Shown piece by piece: positions 1 to 64,000 of a stretch of DNA of 64,000 bases. A program made the position numbers and the translations under genes. Source of the DNA: Candidatus Poribacteria bacterium (GTDB taxonomy: Bacteria > Poribacteria > WGA-4E > GCA-2687025); assembly GCA_028818695.1 (NCBI GenBank), contig JAPPNK010000011.1:72572-136571 (forward strand), written 5' to 3'. The notes beneath the pieces are model-generated. The model ran no database searches. It saw only the letters and a list, made by a program, of their open reading frames with translations, and had not been told where the DNA came from. Positions within the stretch are counted from its first letter, which is position 1; every line of letters starts with the position of its first letter.

Positions 1-645
1 AAGGCGGTTGAGCTGGAAGCGGATGTCGCGCCGCATTTCGGGGGCGGGAATCCGTATGCTGTCGTTTATAACAACCGCGGCGCCGCTAACTCTGAAATAG
101 GCTGTCATGGTCATGACAAGGCGATTGGCGATCTTAACAAGGCAATCGATCTGAGTCCAGACGATGCGGAATCCTACTACAACCGAGGCGCCGCTTACAA
201 TGATCTGGAGCAATACGACAAGGCGATTTCGGACTATAGTAAAGCCATTGATCTGGAACCGGAGCGCGCCATTTACTACATCAACCGAGGACGCGCTTAC
301 AATTTAATAGACAACAACGGCAGAGCGATTGACGATTTTGACAGGGCGGTTGAAATCAACCCCGACAGCAGCGAAGCGTATCTCTCCCGGGCGACGGTTT
401 ACTTAGAGCTGCGCGAATTGGACAGGGCTGTTGAAGATATCAACAAGGCGTTAGCGCTCAACCCACGCGGCCCCGGCGCAAAAACGGTTCATTATTTAGT
501 CCGCGCGGAAGCGCGCTTTAAACAACGCAAGCTTTACAAGGCATTTGCAGACCTGTGGAACGCCTTAGCGAGACTTCCCCTGTCTTTATTTCAGCGGGAG
601 TCTGACGAAGACGCTGTATTGGGAAGCGGTAGCGCGCGGCATTAA
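1..645 (+). CDS. TPR repeat-containing protein (5' partial, continues upstream of window)
   Basis: Frame 1 is open from base 1 to the TAA at 643-645. Repeated 34-aa TPR units carry KAI(D/E)L(E/S)PD...YYNRG motifs. Confidence 0.7.
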   Translation, partial: KAVELEADVAPHFGGGNPYAVVYNNRGAANSEIGCHGHDKAIGDLNKAIDLSPDDAESYYNRGAAYNDLEQYDKAISDYSKAIDLEPERAIYYINRGRAYNLIDNNGRAIDDFDRAVEINPDSSEAYLSRATVYLELRELDRAVEDINKALALNPRGPGAKTVHYLVRAEARFKQRKLYKAFADLWNALARLPLSLFQRESDEDAVLGSGSARH

Positions 646-664
646 GAATGAAAAGACGGAGGCG

Positions 665-1141
665 ATGGCGCATCAAAACGAAGCTGAATTGATTGAGGCG
701 GTGGAAACGGCGGAGGGGCATATCCGCCGCGGGAACAGCTACTACGAGTCTGGGAAGTTTGAGGAAGCGGTCGCCGAATTCAGCAAAGCGATCGAGCTGG
801 AGCCTATTCTCACGCCTCTTTTTACGCGCGACAATCTGTATTTCATCATTTACCTCATTCGCGGCGACGCTTACAAGAAACTCAGCGAGCATGACAAGGC
901 GGTTGCCGACTACGACAAGGCGATTGAGCTGGAGCCTGACGACCCGATAAATTACATCAGCCGATGCTCCGCTTACGTTGCGCTTGGAAAGTTTCGAAAA
1001 GCGGCTGCAGACATGGATAAGGCGATTGATCTGGAGCCTGACGACGCGGTAAACTACATCATACGCGCGATTGTCAACTTTAGACAATTCAAACTCCTCA
1101 AGGCGGTTGCGGACGCGCGGCAATTTTTTAAACGGCGGTAG
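665..1141 (+). CDS. TPR repeat protein
   Basis: 158-aa ORF with several KAIELEPD-type TPR repeats. It is paralogous to the upstream partial gene. Confidence 0.7.
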   Translation: MAHQNEAELIEAVETAEGHIRRGNSYYESGKFEEAVAEFSKAIELEPILTPLFTRDNLYFIIYLIRGDAYKKLSEHDKAVADYDKAIELEPDDPINYISRCSAYVALGKFRKAAADMDKAIDLEPDDAVNYIIRAIVNFRQFKLLKAVADARQFFKRR

Positions 1142-1220
1142 ATACGGCGGGCGCGGACGTTCAAGCAAAAAACGGGCATCCGCCTTCCCGCTCATCCGCT
1201 TCGCGCTCCCCAGGATCTCT

Positions 1221-1435
1221 GACCTCATGCATAAAGTTGGGGCGCCATGACAATAGATCCGCGACGACCAGCGGAAAGCCCCCGATCCGCCCGTCGCCAT
1301 TCCCTCGAAAGCCATATCCCCGTGAAAACGGGGAACGGGTAGGGAATCCAGAGTCCAACAGACGACGTCCGCATTCGCATGTCGACATATCCCAATTAAA
1401 GCCTTAAGGTCGCAGATAAACATTGACGATTCGCC
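1221..1435. repeat. MITE-like intergenic repeat, copy A
   Basis: Left arm GACCTCATGCATAAAGTTGGGG and right arm CCCAATTAAAGCCTTAAGGTC form imperfect terminal inverted repeats. The internal ATTCCC...GGGAAT stem encloses a GNRA-type hairpin. The element aligns end-to-end with the 17005-17185 copy. No coding capacity; the 75-aa ORF on the minus strand is a shadow ORF. Confidence 0.6.
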
Positions 1436-1477
1436 CCGCTGCCTGTATGATAACGCTGTACTGAATCATGCGGAGAT

Positions 1478-2668
1478 ATGCAAATGCGAACGATACGGCG
1501 GCGTATGCAAGCTGCGGCTCTCTTGGCGGCCGCGCTGACCCTGGGGCTGCTCGGATGCGATCAACTTGTCAAAACGCTGGACCCTGAACCTGAGCCAAGC
1601 GCCACGCTCAAAATCGGCTTTATACAACCCAGCGGCTACTTCAACGGCTTTTCTGCCGGAGCCGAACTTGCCCGGCAAGAGCTGAATCGACAAGGCGGCG
1701 TCCTCGGTCGACAGATCGAATTCATCTACCGCGACAACCAAGGCGCCGACATCTTCCCGTCCGGCGAAGCGACTGTTCAGGCGGCGCAGGAGCTGATCGC
1801 CGATGAGGGCGTTTTCGCGCTCCTGGGCGTCATGTTCTCAGCCAACGCCATTGAGCTGGCAGAAATAACTGCGCAGACCGAAACGATACTCGTCACAAAC
1901 GCCACCTCTGCGCCCGTATCGGCTTCAAGCGAGTATGTCTTCCTGGTCGCCCCGACGACCAGCGCGCAGGGGGTTGAGCTCGCAAAATTCGCCGCCTCTG
2001 CGAAGAACCTAGACGCGCAGACGGCCGCCCTTCTTCTTCAAGCGGACGACCTCTACTCAAATATTCTCGCCGATTCGTTCACCGCCAACTTTGAAGCGCT
2101 GGGCGGAACGGTCGCGGCGCGCGCCAGCTACGAAGTCGGAAGCCGCGACTTCTCCGAGCCGATCGGGCGCATCTTAGCCGCGAACCCTGATGTGATCTTG
2201 GCGACCAGCTTCGCGCCGGAGGTTCCGCTCGCTATACAACAGGCGCGCGAAGCGGGGTATGAAGGCGACTTCATCGGCGGCTCCGGCTGGTTTGTCCCCG
2301 ACGATTTCTTGAACACATTGGACGACAACGCCCCGTTGAACGGCTCCTTCTTTACGTCCAACTATTCCGGCGGGGCGCCGTCAGCGGGCGTTCAGCATTT
2401 CGTCCGCCTTTACGAAGCGGTATACGGCGAGCCGCCGTCAGGCAAGGCGCCGAAGGGGTACGATGCGATGACGCTGCTTGCGCAGGCGATAGAGCGGGCA
2501 GGCAGCCTGGACTCGCGCGCTGTGCGGGACGCGCTTGCCGCGGCGACCGACTATGAGGGCGCCACCTCCATTGTCCGTTTCAACGAAGACCGCCAGCCTG
2601 TCAAAGCGATCGTCCTCCAGACGATACAGGACGGCGAAATGCGTTTTTACCAGCTACTGACTCCGTAA
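1478..2668 (+). CDS. ABC-type substrate-binding lipoprotein, LivK/branched-chain amino acid-binding family (PBP type 1), subfamily A
   Basis: Signal peptide plus lipobox LLGC. Conserved LKIG.IQP...GGVLGRQIEFIYRDNQG...LLG..FS.N core typical of Peripla_BP_6. About 65% similar to the copy at 5584. Confidence 0.85.
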   Translation: MQMRTIRRRMQAAALLAAALTLGLLGCDQLVKTLDPEPEPSATLKIGFIQPSGYFNGFSAGAELARQELNRQGGVLGRQIEFIYRDNQGADIFPSGEATVQAAQELIADEGVFALLGVMFSANAIELAEITAQTETILVTNATSAPVSASSEYVFLVAPTTSAQGVELAKFAASAKNLDAQTAALLLQADDLYSNILADSFTANFEALGGTVAARASYEVGSRDFSEPIGRILAANPDVILATSFAPEVPLAIQQAREAGYEGDFIGGSGWFVPDDFLNTLDDNAPLNGSFFTSNYSGGAPSAGVQHFVRLYEAVYGEPPSGKAPKGYDAMTLLAQAIERAGSLDSRAVRDALAAATDYEGATSIVRFNEDRQPVKAIVLQTIQDGEMRFYQLLTP

Positions 2669-2683
2669 ACCGAAGGGTATCCA

Positions 2684-3955
2684 ATGAACGCAAAAAAAAC
2701 CGCAAAAACGGGCGCTATCGCTGCCCTTGCGGCGGCTCTCGGCATTTTCATCGCCGCCGGATGCGACACGCTGCTCGACGCGATTGACCCCGAACCGCCC
2801 AAACCTGTTCAGGGCGAAACGATCAAGATCGGGCTGATTTTTCCTGCCGACCCCTCTTATCCTGCCCGCGCTTTTCTCCAAGGCGCCTGGATCGCTCTCA
2901 ATGAGATCAACGACAGCGGCGGCATTCTTGGCAAGCAGGTTGAACTCATCGTCCGCGACAACCTAGGGACCGACCCATACCCGACCGCCGCCTCCACCAT
3001 TGATACGGCGCGCGACCTGATCATAAACGAAGGCGTGACGGCGATCGTCGGACCCGTCTTTTCAACGAACTCCATCGCTCTCGGCCAGGCGTTGACGCAG
3101 GCGGGCGAAACGACCCCGTTCATCCCGGCGTCCACGTCCCCCATCGTGACGCAGAGTTACACCCATACGGCGCTGGTAAGCGCGAATATTCCGCTCCATT
3201 CGACGATTCTTTCCGACTTTGCGCGCTCGGGGCTAAAAGCGGACACAGCCGCCATCCTTGCGCAGGAGGAGGACGCTTACTCCCAGCTGTTGACATCCAC
3301 CTTTATGGAGTTGTTTGAAGCGGACGGCGGAACCGTCGTTTCTGCCGAAACCTATGCTGTCGAAACGGTCGACTTTTCGGCGAATGTGGAAACGCTGCTC
3401 GCCGGCGGCTCCGACGTCTGTTTCTTAACAAGCTTTCCGCCGGCGGTTCCGCTCATCATCGACCAGGCGCGCGCCGCCGGCTATGAGGGCGTCTTCATCG
3501 GCGCGAACGGATGGGACGTCCAAGCTGCGTTCTACTCCGTCTTGGACGACAACTCGGTTCTGGACGGCTCCTATTTCACGACCGACTTTTCCCCGGACAA
3601 CCCCTTCATAAGTCCTGGGCCGCCGGCTGTGCCGCCGCAGTTTGCTGCCGTATATGAAGCCTCTTATGGCGTCCCCGCCGACAGCCTAGCGGGGAACGGG
3701 TTCGACGCGATGTCGGTTCTCGCGCAGGCGATTCAAACGGCAGGGGCAAACGGGGCGGAACCCACGGACGACGCGATCCTGCAAGCCTTGACAGCGATAC
3801 GCGGATACCGCGGCGCGACCGAAATCTCCCATTTTGACGAGAACAGGCTTGCGGTTAAAGATCTTATCATCATGAGGATTCAGGACGGCGCGTCCGCGAT
3901 TCATGATCTATGGGACAACCCGCTCAAGGGATCCGATCCGCCGGCGTCCGATTAA
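2684..3955 (+). CDS. ABC-type substrate-binding lipoprotein, LivK family, subfamily B
   Basis: Lipobox IAAGC. Near-identical signal peptide and core to the 4076 copy. C-terminal YRGATEISHFDENRLAVKDL motif. Confidence 0.85.
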   Translation: MNAKKTAKTGAIAALAAALGIFIAAGCDTLLDAIDPEPPKPVQGETIKIGLIFPADPSYPARAFLQGAWIALNEINDSGGILGKQVELIVRDNLGTDPYPTAASTIDTARDLIINEGVTAIVGPVFSTNSIALGQALTQAGETTPFIPASTSPIVTQSYTHTALVSANIPLHSTILSDFARSGLKADTAAILAQEEDAYSQLLTSTFMELFEADGGTVVSAETYAVETVDFSANVETLLAGGSDVCFLTSFPPAVPLIIDQARAAGYEGVFIGANGWDVQAAFYSVLDDNSVLDGSYFTTDFSPDNPFISPGPPAVPPQFAAVYEASYGVPADSLAGNGFDAMSVLAQAIQTAGANGAEPTDDAILQALTAIRGYRGATEISHFDENRLAVKDLIIMRIQDGASAIHDLWDNPLKGSDPPASD

Positions 3956-4075
3956 CGAATTGCGTCCCAGCCCATTTTGGGCATAGTAAGAGACGGCGCT
4001 CATGAAATTTGAAAACGGAGGAGCGCTCAGTTTTCAAACTGCTCAATCTAGAACGCCATGTTAGAAAGGCTTCCA

Positions 4076-5317
4076 ATGAACATAAAGACAACCTCAAAAA
4101 TAGGCGTCGCCGCTGCGCTTGCGGCAGCCCTCGGCATTTTCATCGCCGCCGGATGCGACACGCTGATCGACGCGCTTGACTCTGATCCGTCCGAACCTGT
4201 TCAAGGCGAAACGATCAAGATCGGGCTGATTCAGCCTCAAGGCAACTTTCCGAGCTTCGCGCTAGGAGCCAAGCTTGCCCTTGCGCAGATCAACGCCAAC
4301 GGCGGCATTCTTGGCAAGCAGGCAGAGATTATCGAGCGCGACAACCAAGGGCAAGACCCCTACCCGACCGCCGCCTCCACCATCGATTCTGCCCGCGACC
4401 TGATCCTGAACGAAGGCGTGACGGCGATCGTCGGACCCATGTTTTCAACGAATTCCATCGCTCTTGGCCAGGCGTTGACGCAGACGGGCGGAACGACCCC
4501 GTTCCTCCCAGGGTCCACATCCCCCGTCGCGACGCAGAGTTACGCCTATACGGCGCTGGTGAGCGCAAACTTGCCGCTCCACTCCACGATTCTCTCCGAC
4601 TTTGCGCGCTCGGAGCTGATGGCAGAGACAGCGGCCATCCTCGCGCAGGAAGGGGACGCCTATTCCCAGCAGTTGACAGTCTCCTTTAAGGAGCTGTTTG
4701 AAGCGGCCGGCGGAGCCGTCGTCTCTGCCGAAACCTATGTCGTCGGAACGGTCGACTTTTCGGCGAATGTGGAAACGCTGCTTGCCGGCGGCTCCGACGT
4801 CTGTTTCTTGACAAGCTTCCCGCCGGAGGTTCCGCTCATCATTGACCAGGCGCGCGCCGCCGGCTATGAGGGCGTCTTCATCGGTCCAAACGGATGGAAC
4901 GTCCCCGCCGAATTTTACTCCGCCTTGGACGACAACTCGGTTCTGGACGGCTCCTATTTCACCATTGACTTTCTCCCGAACGAAAGCAATCCAGCGGCGC
5001 AGCAGTTCGCAGCCGCATATGAAGCCGTTTACGGCATGCCCGCTGACAGCTTCGCAGGGAACGGGTTCGATGCGATGTCGGTTCTCGCCCAGGCGATTGA
5101 AGCGGCAGGGGCTGTTGGCTCAGAAAACGCCAACGACGCGATCATGAGCGCTATCGCTGCGATACGCGATTACCGCGGCGCGACCTACATCTCCCACTTT
5201 GACGAGAACAGGCTCGCCGTGAAAGACCTTGTCATCATGAGGATTCAGGACGGATCGTCCATGTTCTACTCGGTCTGGGACAATCCAAACAAAGGAGCCG
5301 ATCCCGGCGATGAATAA
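4076..5317 (+). CDS. ABC-type substrate-binding lipoprotein, LivK family, subfamily B (recent duplicate of 2684-3955)
   Basis: The start was moved to the ATG at 4076 (MNIKTT...), matching the CCAATGAAC start context of the previous paralog and an AAAGG Shine-Dalgarno. Very high identity to the 2684 copy across the whole length. Confidence 0.8.
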   Translation: MNIKTTSKIGVAAALAAALGIFIAAGCDTLIDALDSDPSEPVQGETIKIGLIQPQGNFPSFALGAKLALAQINANGGILGKQAEIIERDNQGQDPYPTAASTIDSARDLILNEGVTAIVGPMFSTNSIALGQALTQTGGTTPFLPGSTSPVATQSYAYTALVSANLPLHSTILSDFARSELMAETAAILAQEGDAYSQQLTVSFKELFEAAGGAVVSAETYVVGTVDFSANVETLLAGGSDVCFLTSFPPEVPLIIDQARAAGYEGVFIGPNGWNVPAEFYSALDDNSVLDGSYFTIDFLPNESNPAAQQFAAAYEAVYGMPADSFAGNGFDAMSVLAQAIEAAGAVGSENANDAIMSAIAAIRDYRGATYISHFDENRLAVKDLVIMRIQDGSSMFYSVWDNPNKGADPGDE

Positions 5318-5491
5318 GCGCCGCAACAGAGCCGACAAAGCGGCCGGCGGAACGACCCAAGCAGACGACCGCAATTCAAGAAGAAACGGGGGAGCTCCGC
5401 AGTTCCGTCGTTTCTCCTCTTAAAAGCGGTAAGACCGCAAAGATACAGGCGCAAGGCGATGTTGTCCCAGCTCAACGCCGACATCAAGCGG

Positions 5492-5520
5492 TTGCGGGGG
5501 TCTCAACTTTGCGCTATGAT
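5492..5520 (+). promoter_or_regulatory. Candidate sigma70 promoter for the 5584 SBP gene (TTGCGG-17-TATGAT)
   Basis: -35 TTGCGG at 5492-5497, 17-nt spacer, -10 TATGAT at 5515-5520, about 60 nt upstream of the ATG. Confidence 0.35.
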
Positions 5521-5583
5521 TGAAAGCGGCCGTTCTCTGAAGGAGGCGGATGTCATAACGATTTAAGACAAAGAAAGATAGCC

Positions 5584-6765
5584 ATGTTTGCAAGACAGCG
5601 CGTTCTCAACCTCGTCGCCGCCGCGGCTTTCGCGGCGGTTGCCATGACAGGCTGCGAAAAATTGGTCGATACCCTTGACCCAGACCCCGGCTCCAGCGAA
5701 ACCTTGAAAATAGGCGTCATCCAGCCCCATGGATATTTTGTCAGCTTTGCCCGCGGAGCGGAGCTGGCGCGTATGGAGCTGAACGCCGAAGGCGGCGTTT
5801 TAGGACGCCAGATCGAATTCATCTACCGCGACAACCAGAAAGGCTTGGTGTTTCCAACGCCCGAAAGCACGATTCAAGCGGCTGAAGAGTTGATTATCGG
5901 CGAAAAAGTGTTTGCTCTTTTAGGACCGACATTTTCGAGCAACGCGATTCATCTGGGAGATATTGCTCAACAGAGTCAGACGCCGGTCTTGGTGAACGCC
6001 ACATCCGGAGCCGTGTCGGCTTCAAGCGACTATATTTTTCTCGTCGCCGGCACGACAGGTTCTCAAGGCGAAGGCCTTGCTAAATTTGCGTTGTCGCCCG
6101 ACAATTTGGGCGCAAAGACAGCGGCAGCGCTTTTTCAAGCGGGGGATCTATACTCGGAGGTTCTGGTTGAGGCGTTCGCCGAGAAGTTTGAAGAGCTCGG
6201 CGGGAGCGTCTTGGCGCGCGAAACCTACGAGGTCGGCAGCGAAACATTCGCGGGTTCACTTCAACGGGCATTGGCTGGCAGCCCGGATGTCGTCCTGATG
6301 GCGAGCTTTGCCCCGGAGGTTCCCCTCGCCATAAACGAGGCGCGGGAAGCGGGCTATGAAGGAGTCTTTCTGGGCGGAACCGGCTGGAACGATCCCGACT
6401 CATTTTTCCATGCCTTGGAGGACAACTCGGTCTTGAACGGATCGTTCTTCACATCGAATTTTTCGGCAGAAGCGCCGGGCGAAAGCGTCCAGCGTTTTGT
6501 CGCAGGATATAAAGCCGCATACGGCACAACGCCGCCAGGTCAATCCTCAAAAGGCTACGACGCCATGAAGCTGCTGGCGCAGGCGATTGAAACGGCGGGC
6601 AAGCTGGACGCCCCCGCCGTTCGAGACGCCCTCGCCGCGACGAGCAATTATGAAGGCGCTACGGCGATTGTACGCTATAATGAGCATCGGCAGCCTCTGA
6701 AAGAGATTGTTATTATGACAATTCAAAACGGAGAATCAACATTTTACCAGCTGCTTGCGCCCTAA
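5584..6765 (+). CDS. ABC-type substrate-binding lipoprotein, LivK family, subfamily A
   Basis: Lipobox AMTGC. Co-linear with the 1478 copy, including the shared C-terminal FYQLL(T/A)P. Confidence 0.85.
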   Translation: MFARQRVLNLVAAAAFAAVAMTGCEKLVDTLDPDPGSSETLKIGVIQPHGYFVSFARGAELARMELNAEGGVLGRQIEFIYRDNQKGLVFPTPESTIQAAEELIIGEKVFALLGPTFSSNAIHLGDIAQQSQTPVLVNATSGAVSASSDYIFLVAGTTGSQGEGLAKFALSPDNLGAKTAAALFQAGDLYSEVLVEAFAEKFEELGGSVLARETYEVGSETFAGSLQRALAGSPDVVLMASFAPEVPLAINEAREAGYEGVFLGGTGWNDPDSFFHALEDNSVLNGSFFTSNFSAEAPGESVQRFVAGYKAAYGTTPPGQSSKGYDAMKLLAQAIETAGKLDAPAVRDALAATSNYEGATAIVRYNEHRQPLKEIVIMTIQNGESTFYQLLAP

Positions 6766-6796
6766 ACCAAAGCGCAAAACACCGAAAGGAACGCGC

Positions 6797-8104
6797 ATGA
6801 AAGCGAAAATGCGAACGCTCATTGCAATCTTCTCATCCCTCTTCCTCGCCGCGGCATTGACAAGCTGCGACGACCTTCGATCCATCCTTGACCCTGACAT
6901 GGAGACGCCGACAGCTCCCACTTTGAAAATTGGCATCATCCAGCCTTCTCAGTACTACATCGGCTTCCTCCATGCAGCCGAACTGGCGCGCCAAGAAATC
7001 AACGCCGGAGGCGGCGTCCTCGGCAGACAAATTGAGTTCGTCATGCGCGACAACCAAGGATCGGACATTTTCCCCACGCCCGAAAAAACCATTGAAGCGG
7101 CGCATGACCTGATCGCCAATGAAGGCGTCGCGGCGATTCTAGGACCCATTTTCTCCACCAACTCCATCGCAATGGGCAACGCCCTGACTGAAGCGGGCTT
7201 AGCCGTGCCGCTGCTTCCGGGGTCCACATCCCCGGTCGTCACGCAAACGCATTCGCATTTCGTACTCGCCGCGTCGAACAACCATCTCCATGCGACTGTT
7301 CTTGCCCAGTTCGCGGCGATGGAGCTGGGCGCTGAGACCGTCGGCGTCTCCCTGCAGGCGGGCGACGTCTACTCGGAAGTTGTGACGCGCGCGTTTGTGG
7401 ACGACTTTCGCAGCGTCGGCGGCAATGTGAGCTCCATCGCTAGCTATGAGGTGGGAACGCGCGACTTATCAGCGCAGATTCAGGTGCTAATGGACGACAA
7501 TCCAGACGCCATTTTCCTCCCCAGCTTCGCGCCTGAAGCTCCTCTGTTCATTCAACAGGCGCGCGCGGCGGGCTACGAAGGCGTCTTCATCGGAGCCGAC
7601 GGATGGGACGACGCATTGCAGTTCTACTCCACGCTGGACGACAACGCCCCGCTCAACGGCTCCTACTACACAACCAACTACTTCCCCGGCGGAGACGATC
7701 CGACCGCAAATGCGTTTGGAGACGCTTTCATGAGCGCTTACGGCGTCATCGCCGATGGCATCGCCGCCAACGGATACGACTCCCTGATGCTGCTCGCCAA
7801 AGCGATTGAAGCCGCCGGAGGAGGCGAAACACACGACGGCATGGACGACGGAATGTACGGCGACGATTCGATGATGTCCATGGAGATGCCCCACGCCGAC
7901 GCCGTTCTCGATGCGCTGGTTTCGATTGAAGGCTACCGCGGCGCGACCGCCATCTCCCATTTCGATGAAAATCGAATGGCAGTGAAAGACCTTATCATCT
8001 TGAAGATTCAAGACGGCATGCCCACGTTCCATTCCATATGGACGAATATGCAGGGCGGCGAAGGAAATGGCGGCGGATACGACGACGGCAATCCCAACGA
8101 GTAA
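6797..8104 (+). CDS. ABC-type substrate-binding lipoprotein, LivK family, subfamily C, with Met/Asp-rich insert
   Basis: Start chosen at the ATG at 6797 (MKAKMRTL), which has an AAAGGAA Shine-Dalgarno; the ATG at 6755 would overlap the previous gene. Lipobox LTSC. Has a C-terminal extension and the insert GMDDGMYGDDSMMSMEMPH. Confidence 0.8.
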   Translation: MKAKMRTLIAIFSSLFLAAALTSCDDLRSILDPDMETPTAPTLKIGIIQPSQYYIGFLHAAELARQEINAGGGVLGRQIEFVMRDNQGSDIFPTPEKTIEAAHDLIANEGVAAILGPIFSTNSIAMGNALTEAGLAVPLLPGSTSPVVTQTHSHFVLAASNNHLHATVLAQFAAMELGAETVGVSLQAGDVYSEVVTRAFVDDFRSVGGNVSSIASYEVGTRDLSAQIQVLMDDNPDAIFLPSFAPEAPLFIQQARAAGYEGVFIGADGWDDALQFYSTLDDNAPLNGSYYTTNYFPGGDDPTANAFGDAFMSAYGVIADGIAANGYDSLMLLAKAIEAAGGGETHDGMDDGMYGDDSMMSMEMPHADAVLDALVSIEGYRGATAISHFDENRMAVKDLIILKIQDGMPTFHSIWTNMQGGEGNGGGYDDGNPNE

Positions 8105-8132
8105 ATCGACGGGGTTCATCTGAAACATTCCA

Positions 8133-8175
8133 AGAGGCGGGGCGGCTGCCTAGCTGCTCCGCCTCTTTTTCTTTT
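8133..8175 (+). terminator. Rho-independent terminator candidate after SBP5
   Basis: Stem AGAGGCGG...CCGCCTCT followed by the run TTTTTCTTTT, 30 nt downstream of the stop at 8104. Confidence 0.5.
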
Positions 8176-8355
8176 AAATCAATCCCGCTAAATTTTCCGC
8201 TCCTATCGGTTATTGATACAGCCTAGTTGAGAATGCGTTCGCCGGCGAACAGCGCTATCATGCCGCTTGGCAACGCGGGTTGTCGACTTACATTCAAAAC
8301 CATATTGACAGAGGCTGTACGACACAACGCCGATCAACCTAAGAGGAAAACGCGC

Positions 8356-9609
8356 ATGAGAGCAACGACTAAACGCGGCGCCGTAATAAAACGGCGGGCA
8401 TTCGCCGCAACGTTGGCGTCCATCTTTCTTGCCGCGGCGCTGATAAGCTGCGACGACATCCGAGATATACTTGAACCGGACGCCCCGGAACAGACCCCCA
8501 CTCTGAAGATCGGCGTCATTCAACCGCCGCAATTCTACATCGGCTTCATTCGCGGCGCCGAGATGGCGCGCCAGGAGGTGAACGCGGAAGGCGGCGTCCT
8601 CGGCATGCAGGTCGAGTTCATCGCGCGCGACAACCAGGGGGCAGACATCGTCCCGACAGCCGAAAAAACGATCCAAGCTGCGCATGAGCTGATCGAAACC
8701 GAAGGCGTCGTTGCGATACTCGGACCCATCTTTTCGACAAACTCAGTTGCGCTCGGAAGGGCGCTGACCGAAGCGGGCATCGACATCCCGATACTGCCGG
8801 GGTCCTCCTCCGCCTCGGTGCCGCATTCATACTCCCATTTTGCGCTGGCAAATTCAAACAACCTTTACCAAGCAAACGTTCTGGCAAACTTCGCCTTTAC
8901 GGAGCTGGGCATCCGTTCGGTCGCTCTCTCGCTTCAGGCGGGCGACGAATATTCGCGCGTCTTGACGGAAGGTTTCGTGCGCGATTTTGAAGCGGTCGGC
9001 GGAGAGATTGCGTCTGTCGCCACCTACGAGGTCGGCGCAACCGACTTCGAGCCGCAAATCAAGGTTCTCATGGCAAGCGAACCCGAAGCGGTCTTTCTGT
9101 CTAGCTTTGCGCCAGAGGTTCCGCTCTTTGTTAAGCAGGCGCGCGCGATGGGCTACGACGGGCAATTCCTCGGCGGAGACGGCTGGGACGACATAGCAAG
9201 CTTCCACAGCGTTCTTGAGGACAATTCCCCGCTGAACGGCTCCTATTACATCGCCAACTTCTTCCCTGGCGGCAACGATCCGACAGCAAACGCCTTTGCT
9301 GACGCATTCATGAGCGCCCACGGCATCATGGCTGACAGCGGAGCTGCGGCAGGTTACGATTCCATGAAGCTGCTCGCCCAAGCCATCGAAACCGCGGCAG
9401 CCGATATGGTCGGGGAGAACGGCGAGACCGCCCTGCCGGATGCGGACGCCATTCTTGCGGCTCTGCTCGCGACGGAAGATTACCGCGGCGCAACCGCGAT
9501 TTCGCATTTCGATGAAAGCCGCCTCGCCGTCAAGGAGCATGTCATCCTAAAAATAGAAAACGGGATGCCGGCGTTCCATATCGCATGGCCCGATTCAAGG
9601 ATCGATTGA
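8356..9609 (+). CDS. ABC-type substrate-binding lipoprotein, LivK family, subfamily C
   Basis: Start moved to the ATG at 8356 (MRATTKRG...), which is preceded by AAGAGGAAAA. The 8227-8355 extension in the six-frame track has no Shine-Dalgarno and encodes an unlikely leader. Lipobox LISC. Confidence 0.8.
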   Translation: MRATTKRGAVIKRRAFAATLASIFLAAALISCDDIRDILEPDAPEQTPTLKIGVIQPPQFYIGFIRGAEMARQEVNAEGGVLGMQVEFIARDNQGADIVPTAEKTIQAAHELIETEGVVAILGPIFSTNSVALGRALTEAGIDIPILPGSSSASVPHSYSHFALANSNNLYQANVLANFAFTELGIRSVALSLQAGDEYSRVLTEGFVRDFEAVGGEIASVATYEVGATDFEPQIKVLMASEPEAVFLSSFAPEVPLFVKQARAMGYDGQFLGGDGWDDIASFHSVLEDNSPLNGSYYIANFFPGGNDPTANAFADAFMSAHGIMADSGAAAGYDSMKLLAQAIETAAADMVGENGETALPDADAILAALLATEDYRGATAISHFDESRLAVKEHVILKIENGMPAFHIAWPDSRID

Positions 9610-9722
9610 AGGCGCCGCCGGCAACAGAGACGAGGCGGCATGGAAAGCGGAGACAGCGACCGAACGGATAACGGCGAAACGCGGCATGAGAAAATGCGCG
9701 GCGGAGACGCGGCCGTTTCGCC

Positions 9723-9751
9723 TTGCGCGCGCCTGCAACTTGCTCTACAAT
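9723..9751 (+). promoter_or_regulatory. Candidate sigma70 promoter for SBP7 (TTGCGC-17-TACAAT)
   Basis: -35 TTGCGC at 9723-9728, 17-nt spacer, -10 TACAAT at 9746-9751. Gives a roughly 85-nt leader containing a small uORF. Confidence 0.4.
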
Positions 9752-9781
9752 ACGAAGGCTGGTATTTTCATTGAAGATCGT

Positions 9782-9847
9782 ATGGAAAACAGGCAACAGC
9801 AAACGGTTCAAACGATCCAGTGTGAAAACAAGAAAGAAAACGCATGA
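9782..9847 (+). other. 21-codon upstream ORF (MENRQQQTVQTIQCENKKENA) whose TGA overlaps the ATG of SBP7 (ATGA)
   Basis: In-frame ATG...TGA read directly. The stop overlaps the 9844 start codon. Lies downstream of the candidate promoter. Possible leader peptide or translational coupling. Confidence 0.25.
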
Positions 9848-11121
9848 ACGCAACAACTGACCGCAAATTCAAATCGCTGCGACGAATAATCACAGCAACG
9901 CTCACATCTCTGTTTCTAGCCGCAGCTTTTACAAGCTGCGACGATCTGAGGTCGATCCTGGACCCGCAGGAGCCGGCGCCGGTCTCGACGCTCAAGATCG
10001 GCGTCATTCAGCCTCCTCAATTTTACAGCAGTTTCGCGCGCGGGGCGGAGATCGCGCGGATGGAGATCAACGCAGCCGGCGGCGTTCTTGGGATGCCGGT
10101 CGAGTTTGTCATCCGCGACAACCAAGGGACAGATATTTTCCCAACGCCGGAAAGTACGATCTATGCGGCGCATGATCTGGTCGAAAACGAGAACGTTGTT
10201 GCGATTCTCGGTCCCATCTTTTCAACCAACTCGGTGGCGCTCGGCGCAAAATTGACCGAAGCGGGCATTGACATTCCGATTTTGCCGGGGGCTACCTCCG
10301 CTTCGGTGCCGCATTCGTACTCCCATTTTGTGCTGGCGGGCGCAAATAACCTGCATCAAGCAAACGTTCTGGCGAATTTCGCCTTGACGGAGCTAGGCAC
10401 CCGTTCCGTCGGCATCGCGCTGATGGCGGGCGACGAATACACGCGCGTCACGACAGAAGGTTTCATCAGCGATTTTGAAGCGGGCGGCGGAGAAATTGTG
10501 TCTGTCGCCACCTATGAGGTCGGCACAACCGACTTCGGACCGCAAATCAAAGTTCTCATGGCGGGCGATCCCGAAGCGATCTTCCTCCCCAGTTTCCCTC
10601 CTGAGGTTCCGAATTTTATTGAGCAGGCGATCGCGATGGGTTACACCGGTCAGTTCCTCGGCGCCGACGGGTGGGACGACGTCGCTGGATTCTACAGCGT
10701 CCTGGACGACAATACGCTGATGGACGGATCCTACTACATCGCCAACTTCTTCCCTGGCAGCGGCGATCCAGTAGCAAACGCCTTTGCCGACGCGTTCATG
10801 GCCGCCTACAACGTGCTGTCCGACAGCTCTGGAGCGGCAGGTTACGACAGCATGAGGCTTCTCGCCCATGCCATCGAAATGGCTGCGGGCGAGATGGGCG
10901 GAATGGACGGCGAAACAATGACGCCGGATGCGGACGCCATTCTTGCGGCTCTGCTGGATGTGCAAAATTACCAAGGCGCAACCATGATTTCCCACTTCGA
11001 TGAGAACCGCCTCGCCGTCAAAGACTACAACATCCTGACAATTCAGGACGGCATGCCGGCGTTCTATAAAGCATGGGATTCAAGCGGCGGCATGGGAGAC
11101 GGCGCAGACCAGGGCGAATAG
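9844..11121 (+). CDS. ABC-type substrate-binding lipoprotein, LivK family, subfamily C
   Basis: Lipobox FTSC. Co-linear with the 6797 and 8356 copies. Confidence 0.85.
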   Translation: MNATTDRKFKSLRRIITATLTSLFLAAAFTSCDDLRSILDPQEPAPVSTLKIGVIQPPQFYSSFARGAEIARMEINAAGGVLGMPVEFVIRDNQGTDIFPTPESTIYAAHDLVENENVVAILGPIFSTNSVALGAKLTEAGIDIPILPGATSASVPHSYSHFVLAGANNLHQANVLANFALTELGTRSVGIALMAGDEYTRVTTEGFISDFEAGGGEIVSVATYEVGTTDFGPQIKVLMAGDPEAIFLPSFPPEVPNFIEQAIAMGYTGQFLGADGWDDVAGFYSVLDDNTLMDGSYYIANFFPGSGDPVANAFADAFMAAYNVLSDSSGAAGYDSMRLLAHAIEMAAGEMGGMDGETMTPDADAILAALLDVQNYQGATMISHFDENRLAVKDYNILTIQDGMPAFYKAWDSSGGMGDGADQGE

Positions 11122-11200
11122 CCTCGCCGTATGTCTCGCGCAGCATAAACAGGTCGGTCGGCTAAATCTATCTATTTCGCCGACCGCTTTCACCGCCTCA

Positions 11201-11905
11201 TCAACGCCGCAGACGAAATCGCCCCGCTTCATAGATGGGAAGGACGGGCGCGGCGTCTATTTGCGCGGCATAGTCAATGTCGCGTTCATAACCGAAGCGC
11301 AGCAGCGTCTGGGCATGCTCTGCCTCGCGGAGAGCGGCGCGCAGATCGCCCCGTCGACTCAACCATAGCGCTTCAGCCGTCCGCGCCGCGTCCGTCAGGC
11401 GGTCAAAGGCGCCCTTGATCCGATGAACGCACGCCCCGGCAAAGAGCGCGTCGTCCAACGAGAGCCGCCCATGCGTCCCTGCGCATGCGAGCAGCGCGTT
11501 CCCGCAGTCCGCCTCAAGCGCCCGGCACACGGCAGAGATGTTGATGAAGGCGCCCGCAAACAAGCGCCTCGCTCCTTCGGCGGCGCGGATGAGGCGCGTC
11601 CCGTTCGTCGTGGTGAAGCAGATCGTCCTGCCTTCAACAACGGCGCGCGTGTATTCCAGCGGCGAGTTGCCAAGATCGAACCCGTCCAGTTTGACGTTGC
11701 CGCGTTCTCCGCCCAAGAGCGTCTCTCCACAGTCGCCGCGCATTTCTACAGCCTCTTCGGGCGACAGCGCCGGCGCGACCGCCTCCGCTCCGTTTGCCAG
11801 AGCCGCCGCGATGGTTGAGGTCGCGCGAAGGATGTCGATCGCGGCGACAGCGCCGTCGGCGTCCAAATCGACTCGCGTTGCGTCTAAATACAGCAGAACG
11901 TCCAA
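11201..11905 (-). CDS. comB: 2-phosphosulfolactate phosphatase (ComB) family protein
   Basis: The C-terminal roughly 235 aa of the 555-aa minus ORF carry the ComB hallmarks: IDILRATSTI, LLGGERGNVKLDGFDLGNSP and TTTNGTRLI. A TTG start near 11905 or 11914 sits behind GGAAAGGGAG. The N-terminal remainder is a spurious extension that overlaps a plus-strand gene. Confidence 0.65.
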   Translation of the reverse strand: MDVLLYLDATRVDLDADGAVAAIDILRATSTIAAALANGAEAVAPALSPEEAVEMRGDCGETLLGGERGNVKLDGFDLGNSPLEYTRAVVEGRTICFTTTNGTRLIRAAEGARRLFAGAFINISAVCRALEADCGNALLACAGTHGRLSLDDALFAGACVHRIKGAFDRLTDAARTAEALWLSRRGDLRAALREAEHAQTLLRFGYERDIDYAAQIDAAPVLPIYEAGRFRLRR

Positions 11906-12025
11906 TGTTCTCAAAGGCTCCCTTTCCGTGCATCCTGCATAAAAGTATAGCCTGACCGCGCCGTCCCGTTCAGTTGACGCGCGGCGCTGCCCAATATATG
12001 CTAACGTCGTTGAAAGGAGCGGCAG

Positions 12026-13297
12026 TTGAGCGGCGGTCGAACGATGCGCATCGGTCTCGTCGGCGTCGGTATGTTCGGGGGCGATGTCCATCTGCGCACA
12101 TACGCCGACCTTGTTCGCAACGGCATTGCGCCGTATCTGGGACGGCTGGCGATGGATGAGCATGCGCGCTCCTTCGCCGGCATTCGTTTTGAGCTGCGCG
12201 CCGTCGCCGCAAGATCCGAAGAAAGCGCCCAGCGCGCCGCAGACACTTTCCACGCCTGGACAGGAAATCGACCCGACTCCTTTTTTGGGGATACGCCTTG
12301 GGAGACGATGCTGGACGCCTTCCCCGATCTCGACATACTCGCCGTCGCGACGCCCGACCATCTCCATGCGCCGCCCGCTCTCCACGCGCTCAACAGGGGC
12401 GTCCATGTCATACTTGAAAAGCCGATGACGCTCCGCATGAGCGAGGCGGATGAAATACTGAACGCCGCCCGATCCAACGGCCGCATCGTTGGGATGGACA
12501 TGCACAAGCGTTACGACCCCGACCATCTGCGCATCTTCAGCGCCTTGACGGAGCAGATTGGGCAGCCGCTTTTTGGGCGCGCTGTTCTTGAAGAGCCGCT
12601 GGAGGTTTCCACAAAAACCTTCAAATGGGCGGCGCAAAGCGATCCGTTCAGCTATGTCGGCGTCCACTGGACAGACCTGTTCATCCATTACTGGCGCGTC
12701 AAGCCGAGGTCGGTCTTCGCGGTCGGGCAGAAGGTGAAACTGATTGGCGAATACAACATTGACGCCTACGACGCCGTCCAGGTGAGCGTCCTTTTCGACA
12801 ACGGCGCGCATGTGCAGTTCAACAACCACTGGATTCTCCCTCCCGACTTTGAGGGACCCGTCAACCAAGAAAGCGAAATTTTAGGCTCCCGCGGCAAGAT
12901 CGAATCGGATAGTCAATACCGCGGCCTGCGCTATTTCATTGAAGGCGAAGGAACGCGCACCGCCAATACTCACATGACGCGGCAGATACAACGCGCAGAC
13001 GGCTCCGAGACGACCGTCGGATACGGAAAAGACAGCCTCATCGCATGCGCCGCCGCTGTCGCCCGCCATCGATTCAACGGCGAGACGATCCGCTCTTTAA
13101 AAGGAACCTACTCCGACGGCGAAGACGGTCGACTCTCCGTCGCTGTCGTCGAAGCGGCGCGGGAAACGCGCGACCTGAATTTCCGCCACTTCAAAGACGG
13201 ACGGGGAACGCCCGCGACCGCGCTTCTGAACGAAGAAGGCATTTTGATATACGACCCGATCGGCGGAAACCGCCGCGTCTACGGCGGGAAGATATGA
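12026..13297 (+). CDS. Gfo/Idh/MocA family NAD(P)-dependent oxidoreductase
   Basis: N-terminal Rossmann motif RIGLVGVGMFGG, plus ILAVATPDHLHAP and EKPM motifs. TTG start at 12026 behind AAAGGAG; an alternative ATG lies at 12044. Confidence 0.8.
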   Translation: MSGGRTMRIGLVGVGMFGGDVHLRTYADLVRNGIAPYLGRLAMDEHARSFAGIRFELRAVAARSEESAQRAADTFHAWTGNRPDSFFGDTPWETMLDAFPDLDILAVATPDHLHAPPALHALNRGVHVILEKPMTLRMSEADEILNAARSNGRIVGMDMHKRYDPDHLRIFSALTEQIGQPLFGRAVLEEPLEVSTKTFKWAAQSDPFSYVGVHWTDLFIHYWRVKPRSVFAVGQKVKLIGEYNIDAYDAVQVSVLFDNGAHVQFNNHWILPPDFEGPVNQESEILGSRGKIESDSQYRGLRYFIEGEGTRTANTHMTRQIQRADGSETTVGYGKDSLIACAAAVARHRFNGETIRSLKGTYSDGEDGRLSVAVVEAARETRDLNFRHFKDGRGTPATALLNEEGILIYDPIGGNRRVYGGKI

Positions 13298-14577
13298 GCA
13301 TGCGTCCGCGCGAGCCGAAATCGGACGCGGCGCGGGAAAAGCTGCGCCGTTATGTGCCGATCGGACATAAAACCTACACGCCGTCGCAGCTGGTTGTTCA
13401 GCGGGCGGAGGGTTGCTGGATGGAAACGCCGGAAGGACGCCGGTTGATCGACTTCACATCGGGCGTCTTGACGGCGAATCTGGGGCATGGACATGCGGCG
13501 TTTGAGGAGGCGTACGCCCGCTATACTCAAGGCGCGCCGCGCAACTGCTACAACGCCGTCTCGCCCCTTGAGCCGATGGCGGCGGAACGGCTGACCGCCA
13601 ACATGAACGCCCCCAAAATGCAGAAGGTTCTCTGGGCTGATTCAGGCTCGGCGGGCGTTATCAAGGCGATCTGGTGCGCCCAGCATGCGCGCCCAGACAG
13701 GCGACTCATCTTGGCGACGCGGGACGGCTTCCATGGCAAAAAAGGCCTCGCGGGCGACGTCACGGGCGACACAAGCCCTAACCCCGACGTCGTCTTCATC
13801 TCCTTCCCGCGCAAAGAGGCGTACGACATCGACATGCTCCCGCAAACGGAGGCGCTGGCGGAAACGCTCATCAAACCGTACCGCGCCGAGCTGGAGCGCG
13901 TCCAACAAGAACGCGGCAACCCGCTGCTGCTCATCACCGAGCCGTATCTGGGGGCGGCGGGGTCGTTTCATCCCCCCTTCTGGCATCTCAAACTGCTGTC
14001 CGACTGGTGCGCCGAAAACGATGTTCTTTTCATTTTAGACGAGGTGCAGTCGTGCCACGGACGGACAGGCGACATGTATGCGTATCAGCGGTATGGAATC
14101 GACCCGGACATCGTCGTGTTAGGAAAAGGCTTAGGGAACGGCGAGCCGGTCGCGGCGGTCGTCGGCAGATCAGACCTGCTCGATTCGTTGAAGTTCGGCG
14201 AGGCGTCCGACACTTTCAGCGGCAACCCGCGCGCCTGCGCCGCGGTCTTGTCCGCGCTGGATGTGTTTGAAACGGAGCCTATTTTGGAAAATTGCAGGCG
14301 CATGTCGGAGCGGATGAAGGCGGGCTTATGCGCCTTGCGGGACGAGTTTGACGCGGCGCGCGCCGTGCGCGGCGAAGGACTTGTCTGGGGACTGGAGATG
14401 CGAAGCCCTGACGACGCTGAAAAAGCGGTTTTAGAATGTTACCGAGAAGGGCTGCATCTGCTCGGGCCGCTGGCGGGAAAAACGCTGCGCGTGTCGCCCC
14501 CGCTTGTTATATCGGAGGCGGAGCTGGATGAAGGGCTGGCGCGGATGCGGCGCGGATTGTCGGCGCTTCAAGCATGA
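13294..14577 (+). CDS. Class III (aspartate aminotransferase fold) PLP-dependent aminotransferase
   Basis: Start at the ATG at 13294, giving an ATGA overlap with the upstream stop. Motifs LTANLGHGH, DEVQSCHGRTGDMYAYQ and VLGKGLGNG (the PLP lysine region). The 13045-13293 extension is Arg-rich junk. Confidence 0.8.
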   Translation: MSMRPREPKSDAAREKLRRYVPIGHKTYTPSQLVVQRAEGCWMETPEGRRLIDFTSGVLTANLGHGHAAFEEAYARYTQGAPRNCYNAVSPLEPMAAERLTANMNAPKMQKVLWADSGSAGVIKAIWCAQHARPDRRLILATRDGFHGKKGLAGDVTGDTSPNPDVVFISFPRKEAYDIDMLPQTEALAETLIKPYRAELERVQQERGNPLLLITEPYLGAAGSFHPPFWHLKLLSDWCAENDVLFILDEVQSCHGRTGDMYAYQRYGIDPDIVVLGKGLGNGEPVAAVVGRSDLLDSLKFGEASDTFSGNPRACAAVLSALDVFETEPILENCRRMSERMKAGLCALRDEFDAARAVRGEGLVWGLEMRSPDDAEKAVLECYREGLHLLGPLAGKTLRVSPPLVISEAELDEGLARMRRGLSALQA

Positions 14578-14592
14578 AAGGAGCCAAGCCGC

Positions 14593-15375
14593 ATGGATGA
14601 ACAGCCGAAACGGACGCTCTTAGAAGCATTTGAGCGGCTCGCCGACATCATAGAGATTCTGCGCGCGCCCGGCGGCTGCCCGTGGGACAGAGAGCAGACG
14701 CATGCGTCGCTTCAACCGTGCCTCATCGAAGAGGTTCACGAAGCGGTTGAGGCGATTGACGAAGAAAACATGGACGCGCTGGAGGAGGAGCTGGGCGATC
14801 TGTTGACGCTCATCGCGCTTCATGCGCAGATCGCCGCGGAGGCGGAGGAATTTACTCTGTTGAGTCTCTTGAACAAAAACAACGCGAAACTGATTCGGCG
14901 GCATGCCCATGTGTTCGGCGAACGGAAAGCAGAGACTGCCGCAGACGCGCTCAACAGCTGGGAGCGCGTTAAGCGGAGCGAGCCGGGTTATGAAAGCCGC
15001 GCAAGCGCGCTGGACGGCGTCCCGAAGAGCCTGCCCGCGCTCATGGCGGCGTCCGCCCTTCAAAAAAAAGCGGCGCGCGCGGGCTTTGAATGGCGGGACG
15101 CCTCAAGCCGAGGCGACTCTAAAATACAGCTAAAGCTGAATTCCGATGACCCGGTTGAAGAGATTCAGAAAAAGATTGGCGAGGCGCTGTTTGAGCTGGC
15201 AAGCGCAGCGCGGCTCTTGGGCGTTGATCCTGAAGCGGCTTTGCGGCAGGCGAATGCGCAGTTTCAACGCCGATTCCGCGAAATAGAAAAGATGCGAGAC
15301 GACGCGGAAAGGGAAGACGCCTCATTTGCGGAACTATGGAAACGCGCTAAGGAAGGCGGGGAAGATGCGGATTAA
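14593..15375 (+). CDS. mazG: MazG nucleoside triphosphate pyrophosphohydrolase
   Basis: Motifs LRAPGGCPWDREQTH and EEVHEAVEAID typical of the MazG family. Confidence 0.85.
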   Translation: MDEQPKRTLLEAFERLADIIEILRAPGGCPWDREQTHASLQPCLIEEVHEAVEAIDEENMDALEEELGDLLTLIALHAQIAAEAEEFTLLSLLNKNNAKLIRRHAHVFGERKAETAADALNSWERVKRSEPGYESRASALDGVPKSLPALMAASALQKKAARAGFEWRDASSRGDSKIQLKLNSDDPVEEIQKKIGEALFELASAARLLGVDPEAALRQANAQFQRRFREIEKMRDDAEREDASFAELWKRAKEGGEDAD

Positions 15376-17002
15376 ACGGCTCCTCATGGCTGCGCTCATA
15401 GCGTCGGCGTTTAGCGGCTGCGGCGGAGACGATGAGCCGCCTGAAATTCCCCCGCTCCGTTTTGTTGAAACGGCGCGCGAGGCAGGCATTGACTTCGTCT
15501 CCGAATACCGCGACGGCCAGCTGGACATGATCCCCGAGACGATGGGCGGAGGCGCCGCATGGCTAGACTACGACAACGACGGCGACTGGGACCTTTACAT
15601 CACCGCCGGAAGCGGACAGCCGAACGCGCTCTACCAAAACAACGGCGACGGAACCTTCAACGAAATCGGCGAACAAGCGGGCGTCAACAGCCTCGCGGTC
15701 AGCATGGGAGCCGCGGCGGCAGACTACAACGGCGACGGATGGACAGACCTGTTCGTCACAAACTACGACGGCGCGGACATCCTCTACCGCAACAACGGCG
15801 ACGGCACATTCACAGACAAGACGGCGGAAGCGGGCGTCGAAGGCGGGGCGGACGATTGGAGCGCCTCCGCCGCCTGGGCAGATTTTGACAACGACGGCGA
15901 TCTAGACCTGTATGTCGTCCGCTATCTCCTTTTTAGCGAGGAAGAAGCTGTCTATACGTTGTATCCTGCTGAGGATGAGAAATACCCATCGACGCTCAAC
16001 CCCTACCTGTATCCAGCCCAGGCAAACGCGCTTTACCGCAACGACGGCGGGGGGCGGTTCACCGAGACCACTGAGCAAGCGGGCGTGTCGAATCCAGAAG
16101 GGAAAAGCCTCGGCGCCGTCTTCTGCGACTATGACAACGACGGCGACCTGGACCTGTTCGTCGCCAACGATGTGTCCGTCAATGTTCTGTTTAAAAACAA
16201 CGGCGGCGCCTTTGAGAATGTCTCCTTCCTGACAGGGCTGGACGATCCGAGGCAAGGCATGGGCGTCGACTTTGGCGACTTTGACAATGACGGCGACTTC
16301 GACCTGTTCGCAACCTATTGGATAGACGAAATGAACGGCTTTTACCGCAACAACTCGATACGTTCGGACGCTCCGCCTTCCGACAGCTTCGACGACATCG
16401 CGCAGGAGATCGGGCTGGGCGCGCCGAGCGTCGGGTTCACCAGTTGGGGAGCTGTCTTAGCCGACTTCGACCTGGACGGCGACCTAGACCTGCTCTACGC
16501 CAACGGACATACCAGCCCCGGGCCGGAGGACCCTTCCGTCTGCGAGGCTCAGCGGGCGCAGGTTTTTCGAAACGACGACGGACGCTATATCGAAACGCCC
16601 GAAGCGCTTGCCTTCGACGAATGGGGGGCGGGGCGGGGTCTCGCCGCCGCGGACTACGACAACGACGGCGATATGGACGTTCTCATCGTTCAAAACAACG
16701 GGCGCGTTTTGCTTTTTCGAAACGAGAGCGGCGACTGGAGCCGATGCGTGAAGGTTCGGGCGCCCATCGGTTCCCGAATCCAAGCGCGCGTCGGAGACAG
16801 GCGGACTGAACGGGAGATACGCGCCGGCTCCAGTTATCTTTCAACAAACGCGCCGGAAACGCTGATTGCGGTTCCGCCGGGCGGCGTTGTGGAGGAGATC
16901 AAGTGTTTGGGCAAATCGTTGAAGCGTACGCCCGCCGGCAGCGCCGCAACGTTCTATGCGGACGGACGGCCGACTTCGGTTGAAAAAATAACCGGCGATT
17001 GA
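15365..17002 (+). CDS. FG-GAP/VCBS repeat lipoprotein with ASPIC/UnbV C-terminal domain
   Basis: Lipobox FSGC. Multiple DYDNDGD.DL repeats. C-terminal ASPIC/UnbV-like region. Confidence 0.8.
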   Translation: MRIKRLLMAALIASAFSGCGGDDEPPEIPPLRFVETAREAGIDFVSEYRDGQLDMIPETMGGGAAWLDYDNDGDWDLYITAGSGQPNALYQNNGDGTFNEIGEQAGVNSLAVSMGAAAADYNGDGWTDLFVTNYDGADILYRNNGDGTFTDKTAEAGVEGGADDWSASAAWADFDNDGDLDLYVVRYLLFSEEEAVYTLYPAEDEKYPSTLNPYLYPAQANALYRNDGGGRFTETTEQAGVSNPEGKSLGAVFCDYDNDGDLDLFVANDVSVNVLFKNNGGAFENVSFLTGLDDPRQGMGVDFGDFDNDGDFDLFATYWIDEMNGFYRNNSIRSDAPPSDSFDDIAQEIGLGAPSVGFTSWGAVLADFDLDGDLDLLYANGHTSPGPEDPSVCEAQRAQVFRNDDGRYIETPEALAFDEWGAGRGLAAADYDNDGDMDVLIVQNNGRVLLFRNESGDWSRCVKVRAPIGSRIQARVGDRRTEREIRAGSSYLSTNAPETLIAVPPGGVVEEIKCLGKSLKRTPAGSAATFYADGRPTSVEKITGD

Positions 17003-17004
17003 CT

Positions 17005-17185
17005 GACCTCATGCGTAAAGTTGGGACATTTGAACAAATGATCGCTCTATTTATGGGAAAAAGGCGCCGCCAACCAGGCCGTCATTCCCGCGAAAGCGGG
17101 AATCCAGAGGCGCCGCAGAAACCGTCCGCGTTCGCTAGGCGGAATGTCCCAACTGAAGCGCTAAGGTCAGCGATTGACGTTTGAC
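17005..17185. repeat. MITE-like intergenic repeat, copy B
   Basis: GACCTCATGCGTAAAGTTGGGACATT ... AATGTCCCAACTGAAGCGCTAAGGTC terminal inverted repeats. Central ATTCCCGCGAAAGCGGGAAT perfect hairpin with a GAAA loop. Lies between the FG-GAP gene and recA. Confidence 0.6.
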
Positions 17186-17241
17186 AAATGGCGTTGAACG
17201 GCGCATGATAACGTGTCGCAGCGAATTGAAAGGAATGCCAT

Positions 17242-18462
17242 ATGGCGCGCAAAAAACGAACGATCATAGAGCCTCCGACGGCAATTTCAGACGCGGAGCA
17301 GCGGGTTGAGGCGATCGATAACACGATATCGCAGATCGAAAAGCGGTACGGCAAGGGCGCGATCATGCGCCTGACAGACGAAAACATAGAGCCGATTGAA
17401 GTGGTGCCAACGGGCGCGCTGTCTCTTGACCTCGCCCTCGGCGTAGGCGGCGTTCCCCGCGGCCGCGTGGTGGAGATCTACGGACCCGAATCGTCCGGAA
17501 AGACGACCTTATGCCTGCATATTTTGGCGGAGGCGCAAAAAAGCGGCGGCACCGCGGCATTTATTGACGCCGAGCATGCCTTCGATAGGTTCTGGGCGAA
17601 GCGCGTCGGAGTGGACCTGGATTCGCTGCTCTTTTCGCAGCCGGACGACGCCGAGCAGTCGCTAGAGATCGTCGAGACGCTGGTGCGAAGCGGCGCACTT
17701 GATTGCATTGTGGTCGACTCCGTGGCGGCGCTCGCCCCGCGCGCCGAGCTGGCGGGCGAAATGGGCGACTCGCATGTCGGCCTTGTGCCTCGCTTGATGT
17801 CGCAGGCGCTGCGCAAGCTGACCGGCGTCATCAGCAAATCGAAGACCTGCGTCATCTTTGTCAATCAGGTTCGGGAAAAGATCGGAATTCTTTTTGGCAA
17901 CCCTGAAACGACGCCCGGCGGCCGCGCGTTGAAGTTCGCCGCGTCGGTCCGCATGGAGATACGCCGCGGCGAACCGATCAAAGAAGGCTCCGAAACGATC
18001 GGCTACCGCACCAGCGTGCGCGTCATCAAGAACAAGGTCGCCCCGCCCTACACGCAGGCAGAGTTCGACATGGAGTTTGCGGGCGGAATCCCAAAGGAAG
18101 GCTCCATTTTGGATGTGGCGGTGGAGTACGATCTCGTTCAAAAATCAGGCTCCTGGTACTCCTACAACGGCGAGCGTCTTGGACAGGGGCGCGAAAACGC
18201 GAAAGCGTTTCTGCGGGGGAACCCGGAGGCAGCCGCGGCGATTGAAGCAAAGGCGCGCGAGGTCATCACAGCCGATCTGGTCGGCGCGAAGGCTGAAGAA
18301 AAAGCGCGCGCTGAATTTGAGGAACGGCTCAACACGCAGACCGAACCCCCGAACCAGACGCATGAAAAGGCTGAGGCTGTCCAGGACCCGGATGAGGACA
18401 TCAGCGACATTGCCGATGTGGTCGACTCCATAGCCGAAACGCAAGCCGAATCGGACAAGTGA
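17242..18462 (+). CDS. recA: Recombinase RecA (with N- and C-terminal extensions)
   Basis: Walker [10 protein letters not shown] and full RecA core. 406 aa with an acidic C-terminal tail. Confidence 0.95.
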
Positions 18463-18466
18463 GAGC

Positions 18467-19039
18467 TTAAGAAGACAGGCTGACGTCCGATTTGGGGCTT
18501 AGCTGAAGAGACAACTGGCGCCCTTCCATTTTGGGCGCCTGCTCAATCTCGGCGGCGTCTTCCAGAGCTTCGGCAAATTGCATGAGAAGCTGCCTGCCAA
18601 GGTCTTGATGCACAATCTGCCCATGCCGGCGGAAGAAGCTAACCGTAACGCGCACCTTGTTTCCCTGCTTCAGAAACTGCTCGGCGTGTCGAATTCGATA
18701 ACTGATGTCATGCTGCGCCATGTTCTGTTTGAGCCGTATCTCTTTGATTTCGATTCGTTTCTGCGATTTGCGCGCCAGCTTCGCCTTCCGCTCCTGTTCA
18801 TACTGGTATTTTCCGTAGTTCAGGATTCGGCAGACAGGCGGCTTCGCATTCGGAGCCACTTCAACCAGATCAAGGCCTTTTTCTTTTGCAATGTCCAGAG
18901 CTTGGCGCGGCCGCATGATGCCGAGCTGCGTTCCGTCCTCGTCGATCACGCGAACCTCGTAAGCCTGGATGTGTTCATTTGTGCGGGCGCGCGCGTCCCG
19001 CTTTGAGCTGGACGAGCGCTGCGAACGGCTTCTTCTCAT
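18467..19039 (-). CDS. infC: Translation initiation factor IF-3
   Basis: IF-3 N- and C-domain sequence (VRVIDEDGTQLGIM...; RRHGQIVHQDLGRQ). Overlaps the thrS stop by 4 nt. Confidence 0.9.
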   Translation of the reverse strand: MRRSRSQRSSSSKRDARARTNEHIQAYEVRVIDEDGTQLGIMRPRQALDIAKEKGLDLVEVAPNAKPPVCRILNYGKYQYEQERKAKLARKSQKRIEIKEIRLKQNMAQHDISYRIRHAEQFLKQGNKVRVTVSFFRRHGQIVHQDLGRQLLMQFAEALEDAAEIEQAPKMEGRQLSLQLSPKSDVSLSS

Positions 19040-20952
19040 CTTTTCGCCTCAATTTCTTCTCGCATTCGCTTGATCAATTCGGCCGGCGTCATGCTGCCAA
19101 GATTCTCCCCATGACGCGACCTTGCCGAAACCTGTCCGCTCTCCATCTCTCGTCCGCCCACCACCAACATATATGGAATCTTCGCCAGCTCCGCCTCCCT
19201 TATCTTATACCCTAATTTCTCTCGCCTCGCATCCGTCTCGACCCGAAGACCGTCCGCTTTCAGCTCCCGACAGACCGACTCGGCATACTCGGCATGCGCG
19301 TCCGCAATCGGCAAAACAACCGCCTGAACAGGCGCAAGCCACAACGGAAACGCCCCCGCGTAATGCTCTACCAACACTCCAAAAAACCGCTCCACCGACC
19401 CGAGCAGCGCCCGATGAACCATATACGGCCGCTGCGGCTGCCCATTCTCGCCGATGTAGGTTATATCAAACTGCTCAGGCAGGTTGAAATCAAACTGAAT
19501 CGTGGAGCATTGCCATGAACGCTGCAGCGTATCGCGTATTATGACATCAATCTTTGGTCCGTAAAAGGCGCCCCCGCCCTCATCGCGCTCATACGGCAGA
19601 CCCGTGTTACGGATAGCCGCTTCAAGCGCGTTTTGAGCCGCTTCCCACTGCTCAGGCTCCCCAACCGCCTTTTCGGGCCGGGTGGAAAGAAACACTTCAA
19701 AATCGTCAAAACCGAACGCTTCCAGCATGTCCAAACAAAAGCGGAGCGTCCGCTCAATCTCCTGCGGCATCTGCTCAGGTCGGCAGAACAGGTGCGCGTC
19801 GTCTTGGGTGAAGCTGCGAACGCGCATCATGCCATGAAGCGTCCCCGCCCGCTCGTAACGATACACCGCGCCAAGCTCGGCGAAACGCATCGGCAGATCG
19901 CGGTAGGAACGCAGCTTGCTTTTATAAATCAGAATATGGAACGGACAATTCATCGGCTTGATGAAGTACTCCTGTCCGTCCATATCCATCGGCGCGTACA
20001 TGTTTTCAGCGTAAAACTGAAGATGCCCGCTCGTTTCCCAGAGCGCTTTTTTCCCGATATGCGGCGTGTAAACGAAGTCGTATCCGCCGTCGAGATGCCG
20101 CTCCCGCCAATACTCCTCAATCAGATGCCGCGTCAGCGCGCCCTTCGGATGCCATAGAATCAGCCCGCCGCCGACGTCCGGATGCCCGCTGTATAAATCC
20201 AGCTGCGTTCCGAGCGTCCGGTGGTCTCTCCGCTCGCTCTCTTCCAAAACGCGCAGCCGTTCCTCCAGCTGCGATTTTTTTTCATATGAGACGCCGTAAA
20301 TGCGCTGCAACTGCTTGTTCTTTTCGTCTCCGCGCCAGTACGCCCCGCCGGAGCTGAGCAACTTGAAGTGGCGCACAAGACCTGTTCGGGGGATATGCGG
20401 ACCTCGGCACAGGTCGGTGAACTCCCCTTGCCGGTAAACCGACACCGCCTCGTCTTCCGGTATGTCGTCCAGCAGCGCGAGCTTATACGGCTCGTTCATC
20501 TCTTCAAAGAGCGCGCGCGCCTCCGCTCGATCCATTTCTATACGCTCGGTCGCATGGTTCTCCTGGGAGATCTTCGCCATTTCCCGTTCCAGCTCTTCAA
20601 GATGCTCCGGCTTGAACGGCTCCGTGTCAAAATCGTAGTAAAAGCCGTTTTCTATCGGCGGACCGATGGAGACCTTGGCGTCCGGCCGAAGCCGCAGTAC
20701 AGCCTGGGCAAGCATGTGCGCTGTCGTGTGCCAGTAGGTTTCTTGTCCAAGCGGGTCGTTGAAGGTGTGAAACTGAACGCGCGCGTCTTGCGTGAGGGGG
20801 GTTGAGAGGTCAACAGGGCGGCCGTCGATGGAAGCCAGCAGCGCTTCTTTAGCGAGCCTGCGGCTAATCTGGTTCGCCAGCTCTACGGCGGGGATGTTTT
20901 TCTCCACCTCTTTGACTGCTCCGTCGGGGAGCTCAATGCGAATCATAGACAT
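19036..20952 (-). CDS. thrS: Threonine--tRNA ligase
   Basis: TGS/editing/class II core (MIRIELPDG...; HRDLPMRFAE; GGAFYGPKID). Start taken at the ATG MSMIRIELPDG; the track's TTG at 21003 gives an extended N-terminus. Confidence 0.9.
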   Translation of the reverse strand: MSMIRIELPDGAVKEVEKNIPAVELANQISRRLAKEALLASIDGRPVDLSTPLTQDARVQFHTFNDPLGQETYWHTTAHMLAQAVLRLRPDAKVSIGPPIENGFYYDFDTEPFKPEHLEELEREMAKISQENHATERIEMDRAEARALFEEMNEPYKLALLDDIPEDEAVSVYRQGEFTDLCRGPHIPRTGLVRHFKLLSSGGAYWRGDEKNKQLQRIYGVSYEKKSQLEERLRVLEESERRDHRTLGTQLDLYSGHPDVGGGLILWHPKGALTRHLIEEYWRERHLDGGYDFVYTPHIGKKALWETSGHLQFYAENMYAPMDMDGQEYFIKPMNCPFHILIYKSKLRSYRDLPMRFAELGAVYRYERAGTLHGMMRVRSFTQDDAHLFCRPEQMPQEIERTLRFCLDMLEAFGFDDFEVFLSTRPEKAVGEPEQWEAAQNALEAAIRNTGLPYERDEGGGAFYGPKIDVIIRDTLQRSWQCSTIQFDFNLPEQFDITYIGENGQPQRPYMVHRALLGSVERFFGVLVEHYAGAFPLWLAPVQAVVLPIADAHAEYAESVCRELKADGLRVETDARREKLGYKIREAELAKIPYMLVVGGREMESGQVSARSRHGENLGSMTPAELIKRMREEIEAKR

Positions 20953-21102
20953 GAGCGCATACCATCTACTGGGGGCGCGTCCGTTAGAGAGAACGGTACA
21001 CAAAACGAATGCGCATCTGAAAATGGATCGTCGATCAAATGAGCGAGAGCGAACATATCATCACTAATCTGTCGATCGTACCTCGCTTTCGCGAACCGAA
21101 GC

Positions 21103-21179
21103 TGGTGGGCGGTAGTGGACTTGAACCACTGACCTCCTGCATGTCAAGCAGACGCTCTAGCCAGCTGAGCTAACCGCCC
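21103..21179 (-). tRNA. tRNA-Val (anticodon GAC)
   Basis: Hand-folded cloverleaf GGGCGGT..GCTCAGCTGG..TCTGCTTGACATGCAGA..GGTTCAAGTCC..ACCGCCCA with encoded CCA. Anticodon loop TTGACAT. Confidence 0.8.
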
Positions 21180-21184
21180 AAATA

Positions 21185-21259
21185 TGGAGGCGACGGTCGG
21201 ACTCGAACCGACGAATAGGAGATTTGCAGTCTCCCGCCTTACCGCTTGGCTACGTCGCC
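21185..21259 (-). tRNA. tRNA-Cys (anticodon GCA)
   Basis: GGCGACGTAGCCAAGCGGTAAGGCGGGAGACTGCAAATCTCC...GGTTCGAGTCCGACCGTCGCCTCCA, anticodon loop CTGCAAA. Confidence 0.8.
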
Positions 21260-21278
21260 GTGAACCGGCAAAGAAAGT

Positions 21279-21353
21279 TGGGGCGGGCGACGCGATTTGA
21301 ACGCGCGACTTCAACCTTGGCAAGGTTGTGCTCTACCCCTGAGCTACGCCCGC
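21279..21353 (-). tRNA. tRNA-Gly (anticodon GCC)
   Basis: GCGGGCGTAGCTCAGGGGTAGAGCACAACCTTGCCAAGGTTG...GTTCAAATCGCGTCGCCCGCCCCA, anticodon loop TTGCCAA. Confidence 0.8.
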
Positions 21354-21396
21354 ACCTGATCAGAACGCGATGCTCGGATCGTCGTTCAGTGTGGGA

Positions 21397-21425
21397 ATCA
21401 TACACCAAGCGGGAATCGGTGTCAA
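21397..21425 (-). promoter_or_regulatory. Consensus sigma70 promoter for the tRNA-Gly-Cys-Val operon (TTGACA-17-TATGAT)
   Basis: On the minus strand: TTGACA (21425-21420), 17-nt spacer, TATGAT (21402-21397). An A-rich stretch lies upstream. The predicted start site is about 35 nt ahead of the tRNA-Gly 5' end. Confidence 0.65.
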
Positions 21426-21555
21426 CTAAAAAACCCTTTTCTCTGCTCCGCAACGCCGTTCAACCGAAAAAACTGCGTTCAGCGGCTCCGACAACGCCCG
21501 TTTCATGACGCCGACTTTCCAGCAGAATGCAAGCGGGGCGGCGAAACCTATTCGC

Positions 21556-22005
21556 TCAAATCATCGCCTGAACGCCCGCCAATTCAGCCCGTTCCTCCAA
21601 ATCGGGCGGAATGGAACGGCCGGCAACCGCCGCAATGACGGGACTCCCATACAAGACGCCCAGTACGGCAGCCGATTCTTTTGCCCGGTCAATGTCTTCC
21701 GACCCGACCGTGTAAGAGGCTTCCAGCGCGATCCATATCTCAGAGCCGTTTTGCTGCCGCCGCGCCCGCAGGATATAGTCGGTCTGCTCAATTCGAACAT
21801 ATTGCTGATTGGAAATGCGCCCTTCGCTGAGCGCCTCGTCAATCGTGCCGCGCATGTCTTCATTCATTACATCTACGCAGCTGGTCATCACTCTTGCCCT
21901 GCGCAGCCCGAATCGTTGTGAAGCGATCGATATGATGGACCGAGCCAGCAAAAATTCTAGAAAGATGTCTTTCAAATCGCCCGTGTCGATGCTAACTTGC
22001 TTCAT
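21556..22005 (-). CDS. Hypothetical protein (149 aa)
   Basis: Ordinary amino-acid composition, unlike the Arg-rich antisense ORFs. No recognisable domain. Confidence 0.4.
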   Translation of the reverse strand: MKQVSIDTGDLKDIFLEFLLARSIISIASQRFGLRRARVMTSCVDVMNEDMRGTIDEALSEGRISNQQYVRIEQTDYILRARRQQNGSEIWIALEASYTVGSEDIDRAKESAAVLGVLYGSPVIAAVAGRSIPPDLEERAELAGVQAMI

Positions 22006-22118
22006 CTGCGCCTTGATCTCCGCAATGTCCGTCCATAAAGATTGGCGTAGAAAAGCGTCCGTATTTACATGATACAGCGGCTAGACGCATTCGTAAAGCG
22101 TCAGCCTTGTCCAGCGCC

Positions 22119-23552
22119 TTAGACAAGTATCTCGTTCACGACCCGCCCATGAACGTCGGTCAACCTGAAATCGCGTCCTTGGAAGCGGTACACCAGCTTT
22201 TCATGGTTGATCCCGAACAGATGCAGCATCGTCGCATGAAAATCATGCACATGTACAACGTCCTTCACCGCGTTGTATCCGAGCTCGTCCGTTCCGCCGT
22301 AGGAAACGCCCCCTTGAACGCCTCCGCCCGCCATCCACATGGAGAAACCCTTGATGTGGTGGTCGCGCCCAGAGCCTTGCGCCATCGGCGTCCGTCCAAA
22401 TTCGCCGCCCCAGACAACCAACGTGTCCTCCAGCATCCCGCGCTGCTTCAGATCGTTCACCAACGCCGCAGACGCTTTGTCGACCAGCTTCGCCGAAGTC
22501 AAGATGCCCTGCTTGATGCCCCCATGATGGTCCCATCCGCGGTGGTAAAGCTGAATAAACCGCACCCCCCGCTCCGCCAGACGACGCGCAAACAGGCAAT
22601 TGGACGCAAACGACCCGTCCCCAGGCTTCGCCCCGTACATGTCCAGTACATGCTGCGGCTCATCCGACATGTCCATCAGCTCCGGGACGCTTGTCTGCAT
22701 GCGAAACGCCATCTCATACTGCTGAATGCGCGCCGCGATAGACGGATCGTCCACCGCGTCCCCAAGCATGGAGTTCAACCGCTGCGACGCCTCGACGATG
22801 TCGCCCTGGCGCTCAATTCCGACGCCGTTCGGACTGTTCACATAATGCACAGGGTCGCCCGTCGAGTTCAGTTGAACGCCCTGGAACTGCCCCGGCAAAA
22901 AGCCGCTGTGCCACTGGCGCGTCGCGATCGGCTGATCCTGCCCTCCGCCCGCCGAGATCAACACAACAAAGCCTGGCAGATTCTCCGACTCGCTGCCCAG
23001 CCCGTAGAGCAGCCACGAACCCATGCTCGGACGCCCCGCGATCACTGAGCCGGTGTTCATGAACGTATGCGCGGGGTCATGGTTGATCTGCTCCGTCACC
23101 ATTGAGCGCACGATGCAGATGTCGTCGGCGATCTGCGCGATATGCGGGAAGGCGTCGCTAATCTGCTGCCCGGACTCGCCATGCCGCTGGAAGCCATGCT
23201 GCGGCGCCAAGCAGGTCAAAGCCCGCCCTTGAAGCTGCGCAATCGGCTGCCCCTTCGTGAACGACTCCGGCATGGGCTGCCCGTTCATTTCGCCCAGCTT
23301 CGGCTTGTAGTCGTATGTCTCAAGGTGGGACGGGCCGCCCGCCATGCAGAGATGAATGATTCGTTTCGCCTTCGGAGCCACATGCGGCTCTGTGACGACG
23401 CCGCGCCAGCGCTCCGCCGTTGGCGCCCCCTGCGCCGCCGAATCGGGCAGAAGAAGCGAGCCGAGCGCCAGCGAACCCATCCCGGTCAAGGTGCGCCCCA
23501 AAAATGTCCTGCGCGTCAAAGAATCTCGAAGCCGCTTGTCCAGTTTCTGCAT
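22119..23552 (-). CDS. DUF1501 family protein (sulfatase-like, TAT signal)
   Basis: Twin-arginine motif RRTFLGRTL at the N-terminus. Canonical partner of a DUF1549/DUF1553 protein in Planctomycetes/Verrucomicrobia. Confidence 0.8.
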   Translation of the reverse strand: MQKLDKRLRDSLTRRTFLGRTLTGMGSLALGSLLLPDSAAQGAPTAERWRGVVTEPHVAPKAKRIIHLCMAGGPSHLETYDYKPKLGEMNGQPMPESFTKGQPIAQLQGRALTCLAPQHGFQRHGESGQQISDAFPHIAQIADDICIVRSMVTEQINHDPAHTFMNTGSVIAGRPSMGSWLLYGLGSESENLPGFVVLISAGGGQDQPIATRQWHSGFLPGQFQGVQLNSTGDPVHYVNSPNGVGIERQGDIVEASQRLNSMLGDAVDDPSIAARIQQYEMAFRMQTSVPELMDMSDEPQHVLDMYGAKPGDGSFASNCLFARRLAERGVRFIQLYHRGWDHHGGIKQGILTSAKLVDKASAALVNDLKQRGMLEDTLVVWGGEFGRTPMAQGSGRDHHIKGFSMWMAGGGVQGGVSYGGTDELGYNAVKDVVHVHDFHATMLHLFGINHEKLVYRFQGRDFRLTDVHGRVVNEILV

Positions 23553-23553
23553 C

Positions 23554-26500
23554 TCAGTACCTCATGATCGTTTCATGTAAATTCAACAACACCCGCGCAA
23601 CCGACGTCCAAGCCGCCAGCTCAACAACGTCCAAACCTTCAGGCGCGCCGGACGCCCCGATCGACGCCAGCGCCGCCGCCCCCTCCGCGTCTTCAGCATA
23701 CGACGCCGCATGCTTCGCGTAAAGCGACGACATCGTCTCCATCTCTTCAGCAGTCGGAGCGCGGGAAAGCGCCTGACGGTACGCCCACTTGATGCGGTCG
23801 TTCGGCGTCTCCGCCTCATAACGCATGATGCGCGCCGCAAACCCTTTCGCCGCCTCCACATAGGTCGGGTCGTTTAGAAGAACCAGAGCCTGCGTCGGCG
23901 TGTTGGAGCGGGAACGCTGCGCCGCGCATTCCTGACGGCTCGGAGCGTCGAACGCCGTCATGCTCGGATGCGGAAAGGTGCGCTGCCAGTGGGTGTACAG
24001 CCCGCGCCGATACTGATTCTCATCTTTGTCATGCGCATAGGCGCGTTTTGGAAAATTCAGGTTGGAGTAGTACCCTTTCGGCTGATACGGCCGCGCGCTC
24101 GGTCCGCCGATTTTGGTCGACAACAAGCCGCTCAGGAAAAGCGCGTTGTCGCGTATCATCTCCGCGTCCAATCGGCGCGCCGATTGACGCGCGAGCAGGC
24201 GGTTGTAAGGGTCTCTCTCGCGCAGCGCCTCCGCTTGGCGCGACGACTGCCGATACGCGCTGGAGGTTGCAATCAGCCGAACCATATGTTTCACATTCCA
24301 GCCGCTGTCCATGAATTCAACGGCGAGCCAGTCGAGCAGCTCAGCGTTGACGGGCGGTTCTCCCTGCGCGCCGAGATCGTCCAGAACGCGCGACAGCCCC
24401 TCGCCGAAGAAGACCGCCCAGAGGCGGTTCACAAACGCGCGCGCCGTCATCGGATTGTTGCGCGCCACAAGCCAGTTTGCCAGGTCCAAGCGCGTCGCCC
24501 GACGCAGATTGACCCCCCGCATCGCCGGCAAAAACGTCGGCGTGTTCGGATACACCACCTCGCCGGTGTCGTCCTGCCAGTCGCCGCGGTTCAGGATGCG
24601 CATAATGCGCGGCGGTCCCGAAACGGTCGTGATGCAAAACGCGATATCCTTCGACACTTCGGCGCGCCGCTTGCGCAGCGTATCCAGCTCCGAACGAATG
24701 AGCGACAGCTCAGGAGCAATGGAACGGTAGTAAGCGTCCAACGTCTCCTCCTGCGCCGCTGTGCGAACGGCGACCGGAGCCGATAGCGCCCTTACCGCAT
24801 TGTCCGAAATGCCTTGACGGGCAATCTGCCCCTCGGTCGTCTGAACGCCGGCCTCGTCCCAATACGCCGTTCCGCCAAACTGCGTGAACGCCATCCCGTT
24901 CACCTCAACGCCGGGCTTCAATCCGACCGCTTCGGCCGGCGCTTCCAGACGAACCCACTCGCCGAGAGCCGGCAACGCTCCCATAGCCCGATGCGCAGGC
25001 GTGTCGGTTCCAATCCCGCCGTATTCGATCACATCCTCGCCCCAAAAAGCGCGGCTCTCCCAGCCCTTCGTGTGGAACTGAAGCATCACGGCGGACGGCG
25101 GATTTTCTGGATCCAGCCATATATAAACGTAAAACAAGTCGCCCTTGCCGACCTTCACTTTGCGAGACGCCTCTTTGAAGAGATGCTGCGTCAGCTGTCC
25201 GTCGTTTGCTGTTTGCTTCCAGGAGCTTTTACCGCGGAACACAGGTCCCTGGTCAGCGTTGACCGCTTCCCATTTGCCTTCCTCCTTGCCGCCGGGTCCC
25301 TGCGGCGCAACGCGCTCATCGTCTATCCAGACCCAGTCCATGCGCTTGTCGGAGGCGAGGCGGGCGCTTGTTTCCGCCTCCCATTCAGCTCGCTGCGCCA
25401 ACAGTTCAGGTCGATCCTCGTCGTACAGCTCTTGAAAACGCTGGATCTCCGCGTCGATTTCCGTCAGGGCCTTCGTCTGCTCCTCCGTCGGCAGCTCTAT
25501 GATCGGCTCCCATTTGCTGCGCCCTTGATACACGCCGCGCTCTTCAATGTCCGCAAAGAACGCCGCGAAGCTGTAAAAATCCTTCGCGGTGTACGGATCA
25601 AATTTATGGTCATGGCACTGAGCGCAGCCGACGGTCGCGCCCATCCATACGGTCGACACGGCGCGAACGCGGTCCGCCGCATAGATTGCATGATACTCCT
25701 TCGCCTGCGCGCCGCCTTCTGCCGTCGTCTGATTCAGGCGGTTGAACGCGGACGCAACGCGCTGCTCAACCGTCGCGTTCGGCAACAGGTCGCCCGCCAA
25801 GTTTTCCCGCGTGAAGCGGTCATACGGCATGTTCTCGTTGAACGCGCGAATCACATAGTCGCGGTAGGGCCAGATGTTCACATTTTCGTCCGAATGGTAG
25901 CCCGACGTGTCCGCATACCGCACAAGGTCAAGCCAGTGCGTCGCCATCCGCTCGCCGTAGGCGGGCTTGCTCATGAGCCGGTCAACCAGCGCCTCGTAGG
26001 CGTTCGGGCGCGCGTCGTTCATATAAGCGTCCGTCTCCTCCGGCGTCGGCGGAAGACCCGTCAGATCGAACGCGAGGCGGCGAATCAGCGCGCGCTTGTC
26101 CGCCTCTGGGGACGGCTGAAGCCCCTCCGCCTCCAGACGCGCCAAGACGAACCGATCAATCGGATTGGACGGCCAGCTCGCGTTTTGAACCTGCGGCTGC
26201 GCGGACCGCTTTGGCGGAACATACGCCCAATGCTCCTCCCAAACAGCTCCCTGACGCACCCATTCCGTCAGCGTTTCGATCTGCTCAGGCGCGATCGGGC
26301 GGGGCGCATGCGGCGGGGGCATGCGGAAGTCAGGATCGGAGCTCCTGATCCGTTGAATGAGAACGCTGTTGTCAGGGTCGCCGGGGAGAATGACCGAGTA
26401 GCCGTTCGTTTCGGCGAAAGCGCCTTCCTTTGTGTCTAGACGCAGCCCCGCCATCCGCTGATTCGCGTCGGGGCCGTGGCATGCGTAGCATTTATCCGAA

Positions 26501-26613
26501 AGAATCGGGCGAACGTCGTTGATAAAACTAACGGGGTCGGTTTCCGCCGCTGTGAGAACGCGCGGCGCGATACAACACGCAGCCAATACAAAAAACGCCA
26601 ATCTATGCTTCAT
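23554..26613 (-). CDS. PSCyt1/DUF1549/DUF1553 (PSD1) planctomycete cytochrome-C-domain protein
   Basis: Signal peptide, CYACHGPD haem-binding-like motif, 1019 aa. Immediately upstream of the DUF1501 gene with a 1-nt gap. Confidence 0.8.
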   Translation of the reverse strand: MKHRLAFFVLAACCIAPRVLTAAETDPVSFINDVRPILSDKCYACHGPDANQRMAGLRLDTKEGAFAETNGYSVILPGDPDNSVLIQRIRSSDPDFRMPPPHAPRPIAPEQIETLTEWVRQGAVWEEHWAYVPPKRSAQPQVQNASWPSNPIDRFVLARLEAEGLQPSPEADKRALIRRLAFDLTGLPPTPEETDAYMNDARPNAYEALVDRLMSKPAYGERMATHWLDLVRYADTSGYHSDENVNIWPYRDYVIRAFNENMPYDRFTRENLAGDLLPNATVEQRVASAFNRLNQTTAEGGAQAKEYHAIYAADRVRAVSTVWMGATVGCAQCHDHKFDPYTAKDFYSFAAFFADIEERGVYQGRSKWEPIIELPTEEQTKALTEIDAEIQRFQELYDEDRPELLAQRAEWEAETSARLASDKRMDWVWIDDERVAPQGPGGKEEGKWEAVNADQGPVFRGKSSWKQTANDGQLTQHLFKEASRKVKVGKGDLFYVYIWLDPENPPSAVMLQFHTKGWESRAFWGEDVIEYGGIGTDTPAHRAMGALPALGEWVRLEAPAEAVGLKPGVEVNGMAFTQFGGTAYWDEAGVQTTEGQIARQGISDNAVRALSAPVAVRTAAQEETLDAYYRSIAPELSLIRSELDTLRKRRAEVSKDIAFCITTVSGPPRIMRILNRGDWQDDTGEVVYPNTPTFLPAMRGVNLRRATRLDLANWLVARNNPMTARAFVNRLWAVFFGEGLSRVLDDLGAQGEPPVNAELLDWLAVEFMDSGWNVKHMVRLIATSSAYRQSSRQAEALRERDPYNRLLARQSARRLDAEMIRDNALFLSGLLSTKIGGPSARPYQPKGYYSNLNFPKRAYAHDKDENQYRRGLYTHWQRTFPHPSMTAFDAPSRQECAAQRSRSNTPTQALVLLNDPTYVEAAKGFAARIMRYEAETPNDRIKWAYRQALSRAPTAEEMETMSSLYAKHAASYAEDAEGAAALASIGASGAPEGLDVVELAAWTSVARVLLNLHETIMRY

Positions 26614-26819
26614 CGCCGCCTACCTGAGTGAGTCCTGTCCGAATGATGAGACGATGCGCTGATTTTAAAGAAAAACCGAATGAAAGGCAAGCGCTGGGCG
26701 ATAAACATGATTCTTGGTTGAGACATGGCGTCAGGTTAAAGCGGACAGCCTTTGCTAGACTTCAGGGTTTATCTTAAGCGGGAACGATGGAACAGCGCGG
26801 ACGGGAGAACGGGCGAGGC

Positions 26820-27842
26820 TTACCGCCTAGAGCGCCGATTGTCGCTATGGTTGATAAGATACGGGAACGGGTCAATTCGAACGCCGTTTCTCAAAATCTC
26901 ATAATGAAGATGGTCGCCTGTGGAACGGCCTGTGTTCCCAACATACCCGATCACCTGATTCCGTTTCACCTTGGACCCGACCTTTAAACCGTCCGCAAAC
27001 GGCTTGTTGCCGTTCAAATGGCCGTATACGGTGGAATAAGAGCCGCTGTGGCGAATGACGACGTAGTTGCCGAGACCCTTGCGGCTTCCTCGCGGCGCGA
27101 CATGCATCTTCCGAATGACGCCATGCGCAGCCGCGATGACAGGCGTGCCGCCCGCCGTCGCTAGATCAATCCCAGCGTGATGCTCATAAAGGTCGGTGAT
27201 GGGGCTGACGCGCCGCCCAAAGACGGATGAAATCATATACCGCCCGCCTTGATTCATATCAAGCGGAACGACGCTCGGCGTCGCCTTCAACACATCCAAT
27301 TTGGAGCGCGTCATCTTCTCTAAGCCATGCAGCCCGCCGCGCAGCTGGTCAGCCCATTCAAACATCCACACAATCTGTCCATCGATCTCTTCAGGCGGAG
27401 CCGACAGACCGGTCTTGGACGGTTCAGGAACCGTATCAATCTCCGCATTTTCAATGTCGTCGGTTGAAGCAGGCCCATCCTCCATGGAGCCGCCGCCCAG
27501 CGGCAATCCGCCGCCTCCAACCGCCGGCCCCTCGGTCATCGGCAAGCCAAGCACCTGCTCAACATCGTTCAGCACCTGCTGTATAGAATCGAGCTCTTTC
27601 CGCATGTTGTCGTAGTTTCCGCTCATCGCGGCATTCTCTTCTAACAGAAGCGCGTTCTGCTCCTGTATCTCGCGCGTGTCGCTGTACAAACCAAACACAT
27701 ACGAGGCCGCCATGACCGCGCCCCCGAACGCGCATGCCAATAGCAGCCCAACGCCCCAAAGTTGCCACGCGCTCAACGAAAACTTACGCGCGCGGCGAGA
27801 ACCTGTCGATGTCAAAAGAACGGTGAACGATTTACCGGTCAC
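26820..27842 (-). CDS. M23 family metallopeptidase with N-terminal coiled coil (EnvC/NlpD-like)
   Basis: C-terminal HAGIDLA...GNTGRSTGDHLHYE M23 motifs. N-terminal TM segment plus coiled coil. Confidence 0.85.
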   Translation of the reverse strand: MTGKSFTVLLTSTGSRRARKFSLSAWQLWGVGLLLACAFGGAVMAASYVFGLYSDTREIQEQNALLLEENAAMSGNYDNMRKELDSIQQVLNDVEQVLGLPMTEGPAVGGGGLPLGGGSMEDGPASTDDIENAEIDTVPEPSKTGLSAPPEEIDGQIVWMFEWADQLRGGLHGLEKMTRSKLDVLKATPSVVPLDMNQGGRYMISSVFGRRVSPITDLYEHHAGIDLATAGGTPVIAAAHGVIRKMHVAPRGSRKGLGNYVVIRHSGSYSTVYGHLNGNKPFADGLKVGSKVKRNQVIGYVGNTGRSTGDHLHYEILRNGVRIDPFPYLINHSDNRRSRR

Positions 27843-28154
27843 GGCGACCTCTATTCCTGTCTATCGAAATGCCTTCAACAGCGTACGCCACCCGTATACC
27901 TTTATTTTATCCAAACCGCCTGTTTTAATGCAACCTCTTCTAGTGAAAAACACGCTCCGCCAGCCTTGATCCTTGAGTTGGGCGTCTGAACGGACGAGAT
28001 ATTTTACATTTTAGGAACGGCGCTGTCTGCCGGATCGCCGCGTTCGTCCGCCGACATGTCTCAACTCAACGGCAACATCCGAAATTCAGCCTTTACTTTC
28101 ATGCTCAAAAGACGCATGATTCCAACCGCTAACGTCAACGACGAAAGACGCAAC

Positions 28155-28637
28155 ATGAATCTCGACCATCTGCGACCGCGATCCCAAGCCCGCTACTATG
28201 CGTTTGTCGCGCTCTACCAATTTTCTGCCCTCCATGAAAAGCCCGAAGCGCTGCTGAAACGAATATGGCTCACCGAGGACGGACAGAGCGTCAGCGAGCA
28301 TGTGCGGGAGTTTGCCGAAAAATTGGCGGCGGTTGCGTCCATGCGTCTGCCGAACATTGATCGGATCTTGGAGAAAACCGCGCCCCAAAGGGAGCTCCAC
28401 CGCATACCGCTTGTCGATCTTGCGCTGCTTCGACTCGGAGCCGCGGAGCTTTTATACATCGCGGATGTGCCGGCGGCGGTCGCTATCAACGAGATGGTGG
28501 AACTGGCAAAGCGGTACAGCGGGGAAAAATCGAGCGCTTTTATCAACGCGGCACTGCACAAAATACAGTTTGAACGAGCCGCCATCCCGCCATGCGAACT
28601 CATCGTAAGCGGATGGAATATGCCCGCCTCAGAATAA
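28155..28637 (+). CDS. nusB: Transcription antitermination factor NusB
   Basis: SQARYYAFVALYQ...NEMVELAKRY NusB signature. Start chosen at the internal ATG giving about 160 aa; the upstream extension is optional. Confidence 0.75.
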   Translation: MNLDHLRPRSQARYYAFVALYQFSALHEKPEALLKRIWLTEDGQSVSEHVREFAEKLAAVASMRLPNIDRILEKTAPQRELHRIPLVDLALLRLGAAELLYIADVPAAVAINEMVELAKRYSGEKSSAFINAALHKIQFERAAIPPCELIVSGWNMPASE

Positions 28638-28761
28638 CCCACGCGCCTGTCCTATTGTCTTAAAACGCCTGCACTCTTTTTAGTAACGCAGCAGACAGCT
28701 GTCGAGTTTCAGGTTTTATCCGCTTGCGCCGCTTATCCAGAAACCCGCATTGCCACGGCGT

Positions 28762-29553
28762 TCAATCGGCGCGAAGGAACTCGCCAGGGATGCGGGAGCC
28801 TTGATACCGCGCGTCCGCAGGACGGTCGATGATCTCCTGCGGAATCGGCCGCGCCCAGTGCGCGGGCGCGCCCAGCGGACGGCTGTGCCAAGCTAGCACA
28901 AGCGTGCGCCGAACATCGGTCTGGTTGCGGTAGGTTGAATGGAGAAGCCGCGCGTCCGCAATCGTCAACGAACCCGCTTTCACCGCCACATCCATCTGAT
29001 CAGGATGGTCGGAGAACATGATCGGGTGATTCTCTTCCACAAAACGCGCCCCCTGCTCATGCGCCGGAACAAGCTGGTCATGGAGCGGTATGCGCCTTAA
29101 ATGCGTCCCCGGTATCACCTTCAAACAGCCGTTCTCAACGGAGGTGTCATGGAGATAGTACGACAAAAACGCGATCTGCGGCCACGGGGAAAGCGAATAC
29201 GGGTCGTTCCACTGCATCCAGTCCTGATGCCAGTACAACGCAGGCTCGCCTGGGTCTTTGGTGAGAAGAATCACGGAGCCGCCGCTTCTAAAGTCGCCGT
29301 AGCCGATCTCATCCAAAGCCCGGCGGGAGGCAGGCCATTCCAGCAGACGCTGAATCGCGTCGTTATTCTCTCCGCGTTCAACGACATGCTGCCCCTGGTA
29401 CTTGAAATCGATGGCGGGAACATGCCCGTCCATCATCCGCTCCGTCTCCTCCCGCAGCTCTTCGAGAAACTCGCCGCTCAAAATATCGTCAATCACGCAG
29501 AATCCGTCCCGCTCCAGCTGCGTCCGTTTTTCTAGAGCCTCTTCCCGTGTCAT
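28762..29553 (-). CDS. Phytanoyl-CoA dioxygenase (PhyH) family Fe(II)/2OG oxygenase
   Basis: WHQDW...H..D facial triad region and overall PhyH-like layout. Confidence 0.7.
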   Translation of the reverse strand: MTREEALEKRTQLERDGFCVIDDILSGEFLEELREETERMMDGHVPAIDFKYQGQHVVERGENNDAIQRLLEWPASRRALDEIGYGDFRSGGSVILLTKDPGEPALYWHQDWMQWNDPYSLSPWPQIAFLSYYLHDTSVENGCLKVIPGTHLRRIPLHDQLVPAHEQGARFVEENHPIMFSDHPDQMDVAVKAGSLTIADARLLHSTYRNQTDVRRTLVLAWHSRPLGAPAHWARPIPQEIIDRPADARYQGSRIPGEFLRAD

Positions 29554-29796
29554 CGCCCTCTCCTTTTAAGTACTGCTAAGTACTGCCCGTCCAGAAGTGT
29601 ATGCGAACCGCCCGTTTTGAACAAGCTTCCGCCGGCCGAGCGTCGTTCCCGCGTAAAGTGAAGCCCCGCCTTCTTTCATCTTTCAATCCTGACAATCTTG
29701 GTTCAGACAGAGCAGCCGGCGCCGCCTGTTGCCCTCCCTCCAAAAGTTGTCTATGATCATCCGCATGATCGGCATCAAGAAAAGGAGCGGCTTCGC

Positions 29797-30744
29797 ATGA
29801 ATGTCCTCATTACCGGCGGCTTCGGATGCATCGGCAGCTACGCCGCCCGCGATCTGCTGAACGCCGGCAATCAGGTCGTCATCTACGATATGGTCGAGGA
29901 TCGGTCTATACCGCGCATGACGATGCCGACTGAGCAGGCGGAGGCGCTCGTTTTTGAGCCTGGGGACATCACAGACCTGCCTGCCCTCCTGCGCGTCGTC
30001 AAGAGCCGTCGAATCGACCGCATCGTTCATCTCGCCTCATGGCAGGTGCCTGCCTGTCAAGCGAACCCGCCGAAAGCGCTGCGCGTCGTCTCCGAAGGCA
30101 CCATCAACGTCTTTGAAGCGGCGCGCCTCTTTGAGCTGCCGCGCGTCGTCTGGGCAAGCAGCGTCGCCGTCTTCGGCTCCCCCGACGACTACGGCGGAAA
30201 AGCTGTCAAAAACGACGATCCGCACTACCCCAAATTCATCTACGGCGCAAACAAGTCGCTCTGCGAACGGTACGCCGTCCATTATGTGAACGAATACGGC
30301 TGCGACATCATCGGTCTGCGCTTCACAAGCGTTTACGGCGTTGGACGCACGCGCGGCCTCAGCTCCTTCACAACAAAAATGATCGAGGCGGCGGCGTACG
30401 ATGAGCCGTACACAACGCCGTTCGGCGACGACATTGTCGACTGGCAGTATGTGGAGGATGTCTCGTCGGCGGTCTGCTTGGCGCTGACGGCTCCCGCGCC
30501 GAAAACGCGCAACTTCACCGTAAAGGGCGACTACCGCTCCGTCAAGGAGGGCGTGGAGCATCTGCGGTCGCTTGTGCCGTCGGCGCGGCTGGATGTGGAA
30601 CCGGGCATCTTCGGCATACAATGGGAGTACGACGCTTCCGCGCTGGAGCGGGAGCTCGGCTTCTCCCCGCAATACACCATGGAGCGCGGCATTGAACGCG
30701 CCTTAGAACGATTTAGAGAGCTCAAACCGCTCCTTCGGCCTTAA
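29797..30744 (+). CDS. NAD-dependent epimerase/dehydratase (extended SDR)
   Basis: Start at the ATG at 29797 behind AAAAGGAGCGG. TGGFGCIGS Rossmann motif and a YxxxK region. Confidence 0.8.
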   Translation: MNVLITGGFGCIGSYAARDLLNAGNQVVIYDMVEDRSIPRMTMPTEQAEALVFEPGDITDLPALLRVVKSRRIDRIVHLASWQVPACQANPPKALRVVSEGTINVFEAARLFELPRVVWASSVAVFGSPDDYGGKAVKNDDPHYPKFIYGANKSLCERYAVHYVNEYGCDIIGLRFTSVYGVGRTRGLSSFTTKMIEAAAYDEPYTTPFGDDIVDWQYVEDVSSAVCLALTAPAPKTRNFTVKGDYRSVKEGVEHLRSLVPSARLDVEPGIFGIQWEYDASALERELGFSPQYTMERGIERALERFRELKPLLRP

Positions 30745-30770
30745 CCGAAAACCCAACAGAAAGCGGCGTC

Positions 30771-32318
30771 ATGGCGCAAAATCCAAACTTCCTTTTCATT
30801 TTCAGCGACGAGCACAGCTTCCGTTTCATGGGGCATCGATCAGAGGAGGATGGCGGAGAGAAGGTTGACACCCCCAACTTCGACCGCCTCGCCGGTCAAG
30901 GGACGGTCTTCACGGACGCCTACTGCCAGATGCCGCTCTGCACCCCCTCCCGTTTGAGCATGCTGACAGGGCGCGAAGTCCGCGGCGCCGGCGCATGGGG
31001 CAACGGGAGCGTCATGAAGCCCGACGCTCCGACGATGGCGGGCGTTCTCGGCGGCGCGGGCTACGAAACATGCCTCCTCGGCAAGATGCATCTGGGCGGG
31101 AGTCGGCAGTTTGTCGGCTTCAATCACCGCCCGTACGGCGATCTGACCGGCAGAACAGGGCATCAGCGCGACCCGATCCAAGGCGGAGGCGGGGGCATGC
31201 GCTCGCGCACAACTTATTCGGTCGGCGTGACGGAAATACCCGAAAGTCTGTTTCAAGAGCAGGTTTCCGCGCAAGAATCGATCGCGTTTCTGCGCGAACA
31301 TGAAGCGGCGAACCCAGACCAGCCCTGGTTTCTCATGGCAAGTTTAAGCCGCCCGCATTTTCCGTTGACGGCGCCGCGCCGATGGGTTGAACGTTACCCG
31401 CCCGACGCAATCTCCGAGCCGAAGGTCGGGCGGACGGGCGACGCATACGACCATCCGATGAGCGTCGGCATGCGCAAAGGTTTCCAAGCCGACGCGATTG
31501 AACATGACGAGATGATGCGCGCAAGAGGCTCTTACTTCGCCTGCGTCAGCTATCTGGACGAACTGCTGGGCGACATGTTCATACGCCTCGAAGCGACGGG
31601 TCAACTCGACAATACGATCATCATTTATACGACCGACCACGGCGAGATGGCGGGCGAACATGGCGTCTGGTGGAAAAACAGCTGGCATGAAGCAAGCGCG
31701 CGCGTTCCGCTCATCATCTCTACGCCGATGCAGCGCCGAGGCGAACAGCCGGCGCAGGAGGTGAGAGCTCCCGTCGCGCTGGTGGATCTGTTCCCGACGA
31801 TGTGCGGACTCGCGGGGGTCTCGGCGCCTGAGGGGCTGGACGGAGTCGACCTGTCCGACGTTGTGAGCGGCAACGGCAGCGCGCCTGACCGCCCCGTTTT
31901 CACGGACGCGCTGGCGGGGCGATGGGGACCTGGCACGGAGTTTCGCATGGTGAGGCAGGGGAAATGGAAATATGTGCGTTTCAGAAACGCGCCGGCGCTC
32001 TTCTTTAACCTAGAAAACGACCCGCATGAGCAGCGCAACCTGGTAACGCGCGGCTGCGAAGGCGAGGACGCCGAGGCGCTGCGCCGACTCAAGCGGACAG
32101 CCGAGGAGACGATGGACTTTGACGCCGCGGCGGAAGAACGCAGGCGCGATCAACAGCTGAAGCGTCGGTTCCCGCTCAAAGCGCCCAACAGTCAAGGCAA
32201 CCTGTACACGCTGCCGACCGGCAAGATTGTGAACGCTGATGACGCGCTTTACAATCCGACCGTCATCGTTGAAGACGCCGTCGAAGCGTTCAGCGACCAT
32301 CCCGCGCGAGACGATTGA
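30771..32318 (+). CDS. Cys-type sulfatase (choline-sulfatase-like, no signal peptide)
   Basis: CTPSR formylglycine motif. N-terminus starts directly with the catalytic domain (NFLFIFSDEH); there is no signal peptide. Confidence 0.85.
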   Translation: MAQNPNFLFIFSDEHSFRFMGHRSEEDGGEKVDTPNFDRLAGQGTVFTDAYCQMPLCTPSRLSMLTGREVRGAGAWGNGSVMKPDAPTMAGVLGGAGYETCLLGKMHLGGSRQFVGFNHRPYGDLTGRTGHQRDPIQGGGGGMRSRTTYSVGVTEIPESLFQEQVSAQESIAFLREHEAANPDQPWFLMASLSRPHFPLTAPRRWVERYPPDAISEPKVGRTGDAYDHPMSVGMRKGFQADAIEHDEMMRARGSYFACVSYLDELLGDMFIRLEATGQLDNTIIIYTTDHGEMAGEHGVWWKNSWHEASARVPLIISTPMQRRGEQPAQEVRAPVALVDLFPTMCGLAGVSAPEGLDGVDLSDVVSGNGSAPDRPVFTDALAGRWGPGTEFRMVRQGKWKYVRFRNAPALFFNLENDPHEQRNLVTRGCEGEDAEALRRLKRTAEETMDFDAAAEERRRDQQLKRRFPLKAPNSQGNLYTLPTGKIVNADDALYNPTVIVEDAVEAFSDHPARDD

Positions 32319-32325
32319 GAAGCGT

Positions 32326-33867
32326 ATGCGTTCACAGCCGAACATCCTGTTCATTTTGAGCGACGAGCATAACTTTCGGTTCATGGGGCATGTGAGCAAG
32401 GCGAACGGCGGCGAAAATGTGGAAACGCCCGCCCTAGACCGCCTCGCCGCCCAGGGAACGGTTTATACGGACGCTTACTGTCAGATGCCCCTTTGCACTC
32501 CTTCCCGTTTGAGCATGCTGACAGGGCTGGAGGCGCGCGCGGCGGGCGCTTGGTCAAACCGAAGCGTCATGAAGCCTGGGCTGCCGACGCTGCCGGGCGT
32601 CTTTGCGGAGGCAGGGTACGAAACATGCCTTGTCGGGAAGATGCATCTGGGCGGCAACCGCCAATTTGTCGGCTTTCGACACCGCCCCTACGGCGATTTG
32701 ACAGGCCGCTCCATAGCGCAGCGCGATCCGCTGGACGGGCAGGAAGGTCTCCGCGGTCGGACAACCAGCTCTGTTGGCGTCACGCAGGTTCCAGAAAGCT
32801 TGATTCAAGACCAGGCGATCGCCCAGGAGACGGTCGCCTTTGCCCGCGAGCATGAAGCAGCGAACCCAGACCAGCCATGGTTCCTCATGGCGAGCGTCAT
32901 TCGCCCCCATTTTCCTTTGACGGCGCCGCGCCGATGGATTGAGCGTTACCGCCCTGACGCAATTTCCGAGCCGAAGGTCGGGCGGACGGGCGACGCCTAC
33001 GACCACCCGATGAGCGCCGCCATGCGCAAGGGCTTCCGCGCGGACGAGATCGAATATGACGAGATGATGCGGGCGCGCGCCGCCTATTTTGCCTCCGTCA
33101 GCTATCTGGACGAGATACTGTCCGATCTGCTCCTGCGGCTCGAGTTCACCGGCCAGCTGGAGAACACAATCATCGTGTACACCAGCGACCATGGGGAAAT
33201 GGCGGGCGAGCATGGGCTTTGGTGGAAAAACTGCTGGCATGAGGCGAGCGCACGCGTTCCGCTTATCGTCTCTACGCCGGCGCAGCGCCGAGGCGAACAG
33301 CCGGCGCGCGAAGAGAGTATGCCTGTCGGATTGATGGATATTTTCCCGACGCTATGCGCCCTTGCGGGAATCTCGGCGCCGAGCGGGCTGGACGGGACCG
33401 ATTTGACGCAAGGCGCGCCCGACCGCCCGATCTTCACAGACGCGCTCGGAGGGCGATGGGGGAGCGGCAACCGCTTCCGCGCAATCAGGCAGGGGCGGTG
33501 GAAATATGTGCGCTTCCAGAACGCGCCGCCGCTTTTCTTTAACCTAGAAAACGACCCGATGGAGCAGCGCAACCTGATAACGCGCGGCTGCGAAGGCGAG
33601 GACGCGGACGCCCTGCGCCGACTCAAGCGGACGGCAGAGGAGACGATGGACTTTGACGCCGCGGCAGAAGACCGCAAGCGCGATCAGAAGCTCGCCGAAA
33701 CCTATGCGCTGAAAGCGCGCCCTAGCCAGAAAAACCTGTATCTGATGCCGTCCGGAAGAGTGGTGAACGCAAACGACGCGCTCTATAAGCCGACCGTCAT
33801 TGCGGAGAACGGCGCCGCGATATTCAGCGACCATCCCGCGCTTGAGAGCGAATCTGAAAAGAGTTGA
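32326..33867 (+). CDS. Cys-type sulfatase, tandem paralog
   Basis: Start at the ATG at 32326 (MRSQPNILFILSDEH). CTPSR motif. About 70% identical to the upstream gene. Confidence 0.85.
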   Translation: MRSQPNILFILSDEHNFRFMGHVSKANGGENVETPALDRLAAQGTVYTDAYCQMPLCTPSRLSMLTGLEARAAGAWSNRSVMKPGLPTLPGVFAEAGYETCLVGKMHLGGNRQFVGFRHRPYGDLTGRSIAQRDPLDGQEGLRGRTTSSVGVTQVPESLIQDQAIAQETVAFAREHEAANPDQPWFLMASVIRPHFPLTAPRRWIERYRPDAISEPKVGRTGDAYDHPMSAAMRKGFRADEIEYDEMMRARAAYFASVSYLDEILSDLLLRLEFTGQLENTIIVYTSDHGEMAGEHGLWWKNCWHEASARVPLIVSTPAQRRGEQPAREESMPVGLMDIFPTLCALAGISAPSGLDGTDLTQGAPDRPIFTDALGGRWGSGNRFRAIRQGRWKYVRFQNAPPLFFNLENDPMEQRNLITRGCEGEDADALRRLKRTAEETMDFDAAAEDRKRDQKLAETYALKARPSQKNLYLMPSGRVVNANDALYKPTVIAENGAAIFSDHPALESESEKS

Positions 33868-33925
33868 CAAGAATTAAAATGACGAACGCGACGCCGAACC
33901 CAAACCAAACATCGAAGGAGGGCTG

Positions 33926-34618
33926 ATGCCCAAGCACGCAGTATTTCTCATTGGCGAAAACGAATACAAGTCGGAACGCACCATGCCGCCGATTGCGCAT
34001 GAGTTGATTCAGAAACGCGGAATGAGCGTCTCCGTCTTGACAGCGAAGCAGGGCTTGAAAAGCCTCCCCGGTATGGGCGCCTTGGACGACGCCGACCTGC
34101 TCGTAGCCTATCTACGCTTCACACAGCTCCCTGGCGAACAGCTGGAGAAGCTGCGCGCCTATCTCGATTCATGCCGTCCCATCGTCGGGCTTCGCACGTC
34201 GACCCATGCGTTCCGATACCCCGGCGATTCGGAACATGTTGAATGGAACAATTTCGGCGCGGAAGCGTTCGGCACAAACTGGAAGTTCCACTACGGCGGC
34301 GGCTCCAACTCCATCGTGTACCCTGTTCCGGGCGCGGAGAACGACCCGCTTCTGAAAGATGTCGGTCTGCCGCTGCGCGTCCGCTCTTGGCTCTATTATG
34401 TCCATCCGCTGCCGGATTCGTGCAAGCCTGTTCTGCTCGGCTCTTCGGTCGGCCCGTCGGGGCGGGAGGAACGGGAAGTCAACCCTGTTGCATGGACAAA
34501 GACGGACGCCGACCGGCGCGTCTTTTATACCTCGCTTGGACATCCGGAGGAGTTTGAGCTGCCGAGCTTCCGACAGCTGCTCTTCAACGGAATCGACTGG
34601 GCTTTAAACGGCGGATAA
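33926..34618 (+). CDS. ThuA-like (class I glutamine amidotransferase-like fold) protein
   Basis: ThuA family layout. Conserved C-terminal FYTSLGH motif. Confidence 0.7.
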   Translation: MPKHAVFLIGENEYKSERTMPPIAHELIQKRGMSVSVLTAKQGLKSLPGMGALDDADLLVAYLRFTQLPGEQLEKLRAYLDSCRPIVGLRTSTHAFRYPGDSEHVEWNNFGAEAFGTNWKFHYGGGSNSIVYPVPGAENDPLLKDVGLPLRVRSWLYYVHPLPDSCKPVLLGSSVGPSGREEREVNPVAWTKTDADRRVFYTSLGHPEEFELPSFRQLLFNGIDWALNGG

Positions 34619-34624
34619 AACCGC

Positions 34625-36220
34625 CTATTTGTCAAACGCGGCTGACAACAGCTCATGGGTGTACGGGTTCTGCGGATTCTCAAACAGCTCCGCGGCGGGA
34701 CCCGACTCAACCACCTTGCCCTGCCGCATGACGATCACCTCGTCCGCGACGGCGCGAATCACCTTTAGGTCGTGGCTGATGAACAGATAGGCAAGCCCAT
34801 GATCGCGCTGCAGCCGCAGGAGCAGGTTGAGCGTCTGCGCCTGAACGCTCGCGTCCAGCGACGAGGTCGGCTCGTCCAGGACGACAAACCGCGGCTTGAT
34901 CGCCATCGCGCGCGCGACCGAGATGCGCTGCCGCTGCCCGCCTGAAAACTCATGCGGATACCGCCGGCGCGTCTCAGGATCAAGCCCGACCTCCTCAAGC
35001 GTCTCCATGACGATGCGCTCCCGCTCCTCCGCCGTTTCGCCGATGCGATGCACTTTCAAACCTTCTTCGATGATCTGCGCAACCGACATGCGCGGACTGA
35101 GCGAGCCGTATGGATCCTGGAATATGATCTGCATATGCCGGCGCAGAGGGCGCATATGTTTTGAACGCAGCCCCTGTATCGGTCTGCCGCCAAAATAGAC
35201 GTTCCCTTCGGATGAGATCAGGCGCAAAAGCGCGAGACCGAGCGTCGTCTTGCCTGACCCAGACTCGCCCACAACGCCGACGGTGCGCCCCTCTCGCGCG
35301 GCGACGTCGATCCCGTCCACCGCTTTCACATAGTCGGTCGAACGGCGCAAAACGCCTCTGCGAATCGGATACCAGACGCGCAGATTCTCAGCGCGAACGA
35401 CGATCTTCTCGGTCGGCTCCCGCGTTTCTAACGGCTCCGGCTCCGACTGCAGAAGCCGTTGCGTGTACGCATGCCGCGGGTCCTTGAAGATCCGCTCCGT
35501 TTCCCCCTTTTCAACAATCTCTCCCTCTTTCATGACGCAAACGCGGTCCGCCATTTTTCGCACGATGCCGAGGTCATGGGTGATGAACAGCATCGCCATG
35601 CCGAGCTGCGACTGCAGCTCCTTTAAAAGAGCGAGTATCTGCGCCTGAACGGTGACGTCCAGCGCGGTCGTCGGCTCATCCGCGATGAGAAGGTCCGGCT
35701 CATTCGCCAACGCCATGGCGATCATGACCCTCTGCCGCTGCCCTCCGGACAGCTCATGCGGGAACGCGGTCAGCCGCTTCTCCGCTTCGCCGATGCCGAC
35801 CATATGGAGCAGCTCAACGCATCTCTTCCGCGCCTTTTGGCGGGACATGAGTTGATGGACCATCAAAATTTCGCTGACCTGTTTCTCGATGGAATGGAGC
35901 GGATTAAGCGACGTCATCGGCTCTTGGAAAATCATGGAGACGCGGTTCCCGCGCACGCTGCGCAGCTTCGGCAGCGGCGCGCCCATCAGCTCCTCGCCGT
36001 TCAGCTGGACGCTGCCGGACGGGTGGCTCGCCGGCGGGTAGGGCAGCAGCTGGAGAACGCTCAGCGCCGAGGCGGACTTGCCGGAACCCGACTCGCCGAC
36101 GAGAGCAAGCGTTTCTCCGCGCTCCACCTGAAACGAGACGCCTTTCACCGCCTCCACCGTCTCATGTTCCACATGGAAATGAACGGCTAGGTTTTCGATC
36201 CTCAAAAGCGGTTCGTTCAT
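34625..36220 (-). CDS. ABC transporter ATP-binding protein with duplicated ATPase domains (YejF/oligopeptide type)
   Basis: Two Walker A sites (GESGSGKS, GESGSGKT), two LSGGQRQR signatures and two Walker B sites. Confidence 0.9.
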   Translation of the reverse strand: MNEPLLRIENLAVHFHVEHETVEAVKGVSFQVERGETLALVGESGSGKSASALSVLQLLPYPPASHPSGSVQLNGEELMGAPLPKLRSVRGNRVSMIFQEPMTSLNPLHSIEKQVSEILMVHQLMSRQKARKRCVELLHMVGIGEAEKRLTAFPHELSGGQRQRVMIAMALANEPDLLIADEPTTALDVTVQAQILALLKELQSQLGMAMLFITHDLGIVRKMADRVCVMKEGEIVEKGETERIFKDPRHAYTQRLLQSEPEPLETREPTEKIVVRAENLRVWYPIRRGVLRRSTDYVKAVDGIDVAAREGRTVGVVGESGSGKTTLGLALLRLISSEGNVYFGGRPIQGLRSKHMRPLRRHMQIIFQDPYGSLSPRMSVAQIIEEGLKVHRIGETAEERERIVMETLEEVGLDPETRRRYPHEFSGGQRQRISVARAMAIKPRFVVLDEPTSSLDASVQAQTLNLLLRLQRDHGLAYLFISHDLKVIRAVADEVIVMRQGKVVESGPAAELFENPQNPYTHELLSAAFDK

Positions 36221-37365
36221 GAATCGTCCGCCTTATGAGCGTCTGGGGCGTCGTTTTCTTTTGGCGGAGGAGGCGCGGCGGAAGCCTTGCGCGGATCGAG
36301 AGCGTCGCGCGCCGCCTCGCCGACAAAGATGAGCAGCGTCAACGTCACAGCGAGCGCGGCAAAGCTGGTAAGTCCGAGCCATGGCGCTTGCAGGTTGCTT
36401 CGCCCTTGATTCACCATCTCGCCGAGAGAGGGGGAGCCGGGCGGCAGCCCAAAGCCGAGAAAATCCAGAGAGGTCAACAGCGTGATGGCGCCGCTCACAT
36501 GGAACGGCAGGAAGGTGATCGTCGCGACAAGCGCGTTCGGAAGGGTGTGCTTGAACATGATGGCGATGTTTCCGACGCCGAGGGCGCGCGCGGCAAGTAT
36601 GTAATCGAAGTTGCGGGCGCGCAGCGTCTCCGCGCGCACAACGCCGACATAACCCATCCATGTGAACAGCAGCAGAATTCCCAACAACCACCAAAAATTC
36701 GGCTGAACGACGCTGGCAAGAATGATGAGCAGATAGAGCGTCGGCATGGAGGACCAGATCTCCATAACCCGCTGAAAGCCGAGGTCGAACCATCCGCCGA
36801 AATACCCTTGCGCAAGGCCGGCGCTCACTCCGATCGTCATCGACGCCGCGGAGAGCGCCAGCCCAAACAGCACAGAGATGCGAAAGCCGTAGATGAGCCG
36901 GGCGGCGACGTCGCGGCTCTGATCGTCCGTTCCGAGCCAGTTCTCCTTTGAAGGCTTGGCGGGAGCCGGACGCCCATGCGCAATCGTGTTATACGAATAC
37001 GGTATCGGCGGCCAGACCATCCACCCCTTCGCCTCAATCAGCTCCTGCACATACGGGTCTCGATAGTCCGCTTCGGTCGGGAAATCGCCGCCAAAACGCG
37101 TCTCGTTGTAGGTTTTAAAAATGGGAAAAAGCAGCTCCTCCTCAAACGACATGATCAGCGGTTTGTCGTTCGCGATGAATTCGGCGAACAGGCTGACAAA
37201 GAACAGGACGCTGAAGATCCATGAGGAGGCATACCCGCGCCGGTTCGCTTTGAAGTTGGCGAGACGGCGCCTCCCCTGCGGCCCGAGTTTGAAGCGCCGC
37301 AGCCGCGTCCGTTCCATCAGCCCCATGTCAAACTTCCCGCGTTTCAAAGTCGATGCGCGGATCAA
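36217..37365 (-). CDS. ABC transporter permease (DppC/YejE-like)
   Basis: Multi-TM protein with the EAA-loop region [10 protein letters not shown]. The start is ambiguous: 37365, or the ATG at 37326 one nt after the upstream stop. Confidence 0.8.
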
Positions 37366-38437
37366 CGAAGGCGTAGGTCAGGTCGCTCACGAGCGTCGTC
37401 AGCAAGCCCAGCAGGGAGAAAAAGTAGAGCGTCGCAAAGATGATCGGATAGTCGCGGTCAATGGCAGCCTCGTATCCGAGCAGGCCGAGTCCGTTCAGCG
37501 AAAAGATCACCTCGATGAGCAGCGAACTGGTGAAGAAGACGCTAATGAAGGCGCCGGGGAAGCCGGCAATCACAATCAGCATCGCGTTTCTAAAAATATG
37601 CCCGTAGAGTACGCGCCTTTCGGTCAGCCCCTTTGCGCGGGCGGTGACGACGTATTGGAGCCGTATCTGGTCAATGAAGGAATTTTTGGTGAGAAGCGTC
37701 AGCGTGGCGAACCCGCCAATCACCATCGCTGAAACAGGCAGGGCGAGATGCCACAGATAGTCCGCGATTTTCATCAAAAATCCCATCTCGTCCCAGTTGC
37801 CCGACACAAGACCTTGAAGCGGAAACAACGAAAAGTACCGCCCCCCGGCAAAGAAAACAATCAGCAGCAGCGCAAAAAGAAAGCCCGGGACGGCGTATCC
37901 AACCGTAACGAAGCCGCTGGTGACAAGGTCGAACCGAGAGCCGTCCCGCGCCGCTTTGACGATGCCGAGAGGTATCGAGACGAGATAAATGATGAGCGTC
38001 GTCCAAAGCCCCAACGAGATGGAAACGGGCAGCCTTTCGATGACAAGGTCGACCACCTTTCGCCCGACGAAAAAACTATCCCCAAAGTCGAACATAAAAT
38101 AGTTCTTCACCATCAGAAAAAATCGGACATGGACAGGCTTGTCCATCCCGTACATCCGCTCAATCTCTTTGATGAGATCGGGGTCAAGTCCGCGCGCGCC
38201 TCTATACTTTGAGGCGGGGTCTCCGCCGGTTGCTTGAGTCTGCCGCTGTTGTTGAGAAGTGTCAGCCCCAGCGCTCGTGAAACGGCTTGTGGCGCCCACC
38301 TCATTGCCGGCAATCTCCGCGACAATCCGCTCAACAGGCCCGCCCGGCGCCGCCTGCACCACCAGAAAATTGATGAGTATGATGCCAAACAAGGTTGGCA
38401 CAATCAGGAGAAGTCGGCGGACAATGTAGGCGCCCAT
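37328..38437 (-). CDS. ABC transporter permease (DppB/YejB-like)
   Basis: Typical N-terminal IVRRLLL.VPTLFGI and 6-TM layout. Confidence 0.85.
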
Positions 38438-38492
38438 CCGCTTTACGCCTCTCTTAATAAAAGCAGGAAGACGATGCGCCGACCCTTCCCGT

Positions 38493-39323
38493 TCATAACC
38501 TGAAAAACCGGCCGGCGAGCTCTTTCAGCTGCGCGGAGACGCTGGCGAGACGGTTCTTGGCGGCGGCGATCTTCGCTTCCAGCTCGCGCCGCAGATCTGC
38601 CAGCATGTCTTCGCCGCGCTCCTTCGCTTCCTCGACCGACTCTTTTAAGCGGTAAGCGTCGCGCGTTTTGAACCGATCGATTTCACGCTGAAGCTGACGC
38701 GCGGCGCGGTCCAATTTGAGATACTCTCTATATAGCCGCCGCTCCTGCTGATTCGGCGCTTCCTCTTCAGGCGCGCTGTCCGTTTCTTCAAGCGTCGCCG
38801 CCAGCTGCTCCAAACGCGACAGGTCGCCCGATTCATACGCTGTGTTGATGAGAGCCATCACCCGCTTCATCTCTTCTTTCGACTCGCCGCTGTCCGCCTT
38901 GTCCGGATGGTAACGCTTCGCCAGCTTCAGATAAAACGCGCGCAGCCTGCCGGACGGCTTCGGCGCGGACGGCTTCTCAGGCGCGGGCTTCGACTCGCCG
39001 CTATCCTCCACCTTCCGACGCTCCACCCGAAACGCGCGCTTGACCCGCTTCTCAAGCGAACGTTCATCATGAACGTCGCCCCGCTCAATCAGGCGCGCCT
39101 TGTAAAGCAGCTCCTTGATCTCCAGCTGAACCCGATCCAGCTCCCCGTAGAGCCGCCCAACCTTCGCGCTGTACTCATGCTCAAACGCGGACAGCTCCTC
39201 CTCAAGACGCTGCCGCTCTAGGCTCAACCGCAGCGTCTCCTGCCGCCGGGCGGCGATCTTCTCGCGGTAGTCGGCGATGCGGCGCTGCTGGTCGGAGATG
39301 CGCCGGGCAATCTGCGCGCTCAT
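38493..39323 (-). CDS. J-domain (DnaJ-like) coiled-coil protein
   Basis: Central J domain with HPD motif ([11 protein letters not shown]), flanked by long predicted coiled coils. Overlaps the SPFH gene stop by 4 nt. Confidence 0.7.
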
Positions 39324-40057
39324 CGCTTCATCAACAGGCGCGCCAGCTCCGTCGGCAGCGGCACGACCGTCGTTTCGTTGTTTTCAGACGCCACCTCCGA
39401 AAGGCTCTGCAAAAAACGCAGATGCAGCGCAAACGGCTCCTGCGAGAGTATCTGCGCCGACTGCGATAAACGCTCCGCCGCCGACAGCTCCCCCTCCGCA
39501 TGAATCACCTTCGCCCGCCGTTCCCGTTCCGCCTCGGCGCGCCGGGCGAGAACGCGCTTCATATCCTCCGGCAGAATAACATCCTTCATCTCAACCGACA
39601 AAATCTGAATGCCCCAGCCGCTTGCCTGCTCCGATATGATCGCCTGTATATCGTCTGCAAGACGCTCCTGCTCCGTCAAAACGGCGTCCAAATCCGCCGC
39701 CCCAAGAGCGCTCCGCAGAGCCGTCTGCGAAGCCTGCGATGTGGCGAACGGCGCGTCCTCCACCGCCAACACCGACAGCTCAGGATCGATGACGCGGCGG
39801 TACAGAACCGCGTTGACCGTGATCGAGACGCTGTCGCGCGTGATGACATCCTGCGGCGGTATGTCCTCGGTCTGAATGCGCAAATCAGCCTTCACCGCCC
39901 GATCAATGAACGGGATCAGCAGGACGAGACCCGGCCCCTTCACCTTCACAAACTTTCCGAGGCGGAAGATGACGGCGCGCTCATACTCCTGAAACACCCG
40001 AAATGTGTTGTAAAGCAGCGCCGCCAAGCCCGCGGCCGTCAGCAACCATTGCCACAT
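39320..40057 (-). CDS. SPFH/band-7 (stomatin/prohibitin-like) membrane protein
   Basis: N-terminal TM segment followed by an SPFH domain (RIQTEDIPPQDVITRDSVSITVNAVLYRRV). Confidence 0.8.
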   Translation of the reverse strand: MWQWLLTAAGLAALLYNTFRVFQEYERAVIFRLGKFVKVKGPGLVLLIPFIDRAVKADLRIQTEDIPPQDVITRDSVSITVNAVLYRRVIDPELSVLAVEDAPFATSQASQTALRSALGAADLDAVLTEQERLADDIQAIISEQASGWGIQILSVEMKDVILPEDMKRVLARRAEAERERRAKVIHAEGELSAAERLSQSAQILSQEPFALHLRFLQSLSEVASENNETTVVPLPTELARLLMKR

Positions 40058-40069
40058 CAGAGACGCCCC

Positions 40070-40765
40070 TTATGGTGAGAGAAGCCGCTCCATCGCCTCC
40101 AAGGTCAACCCCTCCAGCGAATCGACGACCGCGTCCGCTTCCTTCAACCGCTCAGGCGGATAGGTATTGGCGACGCCGAGAGCGCGCATGCCGGCAGATT
40201 TGCCCGCGCGAATGCCGACGTCCGTGTCTTCAATGACGGCGCAGTCCCTTGGGTCAATGTCCATGCCGCGCTTCTCGTTGATGAGCGCGCATGCCTGCAG
40301 GTAGGTCTCAGGGTCCGGCTTGCTGTTGAGAACCATATCCGCGCCAACCGCGCCGACAAACAGATGCGCGATCCCATGCGCGTTCAAAATCGCCATGATC
40401 TCGCCGTAAAGCGCCCCCGAACCGATGGCGACCGGCAGACGTTCCGACAGACGCTCAACGCACTCGCGGACGCCGGGGAAAAGAGGCGCGCCTTTCTCCG
40501 CCAGCTCCTCATACCGCTCCGCCTTCTTGCGCATCAGCTCTCCGTATAAGCCGCCTCTCGGCTGTGGACGCCCGGCGCGCTCAAAGGCGGCGCGAATCGT
40601 GTCCCGATCCGACAGCGCGATGTAGATATTGTTGTAATCTTCTTCAGTCACGCGAATGCCGATCTCGTCAAACACATCGACGAACGCCTGAAAATGCAGC
40701 GTCTCCGTGTCGGCGATGACGCCGTCAAAATCGAACAGAACGGCGCGGATCGAACCGACCATCAA
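40070..40765 (-). CDS. HAD-IA family hydrolase (beta-phosphoglucomutase-like)
   Basis: DFDGV(I)ADTE motif I. Overall HAD layout. Confidence 0.8.
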   Translation of the reverse strand: MMVGSIRAVLFDFDGVIADTETLHFQAFVDVFDEIGIRVTEEDYNNIYIALSDRDTIRAAFERAGRPQPRGGLYGELMRKKAERYEELAEKGAPLFPGVRECVERLSERLPVAIGSGALYGEIMAILNAHGIAHLFVGAVGADMVLNSKPDPETYLQACALINEKRGMDIDPRDCAVIEDTDVGIRAGKSAGMRALGVANTYPPERLKEADAVVDSLEGLTLEAMERLLSP

Positions 40766-41278
40766 TTAGGCGCCGCGAACAGCCGCGACGGCCGCGTCGT
40801 AGTCCGGCTCGTCGACCGTCTCCGGCACAATCTGCTTATAAACGACCGTTCCGTCCTTAACGACCCAGACGCTGCGCGCTAGAATGCCCAGCTCATTGAT
40901 CCGAACGCCGTAGGACAAGCCGAACGAGTGGTCGCGGTAGTCGGACAGGCAGGTCAAGTTTTCCGCCTCCGCCTCTTCCGCCCAGCGCCCCTGCGCAGGC
41001 GGCAGGTCCATGCTGACGGTCAGGACAACAGCGGCGTCTCCCAGCTCCCCGGCAATCTCATTAAAACGGCGGCTCTGCGCGTTGCAGACGCCCGTATCCA
41101 ACGACGGAACGACGCTCAAAACGACCGTCTGATCGGCGTAGTCGCTCAGTTCGGCAAATTCGGCGAGTCCGTTGGCGATCTTGAAGTTGGGCGCTTTATC
41201 GCCGACCTTCACTTCGTTGCCGACCAGCGTCAGCGGGCCGCCTTGAAAAGTGACGAGGCCGGTATGTTTTGTGGGCAT
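40766..41278 (-). CDS. tpx: Thiol peroxidase (Tpx, atypical 2-Cys peroxiredoxin)
   Basis: SVVPSLDTGVCNAQ peroxidatic Cys motif. Tpx family length. Confidence 0.85.
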   Translation of the reverse strand: MPTKHTGLVTFQGGPLTLVGNEVKVGDKAPNFKIANGLAEFAELSDYADQTVVLSVVPSLDTGVCNAQSRRFNEIAGELGDAAVVLTVSMDLPPAQGRWAEEAEAENLTCLSDYRDHSFGLSYGVRINELGILARSVWVVKDGTVVYKQIVPETVDEPDYDAAVAAVRGA

Positions 41279-41367
41279 TGCGTGGCTCCTTGTCTAACCT
41301 GTGCGAGACGATTCAGAACGCCTTAACGATACCCGCCTTTCCCCGCCGATTCAACCTTGAGCCGCCC

Positions 41368-41739
41368 TCAAAAGAACAACGCCTGCAGACGCTCCGCAAT
41401 CGCCTCAATATCGTCCAGCGTCCCGTCCGCAATCTCCAAACCAAGCGCGATGATCTCGTCGTCAATCCCGACGGAGCGCTCCAAACCGTTCACCTCTAGA
41501 AAACGGAGGGCGCATGAGAGGCCCGCCCGCTTGTTCCCGTCCAAAAACACATGCCCTGTGATGATATGATGCGCGTACACCGCCGCCTTTTGAAACAACG
41601 TCGGATATAGCTCTACGACGCCGAATTTGGCCTCCACCGCTTCAAGCATATAAAGAAGCCGACTCTCGTTCAAAAATTCGCAGCGGCCGACATGTTTTTG
41701 AACGATGTCCAAAATCTCTTCAATCGTTAGGTATCTCAA
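41368..41739 (-). CDS. doc: Doc/Fic family toxin (death-on-curing type)
   Basis: Fic motif variant HVFLDGNKRAG, the Doc type with K in place of G. 123 aa. Confidence 0.75.
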   Translation of the reverse strand: MRYLTIEEILDIVQKHVGRCEFLNESRLLYMLEAVEAKFGVVELYPTLFQKAAVYAHHIITGHVFLDGNKRAGLSCALRFLEVNGLERSVGIDDEIIALGLEIADGTLDDIEAIAERLQALFF

Positions 41740-41742
41740 CGC

Positions 41743-42189
41743 TCATCCCAGAACTTCCCAGGCGCGTTTGTAATCCTCCATGATGCGGTCAATGGCAAGC
41801 GCGTCTTCAGAACCGTACTGAACAGCCAACGCCCTGTCAGCGGCCGCCTTCTTCCACTCTTTGAGCCGAAGCCATGCTCCCGCCCGCCAGTAGTAAGCGC
41901 CCGCATGCTCAGGCTCCAGCTCAATCGCGCGGCTGTAATCCTGGACGGCGCGCTCCAGATCGTTCAGCGCCGCATAACACATCCCGCGCCGAACATAAGC
42001 GTCCGCATACTCAGGCGCGTGGCGCAGCGCCTCCGTGAAAGCGTCAATTGCCTCCGCATGCTCGCGATTCTGCGCATGAAGCAGAGCGCGCTTGTAAAGG
42101 GCGTCGAACGGGCTGGCGAATTCGGACATCGCGGCTCTCCTCTCGATTTCACACATGATACCATGCCACGCCTCGACAAGTTGGGACAT
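41743..42189 (-). CDS. Small TPR repeat protein immediately upstream of doc
   Basis: Three TPR units (AEAIDAFTEALRHAPEYADAYVRRG..., LERAVQDYSRAIELEPEHAGAYYWRAG...). Its stop is 3 nt before the doc start. Confidence 0.6.
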   Translation of the reverse strand: MSQLVEAWHGIMCEIERRAAMSEFASPFDALYKRALLHAQNREHAEAIDAFTEALRHAPEYADAYVRRGMCYAALNDLERAVQDYSRAIELEPEHAGAYYWRAGAWLRLKEWKKAAADRALAVQYGSEDALAIDRIMEDYKRAWEVLG

Positions 42190-42192
42190 TCA
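42170..42192. repeat. Possible solo arm of the MITE-like repeat (AAGTTGGGACATT core)
   Basis: A 13-nt core identical to the terminal arm. No second arm was found nearby. Confidence 0.25.
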
Positions 42193-42260
42193 GCGCCCGC
42201 GTTTCGGATACAATAGAAGCGGTTCCCGATAAGACGAATGCGAATAATGAGGATGATTCC

Positions 42261-42674
42261 ATGTTGATGACGCTAATCTTGCTACATTTGCTGACAGCGG
42301 CGGGCTGGTTCGGCGCGTATTTATCGGCGCGGGCGGTGTGCTGCGGAAGCTTGACGCTTGAACGGGCGCGCGCCGCCCGCTTTTTGACGCTGCGCATTGA
42401 AATGCCGCTTGCTGTGTTGACTCCCTGCTTCGGGCTGATCCTAAGCGGCTTGCGCACAGAAGTGTGGACGCAGGGATGGTTCCATGCCAAACTGACCGCG
42501 TTCCTGCTGCTCTACGTTCTGCTGATTCTGGACGCGCGCCGCTCGCGCCGATGGATCGAAGCGCTGGAAGCGGGGGAGGCGCCCAGCCGCGGCGGTTTTG
42601 CGGTCGCATGGGCTTTGGGGTCGCTCGCGTTCATCGCCGTTTTTGTTTGCGCTAAAGTGAAATTCGGGATTTAA
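42261..42674 (+). CDS. Small integral membrane protein (4 predicted TM helices)
   Basis: Four hydrophobic segments. No recognisable motif. Confidence 0.5.
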   Translation: MLMTLILLHLLTAAGWFGAYLSARAVCCGSLTLERARAARFLTLRIEMPLAVLTPCFGLILSGLRTEVWTQGWFHAKLTAFLLLYVLLILDARRSRRWIEALEAGEAPSRGGFAVAWALGSLAFIAVFVCAKVKFGI

Positions 42675-42741
42675 CGAAAATAGACCGATCCTTTTCCGCT
42701 CTGCGGCGTTTCATAAGATACAGGCAGGACGAGAGCCGTAT

Positions 42742-43308
42742 ATGGGATGGGATCGGTTTCGCGCAAGCGACGAAGAACTGATGGAACGGACGCGCGACCA
42801 TGACGACCATCAAGCGTTCGCGCTGTTGATGAAGCGGTGGGAGGCGCCGGTGGAGCGGCTGTGCTACAGAATGCTCGGCGACGCGCACTTGGCGGAGGAT
42901 ATGCGCCAGGAGACGTTCGCGCGGCTGTTCGCATCCCGCAGCCGATACACGCGCCGCGCCAAGTTTTCAACCTACATCTGGCGCATAGCGATCAACCGCT
43001 GCCTGGACGAACTGCGGCGCAAGCGGCGCGAAACGGAGGCGATGGAGCGCATGGACCCGCCGACCTTCGCCGCCCCTAGCGCCGAGGCGGAGCTGATTCA
43101 GCGGGAAGAGGCGGAAGCGGTGCGCCGGGCGGTGATGTCGCTGGACGAGAAATACCGCGCCGTCGTCGCGCTTCGGCATTACGAGGGGCTGAAGTTTCGA
43201 GAAACGGCGGAGATTTTAGACATACCGGTCGGAACGGCAAAATCGCGCATGGCAGAGGCGTTGAACCAACTGGCGCGGCGGTTGAAGCCGCTGTTGCGCA
43301 GGCGTTAG
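42742..43308 (+). CDS. ECF (sigma-24) RNA polymerase sigma factor
   Basis: Region 2 (YIWRIAINRCLDELRR) and region 4 helix-turn-helix (ALRHYEGLKFRETAEILDIPVGTAKSRMAEAL). Confidence 0.9.
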   Translation: MGWDRFRASDEELMERTRDHDDHQAFALLMKRWEAPVERLCYRMLGDAHLAEDMRQETFARLFASRSRYTRRAKFSTYIWRIAINRCLDELRRKRRETEAMERMDPPTFAAPSAEAELIQREEAEAVRRAVMSLDEKYRAVVALRHYEGLKFRETAEILDIPVGTAKSRMAEALNQLARRLKPLLRRR

Positions 43309-43325
43309 AAGGAAAGGGAGCGTTC

Positions 43326-43997
43326 ATGGATTGTCCAACGCATGAGGAATGGGCGGAGTATCTTTACGGCGAAGCGGTCGGCGAGGAACAGGAAAAGCGG
43401 ACGGTTCACCTGCGAAACTGCGCGGAGTGCCGATCTCTAGTGGACGGCTGGCGCGAGACGATGTATGCGCTGCATCAGTGGGAGTCGGCGTCTCCGCCAA
43501 GACGCCAAGCGCAGCTCGCTTGGAGAACGGCGCTGCGGTGGGCGGCTGCCGCCTGTTTGGCGCTCGCGCTCGGATATGCGGGGGCGGCTCTTGCGGTGAA
43601 ACATGCCGATTCGCGTCCGTTGGATGAAGCGGCTGTAGAAAGCCTGCGTTCCTCCCTTCATGAGGAGCTGCGCGTCTCTTTAAAAAAAGAGCTGACGCAA
43701 GAGATGGCGAATGAGATGGTCGTCACAATGGACGCCGCCCGCCGGCAGCTCTACGCCGACCTATACGCAGCCTCGCGCAGGGATATGGCAGCGTTCTCAA
43801 CCGAAACGCAGAAGGAGCTGCAGCGCTGGCTAGACCAGTTCAACCACGAATATATCGAAGACCAAGCGCAAAAAGAAAGCTTTTTAGCGGAATGGGCGAA
43901 CAGCCGAGACCGACAATACGCCCAAGACATGGAAGCGCTGCAGACCGACGTTCGCCGCTTGGCGAACATGAGGCTGTACGTCTCCCAGCGTGAGTAA
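43326..43997 (+). CDS. Anti-sigma factor (zf-HC2, single TM)
   Basis: N-terminal H..C..C zinc-finger (HLRNCAECRSL). Central TM segment (LRWAAAACLALALGYAGAALAV). Periplasmic coiled-coil C-terminus. Confidence 0.8.
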   Translation: MDCPTHEEWAEYLYGEAVGEEQEKRTVHLRNCAECRSLVDGWRETMYALHQWESASPPRRQAQLAWRTALRWAAAACLALALGYAGAALAVKHADSRPLDEAAVESLRSSLHEELRVSLKKELTQEMANEMVVTMDAARRQLYADLYAASRRDMAAFSTETQKELQRWLDQFNHEYIEDQAQKESFLAEWANSRDRQYAQDMEALQTDVRRLANMRLYVSQRE

Positions 43998-44045
43998 GAT
44001 CTGAAACGGATGGAACGAAATCGGCGAACAAAGAAAGGAACGAGC

Positions 44046-45659
44046 ATGCGAATCATCACAATCCTGACGCTGCTGGCATGCTGGACGGCGGCAGAGGCGT
44101 CTTCGGAGAAGACCGCGCCGGTTGAAACAACAACAAATTGGGCGGTCGGCGGCTCTGAAGGATTGAACCGCTTGCTTCAAAACGCGCCTGCGCCGCTGTT
44201 GAGCGCTGAGAAGCGCTCTCCGGAACAGGTTTACGAAGTTTTAGAGGACATGCGCGTCATGGCCGCCGCGTTTTCGCAGCTGATCGCCAAAACGTTTCCT
44301 GACGACCAGAATCTACAGAATGCGGGCGTACGCTCCTACTATCTTGGGGGAGGGTGCTTGTTCCTGGCGGATTTGCCGTACCATGTCGCCGGGGGCGAAG
44401 CGCAGAGCGCGGATCAACCGACCGACAAGGCGTGGGACGCTGCGCGGCGAAAGTTGGGTTACGCCCCGCGCGCGCCCATCCCGCTCGACAGATCGAAGCG
44501 GCTTCAAGAAGCGATTCGGTCGGCGTTGAAACTGGCAAAAAATATCCGCCATTTCGAAACGGACGATTTCATCGCGGTCGCGGCGGTTGGCGGGGAAATG
44601 TCCGCTCCATCGATATTGACGGGGCGCGCCTCTTTCGGCGACCTATCAGCCGTTGAATTCGCCTCGGAATGGACGGGCGGCAGCTCGGCGCTGGCGGACG
44701 CGGCGACGCTGTCGCGCGTGATGGATACTCTCCTGCGCAGCAAGCTGCGCGATCGATACAGCGACAGCGATATAAGGTTTTACCTGGTCAGCGATCCGTC
44801 CGACAACGGGGTGATCGTTTTTCCTGTTAATAAAAAGATGAGCAGCTTCTACCTGAAAGGGTTCGGCGCGCTTTTCTTTGTGGACGTTCTGTACCCTGTC
44901 GGCAAAAAGGGCGCGGGAAGCGCGCAGCCCGCCGACCTTTGGCAGGAGGCGCTCAGGGAAATGCAGAGCAGGCGCATGCGGCAGGCAGACAAGGGCGCCG
45001 GAAGCGCGCTGTCCGCCGACCTTTGGCAGGAATCGCTCAAGGAGATGCAAAGCAGGCGCATGCGGCAGGCAATCGCGGTTGATTATCGCGGCTTTGGGCG
45101 GTCTCTCATGAAACTCACGGAGAAGGAAGCGCAGGAGCTCTTGAGTCATACGGCAGACGCGGTCCTTGAATCGCTGCGCTACAGCCCGCGCATCCGCGGC
45201 ATGGGTCCGGACGAGGCGCTGGTTGTGTCGATACGCGGCAGCGACGGTTCTTGGCTCGTGTTTCGGACGTTGAAGCGGCATGCGGACGCTTACGGCGCCG
45301 GCGCTCTGGACATCAACGCGTTTCGAGAAAAAGTGTCGATTAAGATCGACATGCGCTCGTTGAGCTGGGAGACGGTTATGCAGTCGCCCGCTCCGCCGGT
45401 AGACGCGCTGACGCTCACCATCAGCGAAGACGGCAGCATGACGCTGGACGGCAAAGCAGTGACGATGGCGCAGCTGAAGCTGCGGTTCAACAGCGCGCCT
45501 GCAGAAAAGAAAAAACAGCTTATCATTCGATCCAGCCCCAAAGTGGGTCATGAGCAGATCGTGGAGGCGATGGATTTGGCGAACCGGGCTGACATCCAGA
45601 AGATCGGCCTCGCAATAGAGGCGAGGAAGCCCAACGTCACGAAAGGAGACGGGAAATGA
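44046..45659 (+). CDS. Secreted protein, uncharacterised family (paralog 1), with ExbD/TolR-like C-terminal domain
   Basis: Start at the ATG at 44046 (MRIITILTLLACW signal peptide) behind AAAGGAA. The C-terminal roughly 80 aa (TLTISEDGSMTLDGKAVTMAQLKLRF...LIIRSSPKVGHEQIVEAMDLANRADIQKIGLAIEA) align with the ExbD/TolR periplasmic domain. Confidence 0.75.
   Translation: MRIITILTLLACWTAAEASSEKTAPVETTTNWAVGGSEGLNRLLQNAPAPLLSAEKRSPEQVYEVLEDMRVMAAAFSQLIAKTFPDDQNLQNAGVRSYYLGGGCLFLADLPYHVAGGEAQSADQPTDKAWDAARRKLGYAPRAPIPLDRSKRLQEAIRSALKLAKNIRHFETDDFIAVAAVGGEMSAPSILTGRASFGDLSAVEFASEWTGGSSALADAATLSRVMDTLLRSKLRDRYSDSDIRFYLVSDPSDNGVIVFPVNKKMSSFYLKGFGALFFVDVLYPVGKKGAGSAQPADLWQEALREMQSRRMRQADKGAGSALSADLWQESLKEMQSRRMRQAIAVDYRGFGRSLMKLTEKEAQELLSHTADAVLESLRYSPRIRGMGPDEALVVSIRGSDGSWLVFRTLKRHADAYGAGALDINAFREKVSIKIDMRSLSWETVMQSPAPPVDALTLTISEDGSMTLDGKAVTMAQLKLRFNSAPAEKKKQLIIRSSPKVGHEQIVEAMDLANRADIQKIGLAIEARKPNVTKGDGK
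44907..45074 (+). repeat. 84-bp x 2 in-frame tandem duplication inside paralog 1 (KGAGSAQPADLWQEALREMQSRRMRQAD repeat)
   Basis: The two units read directly and differ at a handful of positions (about 90% identical). Confidence 0.8.
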
Positions 45660-47086
45660 GTCGAAGGTGGATTGCGGCGCTGCTGGCGCTGACGGCATGC
45701 GCATCGGTCTTGGCGGCGGAGGATATGGAAAGTTTTGACGACATCTACCTCATAGAGACAGACGACGAGGTGGAAGGTTTGTCTGAGGACGATTTCGCGA
45801 TTAGCGGTCCTTTCAATGTGGCAATCACTTTTGACGAAGATTTCGGAGGTTTGTCTGAGGACGACTTGCACATCGAAATCGGGGACGACGGCGTGTATTC
45901 GCTGACGCTTAAGCCCGTTGAACAGGTCGCCAGTTTTCAAATTGTGTCGCCGCTTCTTGTTGGCGTAGAGGACGGGCGGAATCCAACCCAGGCGCTCGAA
46001 ATCTTTGAGGACATGAACGTGTTCGGCGCGATTCTGTCCGATCTTGTTCAAAAGGCGTTCCCGGAAGAGCATTTTTTTGCGGACAAGTTGCGCATCCGTC
46101 CTTTGTATCTAGGGCGCGGCTGCCTCTATATGATGGACTTTCCGTATCCGCTGGCAGACTCGCGCCCGTCAAGGGCGGACGCCGAAATGGACGCGGTCTG
46201 GGATGCGGCGCGGCAAAAACTGGGTCTCGGCGCTGACGAGACCTACGACGCAGAAAAGGCGTCCCAATTCCAAAACGCGGTTCTGTCGGCATTCAAACAT
46301 GCCTCGAACATGCGCCATTTTGCGGACGCCGATTTCATCGCCGTATCCGCCATAAGCGGTAGCGGCATTGCGCCGACCCACTTCTCCGCCCGCGCCGAGT
46401 TTGGGAGTCTCGCCAGCCCCTCAACCTCCTCTGAACGCATGGACGCTTCAACGGCGCAGGGCGGCGCAGTCGTCATGGCGCGCGTGCTGGATAAAATGCT
46501 CCAGGAGAAGCTGGGCGACAAATATAGTCTGGGAAGATCAGGGCGGCTTTTTACGGGCAACCCGTCGGCCGGCTCATCATGGGTCCATCTCGGCAAGGGG
46601 GCGGGCGGCGTCTATCTAGAGGGGTACGGCGCCCTGTTCATTGCCGACGCGCTGTTCCCCCTAGCTCCGCGCAGCGAAGAGGACCTGTGGGAGCAATCGG
46701 CGCGGGAGCTGCGCGCCGGCAGACGCGCCAACCGCTTGAGAACCTCCGACGTCAGCGGATGGAGAGGTTTGGGGGATGGAAAGACATACACCGCTACAAT
46801 AACTCCTTCACTCAGCGATTCGTCAGCCCCCCCCGTTATTACAACAATCGATTCACCGTATGGAAACGAGGGACAGTTAAAGGAGCGGCTGATGGAGGCG
46901 GTTTTGGACGCGCTCCAATACGCCTCGCGCATACAGGGAATGGACGCGGAGGAGCATGTTGCCGTCTTGATACGCGGCATGGAGAACACGCAGATGTCGT
47001 TCCGCGCCTTGAAGCGCGATGTGGACGCCTACGGCAAAGGCGAATTGACGCGCGGGGAGTTTCGAGGAAAGTTGCAGCTGAAATGA
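45656..47086 (+). CDS. Secreted protein, uncharacterised family (paralog 2)
   Basis: Signal peptide. Blocks shared with paralog 1: FEDMNVFGAILSDLVQKAFP, YLGRGCLYMMDFPY, VWDAARQKLG, MRHFADADFIAVSAISG. ATGA overlap with paralog 1. Confidence 0.75.
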   Translation: MSRRWIAALLALTACASVLAAEDMESFDDIYLIETDDEVEGLSEDDFAISGPFNVAITFDEDFGGLSEDDLHIEIGDDGVYSLTLKPVEQVASFQIVSPLLVGVEDGRNPTQALEIFEDMNVFGAILSDLVQKAFPEEHFFADKLRIRPLYLGRGCLYMMDFPYPLADSRPSRADAEMDAVWDAARQKLGLGADETYDAEKASQFQNAVLSAFKHASNMRHFADADFIAVSAISGSGIAPTHFSARAEFGSLASPSTSSERMDASTAQGGAVVMARVLDKMLQEKLGDKYSLGRSGRLFTGNPSAGSSWVHLGKGAGGVYLEGYGALFIADALFPLAPRSEEDLWEQSARELRAGRRANRLRTSDVSGWRGLGDGKTYTATITPSLSDSSAPPVITTIDSPYGNEGQLKERLMEAVLDALQYASRIQGMDAEEHVAVLIRGMENTQMSFRALKRDVDAYGKGELTRGEFRGKLQLK

Positions 47087-47187
47087 AGAGAAACGATCAC
47101 ACGCTCATACAGAAAACAAAGCGGACAAGGTCAGATCGTCGATGCAGAAGCAATCGACAATCGCATTTACGGGAAGGAGATAAGACA

Positions 47188-48501
47188 ATGAAACATCTGT
47201 TTTGGACGGCATTGTGCGCGGTTGCGCTGTGCGCGCCCGGTCATCTTTTGGCGGAGTCGGCTCCGAAGCCGCTCGCGCTCATGGACGCCGAGGCGCTTTC
47301 GGCGGAGGAGGCGCGAACGACCGCCGACGCTACAGCGGCGCTGGAAGCGCGCCTTGAAAAACGCCTGCGGCAAGCGATCAACAAGCCGTTCTTCAACGGC
47401 GACGCCTTTTACCTGGGAAGCGCGGGCGTCGTTTTTGTCGCGAGGGTTCCATTCTTCTTGAACGGCGAGGCTGCGAACTCATCCGGCGATCTATGGGAGG
47501 AGGCGCGGCGCGATTTGACGCAAGGCGCCGACAAAAGCGCGGAAAGGACGGCGCTGTTGAAATCGGCGCTGGTTGAGGAGGTCCAAAACGCCGAATGGGA
47601 CGTCGAGTCTCTCGGTCCTCTCGCCGCCGTTGCGGTCGGCAAGGGGCATTCGATCTTGACCGTACGCAGGTCAGACGAGGTCTCTGTACAGTTCCACACG
47701 TTGGAAAACTCCCCGGCGCTAGAGGACGCGGCAACCATGGCGCGCGTCCTAGAAAAGACAGCGGGCGCGGACAACTCCGTCCACAACATCCGCGGCATTC
47801 CGATTGAGGGGTTCGGCATTCTGTTTGCGGCAGACGCGAAGATGCCGTTAGCGGCTCCGCCGCAAAACGACTCCGCGCAGACGCCGCTTGATACCGAAAC
47901 GCTCGAAGCGCAGAGCCACTTTTCAGAGTTGGACAATCTCTTGCGCGATCTTTTCGAGGAGAATTTGCCGGAAGATTTGGCGGTTCGCCCGTTCGTTCTG
48001 CGCCTAGAGGAGTTTCCAGAGCTGGACTTGAACTTCGAAGCGTTCAACTTGAAGCGGGAAGATTCCACGCAGGTTCCGTCTGAGCTGGAAGCGCAGATAA
48101 AAGGCCTTGTGGAAAGGATGCGTTCGTCTCGCTATGATACGGACGACGCGCTTCCGTTCGCGCTTCCGCGCCCGTATGACGCCGGCAAAGCGGAGGCGCT
48201 GACAACGCGGCTGATGGAAGCGTTGAAGCATGGCGCGCGCCTGCGGCTTGAACCGACGGAGACGGTCGCCGTCGCCATTCTCGGCGCCCCGACCTTTGAA
48301 ACGACAACGACGAAGACGCATGACAACTCCGAGGACGGGATTCAGTACCGCGCGTCGGTGACGGTCCTGTCGGGGCATGCGTTGACAAACACGTTCATGG
48401 CGTTTCGCGTTTCAAAAGATTCCATCGATCGGTTCGCGGCAGGGGAGCTGACGCTGGAGGCGCTGAAGAACGAAGCGCGCGTCGTGACAGGTATAGAATA
48501 A
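47188..48501 (+). CDS. Secreted protein, uncharacterised family (paralog 3, divergent)
   Basis: Start at the ATG at 47188 behind GGAAGGAGA (MKHLFWTALCAVALCAP signal peptide). Shares YLGSAGVVFVARVPF, DLWEEARRDL and MARVLEK blocks with paralogs 1 and 2. The 46579-47187 part of the track ORF is spurious. Confidence 0.7.
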   Translation: MKHLFWTALCAVALCAPGHLLAESAPKPLALMDAEALSAEEARTTADATAALEARLEKRLRQAINKPFFNGDAFYLGSAGVVFVARVPFFLNGEAANSSGDLWEEARRDLTQGADKSAERTALLKSALVEEVQNAEWDVESLGPLAAVAVGKGHSILTVRRSDEVSVQFHTLENSPALEDAATMARVLEKTAGADNSVHNIRGIPIEGFGILFAADAKMPLAAPPQNDSAQTPLDTETLEAQSHFSELDNLLRDLFEENLPEDLAVRPFVLRLEEFPELDLNFEAFNLKREDSTQVPSELEAQIKGLVERMRSSRYDTDDALPFALPRPYDAGKAEALTTRLMEALKHGARLRLEPTETVAVAILGAPTFETTTTKTHDNSEDGIQYRASVTVLSGHALTNTFMAFRVSKDSIDRFAAGELTLEALKNEARVVTGIE

Positions 48502-48511
48502 AACGCTGGAA

Positions 48512-48540
48512 GGGCCGAGTCTGTTATTCAGACTCGGCCC
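48512..48540. terminator. Bidirectional hairpin terminator between convergent paralog 3 and metH
   Basis: Perfect 12-bp stem GGGCCGAGTCTG / CAGACTCGGCCC with a 5-nt loop. A T-rich tail (GTTTTATT) follows on the minus-strand reading. Confidence 0.55.
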
Positions 48541-51500
48541 CCGTCTTAAAGTAGCGCGCCTCCGGATGATGAAACGCCAGCGCCGACACGCTCGCTTCAG
48601 GGTCCATCATGTGCGACTCTGTCAGATGAACGTTGATGCGTTCAGGCTTTAGCAGCCGCCACAGCTTCGTCTGATCGCTCATGTCGGGGCATGCGGGGTA
48701 TCCGAAGCTATACCGCTGCCCGCGGTAGCGCGATTGCATGATCTCTTTCATGGAAATGTCCGGCGGGTCGGGAAAACCCCACATTGCGCGGATGCGGCTA
48801 TGCAGCTTCTCCGCAAACGCCTCCGCCGTCTCATAGGCGAGCGCGCCGAGCGCGTGCGACAGCAGATACTCTCCCCGCTCCTTCAGCTCCGCCGCCTGAC
48901 GCATGACCCCCTCGCCTGCTGTTGTCACAAACAGCGCCAAGTTGTCTAAGCCGCCCTCCCACCCGACCGGACGCAGATAGTCGGCAAGGCAGAGCCGGTC
49001 ATGGTCCGGCTGGCGCGGGAACTCAAACCGCTCAACCGCCGTCTCTTTAGAGGGGCTGAAGACGAGGATCGCGTCGCCGTCCGCAGCGGCGCCGAAGAAC
49101 TGATACGCCGCTCTCGGCTGTATCCAGTTGTTGACGGACGCCAGCTCCAGCGTCTTGCGGACAAGGTCCCGCAGTTTCAGCGCCTTCGGGTCGCCCTCCG
49201 CCAGGTTGCGCTCAAAGTTGCCGCGGTATCCGAGCGCCCGCCCGTAGAGCATCTGCGGGTTGATCCATTCAAACAGCGCGTCCAGATCATCCTCTACGAT
49301 ATGCGCGTTCAGATTGGGCGGATTCGGCGGGTCGACAGGTTGAACCGCTTTGCTTGGCTTACGCGGCGCCGAGCGCGCTTTCCGCTCCGTTTTGACGGGC
49401 TTCTTCTCCTCCGCTTTTCTGGGTTGAAGCAGCTCCGCCCGCTTCTCCTCGTCCATGAGCGCATTTGCAAGGGCAAGCCCTTCCATCGCGTCCTTAGCGT
49501 AAAAGGCGCTCCCCGTTGTGTAGGCGGGGTCGATGCGCGTCTCGGTGAACCGCTTCGACAGCGCCGCGCCGCCGACCAGTATCGGTATCGAAACGCCTGC
49601 GCTGGCAAGGTCTTCCGCCGTCGCAACCATCTGGTGCGCCGACTTTACCAAAAGCCCCGACAGCCCGATGATGTCCGGATCGCTCTCATGGAACGCTTGA
49701 ATGATCGCCTCCGGCGGCGCCTTGATGCCGAGGTTGCGCACATGGTAGCCGTTGTTCGTGAGAATGATGTCGACCAGATTCTTGCCGATGTCATGGACAT
49801 CCCCCTTCACCGTGGCGAGAAGAACCGCGCCGCGCGCGCGCGCCTCGCCGCCTGTCTCCATATGCGGCTCCAAATGAGAGACGGCCGCTTTCATCGCCTC
49901 GGCGCTCTGGAGAACCTCCGCCACAATCAGCTCATTGTTGTTGAAGAGCCGCCCGACCTCGTCCATACCGCTCATGAGCGGGCCGTTCACAATATCAAGC
50001 GGCGCGCGGCTCTGCAGCGCCCTGTCCAGATCGGCTTGCATGCCCTCCTTGACGCCTTCGACAATGCGCCGCGCCAGCCGTTCGTCCAAGGAGAGGCCGC
50101 TCCATTCGTCCGCCTGCTTCTTCGCTTTTCTTTTGCGGTAGAAGTCGGAGAATTCGGCGATCGCTTCGGGCGAATTGTCAAAAATAAGCCGTTCCGAGAG
50201 CTCCCGTTCCTTTTCGGATATGGAGGCGTAACGCTCAATCCGCTCTGTGTTGACGATAGCTAGATCAAGCCCCGCGTTCGCGCAGTGGTACATAAAAACG
50301 GCGTTCAGGATTTCCCGCCCCGCAGCCGGCAAACCAAAGGAAACGTTCGAGATGCCGAGAATCGTTTTTGTCTGCGGAAATTCCTCCTTGATCCGCTCAA
50401 CCGCCTCAATAGTGTACTTGCCCGCATGCGCGTAATTCTCATCCCCCGCCCCGATGGGAAACACAAGCGGATCCCAAATAATATCCTCTTCAGGCACGTT
50501 GTAATCAAGCGTCAACAGAGCGTGGGATCGGCGGGCAATCTCCAGCTTCCGCTCAACCGTAACCCCCATCCCCTGCTCAGGATCCTCGTCAATGGTCCCA
50601 ACAATGAAGGCGGCGCCGTACCGCTTCCCAAGCGGAACAACCTGCTCAAACCGCTCCTCCCCGTCTTCAAGGTTGATCGAGTTGATAATCGATTTCCCTT
50701 GACACATCTTCAACGCCGTTTCGATGACAGCAGGATCGGTCGAGTCGATCATGAGCGGCAATTTCACAATTTTTGTTAAACAGCTCATGAACGCTTGAAT
50801 GTCCTCCTGCTCGTCCCTGTCGGGGTCTTGGAGGCAGATGTCTAAGATATTGGCGCCGCCGCGCGCCTGCTTTCGCCCGATTTCAGCCGCTTCTTCATAT
50901 TTTTCATCCGCAATCAGCCGCTTGAACCGCCGGCTCCCAAGCACATTCGTTCTTTCGCCGACAAAATACGGCTTCCCGTCCTCTTCAATCTCAAGATACT
51001 CAAGCCCAGACACATGCGTTTTGGAGTATGGACGGACGCGGCGCGGCTTTTTACGATCCAGCATCTCGTTGAAGGCGGCGATATGCGCAGGCGTTGTGCC
51101 GCAGCATCCGCCGAGAGCGTTCACCCATCCGTTCTCCACAAACCGCTCCAGCGTACGGGTCATACTCTCGGGCGTTTCAAGGTAATGTCCATTCTCGTCA
51201 GGCAAGCCCGCGTTCGGAACGACCGTAACGCGCGTCTGCGCAAGCTCGGCGGCGGCGCGCAGTCTGTCCGTCATAAACGCGGGGCCGGTCGCGCAGTTGA
51301 GACCGACGCTGAACGCCGGCAGATGCTCCACTGCCGCAATCAGCGCCTCAATCGTCTGTCCAGCAAGCGCCGTACCCATCATCTCGATGGTGCCGGAGAT
51401 CATGAGCGGCGCCTGTATGCCCGTCTCATTCATCGCTCTCATGACGCCCAGCGCGGCCGCCTTCAGGTTGAGCGCGTCCTGCGCCGTCTCAAGAAACAGC

Positions 51501-51979
51501 ATATCGACGCCGCCCTCCAGAAGTCCGAGCGCCTGCTCCCAATACGCCTCTTCCACCTCGTCCCATGTGACGCCGCCAGTGAGCGAGATCGACCGCGTCC
51601 CAGGACCCATCGACCCGGCGACCAGCCGCGGCTTCGAGTCGGAATAGGCGTCCGCGGCTCTGCGGGCGATCTGCGCGGCAGCCCTGTTGATCGAAACCGC
51701 CTGCTCCTGCAGGTCGTACTCCGCCAGAACGACGCTGGTCGCTCCAAAGCTGTTCGTTTCGATGATGTCAGCCCCCGCCTCCAAAAAAGACCGGTGGATC
51801 TGTTCAATAGCTTCAGGCTTGACAAGGCACAGATGCTCGTTGCAGCCGTCCAGACTCGCCCCCCCAAAATCGTCGGGCGACAGATCCAGCGCCTGTATGC
51901 TCGTTCCCATCGCCCCGTCGATGAGCATCACCCGCTCGCTAAACATCTCTTCGATTTCGCGCGTCTTCCAAACAGCCAT
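48524..51979 (-). CDS. metH: Cobalamin-dependent methionine synthase
   Basis: 1151 aa with Hcy-methyltransferase, pterin-binding, B12-binding (DxHxxG region) and AdoMet-activation domains in canonical order. Confidence 0.9.
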   Translation of the reverse strand: MAVWKTREIEEMFSERVMLIDGAMGTSIQALDLSPDDFGGASLDGCNEHLCLVKPEAIEQIHRSFLEAGADIIETNSFGATSVVLAEYDLQEQAVSINRAAAQIARRAADAYSDSKPRLVAGSMGPGTRSISLTGGVTWDEVEEAYWEQALGLLEGGVDMLFLETAQDALNLKAAALGVMRAMNETGIQAPLMISGTIEMMGTALAGQTIEALIAAVEHLPAFSVGLNCATGPAFMTDRLRAAAELAQTRVTVVPNAGLPDENGHYLETPESMTRTLERFVENGWVNALGGCCGTTPAHIAAFNEMLDRKKPRRVRPYSKTHVSGLEYLEIEEDGKPYFVGERTNVLGSRRFKRLIADEKYEEAAEIGRKQARGGANILDICLQDPDRDEQEDIQAFMSCLTKIVKLPLMIDSTDPAVIETALKMCQGKSIINSINLEDGEERFEQVVPLGKRYGAAFIVGTIDEDPEQGMGVTVERKLEIARRSHALLTLDYNVPEEDIIWDPLVFPIGAGDENYAHAGKYTIEAVERIKEEFPQTKTILGISNVSFGLPAAGREILNAVFMYHCANAGLDLAIVNTERIERYASISEKERELSERLIFDNSPEAIAEFSDFYRKRKAKKQADEWSGLSLDERLARRIVEGVKEGMQADLDRALQSRAPLDIVNGPLMSGMDEVGRLFNNNELIVAEVLQSAEAMKAAVSHLEPHMETGGEARARGAVLLATVKGDVHDIGKNLVDIILTNNGYHVRNLGIKAPPEAIIQAFHESDPDIIGLSGLLVKSAHQMVATAEDLASAGVSIPILVGGAALSKRFTETRIDPAYTTGSAFYAKDAMEGLALANALMDEEKRAELLQPRKAEEKKPVKTERKARSAPRKPSKAVQPVDPPNPPNLNAHIVEDDLDALFEWINPQMLYGRALGYRGNFERNLAEGDPKALKLRDLVRKTLELASVNNWIQPRAAYQFFGAAADGDAILVFSPSKETAVERFEFPRQPDHDRLCLADYLRPVGWEGGLDNLALFVTTAGEGVMRQAAELKERGEYLLSHALGALAYETAEAFAEKLHSRIRAMWGFPDPPDISMKEIMQSRYRGQRYSFGYPACPDMSDQTKLWRLLKPERINVHLTESHMMDPEASVSALAFHHPEARYFKTGAESE

Positions 51980-51996
51980 CGGTTCGCTTTCAGCGT

Positions 51997-53832
51997 TTAA
52001 GTTTGGAGCCGTATATGTTCAATCAGCTCAAGCGCCATGCTGTACCGCCGCAGCATCGGTATGATATAAATCCCCTTGAAGCCGATCTCAAGTATCTGGT
52101 CAATCTGCTCTTTGGCGATCTGGACGCCTTCTCGCAGAGCGGCGGCGGCGTCCGGCGCATTCGCCATGCGCCTCCGCGTTTCGTCCGATAGGTTGATGCC
52201 CGGCACCTCGTTATGAAGAAACTCGGCGTTTCGCGCGCTCACCAGCGGAATGACGCCGACAAACATTTCGATCTCCATCTCCGCCGTCTGCTGTTTCAGG
52301 TCCTGCAGAATATGAACGTCGGCGGGCGGCTGCGTCATGGCAAAGACGGCGCCGAGGCTCCGCTTTTTTTCAAGCCGGCGTATTTCGCCTGCCAGCTTGT
52401 GTCGATTCGGGTTGACGCCGCACCCGATGATGAACCGAGTCGGCTTATCGATCGATTCGCCGCGCAGGTTCTCGCCGGCGTTCAGGCGGTTCATCATATC
52501 GATCAGCCCAAACGAGTTCATGTCAAACACGGAGGAGCCTTCATGCCCCCCAAGCGACATCGGATCGCCGGTGATGGCAAGCACATGGTTGATGCCGAGA
52601 ATATACCCGCCCATCAGTTCCGACTGCTGCCCGATCAGGTTGCGGTCTCGGCAGGTGCAGTGGCAGATGGCGGGAAGACCCGCGACGCGCTGAATAAGCC
52701 GACTGAGCGCCCAGCTGCTCATTCTTGGGGACGCGAGCTGGTTTTCGGCGACGCTCACCGCGTCCGCGCCCGCCGCCGCCAACTTCTCGGAGGCGCGCAC
52801 CGCGCTGTCGACGTTCAGCCCCTTTGGCGGGTCCACCTCCACGATGATCTTCACATCCCGATCTTTGCGTTCAAGAAAATTCGGCGGCGGCGGAACGGCG
52901 GAGCTGAGCCGCTTGCTTTTGCTTCGCAGCCCCGTCTTGGAGCGGCTTGTCGATTTTCTCTTTTGCCTCGGCGTCGGCTCGCGCCGTCCGATCTGAGACC
53001 TAACGGCGCGGATATGTTCAGGCGTCGTGCCGCAGCATCCGCCGACAAGATTAGCCCCCGCCTCCGCCATTTTTATCGCCATCTCAGCAAAATACGGGAC
53101 ATTGTTCGCATAAATATACCGCCCCTCAACATAGGTCGGAAAGCTCGCGTTCGCGTGGGCGGCAAGCGGAGCCGTTGTCGAAGCGGCGAACGCCTGAACC
53201 GCTTTGAGCGCGGCGGTCGGCCCGCCCGTTCCGCAGTTGACGCCAACCGCGTCAGCCCCCGCCTCCAGCAGCGCCTCCACAATGCGCTTCGGCTCCGCCT
53301 CCTCCTGCGCGCTCGCCGCAATCTGCGCGATGACCGGCAAATCCGCGGCTCGATTCGCGGCGGAGACAGCCGCAGTCAATTCGTCAAGACGAACAAAGGT
53401 CTCAATGATAAAAGCGTCCGCGCCCCCCTCGGCGAGCGCGTCCGCCTGCTCCTCAAACACATCGGACGGGGAGCGGCTCTCCTGCGCCTTCGGATCGCCG
53501 GTCGGTCCGATCGATCCGAGAACATAGGCGCGGCCTGCAGCGGCTTCGCGGGCGATCTGCGCCCCGGCGATGTTGATCTGCCGCGTCTGATCGGCATGCC
53601 CCGCAGAGAGAAGCTTGACGCGGTTCGCGCCGAAGGTGTTTGTCTCGATGGTCTGCGCCCCCGCCTCGATATACTCTCGATGAACCTCCATAATGAGCCG
53701 CGGATTGGTCAGATTCAACAGATCGAACGCGGTCTCCAACGGCAAACCTTTTGTATGGAGATACGCGCCCATTCCGCCGTCGCCGACAAGTATTTCCGTT
53801 CGCATGCGCTCGATCAGGTTGCGCAGGGGCAT
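51997..53832 (-). CDS. Bifunctional homocysteine S-methyltransferase / 5,10-methylenetetrahydrofolate reductase (YitJ-like)
   Basis: N-terminal Hcy-binding domain (GDGGMGAYL...) fused to a C-terminal MetF/MTHFR domain (KIIVEVDPPKG...CHCTCRDRNLIGQQ). Confidence 0.8.
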   Translation of the reverse strand: MPLRNLIERMRTEILVGDGGMGAYLHTKGLPLETAFDLLNLTNPRLIMEVHREYIEAGAQTIETNTFGANRVKLLSAGHADQTRQINIAGAQIAREAAAGRAYVLGSIGPTGDPKAQESRSPSDVFEEQADALAEGGADAFIIETFVRLDELTAAVSAANRAADLPVIAQIAASAQEEAEPKRIVEALLEAGADAVGVNCGTGGPTAALKAVQAFAASTTAPLAAHANASFPTYVEGRYIYANNVPYFAEMAIKMAEAGANLVGGCCGTTPEHIRAVRSQIGRREPTPRQKRKSTSRSKTGLRSKSKRLSSAVPPPPNFLERKDRDVKIIVEVDPPKGLNVDSAVRASEKLAAAGADAVSVAENQLASPRMSSWALSRLIQRVAGLPAICHCTCRDRNLIGQQSELMGGYILGINHVLAITGDPMSLGGHEGSSVFDMNSFGLIDMMNRLNAGENLRGESIDKPTRFIIGCGVNPNRHKLAGEIRRLEKKRSLGAVFAMTQPPADVHILQDLKQQTAEMEIEMFVGVIPLVSARNAEFLHNEVPGINLSDETRRRMANAPDAAAALREGVQIAKEQIDQILEIGFKGIYIIPMLRRYSMALELIEHIRLQT

Positions 53833-53849
53833 GCCTTTCTAAAAGAAAA

Positions 53850-54635
53850 CTAGGTCGATTTATGAACGGTCGCTTTCGCTTTTTGGGCGGTTTCGATAGC
53901 CTCTCTCAGGGTGAAGACGCCTTGATAGAGCGCCATGCCGGTGATGAGACCCTCGATGCCGGGCGATTCGGCGTTGGCGGCGTTTTCAATGTCTTGAAGC
54001 GAATTGACGCCGCCGGAGCCGATGACCGGTATCGAGACGGAGCTGGCGATCTTGACGGTCGCCTCAATGTTATGCCCGGTGAGCATGCCGTCGCGCCCGA
54101 TGTCCGTATAAATGATCGCGCCGGCTCCGAGCCGTTCGGCGTCTTGAGCGAATTCAATAGCGGGAATGTCCGTCACATCGCGCCAGCCCCGCGCGGCGAC
54201 GAAGCCGTCCCGCGCGTCAATGCCGACCGCCACCCGATTCGGAAACCTTTTCGCAAGCTGGGCGACCATCTCCGGTTGTTCAACGGCGGCGGTTCCGATG
54301 ATGACCCGCTGAATCCCAGCGTCGAACGCCGCCTCGACCTGTTCAGGACCTCGAAGCCCCCCGCCGAGCTGCGTCGGCCTGTTGACCGACTGGGCAATGT
54401 TTCGAATCGCTTCGGCGTTGCGGGGCTGCCCCGAAAAGGCGCCGTCCAGATCCACAATATGCAGCCATTCCGCGCCCTGTTCCGCCCACTTTTGCGCCAT
54501 TCTCACCGGATCGTCCGCAAACACGATCTCCTTATTCGGATCCCCCTGCTGAAGACGCACGCACCGCCCCCCTAGCATATCAATCGCTGGATAGATCGTC
54601 ATCGCTCTCGCCCTCCGCTCGCTCTTGCGTTCCAT
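53850..54635 (-). CDS. hisA: HisA-type ProFAR isomerase
   Basis: IYPAIDMLGGRCVRLQQGD N-terminus and (beta/alpha)8 HisA layout. Confidence 0.8.
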   Translation of the reverse strand: MERKSERRARAMTIYPAIDMLGGRCVRLQQGDPNKEIVFADDPVRMAQKWAEQGAEWLHIVDLDGAFSGQPRNAEAIRNIAQSVNRPTQLGGGLRGPEQVEAAFDAGIQRVIIGTAAVEQPEMVAQLAKRFPNRVAVGIDARDGFVAARGWRDVTDIPAIEFAQDAERLGAGAIIYTDIGRDGMLTGHNIEATVKIASSVSIPVIGSGGVNSLQDIENAANAESPGIEGLITGMALYQGVFTLREAIETAQKAKATVHKST

Positions 54636-54771
54636 TCTCTTTTGTGTTAATATTGCCTCAATGAACGCGTCTTGTCATCTCTAATTGCTGTACTCCGTTT
54701 CTAGTTGGGAAATGAAAGTAGATTCCTTGCTTCAACCGCTGACCGATGTTGCTGATATATAGGAGGCAAAT

Positions 54772-55518
54772 TTGCCAAACCGACCCGTCATTGGAATCAC
54801 CTGCCAGCTGGACCCTGCCGAGGGGGTGCGCGATCCGAACCGCATAAACGGAACGCATCGTCTGCCGGACGATTATGCGCGAAGCGTCTGGACGGCGGGG
54901 GGAACGCCGCTGCTCCTGCCGACCGCGACCGACCCTGAAGCGGCGGAGGCTTACGCGGACGCGGCGGACGGCATCGTCTTTTCAGGCGGAGGCGACATCG
55001 CCGCGCATCTACTGGGCGAGGAACCGGCGCCGGGGCTGGGGAAAATCGACCCGCTGCGGGATGTGTTTGAGCTGAACCTGTGCCGCCTCGCGCTTGAACG
55101 GGACATGCCTGTCTTGGGCATATGCAAGGGGATTCAGATACTGAACGTTGCCGCCGGCGGCTCTGTCATCCAGGACATCCCCTCGGTCGTTCCAAAGCCG
55201 ATACAGCATGTCCAAAAAGCGCCTGTCTGGCTGGGAGTCCATATGGTGAAGGTTGAGAGCGGGAGCCTGCTGGCTGAAGCGTTCGGCTCGCTGACGTTCC
55301 GCGTCAATTCTTTTCATCATCAGGCTGCCGCGGATGTTCCAGAGCCGTTTCATGCGACCTCGCATTCCATTGACGGCGTCATTGAAGGCATTGAGAGCCG
55401 CGCGCATCGGTTCGCGGCAGGCGTTCAGTGGCACCCTGAGTCGATGTGCGAATCGCTTGAAGAGGCGCGGCGCCTGTTTCGGGCGCTGGTGGAAGCTGCG
55501 CAAGTCGGCGCGGATTGA
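54772..55518 (+). CDS. Class I glutamine amidotransferase, peptidase C26 (gamma-glutamyl-GABA hydrolase-like)
   Basis: GICKGIQILNVAAGGS catalytic Cys region and His/Glu pair. TTG start behind AGGAGG. Confidence 0.75.
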   Translation: MPNRPVIGITCQLDPAEGVRDPNRINGTHRLPDDYARSVWTAGGTPLLLPTATDPEAAEAYADAADGIVFSGGGDIAAHLLGEEPAPGLGKIDPLRDVFELNLCRLALERDMPVLGICKGIQILNVAAGGSVIQDIPSVVPKPIQHVQKAPVWLGVHMVKVESGSLLAEAFGSLTFRVNSFHHQAAADVPEPFHATSHSIDGVIEGIESRAHRFAAGVQWHPESMCESLEEARRLFRALVEAAQVGAD

Positions 55519-56297
55519 TGCGCCAGCGTCTGTTAACGGCTGCCGTACTGCTCCCGATCGGGCTGGTTATCTTATGGTTCGATCCATGGGGCGTTTCGGC
55601 GGCGGCGCTGTTATGCGCGCTTTCGGCTGGAATGTGCTGGGAATACGGCGGAATCGCGTCCGAGGCGGGCGCGCCGCTCAACCGCATAGAGCGGGGCTGG
55701 GCGGCGCTGGCTGCAGGAACAGCGGCGCTCTTCGGCGACTGGGTCGGACTGCTTGCGTTAGGCTCGCTCGTCCCGGTCGCCTTCAAAGGCTCCGTCGATA
55801 CGTTTTTGAAGCGGTCCAGCTGCGTCCTCTTCGGCGTCGTTCTGTTCGGATGGTGTTTTGGATGGAACGGCATGCGGCTGCATCGCCTAGACGGGGAGCG
55901 GTGGCTCCTGTTGACCGCCTTGACGGTGTGGATATGCGACTCGGCGGCGTACTTCGTCGGGCGGTATTTGGGCAAGCGTCCTCTGGCGCCGAATGTCAGC
56001 GGACGGAAAACATGGGAGGGGTTTGCGGCAGGTTTTGCGGGAGCCGCGGCTGCCGGCTGGCTTGCCGGCGCTTGGCTTGGCGTTATCGAATGGAAGGCGG
56101 GGCTTGGCGCGGGAATGATTGTCGGTCTGGTCGCCCCAATGAGCGACCTGTTCGCCTCGGCGTTGAAACGCAGCGGGGGCGTCAAAGATTCGGGCGCGCT
56201 GTTTCCAGGGCATGGCGGTTTTTTAGACCGATTCGATAGCTTCGTATTCACGCTCCCAGCGCTGTATTATTATTGGTCCTGGCTCTCCAATTTGTAA
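55515..56297 (+). CDS. cdsA: Phosphatidate cytidylyltransferase
   Basis: C-terminal CdsA signature (SALKRSGGVKDSGALFPGHGGFLDRFDS). Confidence 0.85.
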   Translation: MMRQRLLTAAVLLPIGLVILWFDPWGVSAAALLCALSAGMCWEYGGIASEAGAPLNRIERGWAALAAGTAALFGDWVGLLALGSLVPVAFKGSVDTFLKRSSCVLFGVVLFGWCFGWNGMRLHRLDGERWLLLTALTVWICDSAAYFVGRYLGKRPLAPNVSGRKTWEGFAAGFAGAAAAGWLAGAWLGVIEWKAGLGAGMIVGLVAPMSDLFASALKRSGGVKDSGALFPGHGGFLDRFDSFVFTLPALYYYWSWLSNL

Positions 56298-56314
56298 ACG
56301 AACGAATTGAGGCG

Positions 56315-57484
56315 ATGATTCCTAAAAAGCGCGTCGCAATTTTAGGCTCAACAGGTTCCATCGGACGCAGCGCGCTCAAAACGCTGCGGATGCATCCCGA
56401 CCTGTTTCAGCTGACGGTTCTGTCGGCGCATTCCAATGTCGACCTGCTGGAAGCGCAGGCGCGCCGCTTTGAACCGCGCCTTGTCGTCATGTCGAATCCA
56501 GACGCCGCCTCTGTACTTGCGAATCGGCTGCGCGGGCTTGACATCGAGGTCGCCGGCGGCGAAGAGCGGCTTGCGCAGGCGGCGTCGCTCCCGGACCTAG
56601 ATATGACGCTGTGCGGCATCGGCGGACGGGCTGGGATGATCCCGACCTTTGAAGCGGCGCGCGCGGGGATCGACATCGCGTTTGTGAATAAAGAAGCTCT
56701 GGCGCTGTCGGGAGAATTGCTGATAAAAACGGCGGCGCAAAGCGGAGCGCGCATTCTGCCTGTCGACAGCGAGATGAGCGCCGTATTTCAGTGCCTAGAA
56801 AGCGTTCAAAATCGCGAAGATGTGGACCGCCTAGCGTTGACAGCCTCCGGCGGCCCTTTCCGCACAACGCCGCGCGAACGCTTTAAAGAGATCACCCCTG
56901 AGCAGGCGCTGAACCATCCAAACTGGGACATGGGGGCGAAAGTGACGATCGATTCGGCGACGCTCATGAACAAGGGCTTTGAGGCGATTGAGGCGCGCTG
57001 GCTGTTTGACGTTGACCTGGACAGAATCGATGTGGTTGTGCATCCGCAGAGCATTGTGCATTCCTATGTGGAGTTGAAGGACGGCTCCGTTCTGGCGCAG
57101 ATGGGCCTCCCCGACATGCGCGTCCCGATTCAGTATGCGTTGACCTACCCCCGCCATCTTCCGAGCGGAGTCGGGCGTATGCGGCTCGCCGAAATCGGCT
57201 CTTTGACATTCGAGCCGCCGGATGTGGAGCGGTTCCCCTGTTTGCGTCTGGCGTATGAGGCGGGAAAAGCGGGCGGGACGATGCCGGCGGCGTTGAGCGG
57301 AGCGGACGAAGCGGCGGTGGACGCTTTTTTAAATAAAAAAATACGATTCGATCAGATTCCAACCCTCTTGTCAGAGGCGATGCGCCGACACGATTCCATC
57401 GCCTCCCCGACATTAAAAGAGGCGCTGGCGGCGGACGAATGGGCGAAAGAAGAGGTACGATCACTAATGGAAGGCGTTGTTTGA
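56315..57484 (+). CDS. dxr: 1-deoxy-D-xylulose 5-phosphate reductoisomerase
   Basis: Start at the ATG MIPKKRVAILGSTGSIG (NADPH-binding motif). Conserved cdsA-dxr-rseP order. Confidence 0.9.
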   Translation: MIPKKRVAILGSTGSIGRSALKTLRMHPDLFQLTVLSAHSNVDLLEAQARRFEPRLVVMSNPDAASVLANRLRGLDIEVAGGEERLAQAASLPDLDMTLCGIGGRAGMIPTFEAARAGIDIAFVNKEALALSGELLIKTAAQSGARILPVDSEMSAVFQCLESVQNREDVDRLALTASGGPFRTTPRERFKEITPEQALNHPNWDMGAKVTIDSATLMNKGFEAIEARWLFDVDLDRIDVVVHPQSIVHSYVELKDGSVLAQMGLPDMRVPIQYALTYPRHLPSGVGRMRLAEIGSLTFEPPDVERFPCLRLAYEAGKAGGTMPAALSGADEAAVDAFLNKKIRFDQIPTLLSEAMRRHDSIASPTLKEALAADEWAKEEVRSLMEGVV

Positions 57485-57487
57485 TCA

Positions 57488-59347
57488 ATGTTTGGAAGCG
57501 TATTGACGATCCTGCTCGCGCTGCTGCTCTTGAGCGCGCTCATTTTTATCCATGAACTTGCGCATTTTTTGGCGGGAAAAGCGGTCGGAATCCATGCCGA
57601 GGTGTTCTCGATCGGCTTCGGCCGTCCGTTGATCAAATTCACGCGCGGAGGCACCGAATACCGACTCTGCGTCATACCCGCCGGCGGGTATGTGAAGTTT
57701 CCCGGCGAATACTCTGAAGACGAAGAAAGGCTAGAGGGCGAGTTTTATCAGGCGCCCGTCTGGAAGCGGCTCACGATCGTCGCGGCGGGACCGCTGAGCA
57801 ACATTCTGCTCGGCGCGTTTCTCTTTGCAGTCCTGGCGGCGGGCGGCCTCCCTGTTGAACCGGAGCCGCTCATCGGCGAAGTGGCTGAAACGGAAGCTGG
57901 AGAAGGCGTCTATTGGGACGACCCGTCCTACCGCTCCCCCGCCGCCATGGCAGGCTTGCGCCCAGGCGACCGCGTCCTAGCCGTCGAGGGGCGCCCCATC
58001 GACTCCTTCAACGAATTGACCCAAGAGGTGATGCTGCGCCCTGACAAGCGGACCACTATCAAGGTGCTGCGCGACGGCGCCGAGCAGGAAATCGATCTCA
58101 TCCCAAGACCTGTCATGCGCGGCAAAATGGAGATGGGGCAGATCGGCGTGCGCCGGATGCTTTCCTTAGCCGCCTACAAAGAGGGCGACAAAAAAGCGGA
58201 ACCTCGCGTCATCGCATCCATCGGCGGAGTGGAGGGGTATCTCGGAGAGGCGCTGCGAAACTCAGCGGGTAAGGAAACCAAGGTGGCGTTTGCGGACGGC
58301 GAAACGGGGCGCTTCACAGCGCTTTCGCGCGTGGCGGTTGCGCAGGAACCTGCAGAGGCGTTTGCGGAAGAAGGCGTCGAGATCGGCTCCTATCTGACGG
58401 AGATCGACGGGAAACCGATACGCTCCGCCGCCGCCGCCCGCGCTGTCATCTTAAGCGGCGCGGACAAAGATCCGCGCCAAATGACATTTGAAACAGACGG
58501 AAAACCGATTCAGCTGGAAGTAGCGGAGCTTGCCCTATCGATCTCCGTTACAGCCGCAGAGAAGGACGCCGCTGTCAACCCCGCCGTCAAGAAGCTGCGC
58601 TTGGGAGACAAGCTGCTCTCCGTGAACGGCGTCTCCGTCTCCGACTACGACGGGGCGCTCGCTTCGGTTGAGCGGGCTTCCGCCGAGGGCAGGCTGTCCA
58701 TCCTAGAGTTTGAGCGCGAATCGGCCGTTCTGAGCGGCGGCAGCATTCCGATCGAAACGGAGGCGGTCGTTCAGGACGGGCGCGTGCAGATACAAGGCTT
58801 AACCCTGCGCTCCAACCTCGCCGAAAACCCGTCGTATCTGAAGCTGAACGGCTTGACGCTTGCGGAGCAGTTTGTGTTGACAGATGCCGCCACTTCGGAG
58901 CGGTATCTGGTCGGCGAGGCTCCCCTGAAAAAGGAACGGCACGGTGCCATCGGCTCCATCAGCAAGGGCGTCTCGATGGCGGGCGATTCGGTCAAGGAGA
59001 TCGTCTCCTTTCTGCAGCGGCTTATCTCTGGCGAGGTGTCGACCAAGTATGTGAGCGGGCCGGTCGGCATTGTGAACGTGACGCAGAAGATGCTCGGCGA
59101 CGGCTGGACATGGGCGACCTTCTACTCGGTGTTTCGGCTGATGGCATGGATCAGCATCAACTTGGCGATTGTGAACCTGCTGCCGATACCGATTGCGGAC
59201 GGGGGTCAGATTCTGTTCTTTCTATATGAAGGCGCGCGCGGCCGCCCGTTGAGCTTGAAGATTCAAGCGACCATTCAAAATGTCAGCATATGGGCTTTGA
59301 TGGCGCTCTTTGCGGTCATCACGCTGAAAGACATTCTTTACTGGTAA
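57488..59347 (+). CDS. rseP: RIP site-2 metalloprotease RseP (M50) with multiple PDZ domains
   Basis: HELAHFLAGK zinc motif, PDZ regions, and C-terminal NLLPIPIADGG motif. Confidence 0.85.
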   Translation: MFGSVLTILLALLLLSALIFIHELAHFLAGKAVGIHAEVFSIGFGRPLIKFTRGGTEYRLCVIPAGGYVKFPGEYSEDEERLEGEFYQAPVWKRLTIVAAGPLSNILLGAFLFAVLAAGGLPVEPEPLIGEVAETEAGEGVYWDDPSYRSPAAMAGLRPGDRVLAVEGRPIDSFNELTQEVMLRPDKRTTIKVLRDGAEQEIDLIPRPVMRGKMEMGQIGVRRMLSLAAYKEGDKKAEPRVIASIGGVEGYLGEALRNSAGKETKVAFADGETGRFTALSRVAVAQEPAEAFAEEGVEIGSYLTEIDGKPIRSAAAARAVILSGADKDPRQMTFETDGKPIQLEVAELALSISVTAAEKDAAVNPAVKKLRLGDKLLSVNGVSVSDYDGALASVERASAEGRLSILEFERESAVLSGGSIPIETEAVVQDGRVQIQGLTLRSNLAENPSYLKLNGLTLAEQFVLTDAATSERYLVGEAPLKKERHGAIGSISKGVSMAGDSVKEIVSFLQRLISGEVSTKYVSGPVGIVNVTQKMLGDGWTWATFYSVFRLMAWISINLAIVNLLPIPIADGGQILFFLYEGARGRPLSLKIQATIQNVSIWALMALFAVITLKDILYW

Positions 59348-59356
59348 GGAAACCGC

Positions 59357-60334
59357 GTGGAGCCGAACGCCCCCCAGCCGTCTATGCGGCGTAAGCGATG
59401 GACATACTGGCGTTTGGCGAAGCGTCCATTCAAGATACTGGCGGCGCTGCTCATGTTGAGCGCGGCGGTGAGCGCGCATGAGTTTGGGCATCTGCTTGCT
59501 GGAAAAGCGGTCGGAATCCATGCGGATCGCTTCTCCGTCGGCTTTGGACCTGTTCTGTTTAAAACACAGATCGGCGGCACGGAATACTGCCTCTCGTGGA
59601 TTCCGGCGGGCGGATATGTGCGTTTTCCTGGCGAGGCGAAGCAAGGAGAGACGCCCTTCAAGGCGCAGCCTGTCTGGAAGCGGCTGACGGCGATCGGCGC
59701 GGGTCCGATCAGCAGCGTTCTGTTCGCAGCTCTGCTGTTCGCAGCCTTTGCAGTTTTCAACAAGTTAGACTCGGCGGGACAGAAAAAGAAGAAGAGGCAA
59801 TCGGCGAAGAACGAATCCGGCAATGCTCCCCCGCCTCAAAAGCAAAACGAACCCGAATCGGCGCCCGCCGGGTCGGCGGAGAATGGACCCGGCGGCGCTC
59901 CTCCGCCTCAAAAGCGGAACGAACCCGAATCAGCGCCCGCCGGAACGGTTTCAATGACCGCAGGCATCTTTAAAGAGACCTTTGCCGGCATAGGGCGCGT
60001 CATCGCCCGCAAGGAATCGACCGACTCGATCAGCGGTCCGATTGGCATCGTCGACATGATTCAAAAGGAGACAACTGGGGGCTGGTCATGGTCGGCTCTT
60101 GCCGGCATATGCTTGCTGACCGGCTGCGTCAGCGTCGGACTGGCGGCGTTCAACCTGCTGCCGATACCGCCGCTGGACGGCGGGAAGATGGCGCTGCTGC
60201 TGATCGAAGCGGGCATCGGCAGGCCGTTGAACGCGACTCTACTGAACGTCATCGAGTATGCCGGAATGTTCGCGCTGGTCTATTTCATTTTTTGGATTAC
60301 CGGAAGGGACATACGCGGAAAGAAAAAGAAGTGA
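59357..60334 (+). CDS. M50 site-2 protease paralog lacking PDZ domains, with a Pro-rich repeat insert
   Basis: HEFGHLLAGK and NLLPIPPLDGG motifs. The PDZ region is replaced by a low-complexity APPPQK(Q/R)NEPESAPAG x2 insert. Confidence 0.75.
   Translation: MEPNAPQPSMRRKRWTYWRLAKRPFKILAALLMLSAAVSAHEFGHLLAGKAVGIHADRFSVGFGPVLFKTQIGGTEYCLSWIPAGGYVRFPGEAKQGETPFKAQPVWKRLTAIGAGPISSVLFAALLFAAFAVFNKLDSAGQKKKKRQSAKNESGNAPPPQKQNEPESAPAGSAENGPGGAPPPQKRNEPESAPAGTVSMTAGIFKETFAGIGRVIARKESTDSISGPIGIVDMIQKETTGGWSWSALAGICLLTGCVSVGLAAFNLLPIPPLDGGKMALLLIEAGIGRPLNATLLNVIEYAGMFALVYFIFWITGRDIRGKKKK
59825..59943 (+). repeat. Roughly 48-nt near-duplicate units encoding APPPQKxNEPESAPAG inside the RseP paralog
   Basis: Two units read directly, separated by about 24 nt. 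Confidence 0.6.
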
Positions 60335-60409
60335 TCTCGAAAGGACGAGAAGGGCGCGCGGGCGGCCATGACAGCGGATGGGAACATCGTCATCTCCGTT
60401 CAGAACCTG

Positions 60410-61174
60410 TCAAAAATCCCGCAAAACCCCAGACGGGTTCAGCTCGATCACCGCTTCTCGAATCAACACGCGCGGGGGCATTTTCAACAGAAACGCGATC
60501 GTTTCGGCGATGTCCTCTGGGGTGAGGATGGTCGCCGGGTCTTCTTCAGGGTTGTTCCCGGCGCGCATGACGGTCGCCACCGGTCCTGGACAAACGGCGC
60601 ACGCCAATATGTTCTGCTTGACGCCCGCTTGCGACAGCGACTCGGTCAAACCGCACAGGGCAAACTTGGAGGCGGCGTAGGCGGGGTTGCTGGCGGCGGC
60701 GCGTTTTCCCGCCACAGAGGATATGTTGATGATGCGCCCCCCGCCGTTTTCCGCCATCTGATTCCACAGAGCCTTCGTCAGAAGATACGGCGCGCGCACA
60801 TTGACCGCCATCGTCAAATCCCAAACCTCCTGCGGCAGCTCATGGATCGGATGATGGATAGCGACGCCCGCGTTGTTGATGAGTATATCGACCCGCCCGT
60901 ATGTTTTGAGCGCCGTTTGGACGAGCGCGTCTAGGTCGGCGGGATTCGCGGCGTCCGTTTTGAGATATGCCGCGTCGGCGCCTTTCTGCGCAGCCTCTTC
61001 GCAGACGTTTTGAAGCTGCTCTTCAGTCCGAGCGGCGAGCATGAGCCGGACGTCTTCGTCGGCGAGGCGCAGCGCAGCCGCTCTTCCGATGCCTCTCCCG
61101 GCTCCTGTGATGAGCGCCGTTTTGCCTTTCAGGTTCATGCGTTTCTCCTTTGACGTTACATTGTATATCGGCAT
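60410..61174 (-). CDS. SDR family oxidoreductase
   Basis: TGAGRGIG cofactor motif and a YxxxK catalytic motif. Confidence 0.85.
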   Translation of the reverse strand: MPIYNVTSKEKRMNLKGKTALITGAGRGIGRAAALRLADEDVRLMLAARTEEQLQNVCEEAAQKGADAAYLKTDAANPADLDALVQTALKTYGRVDILINNAGVAIHHPIHELPQEVWDLTMAVNVRAPYLLTKALWNQMAENGGGRIINISSVAGKRAAASNPAYAASKFALCGLTESLSQAGVKQNILACAVCPGPVATVMRAGNNPEEDPATILTPEDIAETIAFLLKMPPRVLIREAVIELNPSGVLRDF

Positions 61175-61193
61175 ATGCTGGACGCAAGCGGCG

Positions 61194-62069
61194 TTAGCGG
61201 CGTCTGGAATAGGCTCTCGGTCGGCGCCGGCGAGAAGAAGAACCGTCCCCGACCTGGACGGGCAGACGCACCATCAGGTCTGCCATGGCGGCGAGGTCAA
61301 GCGCGTTGTGTTTTACGGCGGCTGCCATCTCATGCGTCTCTCCCGTTTGCACATAGTTCTGATAAGCGGCGGGTATGAGGCTGCCGGGTATGTCGCCCCG
61401 CCGCTTGCGCCCGCAGACCCGCTCCTCTAAGGTGACGAGCTTGCAGTTCGGCAGCAGGCTCCCCCACACGCGCCTGCACACATGGAGCATGTCCAGGTTT
61501 GGAACGGGCGGCGGCGCGGGCAGCCCATGACGTTCGCAGCGCTTGCGGATGAACGGCGCGTCAAAGCTGGCGCCGTTGAATGTGACAATCCCTGACGCGG
61601 AGCGCAGCGCCTCAATATAAAGCGACAAAACGGCGCGCTCCTCGCCGTAATGCCGCGCAAAGTACTGCCGTATGGAGAATCGGCCGTCTCTCCAAACCAT
61701 CGCCCCAATCAAAAAAAGAGGACGGTTCGACAAGCCGGTCGTTTCGATGTCCATGAACATGACGTTCAGCGCGTCTTCTCGGCGGACGCCTCTTTGCCGG
61801 AGGGCGGCGCGCGCCGCGCCGCTCGCTTCATAGTCGCGCGCGAGATTCGCAAGCGAGGCGTCCAGCTCCGCCGCGTCCGCTTCGATCAAATACGCCGTCT
61901 CGCCCTCTTCAGATTCCGCCACCATGCCGGTCGGCAGATGGTAGCTGTCCGGCTCGGCGGCGCGCTTGCGTCCCTGCGGGGCGTTCGGATGGCGCCTGCG
62001 TTCCGGCGCGTCTTGAAGCGGGCGCCGATTCAGCATTTCCATGCGTTTCCACAGATCGCTTTTTTTCAT
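61194..62069 (-). CDS. RNase H-like superfamily predicted 3'-5' exonuclease (YprB/COG3359-like)
   Basis: FMDIETTGL...NGASFDAPF motifs of the DEDD-like RNase H fold. Overlaps the upstream gene by 4 nt. Confidence 0.6.
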   Translation of the reverse strand: MKKSDLWKRMEMLNRRPLQDAPERRRHPNAPQGRKRAAEPDSYHLPTGMVAESEEGETAYLIEADAAELDASLANLARDYEASGAARAALRQRGVRREDALNVMFMDIETTGLSNRPLFLIGAMVWRDGRFSIRQYFARHYGEERAVLSLYIEALRSASGIVTFNGASFDAPFIRKRCERHGLPAPPPVPNLDMLHVCRRVWGSLLPNCKLVTLEERVCGRKRRGDIPGSLIPAAYQNYVQTGETHEMAAAVKHNALDLAAMADLMVRLPVQVGDGSSSRRRRPRAYSRRR

Positions 62070-63868
62070 GATTGCCAGGGGCGGTTGTAGCTCGGATCAT
62101 GGACATAACGTTTCAAGCCGACGCGAACGCGCTGACGCGACATCGGCGCCAGATTTAACCGAAAACAGGGTCCGTTCACCTGCGTTTGTCCGCCGTTTGT
62201 TTCCGCGGTTGTGAAGGCATGCTCTCCGAAGGCTCCCGCTTGGACGATCATTTGCCGCTCTTCCAGCGCGCTTGCGTTCACGAATTCAATCTCCGCCTCG
62301 CCGCGAGAAGCGCGCAAAACAGCCGCCGCCGCGTCCGGCGGAAGCCCAGGCCGCCGCCGTTCCGCGTCAAAATACCGTACCGTCGCATGCAGCAGCCCGC
62401 CATGGTAGACCGCGCCGACCGATCCAAGACTCAGCTGCGCGATCGGCTCGCAGACGACAGGGTTGATGTCCTGCCAGTGGTGGACGTCCCATTCGTTCGG
62501 GTCGCCGTCGTCGTTGCGCATGATCTCAAGCCGGCGCGCGACCTCTCGGCAGGCGGCGTCCATCATGAGTTCGGGCGCGTCGTCGTTCTGTCCCTGCGAC
62601 AACGCCAGCCACGGCCCGGGCTGCGCCTGCGCGCCCTTGCCGAAACCTGTTCTGCGGGCGTACGATTCCGGCGGAGCCGCCGCGTCCAAGCGCGCCTTGT
62701 CCTGCGCGCTGTGCGTCAACGCAAAGCAATGCATCGGATAACGCGCGTCGGGGCTGATGTAGTTGAACCATCCGACCCGACCATGCCGGTTGGGCGTCTT
62801 GAAGACGCTGTCCTCCTCCCGTCCAAGCTCCCACAGCATATCCCACTGCGAGCGGTGCAGGTCTAAATAACTCTCATCTCCCGTCAGCAGCAGCGCGTTC
62901 GCCCCCGCGATGAGCGTCGATTCTAAAATGATTCTCGCGCCGTGCGGCCACCGCCAGCCGTAATATCCGCCCCACCAGTTTCCGCCCATGCGTTCGCCGA
63001 CGGCGCCGTTCGGTCCGATGTTGTCGGGCATGATTCCGCCGTTGGCGCGCGTCCGCTCCGTCCACGCTTCGATGTAGTCAAGAACCCACCGCTTATACTT
63101 CGGATCGCCCGTATAAAGATAGGCGCTCGCCGCAAGGCTTGTCGCGTTCAGGTTGAGCGGAATGTCGCCGGGTACCATGCGTTCGTTCATTCGGACAAGT
63201 ATCTGCTCAAAGACAGCGTCGTCGTTCCAGTCGGCTTTGGCGAACGGATCGTCGGGGTCCAACCCTGGGACATCTTCATAGGGCGAGAGATAGTTGGCAA
63301 GAACCCATCGGTGCGTCGACCAATCTTCGGCGGTCATATGGAACCGCGGTCCTCTGCTTCCGTTGATGGGCGAGCGTATCATACGCCGTTCGGGGTCCCA
63401 GTTTTGCGCTTCGTCGTCTTCGCCGATGTACATATTGGCGAATCGCAGGGCGCGCCGCCGATCTATATGGACATTCGGATCGGCAAGCCCAAACCCGTAG
63501 ATATACTGCGAACTTTCCCCATGATGCATCCAGTCGTAGTAGGCGTCGAATTCGCGGTGAATCTGCCCGTATTCGGTGAATTGCCAAGTGACAGCGCTCC
63601 ACAGCCGCCTCGAAAGCCGATGCACATTTTCGGAGCCGCCGAGAGCGTAGAAGAGCGGAAATGACCAAAAACTTTCATAAGCGTCGTCGGAGCCGTCCAT
63701 GCCCGGCCATTCCTCCCGCCAGACAAGCGTTCCGTCGGGGCGGGTATACCGCTTTACAAAAGCTTCGGCAGCCTCGTTCATTTGGCTGAAAAGTTGTCTT
63801 TGGAGAAGCGCCCAGCGCGGCGGCGGCTCCATGTGCGTTGTTTTGACGAGAGGCGGCGTGTTCGACAT
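62066..63868 (-). CDS. Hypothetical 600-aa protein (possibly (alpha/alpha)6-barrel glycoside-hydrolase-like)
   Basis: Long ORF with W/Y/D-rich composition typical of carbohydrate-active enzymes. No motif I can name with certainty. Confidence 0.5.
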   Translation of the reverse strand: MSNTPPLVKTTHMEPPPRWALLQRQLFSQMNEAAEAFVKRYTRPDGTLVWREEWPGMDGSDDAYESFWSFPLFYALGGSENVHRLSRRLWSAVTWQFTEYGQIHREFDAYYDWMHHGESSQYIYGFGLADPNVHIDRRRALRFANMYIGEDDEAQNWDPERRMIRSPINGSRGPRFHMTAEDWSTHRWVLANYLSPYEDVPGLDPDDPFAKADWNDDAVFEQILVRMNERMVPGDIPLNLNATSLAASAYLYTGDPKYKRWVLDYIEAWTERTRANGGIMPDNIGPNGAVGERMGGNWWGGYYGWRWPHGARIILESTLIAGANALLLTGDESYLDLHRSQWDMLWELGREEDSVFKTPNRHGRVGWFNYISPDARYPMHCFALTHSAQDKARLDAAAPPESYARRTGFGKGAQAQPGPWLALSQGQNDDAPELMMDAACREVARRLEIMRNDDGDPNEWDVHHWQDINPVVCEPIAQLSLGSVGAVYHGGLLHATVRYFDAERRRPGLPPDAAAAVLRASRGEAEIEFVNASALEERQMIVQAGAFGEHAFTTAETNGGQTQVNGPCFRLNLAPMSRQRVRVGLKRYVHDPSYNRPWQS

Positions 63869-63949
63869 GGTGGCGGCTCATCTCCGTTGTGACGCGGCGT
63901 TCCCGCCACAATACCCCATGCGCTGTTTTAAATCAAGCGCCAGAGATCT

Positions 63950-64000
63950 GACCTTAGCGCTTTAGTTGGGACATTCCGCCTGGCGAACGCGGACGGTTTC
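63950..64000. repeat. MITE-like repeat, copy C (inverted orientation, truncated by window end)
   Basis: GACCTTAGCGCTTTAGTTGGGACATTCCGCCTGGCGAACGCGGACGG matches the reverse complement of 17125-17168 nearly base for base. Confidence 0.55.

Follow-up and report, generated by a model that had tools for sequence, protein, structure and literature searches.

Seven tandem LivK-type binding lipoproteins without a linked transporter in a poribacterial sponge symbiont

A Candidatus Poribacteria sponge symbiont carries seven same-strand (+) genes between positions 1478 and 11121 of the 64 kb stretch of DNA analysed here (the window), each encoding a Peripla_BP_6 (LivK-type) lipoprotein. What do so many binding proteins serve, when no transporter lies beside them? 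The initial annotation of the locus offered two readings, an orphan battery of sensory receptors and a ligand-scavenging set feeding one distal transporter. We favour the latter, and put at roughly 0.6 the probability that HAAT binding lipoproteins have expanded in tandem within this lineage and all feed one LivHMGF-type translocator encoded elsewhere. The array and its borders, with subfamilies lettered A to C, are as follows.

665..1141, + strand: TPR protein of 158 aa, the upstream boundary, syntenic in the 7-copy strain L001
1478..2668, + strand: P1, subfamily A1 binding lipoprotein, 396 aa, from its ORF and Pfam match
1478-1558, + strand: P1 signal peptide, lipobox LLGC, Asp at +2
2684..3955, + strand: P2, subfamily B binding lipoprotein, 423 aa, lipobox AAGC-D, Asn275 at the LivJ Glu226 column
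4076..5317, + strand: P3, subfamily B binding lipoprotein, 413 aa from ATG 4076, Asn272
5584..6765, + strand: P4, subfamily A2 binding lipoprotein, 393 aa, lipobox MTGC-E, Thr266 and Gln320
6797..8104, + strand: P5, subfamily C1 binding lipoprotein, 435 aa, Asp268, Met/Asp-rich insertion at 7832-7909
8356..9609, + strand: P6, subfamily C4 binding lipoprotein, 417 aa, lipobox LISC-D, Asp275
9844..11121, + strand: P7, subfamily C3 binding lipoprotein, 425 aa, lipobox FTSC-D, Asp275
11201..11950, - strand: ComB (2-phosphosulfolactate phosphatase), convergent, the downstream boundary and the right edge of the array in 5-, 7- and 11-copy relatives

Family, export and divergence of the seven proteins

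All seven proteins match PF13458 (Peripla_BP_6) with E-values of 1e-39 to 2e-59 and scores of 137-202 bits, the gathering cutoff being 31.7 bits. Each begins with a basic n-region, a hydrophobic h-region and, by pattern match alone, a lipobox [LAMF][LATI][GS]C, whose Cys at residue 24, 27 or 32 closes the N-terminal signal peptide. Seven same-strand paralogs, each with its own lipobox, are thus found as first annotated; for P3, an upstream ATG at 4058 is a possible alternative start. The AF2 model of P1, the sole protein modelled (pLDDT 91.8, pTM 0.85), displays the two alpha/beta lobes and hinge expected of a type I periplasmic-binding-protein fold, and the top 50 Foldseek matches of this model in the PDB are all HAAT or type I binding proteins, with target-normalised TM-scores of 0.84-0.86 against the closest solved proteins. 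The nearest structures are those of T. maritima LivK (TM1135, 3td9; Foldseek E 3e-31, TM 0.84, the best match; profile E 4e-54) and S. pneumoniae LivJ (4gnr; 4e-29 and 1e-44, respectively). Scores of 38-73 bits against NF011933/PRK15404, for which the cutoff is 477, indicate that the array proteins are not LivJ/LivK orthologs. Identity with the urea-binding protein UrtA was also rejected (TIGR03407 and TIGR03669, no score above 62 bits where the cutoffs are about 493).

At +2 after the lipidated Cys, P4 has Glu and the other six copies have Asp. In E. coli, Asp at this position retains lipoproteins in the inner membrane through Lol avoidance and, since all copies have Asp or Glu there, the E. 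coli rule would probably place these predicted lipoproteins on the periplasmic face of the inner membrane.

Pairwise protein identities (P1/P4 61%, P2/P3 76%, P5/P6/P7 60-70%, and 39-49% between subfamilies) reproduce the annotated subfamily order A-B-B-A-C-C-C. The B pair, on the other hand, had been described as near-identical, whereas its members share 76% of their protein and about 81% of their DNA sequence, with a longest identical run of 41 nt, and their dS of 0.40 gives no support to the recent duplication or gene conversion that had been proposed for them. The C-terminal extensions ascribed to subfamily C do exist as short tails, but B has tails too, and most of what makes C longer is an acidic stretch of 15-26 residues inserted internally (7832-7909, 9403-9447 and 10891-10935). 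Between subfamilies, dS is saturated. Omega is 0.12-0.40 between paralogs and 0.13-0.40 against the sister strain, similar to the flanking genes. All copies are under purifying selection and, judged from omega, they would all be functional; diverged as they are, they do not form the set of near-identical, pseudogenised copies that the initial annotation had considered as a contrary outcome.

Transporter linkage in Poribacteria and other bacteria

As first reported, the 64 kb window contains no LivH/LivM-type permease and no LivG/F-type ATPase (jackhmmer on all ORFs, Pfam scans on the larger ORFs), and the flanking genes are unrelated, with the TPR protein upstream and ComB, a GFO/IDH/MocA oxidoreductase and a class-III aminotransferase downstream. 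One ABC importer, omitted from the initial annotation, is present at 34625-38437 on the minus strand. It is of the Opp/Dpp type (BPD_transp_1, oligo_HPY), the wrong class to be a partner for these binding proteins. Nor does a livHMGF operon adjoin the array beyond the window's edge in the 97.4%-identical strain L001, whose 10 kb upstream of the array hold neither LivH/M nor a Liv-type ATPase. LivH/M genes within 10 kb were found at none of 20 poribacterial loci (18 besides the window and L001). In contrast, about 44 of 61 non-poribacterial homologs directly adjoin two LivH/LivM-type permease genes (PF02653), and most of these loci also hold two ABC ATPase genes; this linkage points to the LivH/LivM type as the cognate transporter class.

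A search with the LivH profile gave no poribacterial protein among the best 120 of about 8000 matches. KEGG counts for 29 Entoporibacteria genomes record livH once in 25 genomes, twice in two and not at all in two, similar counts for livM, livG and livF, and 2-15 livK per genome, with a median of 7 (PMC8546597, Table S7). With about one livHMGF set for many livK, these counts from other Entoporibacteria genomes favour several binding proteins per distal translocator, and on them rests the view that a shared translocator would also operate in the genome studied here. Each HAAT-family (LivJ/LivK-type) lipoprotein, exported and lipid-anchored, would then close its two lobes on a small ligand that carries a carboxylate and sits in the cleft between them, and all loaded proteins would dock on a single distal LivHMGF-type ABC translocator, so that one pump could import several substrates. 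The array itself would grow and shrink through tandem duplication and loss.

The absence of a linked transporter from every poribacterial locus examined would also suit transport-independent receptors, in which the ligand-bound lipoproteins signal to a transducer, a kinase or another partner. Such partners are documented for Peripla_BP_6 proteins: the Halobacterium salinarum lipoprotein BasB, which binds branched-chain amino acids, works without a transporter, and its signalling partner is the transducer BasT (review and its table, PMC8050422). The pocket of the array family likewise departs from canonical transport-linked relatives, with Phe at column 202 and the acidic residue of column 226 lost in half of the clade. 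However, neither the window nor the 5-, 7- and 11-copy relatives have a chemoreceptor, histidine kinase, Ser/Thr kinase or cyclase beside the array, and a search for a transducer, kinase, cyclase or AmiR-like partner found none in the window flanks or at the loci L001, L082, L083 and L085. The one LivHMGF set that the counts in PMC8546597 give for Entoporibacteria, moreover, needs at least one binding protein. As general background, unlinked binding proteins commonly use a distal translocator. A cytoplasmic amide sensor of the AmiC type was rejected, given the lipoprotein signal peptides in 7/7 proteins and the TPR, ComB, oxidoreductase and aminotransferase neighbours. The AmiC- or chemoreceptor-like battery of the initial annotation has therefore gained no positive support, and we consider receptors of this kind improbable.

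Binding proteins that share a translocator are known from several systems. The LivJ and LivK proteins of E. coli, both soluble in the periplasm and with genes in the liv operon or adjoining it, differ in specificity and serve one permease/ATPase set, LivHMGF (HAAT, TC 3.A.1.4). They belong to the same Pfam family as the array proteins, with the same fold, and the equivalents of Ser79, Thr102 and Tyr150 are conserved in the array. The array differs in its 18-21% identity to them (Foldseek), in consisting of seven tandem, lipid-anchored and translocator-unlinked proteins, and in the replacement of Tyr202 by Phe and, in A and B, of Glu226. The orphan binding protein BraC3 of Rhizobium leguminosarum reportedly uses the distal BraDEFG (work attributed to Hosie et al. 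2002), and is thus also a HAAT protein encoded apart from its translocator, but orphans of this type are single scattered genes, not copy-number-variable tandem lipoproteins. The paralogous lipoproteins OppA1-5 of Borrelia burgdorferi, three of them in tandem, differ in specificity and regulation and share a common ABC translocator, OppBCDF; these are, however, peptide-binding SBP_bac_5 proteins, and the tandem oppA genes directly adjoin oppBCDF. In the Bordetella Bug and Rhodoplanes TTT families, binding-protein genes, mostly orphans, outnumber the membrane components, a surplus interpreted as wider substrate range or signalling (PMC11452294, PMC5994714). The array resembles them in its many binding-protein genes for few translocators, but they are TctC proteins of type II fold, work with a secondary TTT transporter rather than an ABC one, and number tens to hundreds of scattered genes versus 5-11 in one array here.

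Most likely, then, the locus is an unusually fast-changing tandem form of a known arrangement, many binding proteins per pump, and since that architecture is already known its value is that of a tractable example rather than of a new principle. Poribacteria are uncultivated, widespread sponge symbionts whose uptake from the host has been inferred only from genomes. A compact locus of 5-11 copies, in which the clamp is conserved and pocket residues differ by subfamily, is a small clonable protein set whose ligands would directly name metabolites that these symbionts scavenge. As a clean natural series, it could also serve to study how many binding proteins are accommodated by a single ABC translocator.

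Pocket residues and ligand classes

The binding-pocket comparison proposed in the initial annotation, made with the residue list of PMC6983066, did reveal differences between subfamilies. The P1 pocket consists of Ser121/Thr143/Tyr193/Phe245/Ser269/Lys323. Equivalents of LivJ Ser79 and Tyr150 are kept throughout, Thr102 is kept except for Ser in P6, and Tyr202 is replaced by Phe in 7/7, so that the full alpha-amino-acid clamp of LivJ (Ser79, Thr102, Tyr150, Tyr202, Glu226) is absent from all seven proteins. In the alignment of the array family, columns F78, S79, S103 and F202 do not vary and T102 and Y150 hardly do, whereas columns 226, 276 and 100 differ from one subfamily to another but are constant within each. 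The Glu226 column, which we take from the LivJ/LivK structures to contact the alpha-ammonium group of the ligand, contains Asp in P5-P7 (C), Asn in P2/P3 (B) and Ser/Thr in P1/P4 (A); in subfamily A, column 100 is additionally Asn and column 276 Lys/Gln. Asp or Glu occupies column 226 in 62 of 64 non-poribacterial homologs. Taken as a whole, the pocket columns are no more subfamily-discriminating than other columns (Mann-Whitney p = 0.71).

The different residues of A, B and C at the Glu226 column suggest that the subfamilies bind different ligands. Subfamily C, which retains the Asp contacting the alpha-ammonium group, probably binds amino acids, while B and A probably bind other ligands, e.g. 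2-oxo or other organic acids. Asp at column 226 is shared by C with 3td9 and 4gnr, although these are 25-28% identical to the array proteins and keep Tyr at column 202; Fusobacterium homologs from the branch of these two proteins lie, in the examples fetched, in SBP-LivH-LivM-LivG-LivF operons. The Anabaena variabilis HAAT protein, at about 20% identity, has Asn like subfamily B and no Tyr at column 202. The wild type was solved with 3-methyl-2-oxopentanoate (4obb) and the N280D variant (4nv3, 4nqr) with valine (4nv3). On the other hand, D. hafniense 4q6b has Asn at column 226 and was solved with Leu; Asn is thus compatible with an amino-acid ligand, and the residue at this column alone cannot fix the ligand. 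It is a tentative and rather doubtful extension that A and B have wholly departed from amino-acid binding and capture other host- or community-derived carboxylates (2-oxo/hydroxy acids, other sponge metabolites). If true, the locus would be a fast-evolving specificity cassette through which one LivHMGF pump is retuned to suit the chemistry of the particular sponge host; in a more extreme version, some copies would work without any transporter.

Copy number and transcription units

Close relatives carry 5, 7 or 11 copies at one syntenic site. The array is a lineage-specific clade and tandem expansion that varies between close relatives, a finding new here. Each of the sub-clades A1, A2, B, C1, C3 and C4 is conserved between species, their order in the array is unchanged, and recent within-lineage duplications of A1 and B exist.

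Such fast copy-number change, together with the lipoprotein nature of all copies, the TPR proteins of the organism and its obligate association with sponges, could suggest variable surface lipoproteins for recognition or evasion in the sponge, with ligand binding secondary. Yet the array is under purifying selection to the same degree as the flanking housekeeping genes, the core of the binding cleft is conserved, Asp/Glu at +2 would, by the E. coli rule, favour inner-membrane retention, and neither hypervariable regions nor phase-variation repeats were seen. This explanation appears very unlikely.

The intergenic gaps from P1 to P7 are 15, 120, 266, 31, 251 and 234 nt, and three signals stand out.

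1423..1451, + strand: promoter-like site TTGACG-17-TATGAT, 27 nt upstream of P1, a consensus match only (10/12)
8132..8167, + strand: strong intrinsic-terminator-like hairpin after P5, 16 bp stem with 10 GC pairs, T-run
8267..8294, + strand: promoter-like site upstream of P6, weak (9/12 consensus)

Promoter-like consensus matches in the region number seven, against 3.3 expected. Since P2 begins 15 nt after P1, these two genes are probably co-transcribed; P5 starts 31 nt after P4. Given the gaps, the strong terminator after P5 and the promoter-like sites before P1 and P6, the array appears to be transcribed as several units.

These features bear on a further possibility, that specificity is essentially the same throughout and the array serves to raise the amount of binding protein for high-affinity amino-acid scavenging in the sponge. 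In one sponge metaproteome, LivK-type proteins do rank with the most abundant bacterial proteins, K01999 coming second (PMC6081418), the ligand-clamp core (S79, T102, Y150) is conserved throughout the copies, and the recent duplications of A1 and B would fit a need for dosage. Against such redundancy, the paralogs are 39-76% identical with dS saturated between subfamilies, and separate promoters and a terminator suggest separate regulation. Moreover, because the sub-clades are kept as orthologs across species and each subfamily has its own fixed residues at columns 100, 226 and 276, the array would reflect diversification rather than dosage, which we regard as an unlikely explanation.

The seven genes and their products

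Seven consecutive open reading frames of 393-435 codons occupy window positions 1478-11121 (+), and each of their products aligns with almost the entire Pfam domain PF13458 (Peripla_BP_6; E 1e-39 to 2e-59). These calls establish that the array of seven same-strand binding-protein genes described in the initial annotation is real.

1478-2668 (+): P1, subfamily A (sub-clade A1), lipobox LLGC
2684-3955 (+): P2, subfamily B, lipobox AAGC
4076-5317 (+): P3, subfamily B, lipobox AAGC
5584-6765 (+): P4, subfamily A (sub-clade A2), lipobox MTGC
6797-8104 (+): P5, subfamily C (sub-clade C1), lipobox LTSC; acidic insertion at 7832-7909
8356-9609 (+): P6, subfamily C (sub-clade C4), lipobox LISC; acidic insertion at 9403-9447
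9844-11121 (+): P7, subfamily C (sub-clade C3), lipobox FTSC; acidic insertion at 10891-10935

Weaker, overlapping matches to ANF_receptor and Peripla_BP_5 are present in all seven proteins, and the NCBIfam LivJ/LivK and UrtA models score at most 73 bits against curated cutoffs of 477-495. Judged by these profiles, P1-P7 are members of the family but orthologs of no named member. Rfam and tRNA scans of the array gave no matches.

Each N-terminus carries a basic n-region and a hydrophobic stretch followed by the lipobox, with its cysteine at residue 24, 27 or 32. The next residue is Asp (Glu in P4), followed by a conserved acidic, proline-rich linker. The proteins are thus predicted to be exported and lipid-anchored, and Asp/Glu at position +2 would, by the E. 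coli rule, retain them in the inner membrane. In all seven genes, the first 18 residues past the cysteine (e.g. window 1559-1612 in P1) belong to a conserved region, C-[DE]-x-[LI]-x-x-x-[LI]-[DE]-[PS]-[DEQ] and then the Pro/acidic linker. Nearly all poribacterial copies have Asp or Glu at +2, whereas relatives from Fusobacterium and Verrucomicrobia have Gly.

Pairwise protein identities bear out the proposed subfamily order A-B-B-A-C-C-C: they reach 61% for P1/P4, 76% for P2/P3 and 60-70% among P5, P6 and P7, and range from 39 to 49% across different subfamilies. The B pair had been taken as near-identical, which it is not, since its DNA identity is about 81% with a dS of 0.40 and a longest identical run of 41 nt. 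Local identity between P2 and P3 varies from 53% to 96% along the gene, and a long gene-conversion tract was rejected. The C-terminal extensions ascribed to subfamily C do exist as short tails, but B has tails too, and what mainly marks C is an internal acidic insertion. In P5 this insertion is Met/Asp-rich and 26 residues long; its sequence, HDGMDDGMYGDDSMMSMEMPHADAVL, recalls Met-rich metal-binding loops.

Comparison of P1-P7 with their counterparts in the sister strain yields dN/dS values of 0.13-0.40, similar to those of the flanking genes (0.14-0.27), and the paralogs compared among themselves give 0.12-0.40. Every copy is kept by selection, and pseudogenisation is ruled out by these ratios.

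The intergenic gaps from P1 to P7 measure 15, 120, 266, 31, 251 and 234 nt. P1 has a good promoter-like site 27 nt ahead of it, P5 is followed by a strong terminator-like hairpin and P6 is preceded by a weaker promoter-like site; the sequence suggests P1-P2(-P3), P4-P5, P6 and P7 as likely transcription units. No shared regulatory motif was found among the five upstream regions (45% mean identity).

Copy number and descent of the array

The relatives share a right boundary (ComB, GFO/IDH/MocA, aminotransferase, MazG, FG-GAP, RecA), next to which the syntenic site holds five, seven or eleven copies:

5-copy relative (L082, ENA ERZ21830300 ctg717555c): A2-C1-C2-C3-D; first gene with 65% identity to P1
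7 copies (window and sister strain): window order A1-B-B-A2-C1-C4-C3
11-copy relative at 85% identity (L083/L085, ENA ERZ23495369 scaffold_14): A1x3-Bx3-A2-C1-C2-C4-D

Elsewhere in the Poribacteria, species have just one copy or two, and these lie at sites that are not syntenic. In the neighbour-joining tree, the phylogeny of the paralogs that had been called for, all array members form one clade apart from the poribacterial singletons. The same tree resolves sub-clades A1, A2, B, C1, C2, C3, C4 and D that are common to species and keep their order in the array. A1 and B have been duplicated independently in separate lineages, and the window lineage is without C2 and D, both of which are present in the 11-copy and 5-copy relatives. 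The locus is more dynamic than is visible from the window alone. In the 11-copy relative, a BCCT transporter gene is inserted upstream of the array (L083 3963-5603).

Variation within the binding pocket

An AF2 model of P1 built from a 73-sequence alignment is confident (pLDDT 91.8, pTM 0.85) and replaced an earlier one from a 7-sequence alignment (pLDDT 68). In structural comparison the confident model comes closest to T. maritima LivK (3td9), S. pneumoniae LivJ (4gnr), 3hut and 4q6b, at target-normalised TM scores of 0.84-0.89. PDB ligands within this family comprise amino acids, 2-oxo acids, aromatic acids, urea, pyroglutamate and a fatty acid, so that membership alone leaves the ligand of P1-P7 unfixed.

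Pocket positions were set by alignment to E. coli LivJ (reference sequence identical to PDB 1z15) with 98 homologs, 34 of them poribacterial and 64 non-poribacterial, using a published list of LivJ ligand-contact residues (PMC6983066). The equivalents of LivJ Ser79 and Tyr150 are kept in all seven proteins and that of Thr102 in six, P6 having Ser. At the Tyr202 column all seven have Phe, as do 28/34 poribacterial sequences, and 51/64 non-poribacterial ones have Tyr. The copies might be variable surface lipoproteins for host interaction, but the purifying selection and the conservation of the binding cleft make this very improbable.

In LivJ, Glu226 touches the alpha-ammonium group of the ligand. 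Column 226 is Asp or Glu in all but two of the 64 non-poribacterial sequences; in the window, Asp is found only in subfamily C, B having Asn and A either Ser or Thr. Three pocket columns, 226, 276 and 100, are the only ones that discriminate among 24 A, B and C paralogs of the 5-, 7- and 11-copy arrays, each being fixed inside subfamilies and different between them: column 276 is Lys/Arg/Gln in A, Leu/Phe in B and small or aliphatic in C, and column 100 is Asn only in A. Pocket columns as a whole are not enriched for subfamily-discriminating changes in this set (p = 0.71), because the other half of the pocket is invariant.

From these residues we infer that A, B and C bind different ligands. 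The Anabaena HAAT protein offers a precedent for column 226 mattering: its wild-type Asn280, which aligns exactly with the P2 Asn275 column, occurs in a structure solved with 3-methyl-2-oxopentanoate (4obb), and the N280D mutant was solved with valine (4nv3). A rule equating Asn with a keto-acid ligand was rejected, as D. hafniense 4q6b, the structure of which was solved with Leu, has Asn at column 226; the residue in 3hut is Ser, and no ligand is named for it. The residues hint that C may take amino acids, and B and A 2-oxo or other organic acids. The copies might alternatively serve pure dosage, raising the amount of binding protein; this is unlikely, as the sub-clades are old and retained as orthologs and their pocket residues differ.

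The genomic context of the poribacterial singletons agrees weakly with differing ligands. Ser-type singletons neighbour a luciferase-like monooxygenase, a HAD hydrolase and tandem GFO/IDH/MocA oxidoreductases, and Asp-type singletons are preceded by a large secreted M28-PD40-PDZ peptidase in 4/10 loci.

The neighbourhood of the single-copy Ser226-type gene is conserved in five loci (L004, L005, L007, L008, L009), with the divergent monooxygenase on one side and, on the other, the HAD hydrolase together with a GFO/IDH/MocA oxidoreductase and as many as four GFO/IDH/MocA paralogs in a row, another tandem expansion. The four loci with the single-copy Asp226-type gene downstream of the peptidase (about 1000 aa) are L011, L015, L016 and L028, and L011, L016 and L028 contain a second, more distant Peripla_BP_6 paralog.

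Search for a linked translocator

No Liv-type component turned up in the window, either when its larger ORFs were scanned with Pfam or when jackhmmer, starting from Fusobacterium LivH, LivM, LivG and LivF, was run over every ORF. An operon of this type just outside the window would have spoken against the array being without a transporter. P0001, a protein 99% identical to P1 (start called two residues later, cluster annotated Candidatus Poribacteria bacterium), lies in the sister strain on a contig of 3,656,726 bp (L001), which matches window 1-12621 at 97.4% DNA identity. The 10 kb left of the array there encode GyrA, an XylA2-like protein, RimK, a sulfatase, YceI, DUF3179, PhyH, a hypothetical and a TPR protein, with no permease or ATPase gene, and therefore no livHMGF operon adjoins the array on that side in this strain.

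An ABC importer is encoded in the window at 34625-38437 (-); its two BPD_transp_1 permeases and its fused double ATPase, which has oligo_HPY domains, place it in the Opp/Dpp class. Such importers pair with SBP_bac_5 proteins, not Peripla_BP_6, and this one was ruled out as partner of the array by its wrong permease family. No SBP_bac_5 gene lies beside it, its neighbours being a DnaJ-like protein, a Band 7 protein and a HAD hydrolase; it mirrors the array, as a translocator without a linked binding protein against binding proteins without a translocator.

A scan of related loci, one genome per species, returned 80 loci. Two LivH/LivM-type permease genes adjoin the binding-protein gene in about 44 of 61 non-poribacterial loci, and most of these 44 or so also have two ABC ATPase genes. 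LivH/M genes are found within 10 kb in 0/18 poribacterial loci, nor in the window or L001, so non-linkage is a trait of the poribacterial clade and not peculiar to this locus. Among the best 120 of about 8000 matches to a LivH profile in a collection of 5.8 billion proteins, most were from Opitutae and none was poribacterial.

For 29 Entoporibacteria genomes, of which AGPOR5, PCPOR2a and PNGco_C_binSS2 are also among the loci compared here, the KEGG counts of Waterworth et al. 2021 (PMC8546597 Table S7) list one livH in 25 genomes, two in 2 and none in 2. The livM counts resemble these, livG and livF are mostly single, and livK ranges from 2 to 15 per genome (median 7). This ratio is confined to the supplementary table and passes without comment in the text of that paper. 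The counts make many binding proteins with one distal translocator the best-supported reading, at the level of the phylum. "No transporter" is thus true of the locus, but judging by other Entoporibacteria the genome probably does encode one.

We favour, with a probability of roughly 0.6, a scheme in which exported, lipid-anchored P1-P7 would bind different small carboxylates and, once loaded, would pass them on to a single LivHMGF translocator whose genes lie elsewhere in the genome. That P1-P7 act instead in transport-independent signalling seems improbable, no partner gene having been seen beside the array in the window or in the 5-, 7- and 11-copy relatives.

The proposed architecture of many binding proteins and one pump is already known, as in LivJ/LivK, HisJ/ArgT, BraC/BraC3 and Borrelia OppA1-5. 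Expansions of TTT/Bug binding proteins are further cases (PMC11452294, PMC5994714). The novelty lies in this instance, a lineage-specific poribacterial tandem array of HAAT lipoproteins whose copy number varies, and in the change of a key pocket residue subfamily by subfamily within it; literature searches found no published description of binding-protein expansion in this phylum.

Several other gene groups were recorded:

21103-21353 (-): three tRNA genes (Val-GAC, Cys-GCA, Gly-GCC) adjoining a threonyl-tRNA synthetase gene
22119-26613 (-): planctomycete-type pair of a DUF1501 protein and a 1019-aa PSCyt1/PSCyt2/PSD1 (DUF1549/DUF1553) protein
30771-33867 (+): two sulfatase genes in tandem with a ThuA-like gene after them; the sister strain has another sulfatase upstream of the array (L001 3987-5429)
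42742-45659 (+): ECF-type sigma factor, then two proteins, one of 223 aa that matches no family and one of 549 aa whose C-terminal domain is ExbD/TolR
48524-53832 (-): full-length cobalamin-dependent MetH (1151 aa) adjoining a 611-aa homocysteine S-methyltransferase/MTHFR fusion
57488-60334 (+): tandem pair of M50 (RseP-type) peptidase genes, with PDZ domains present in the first and absent from the second
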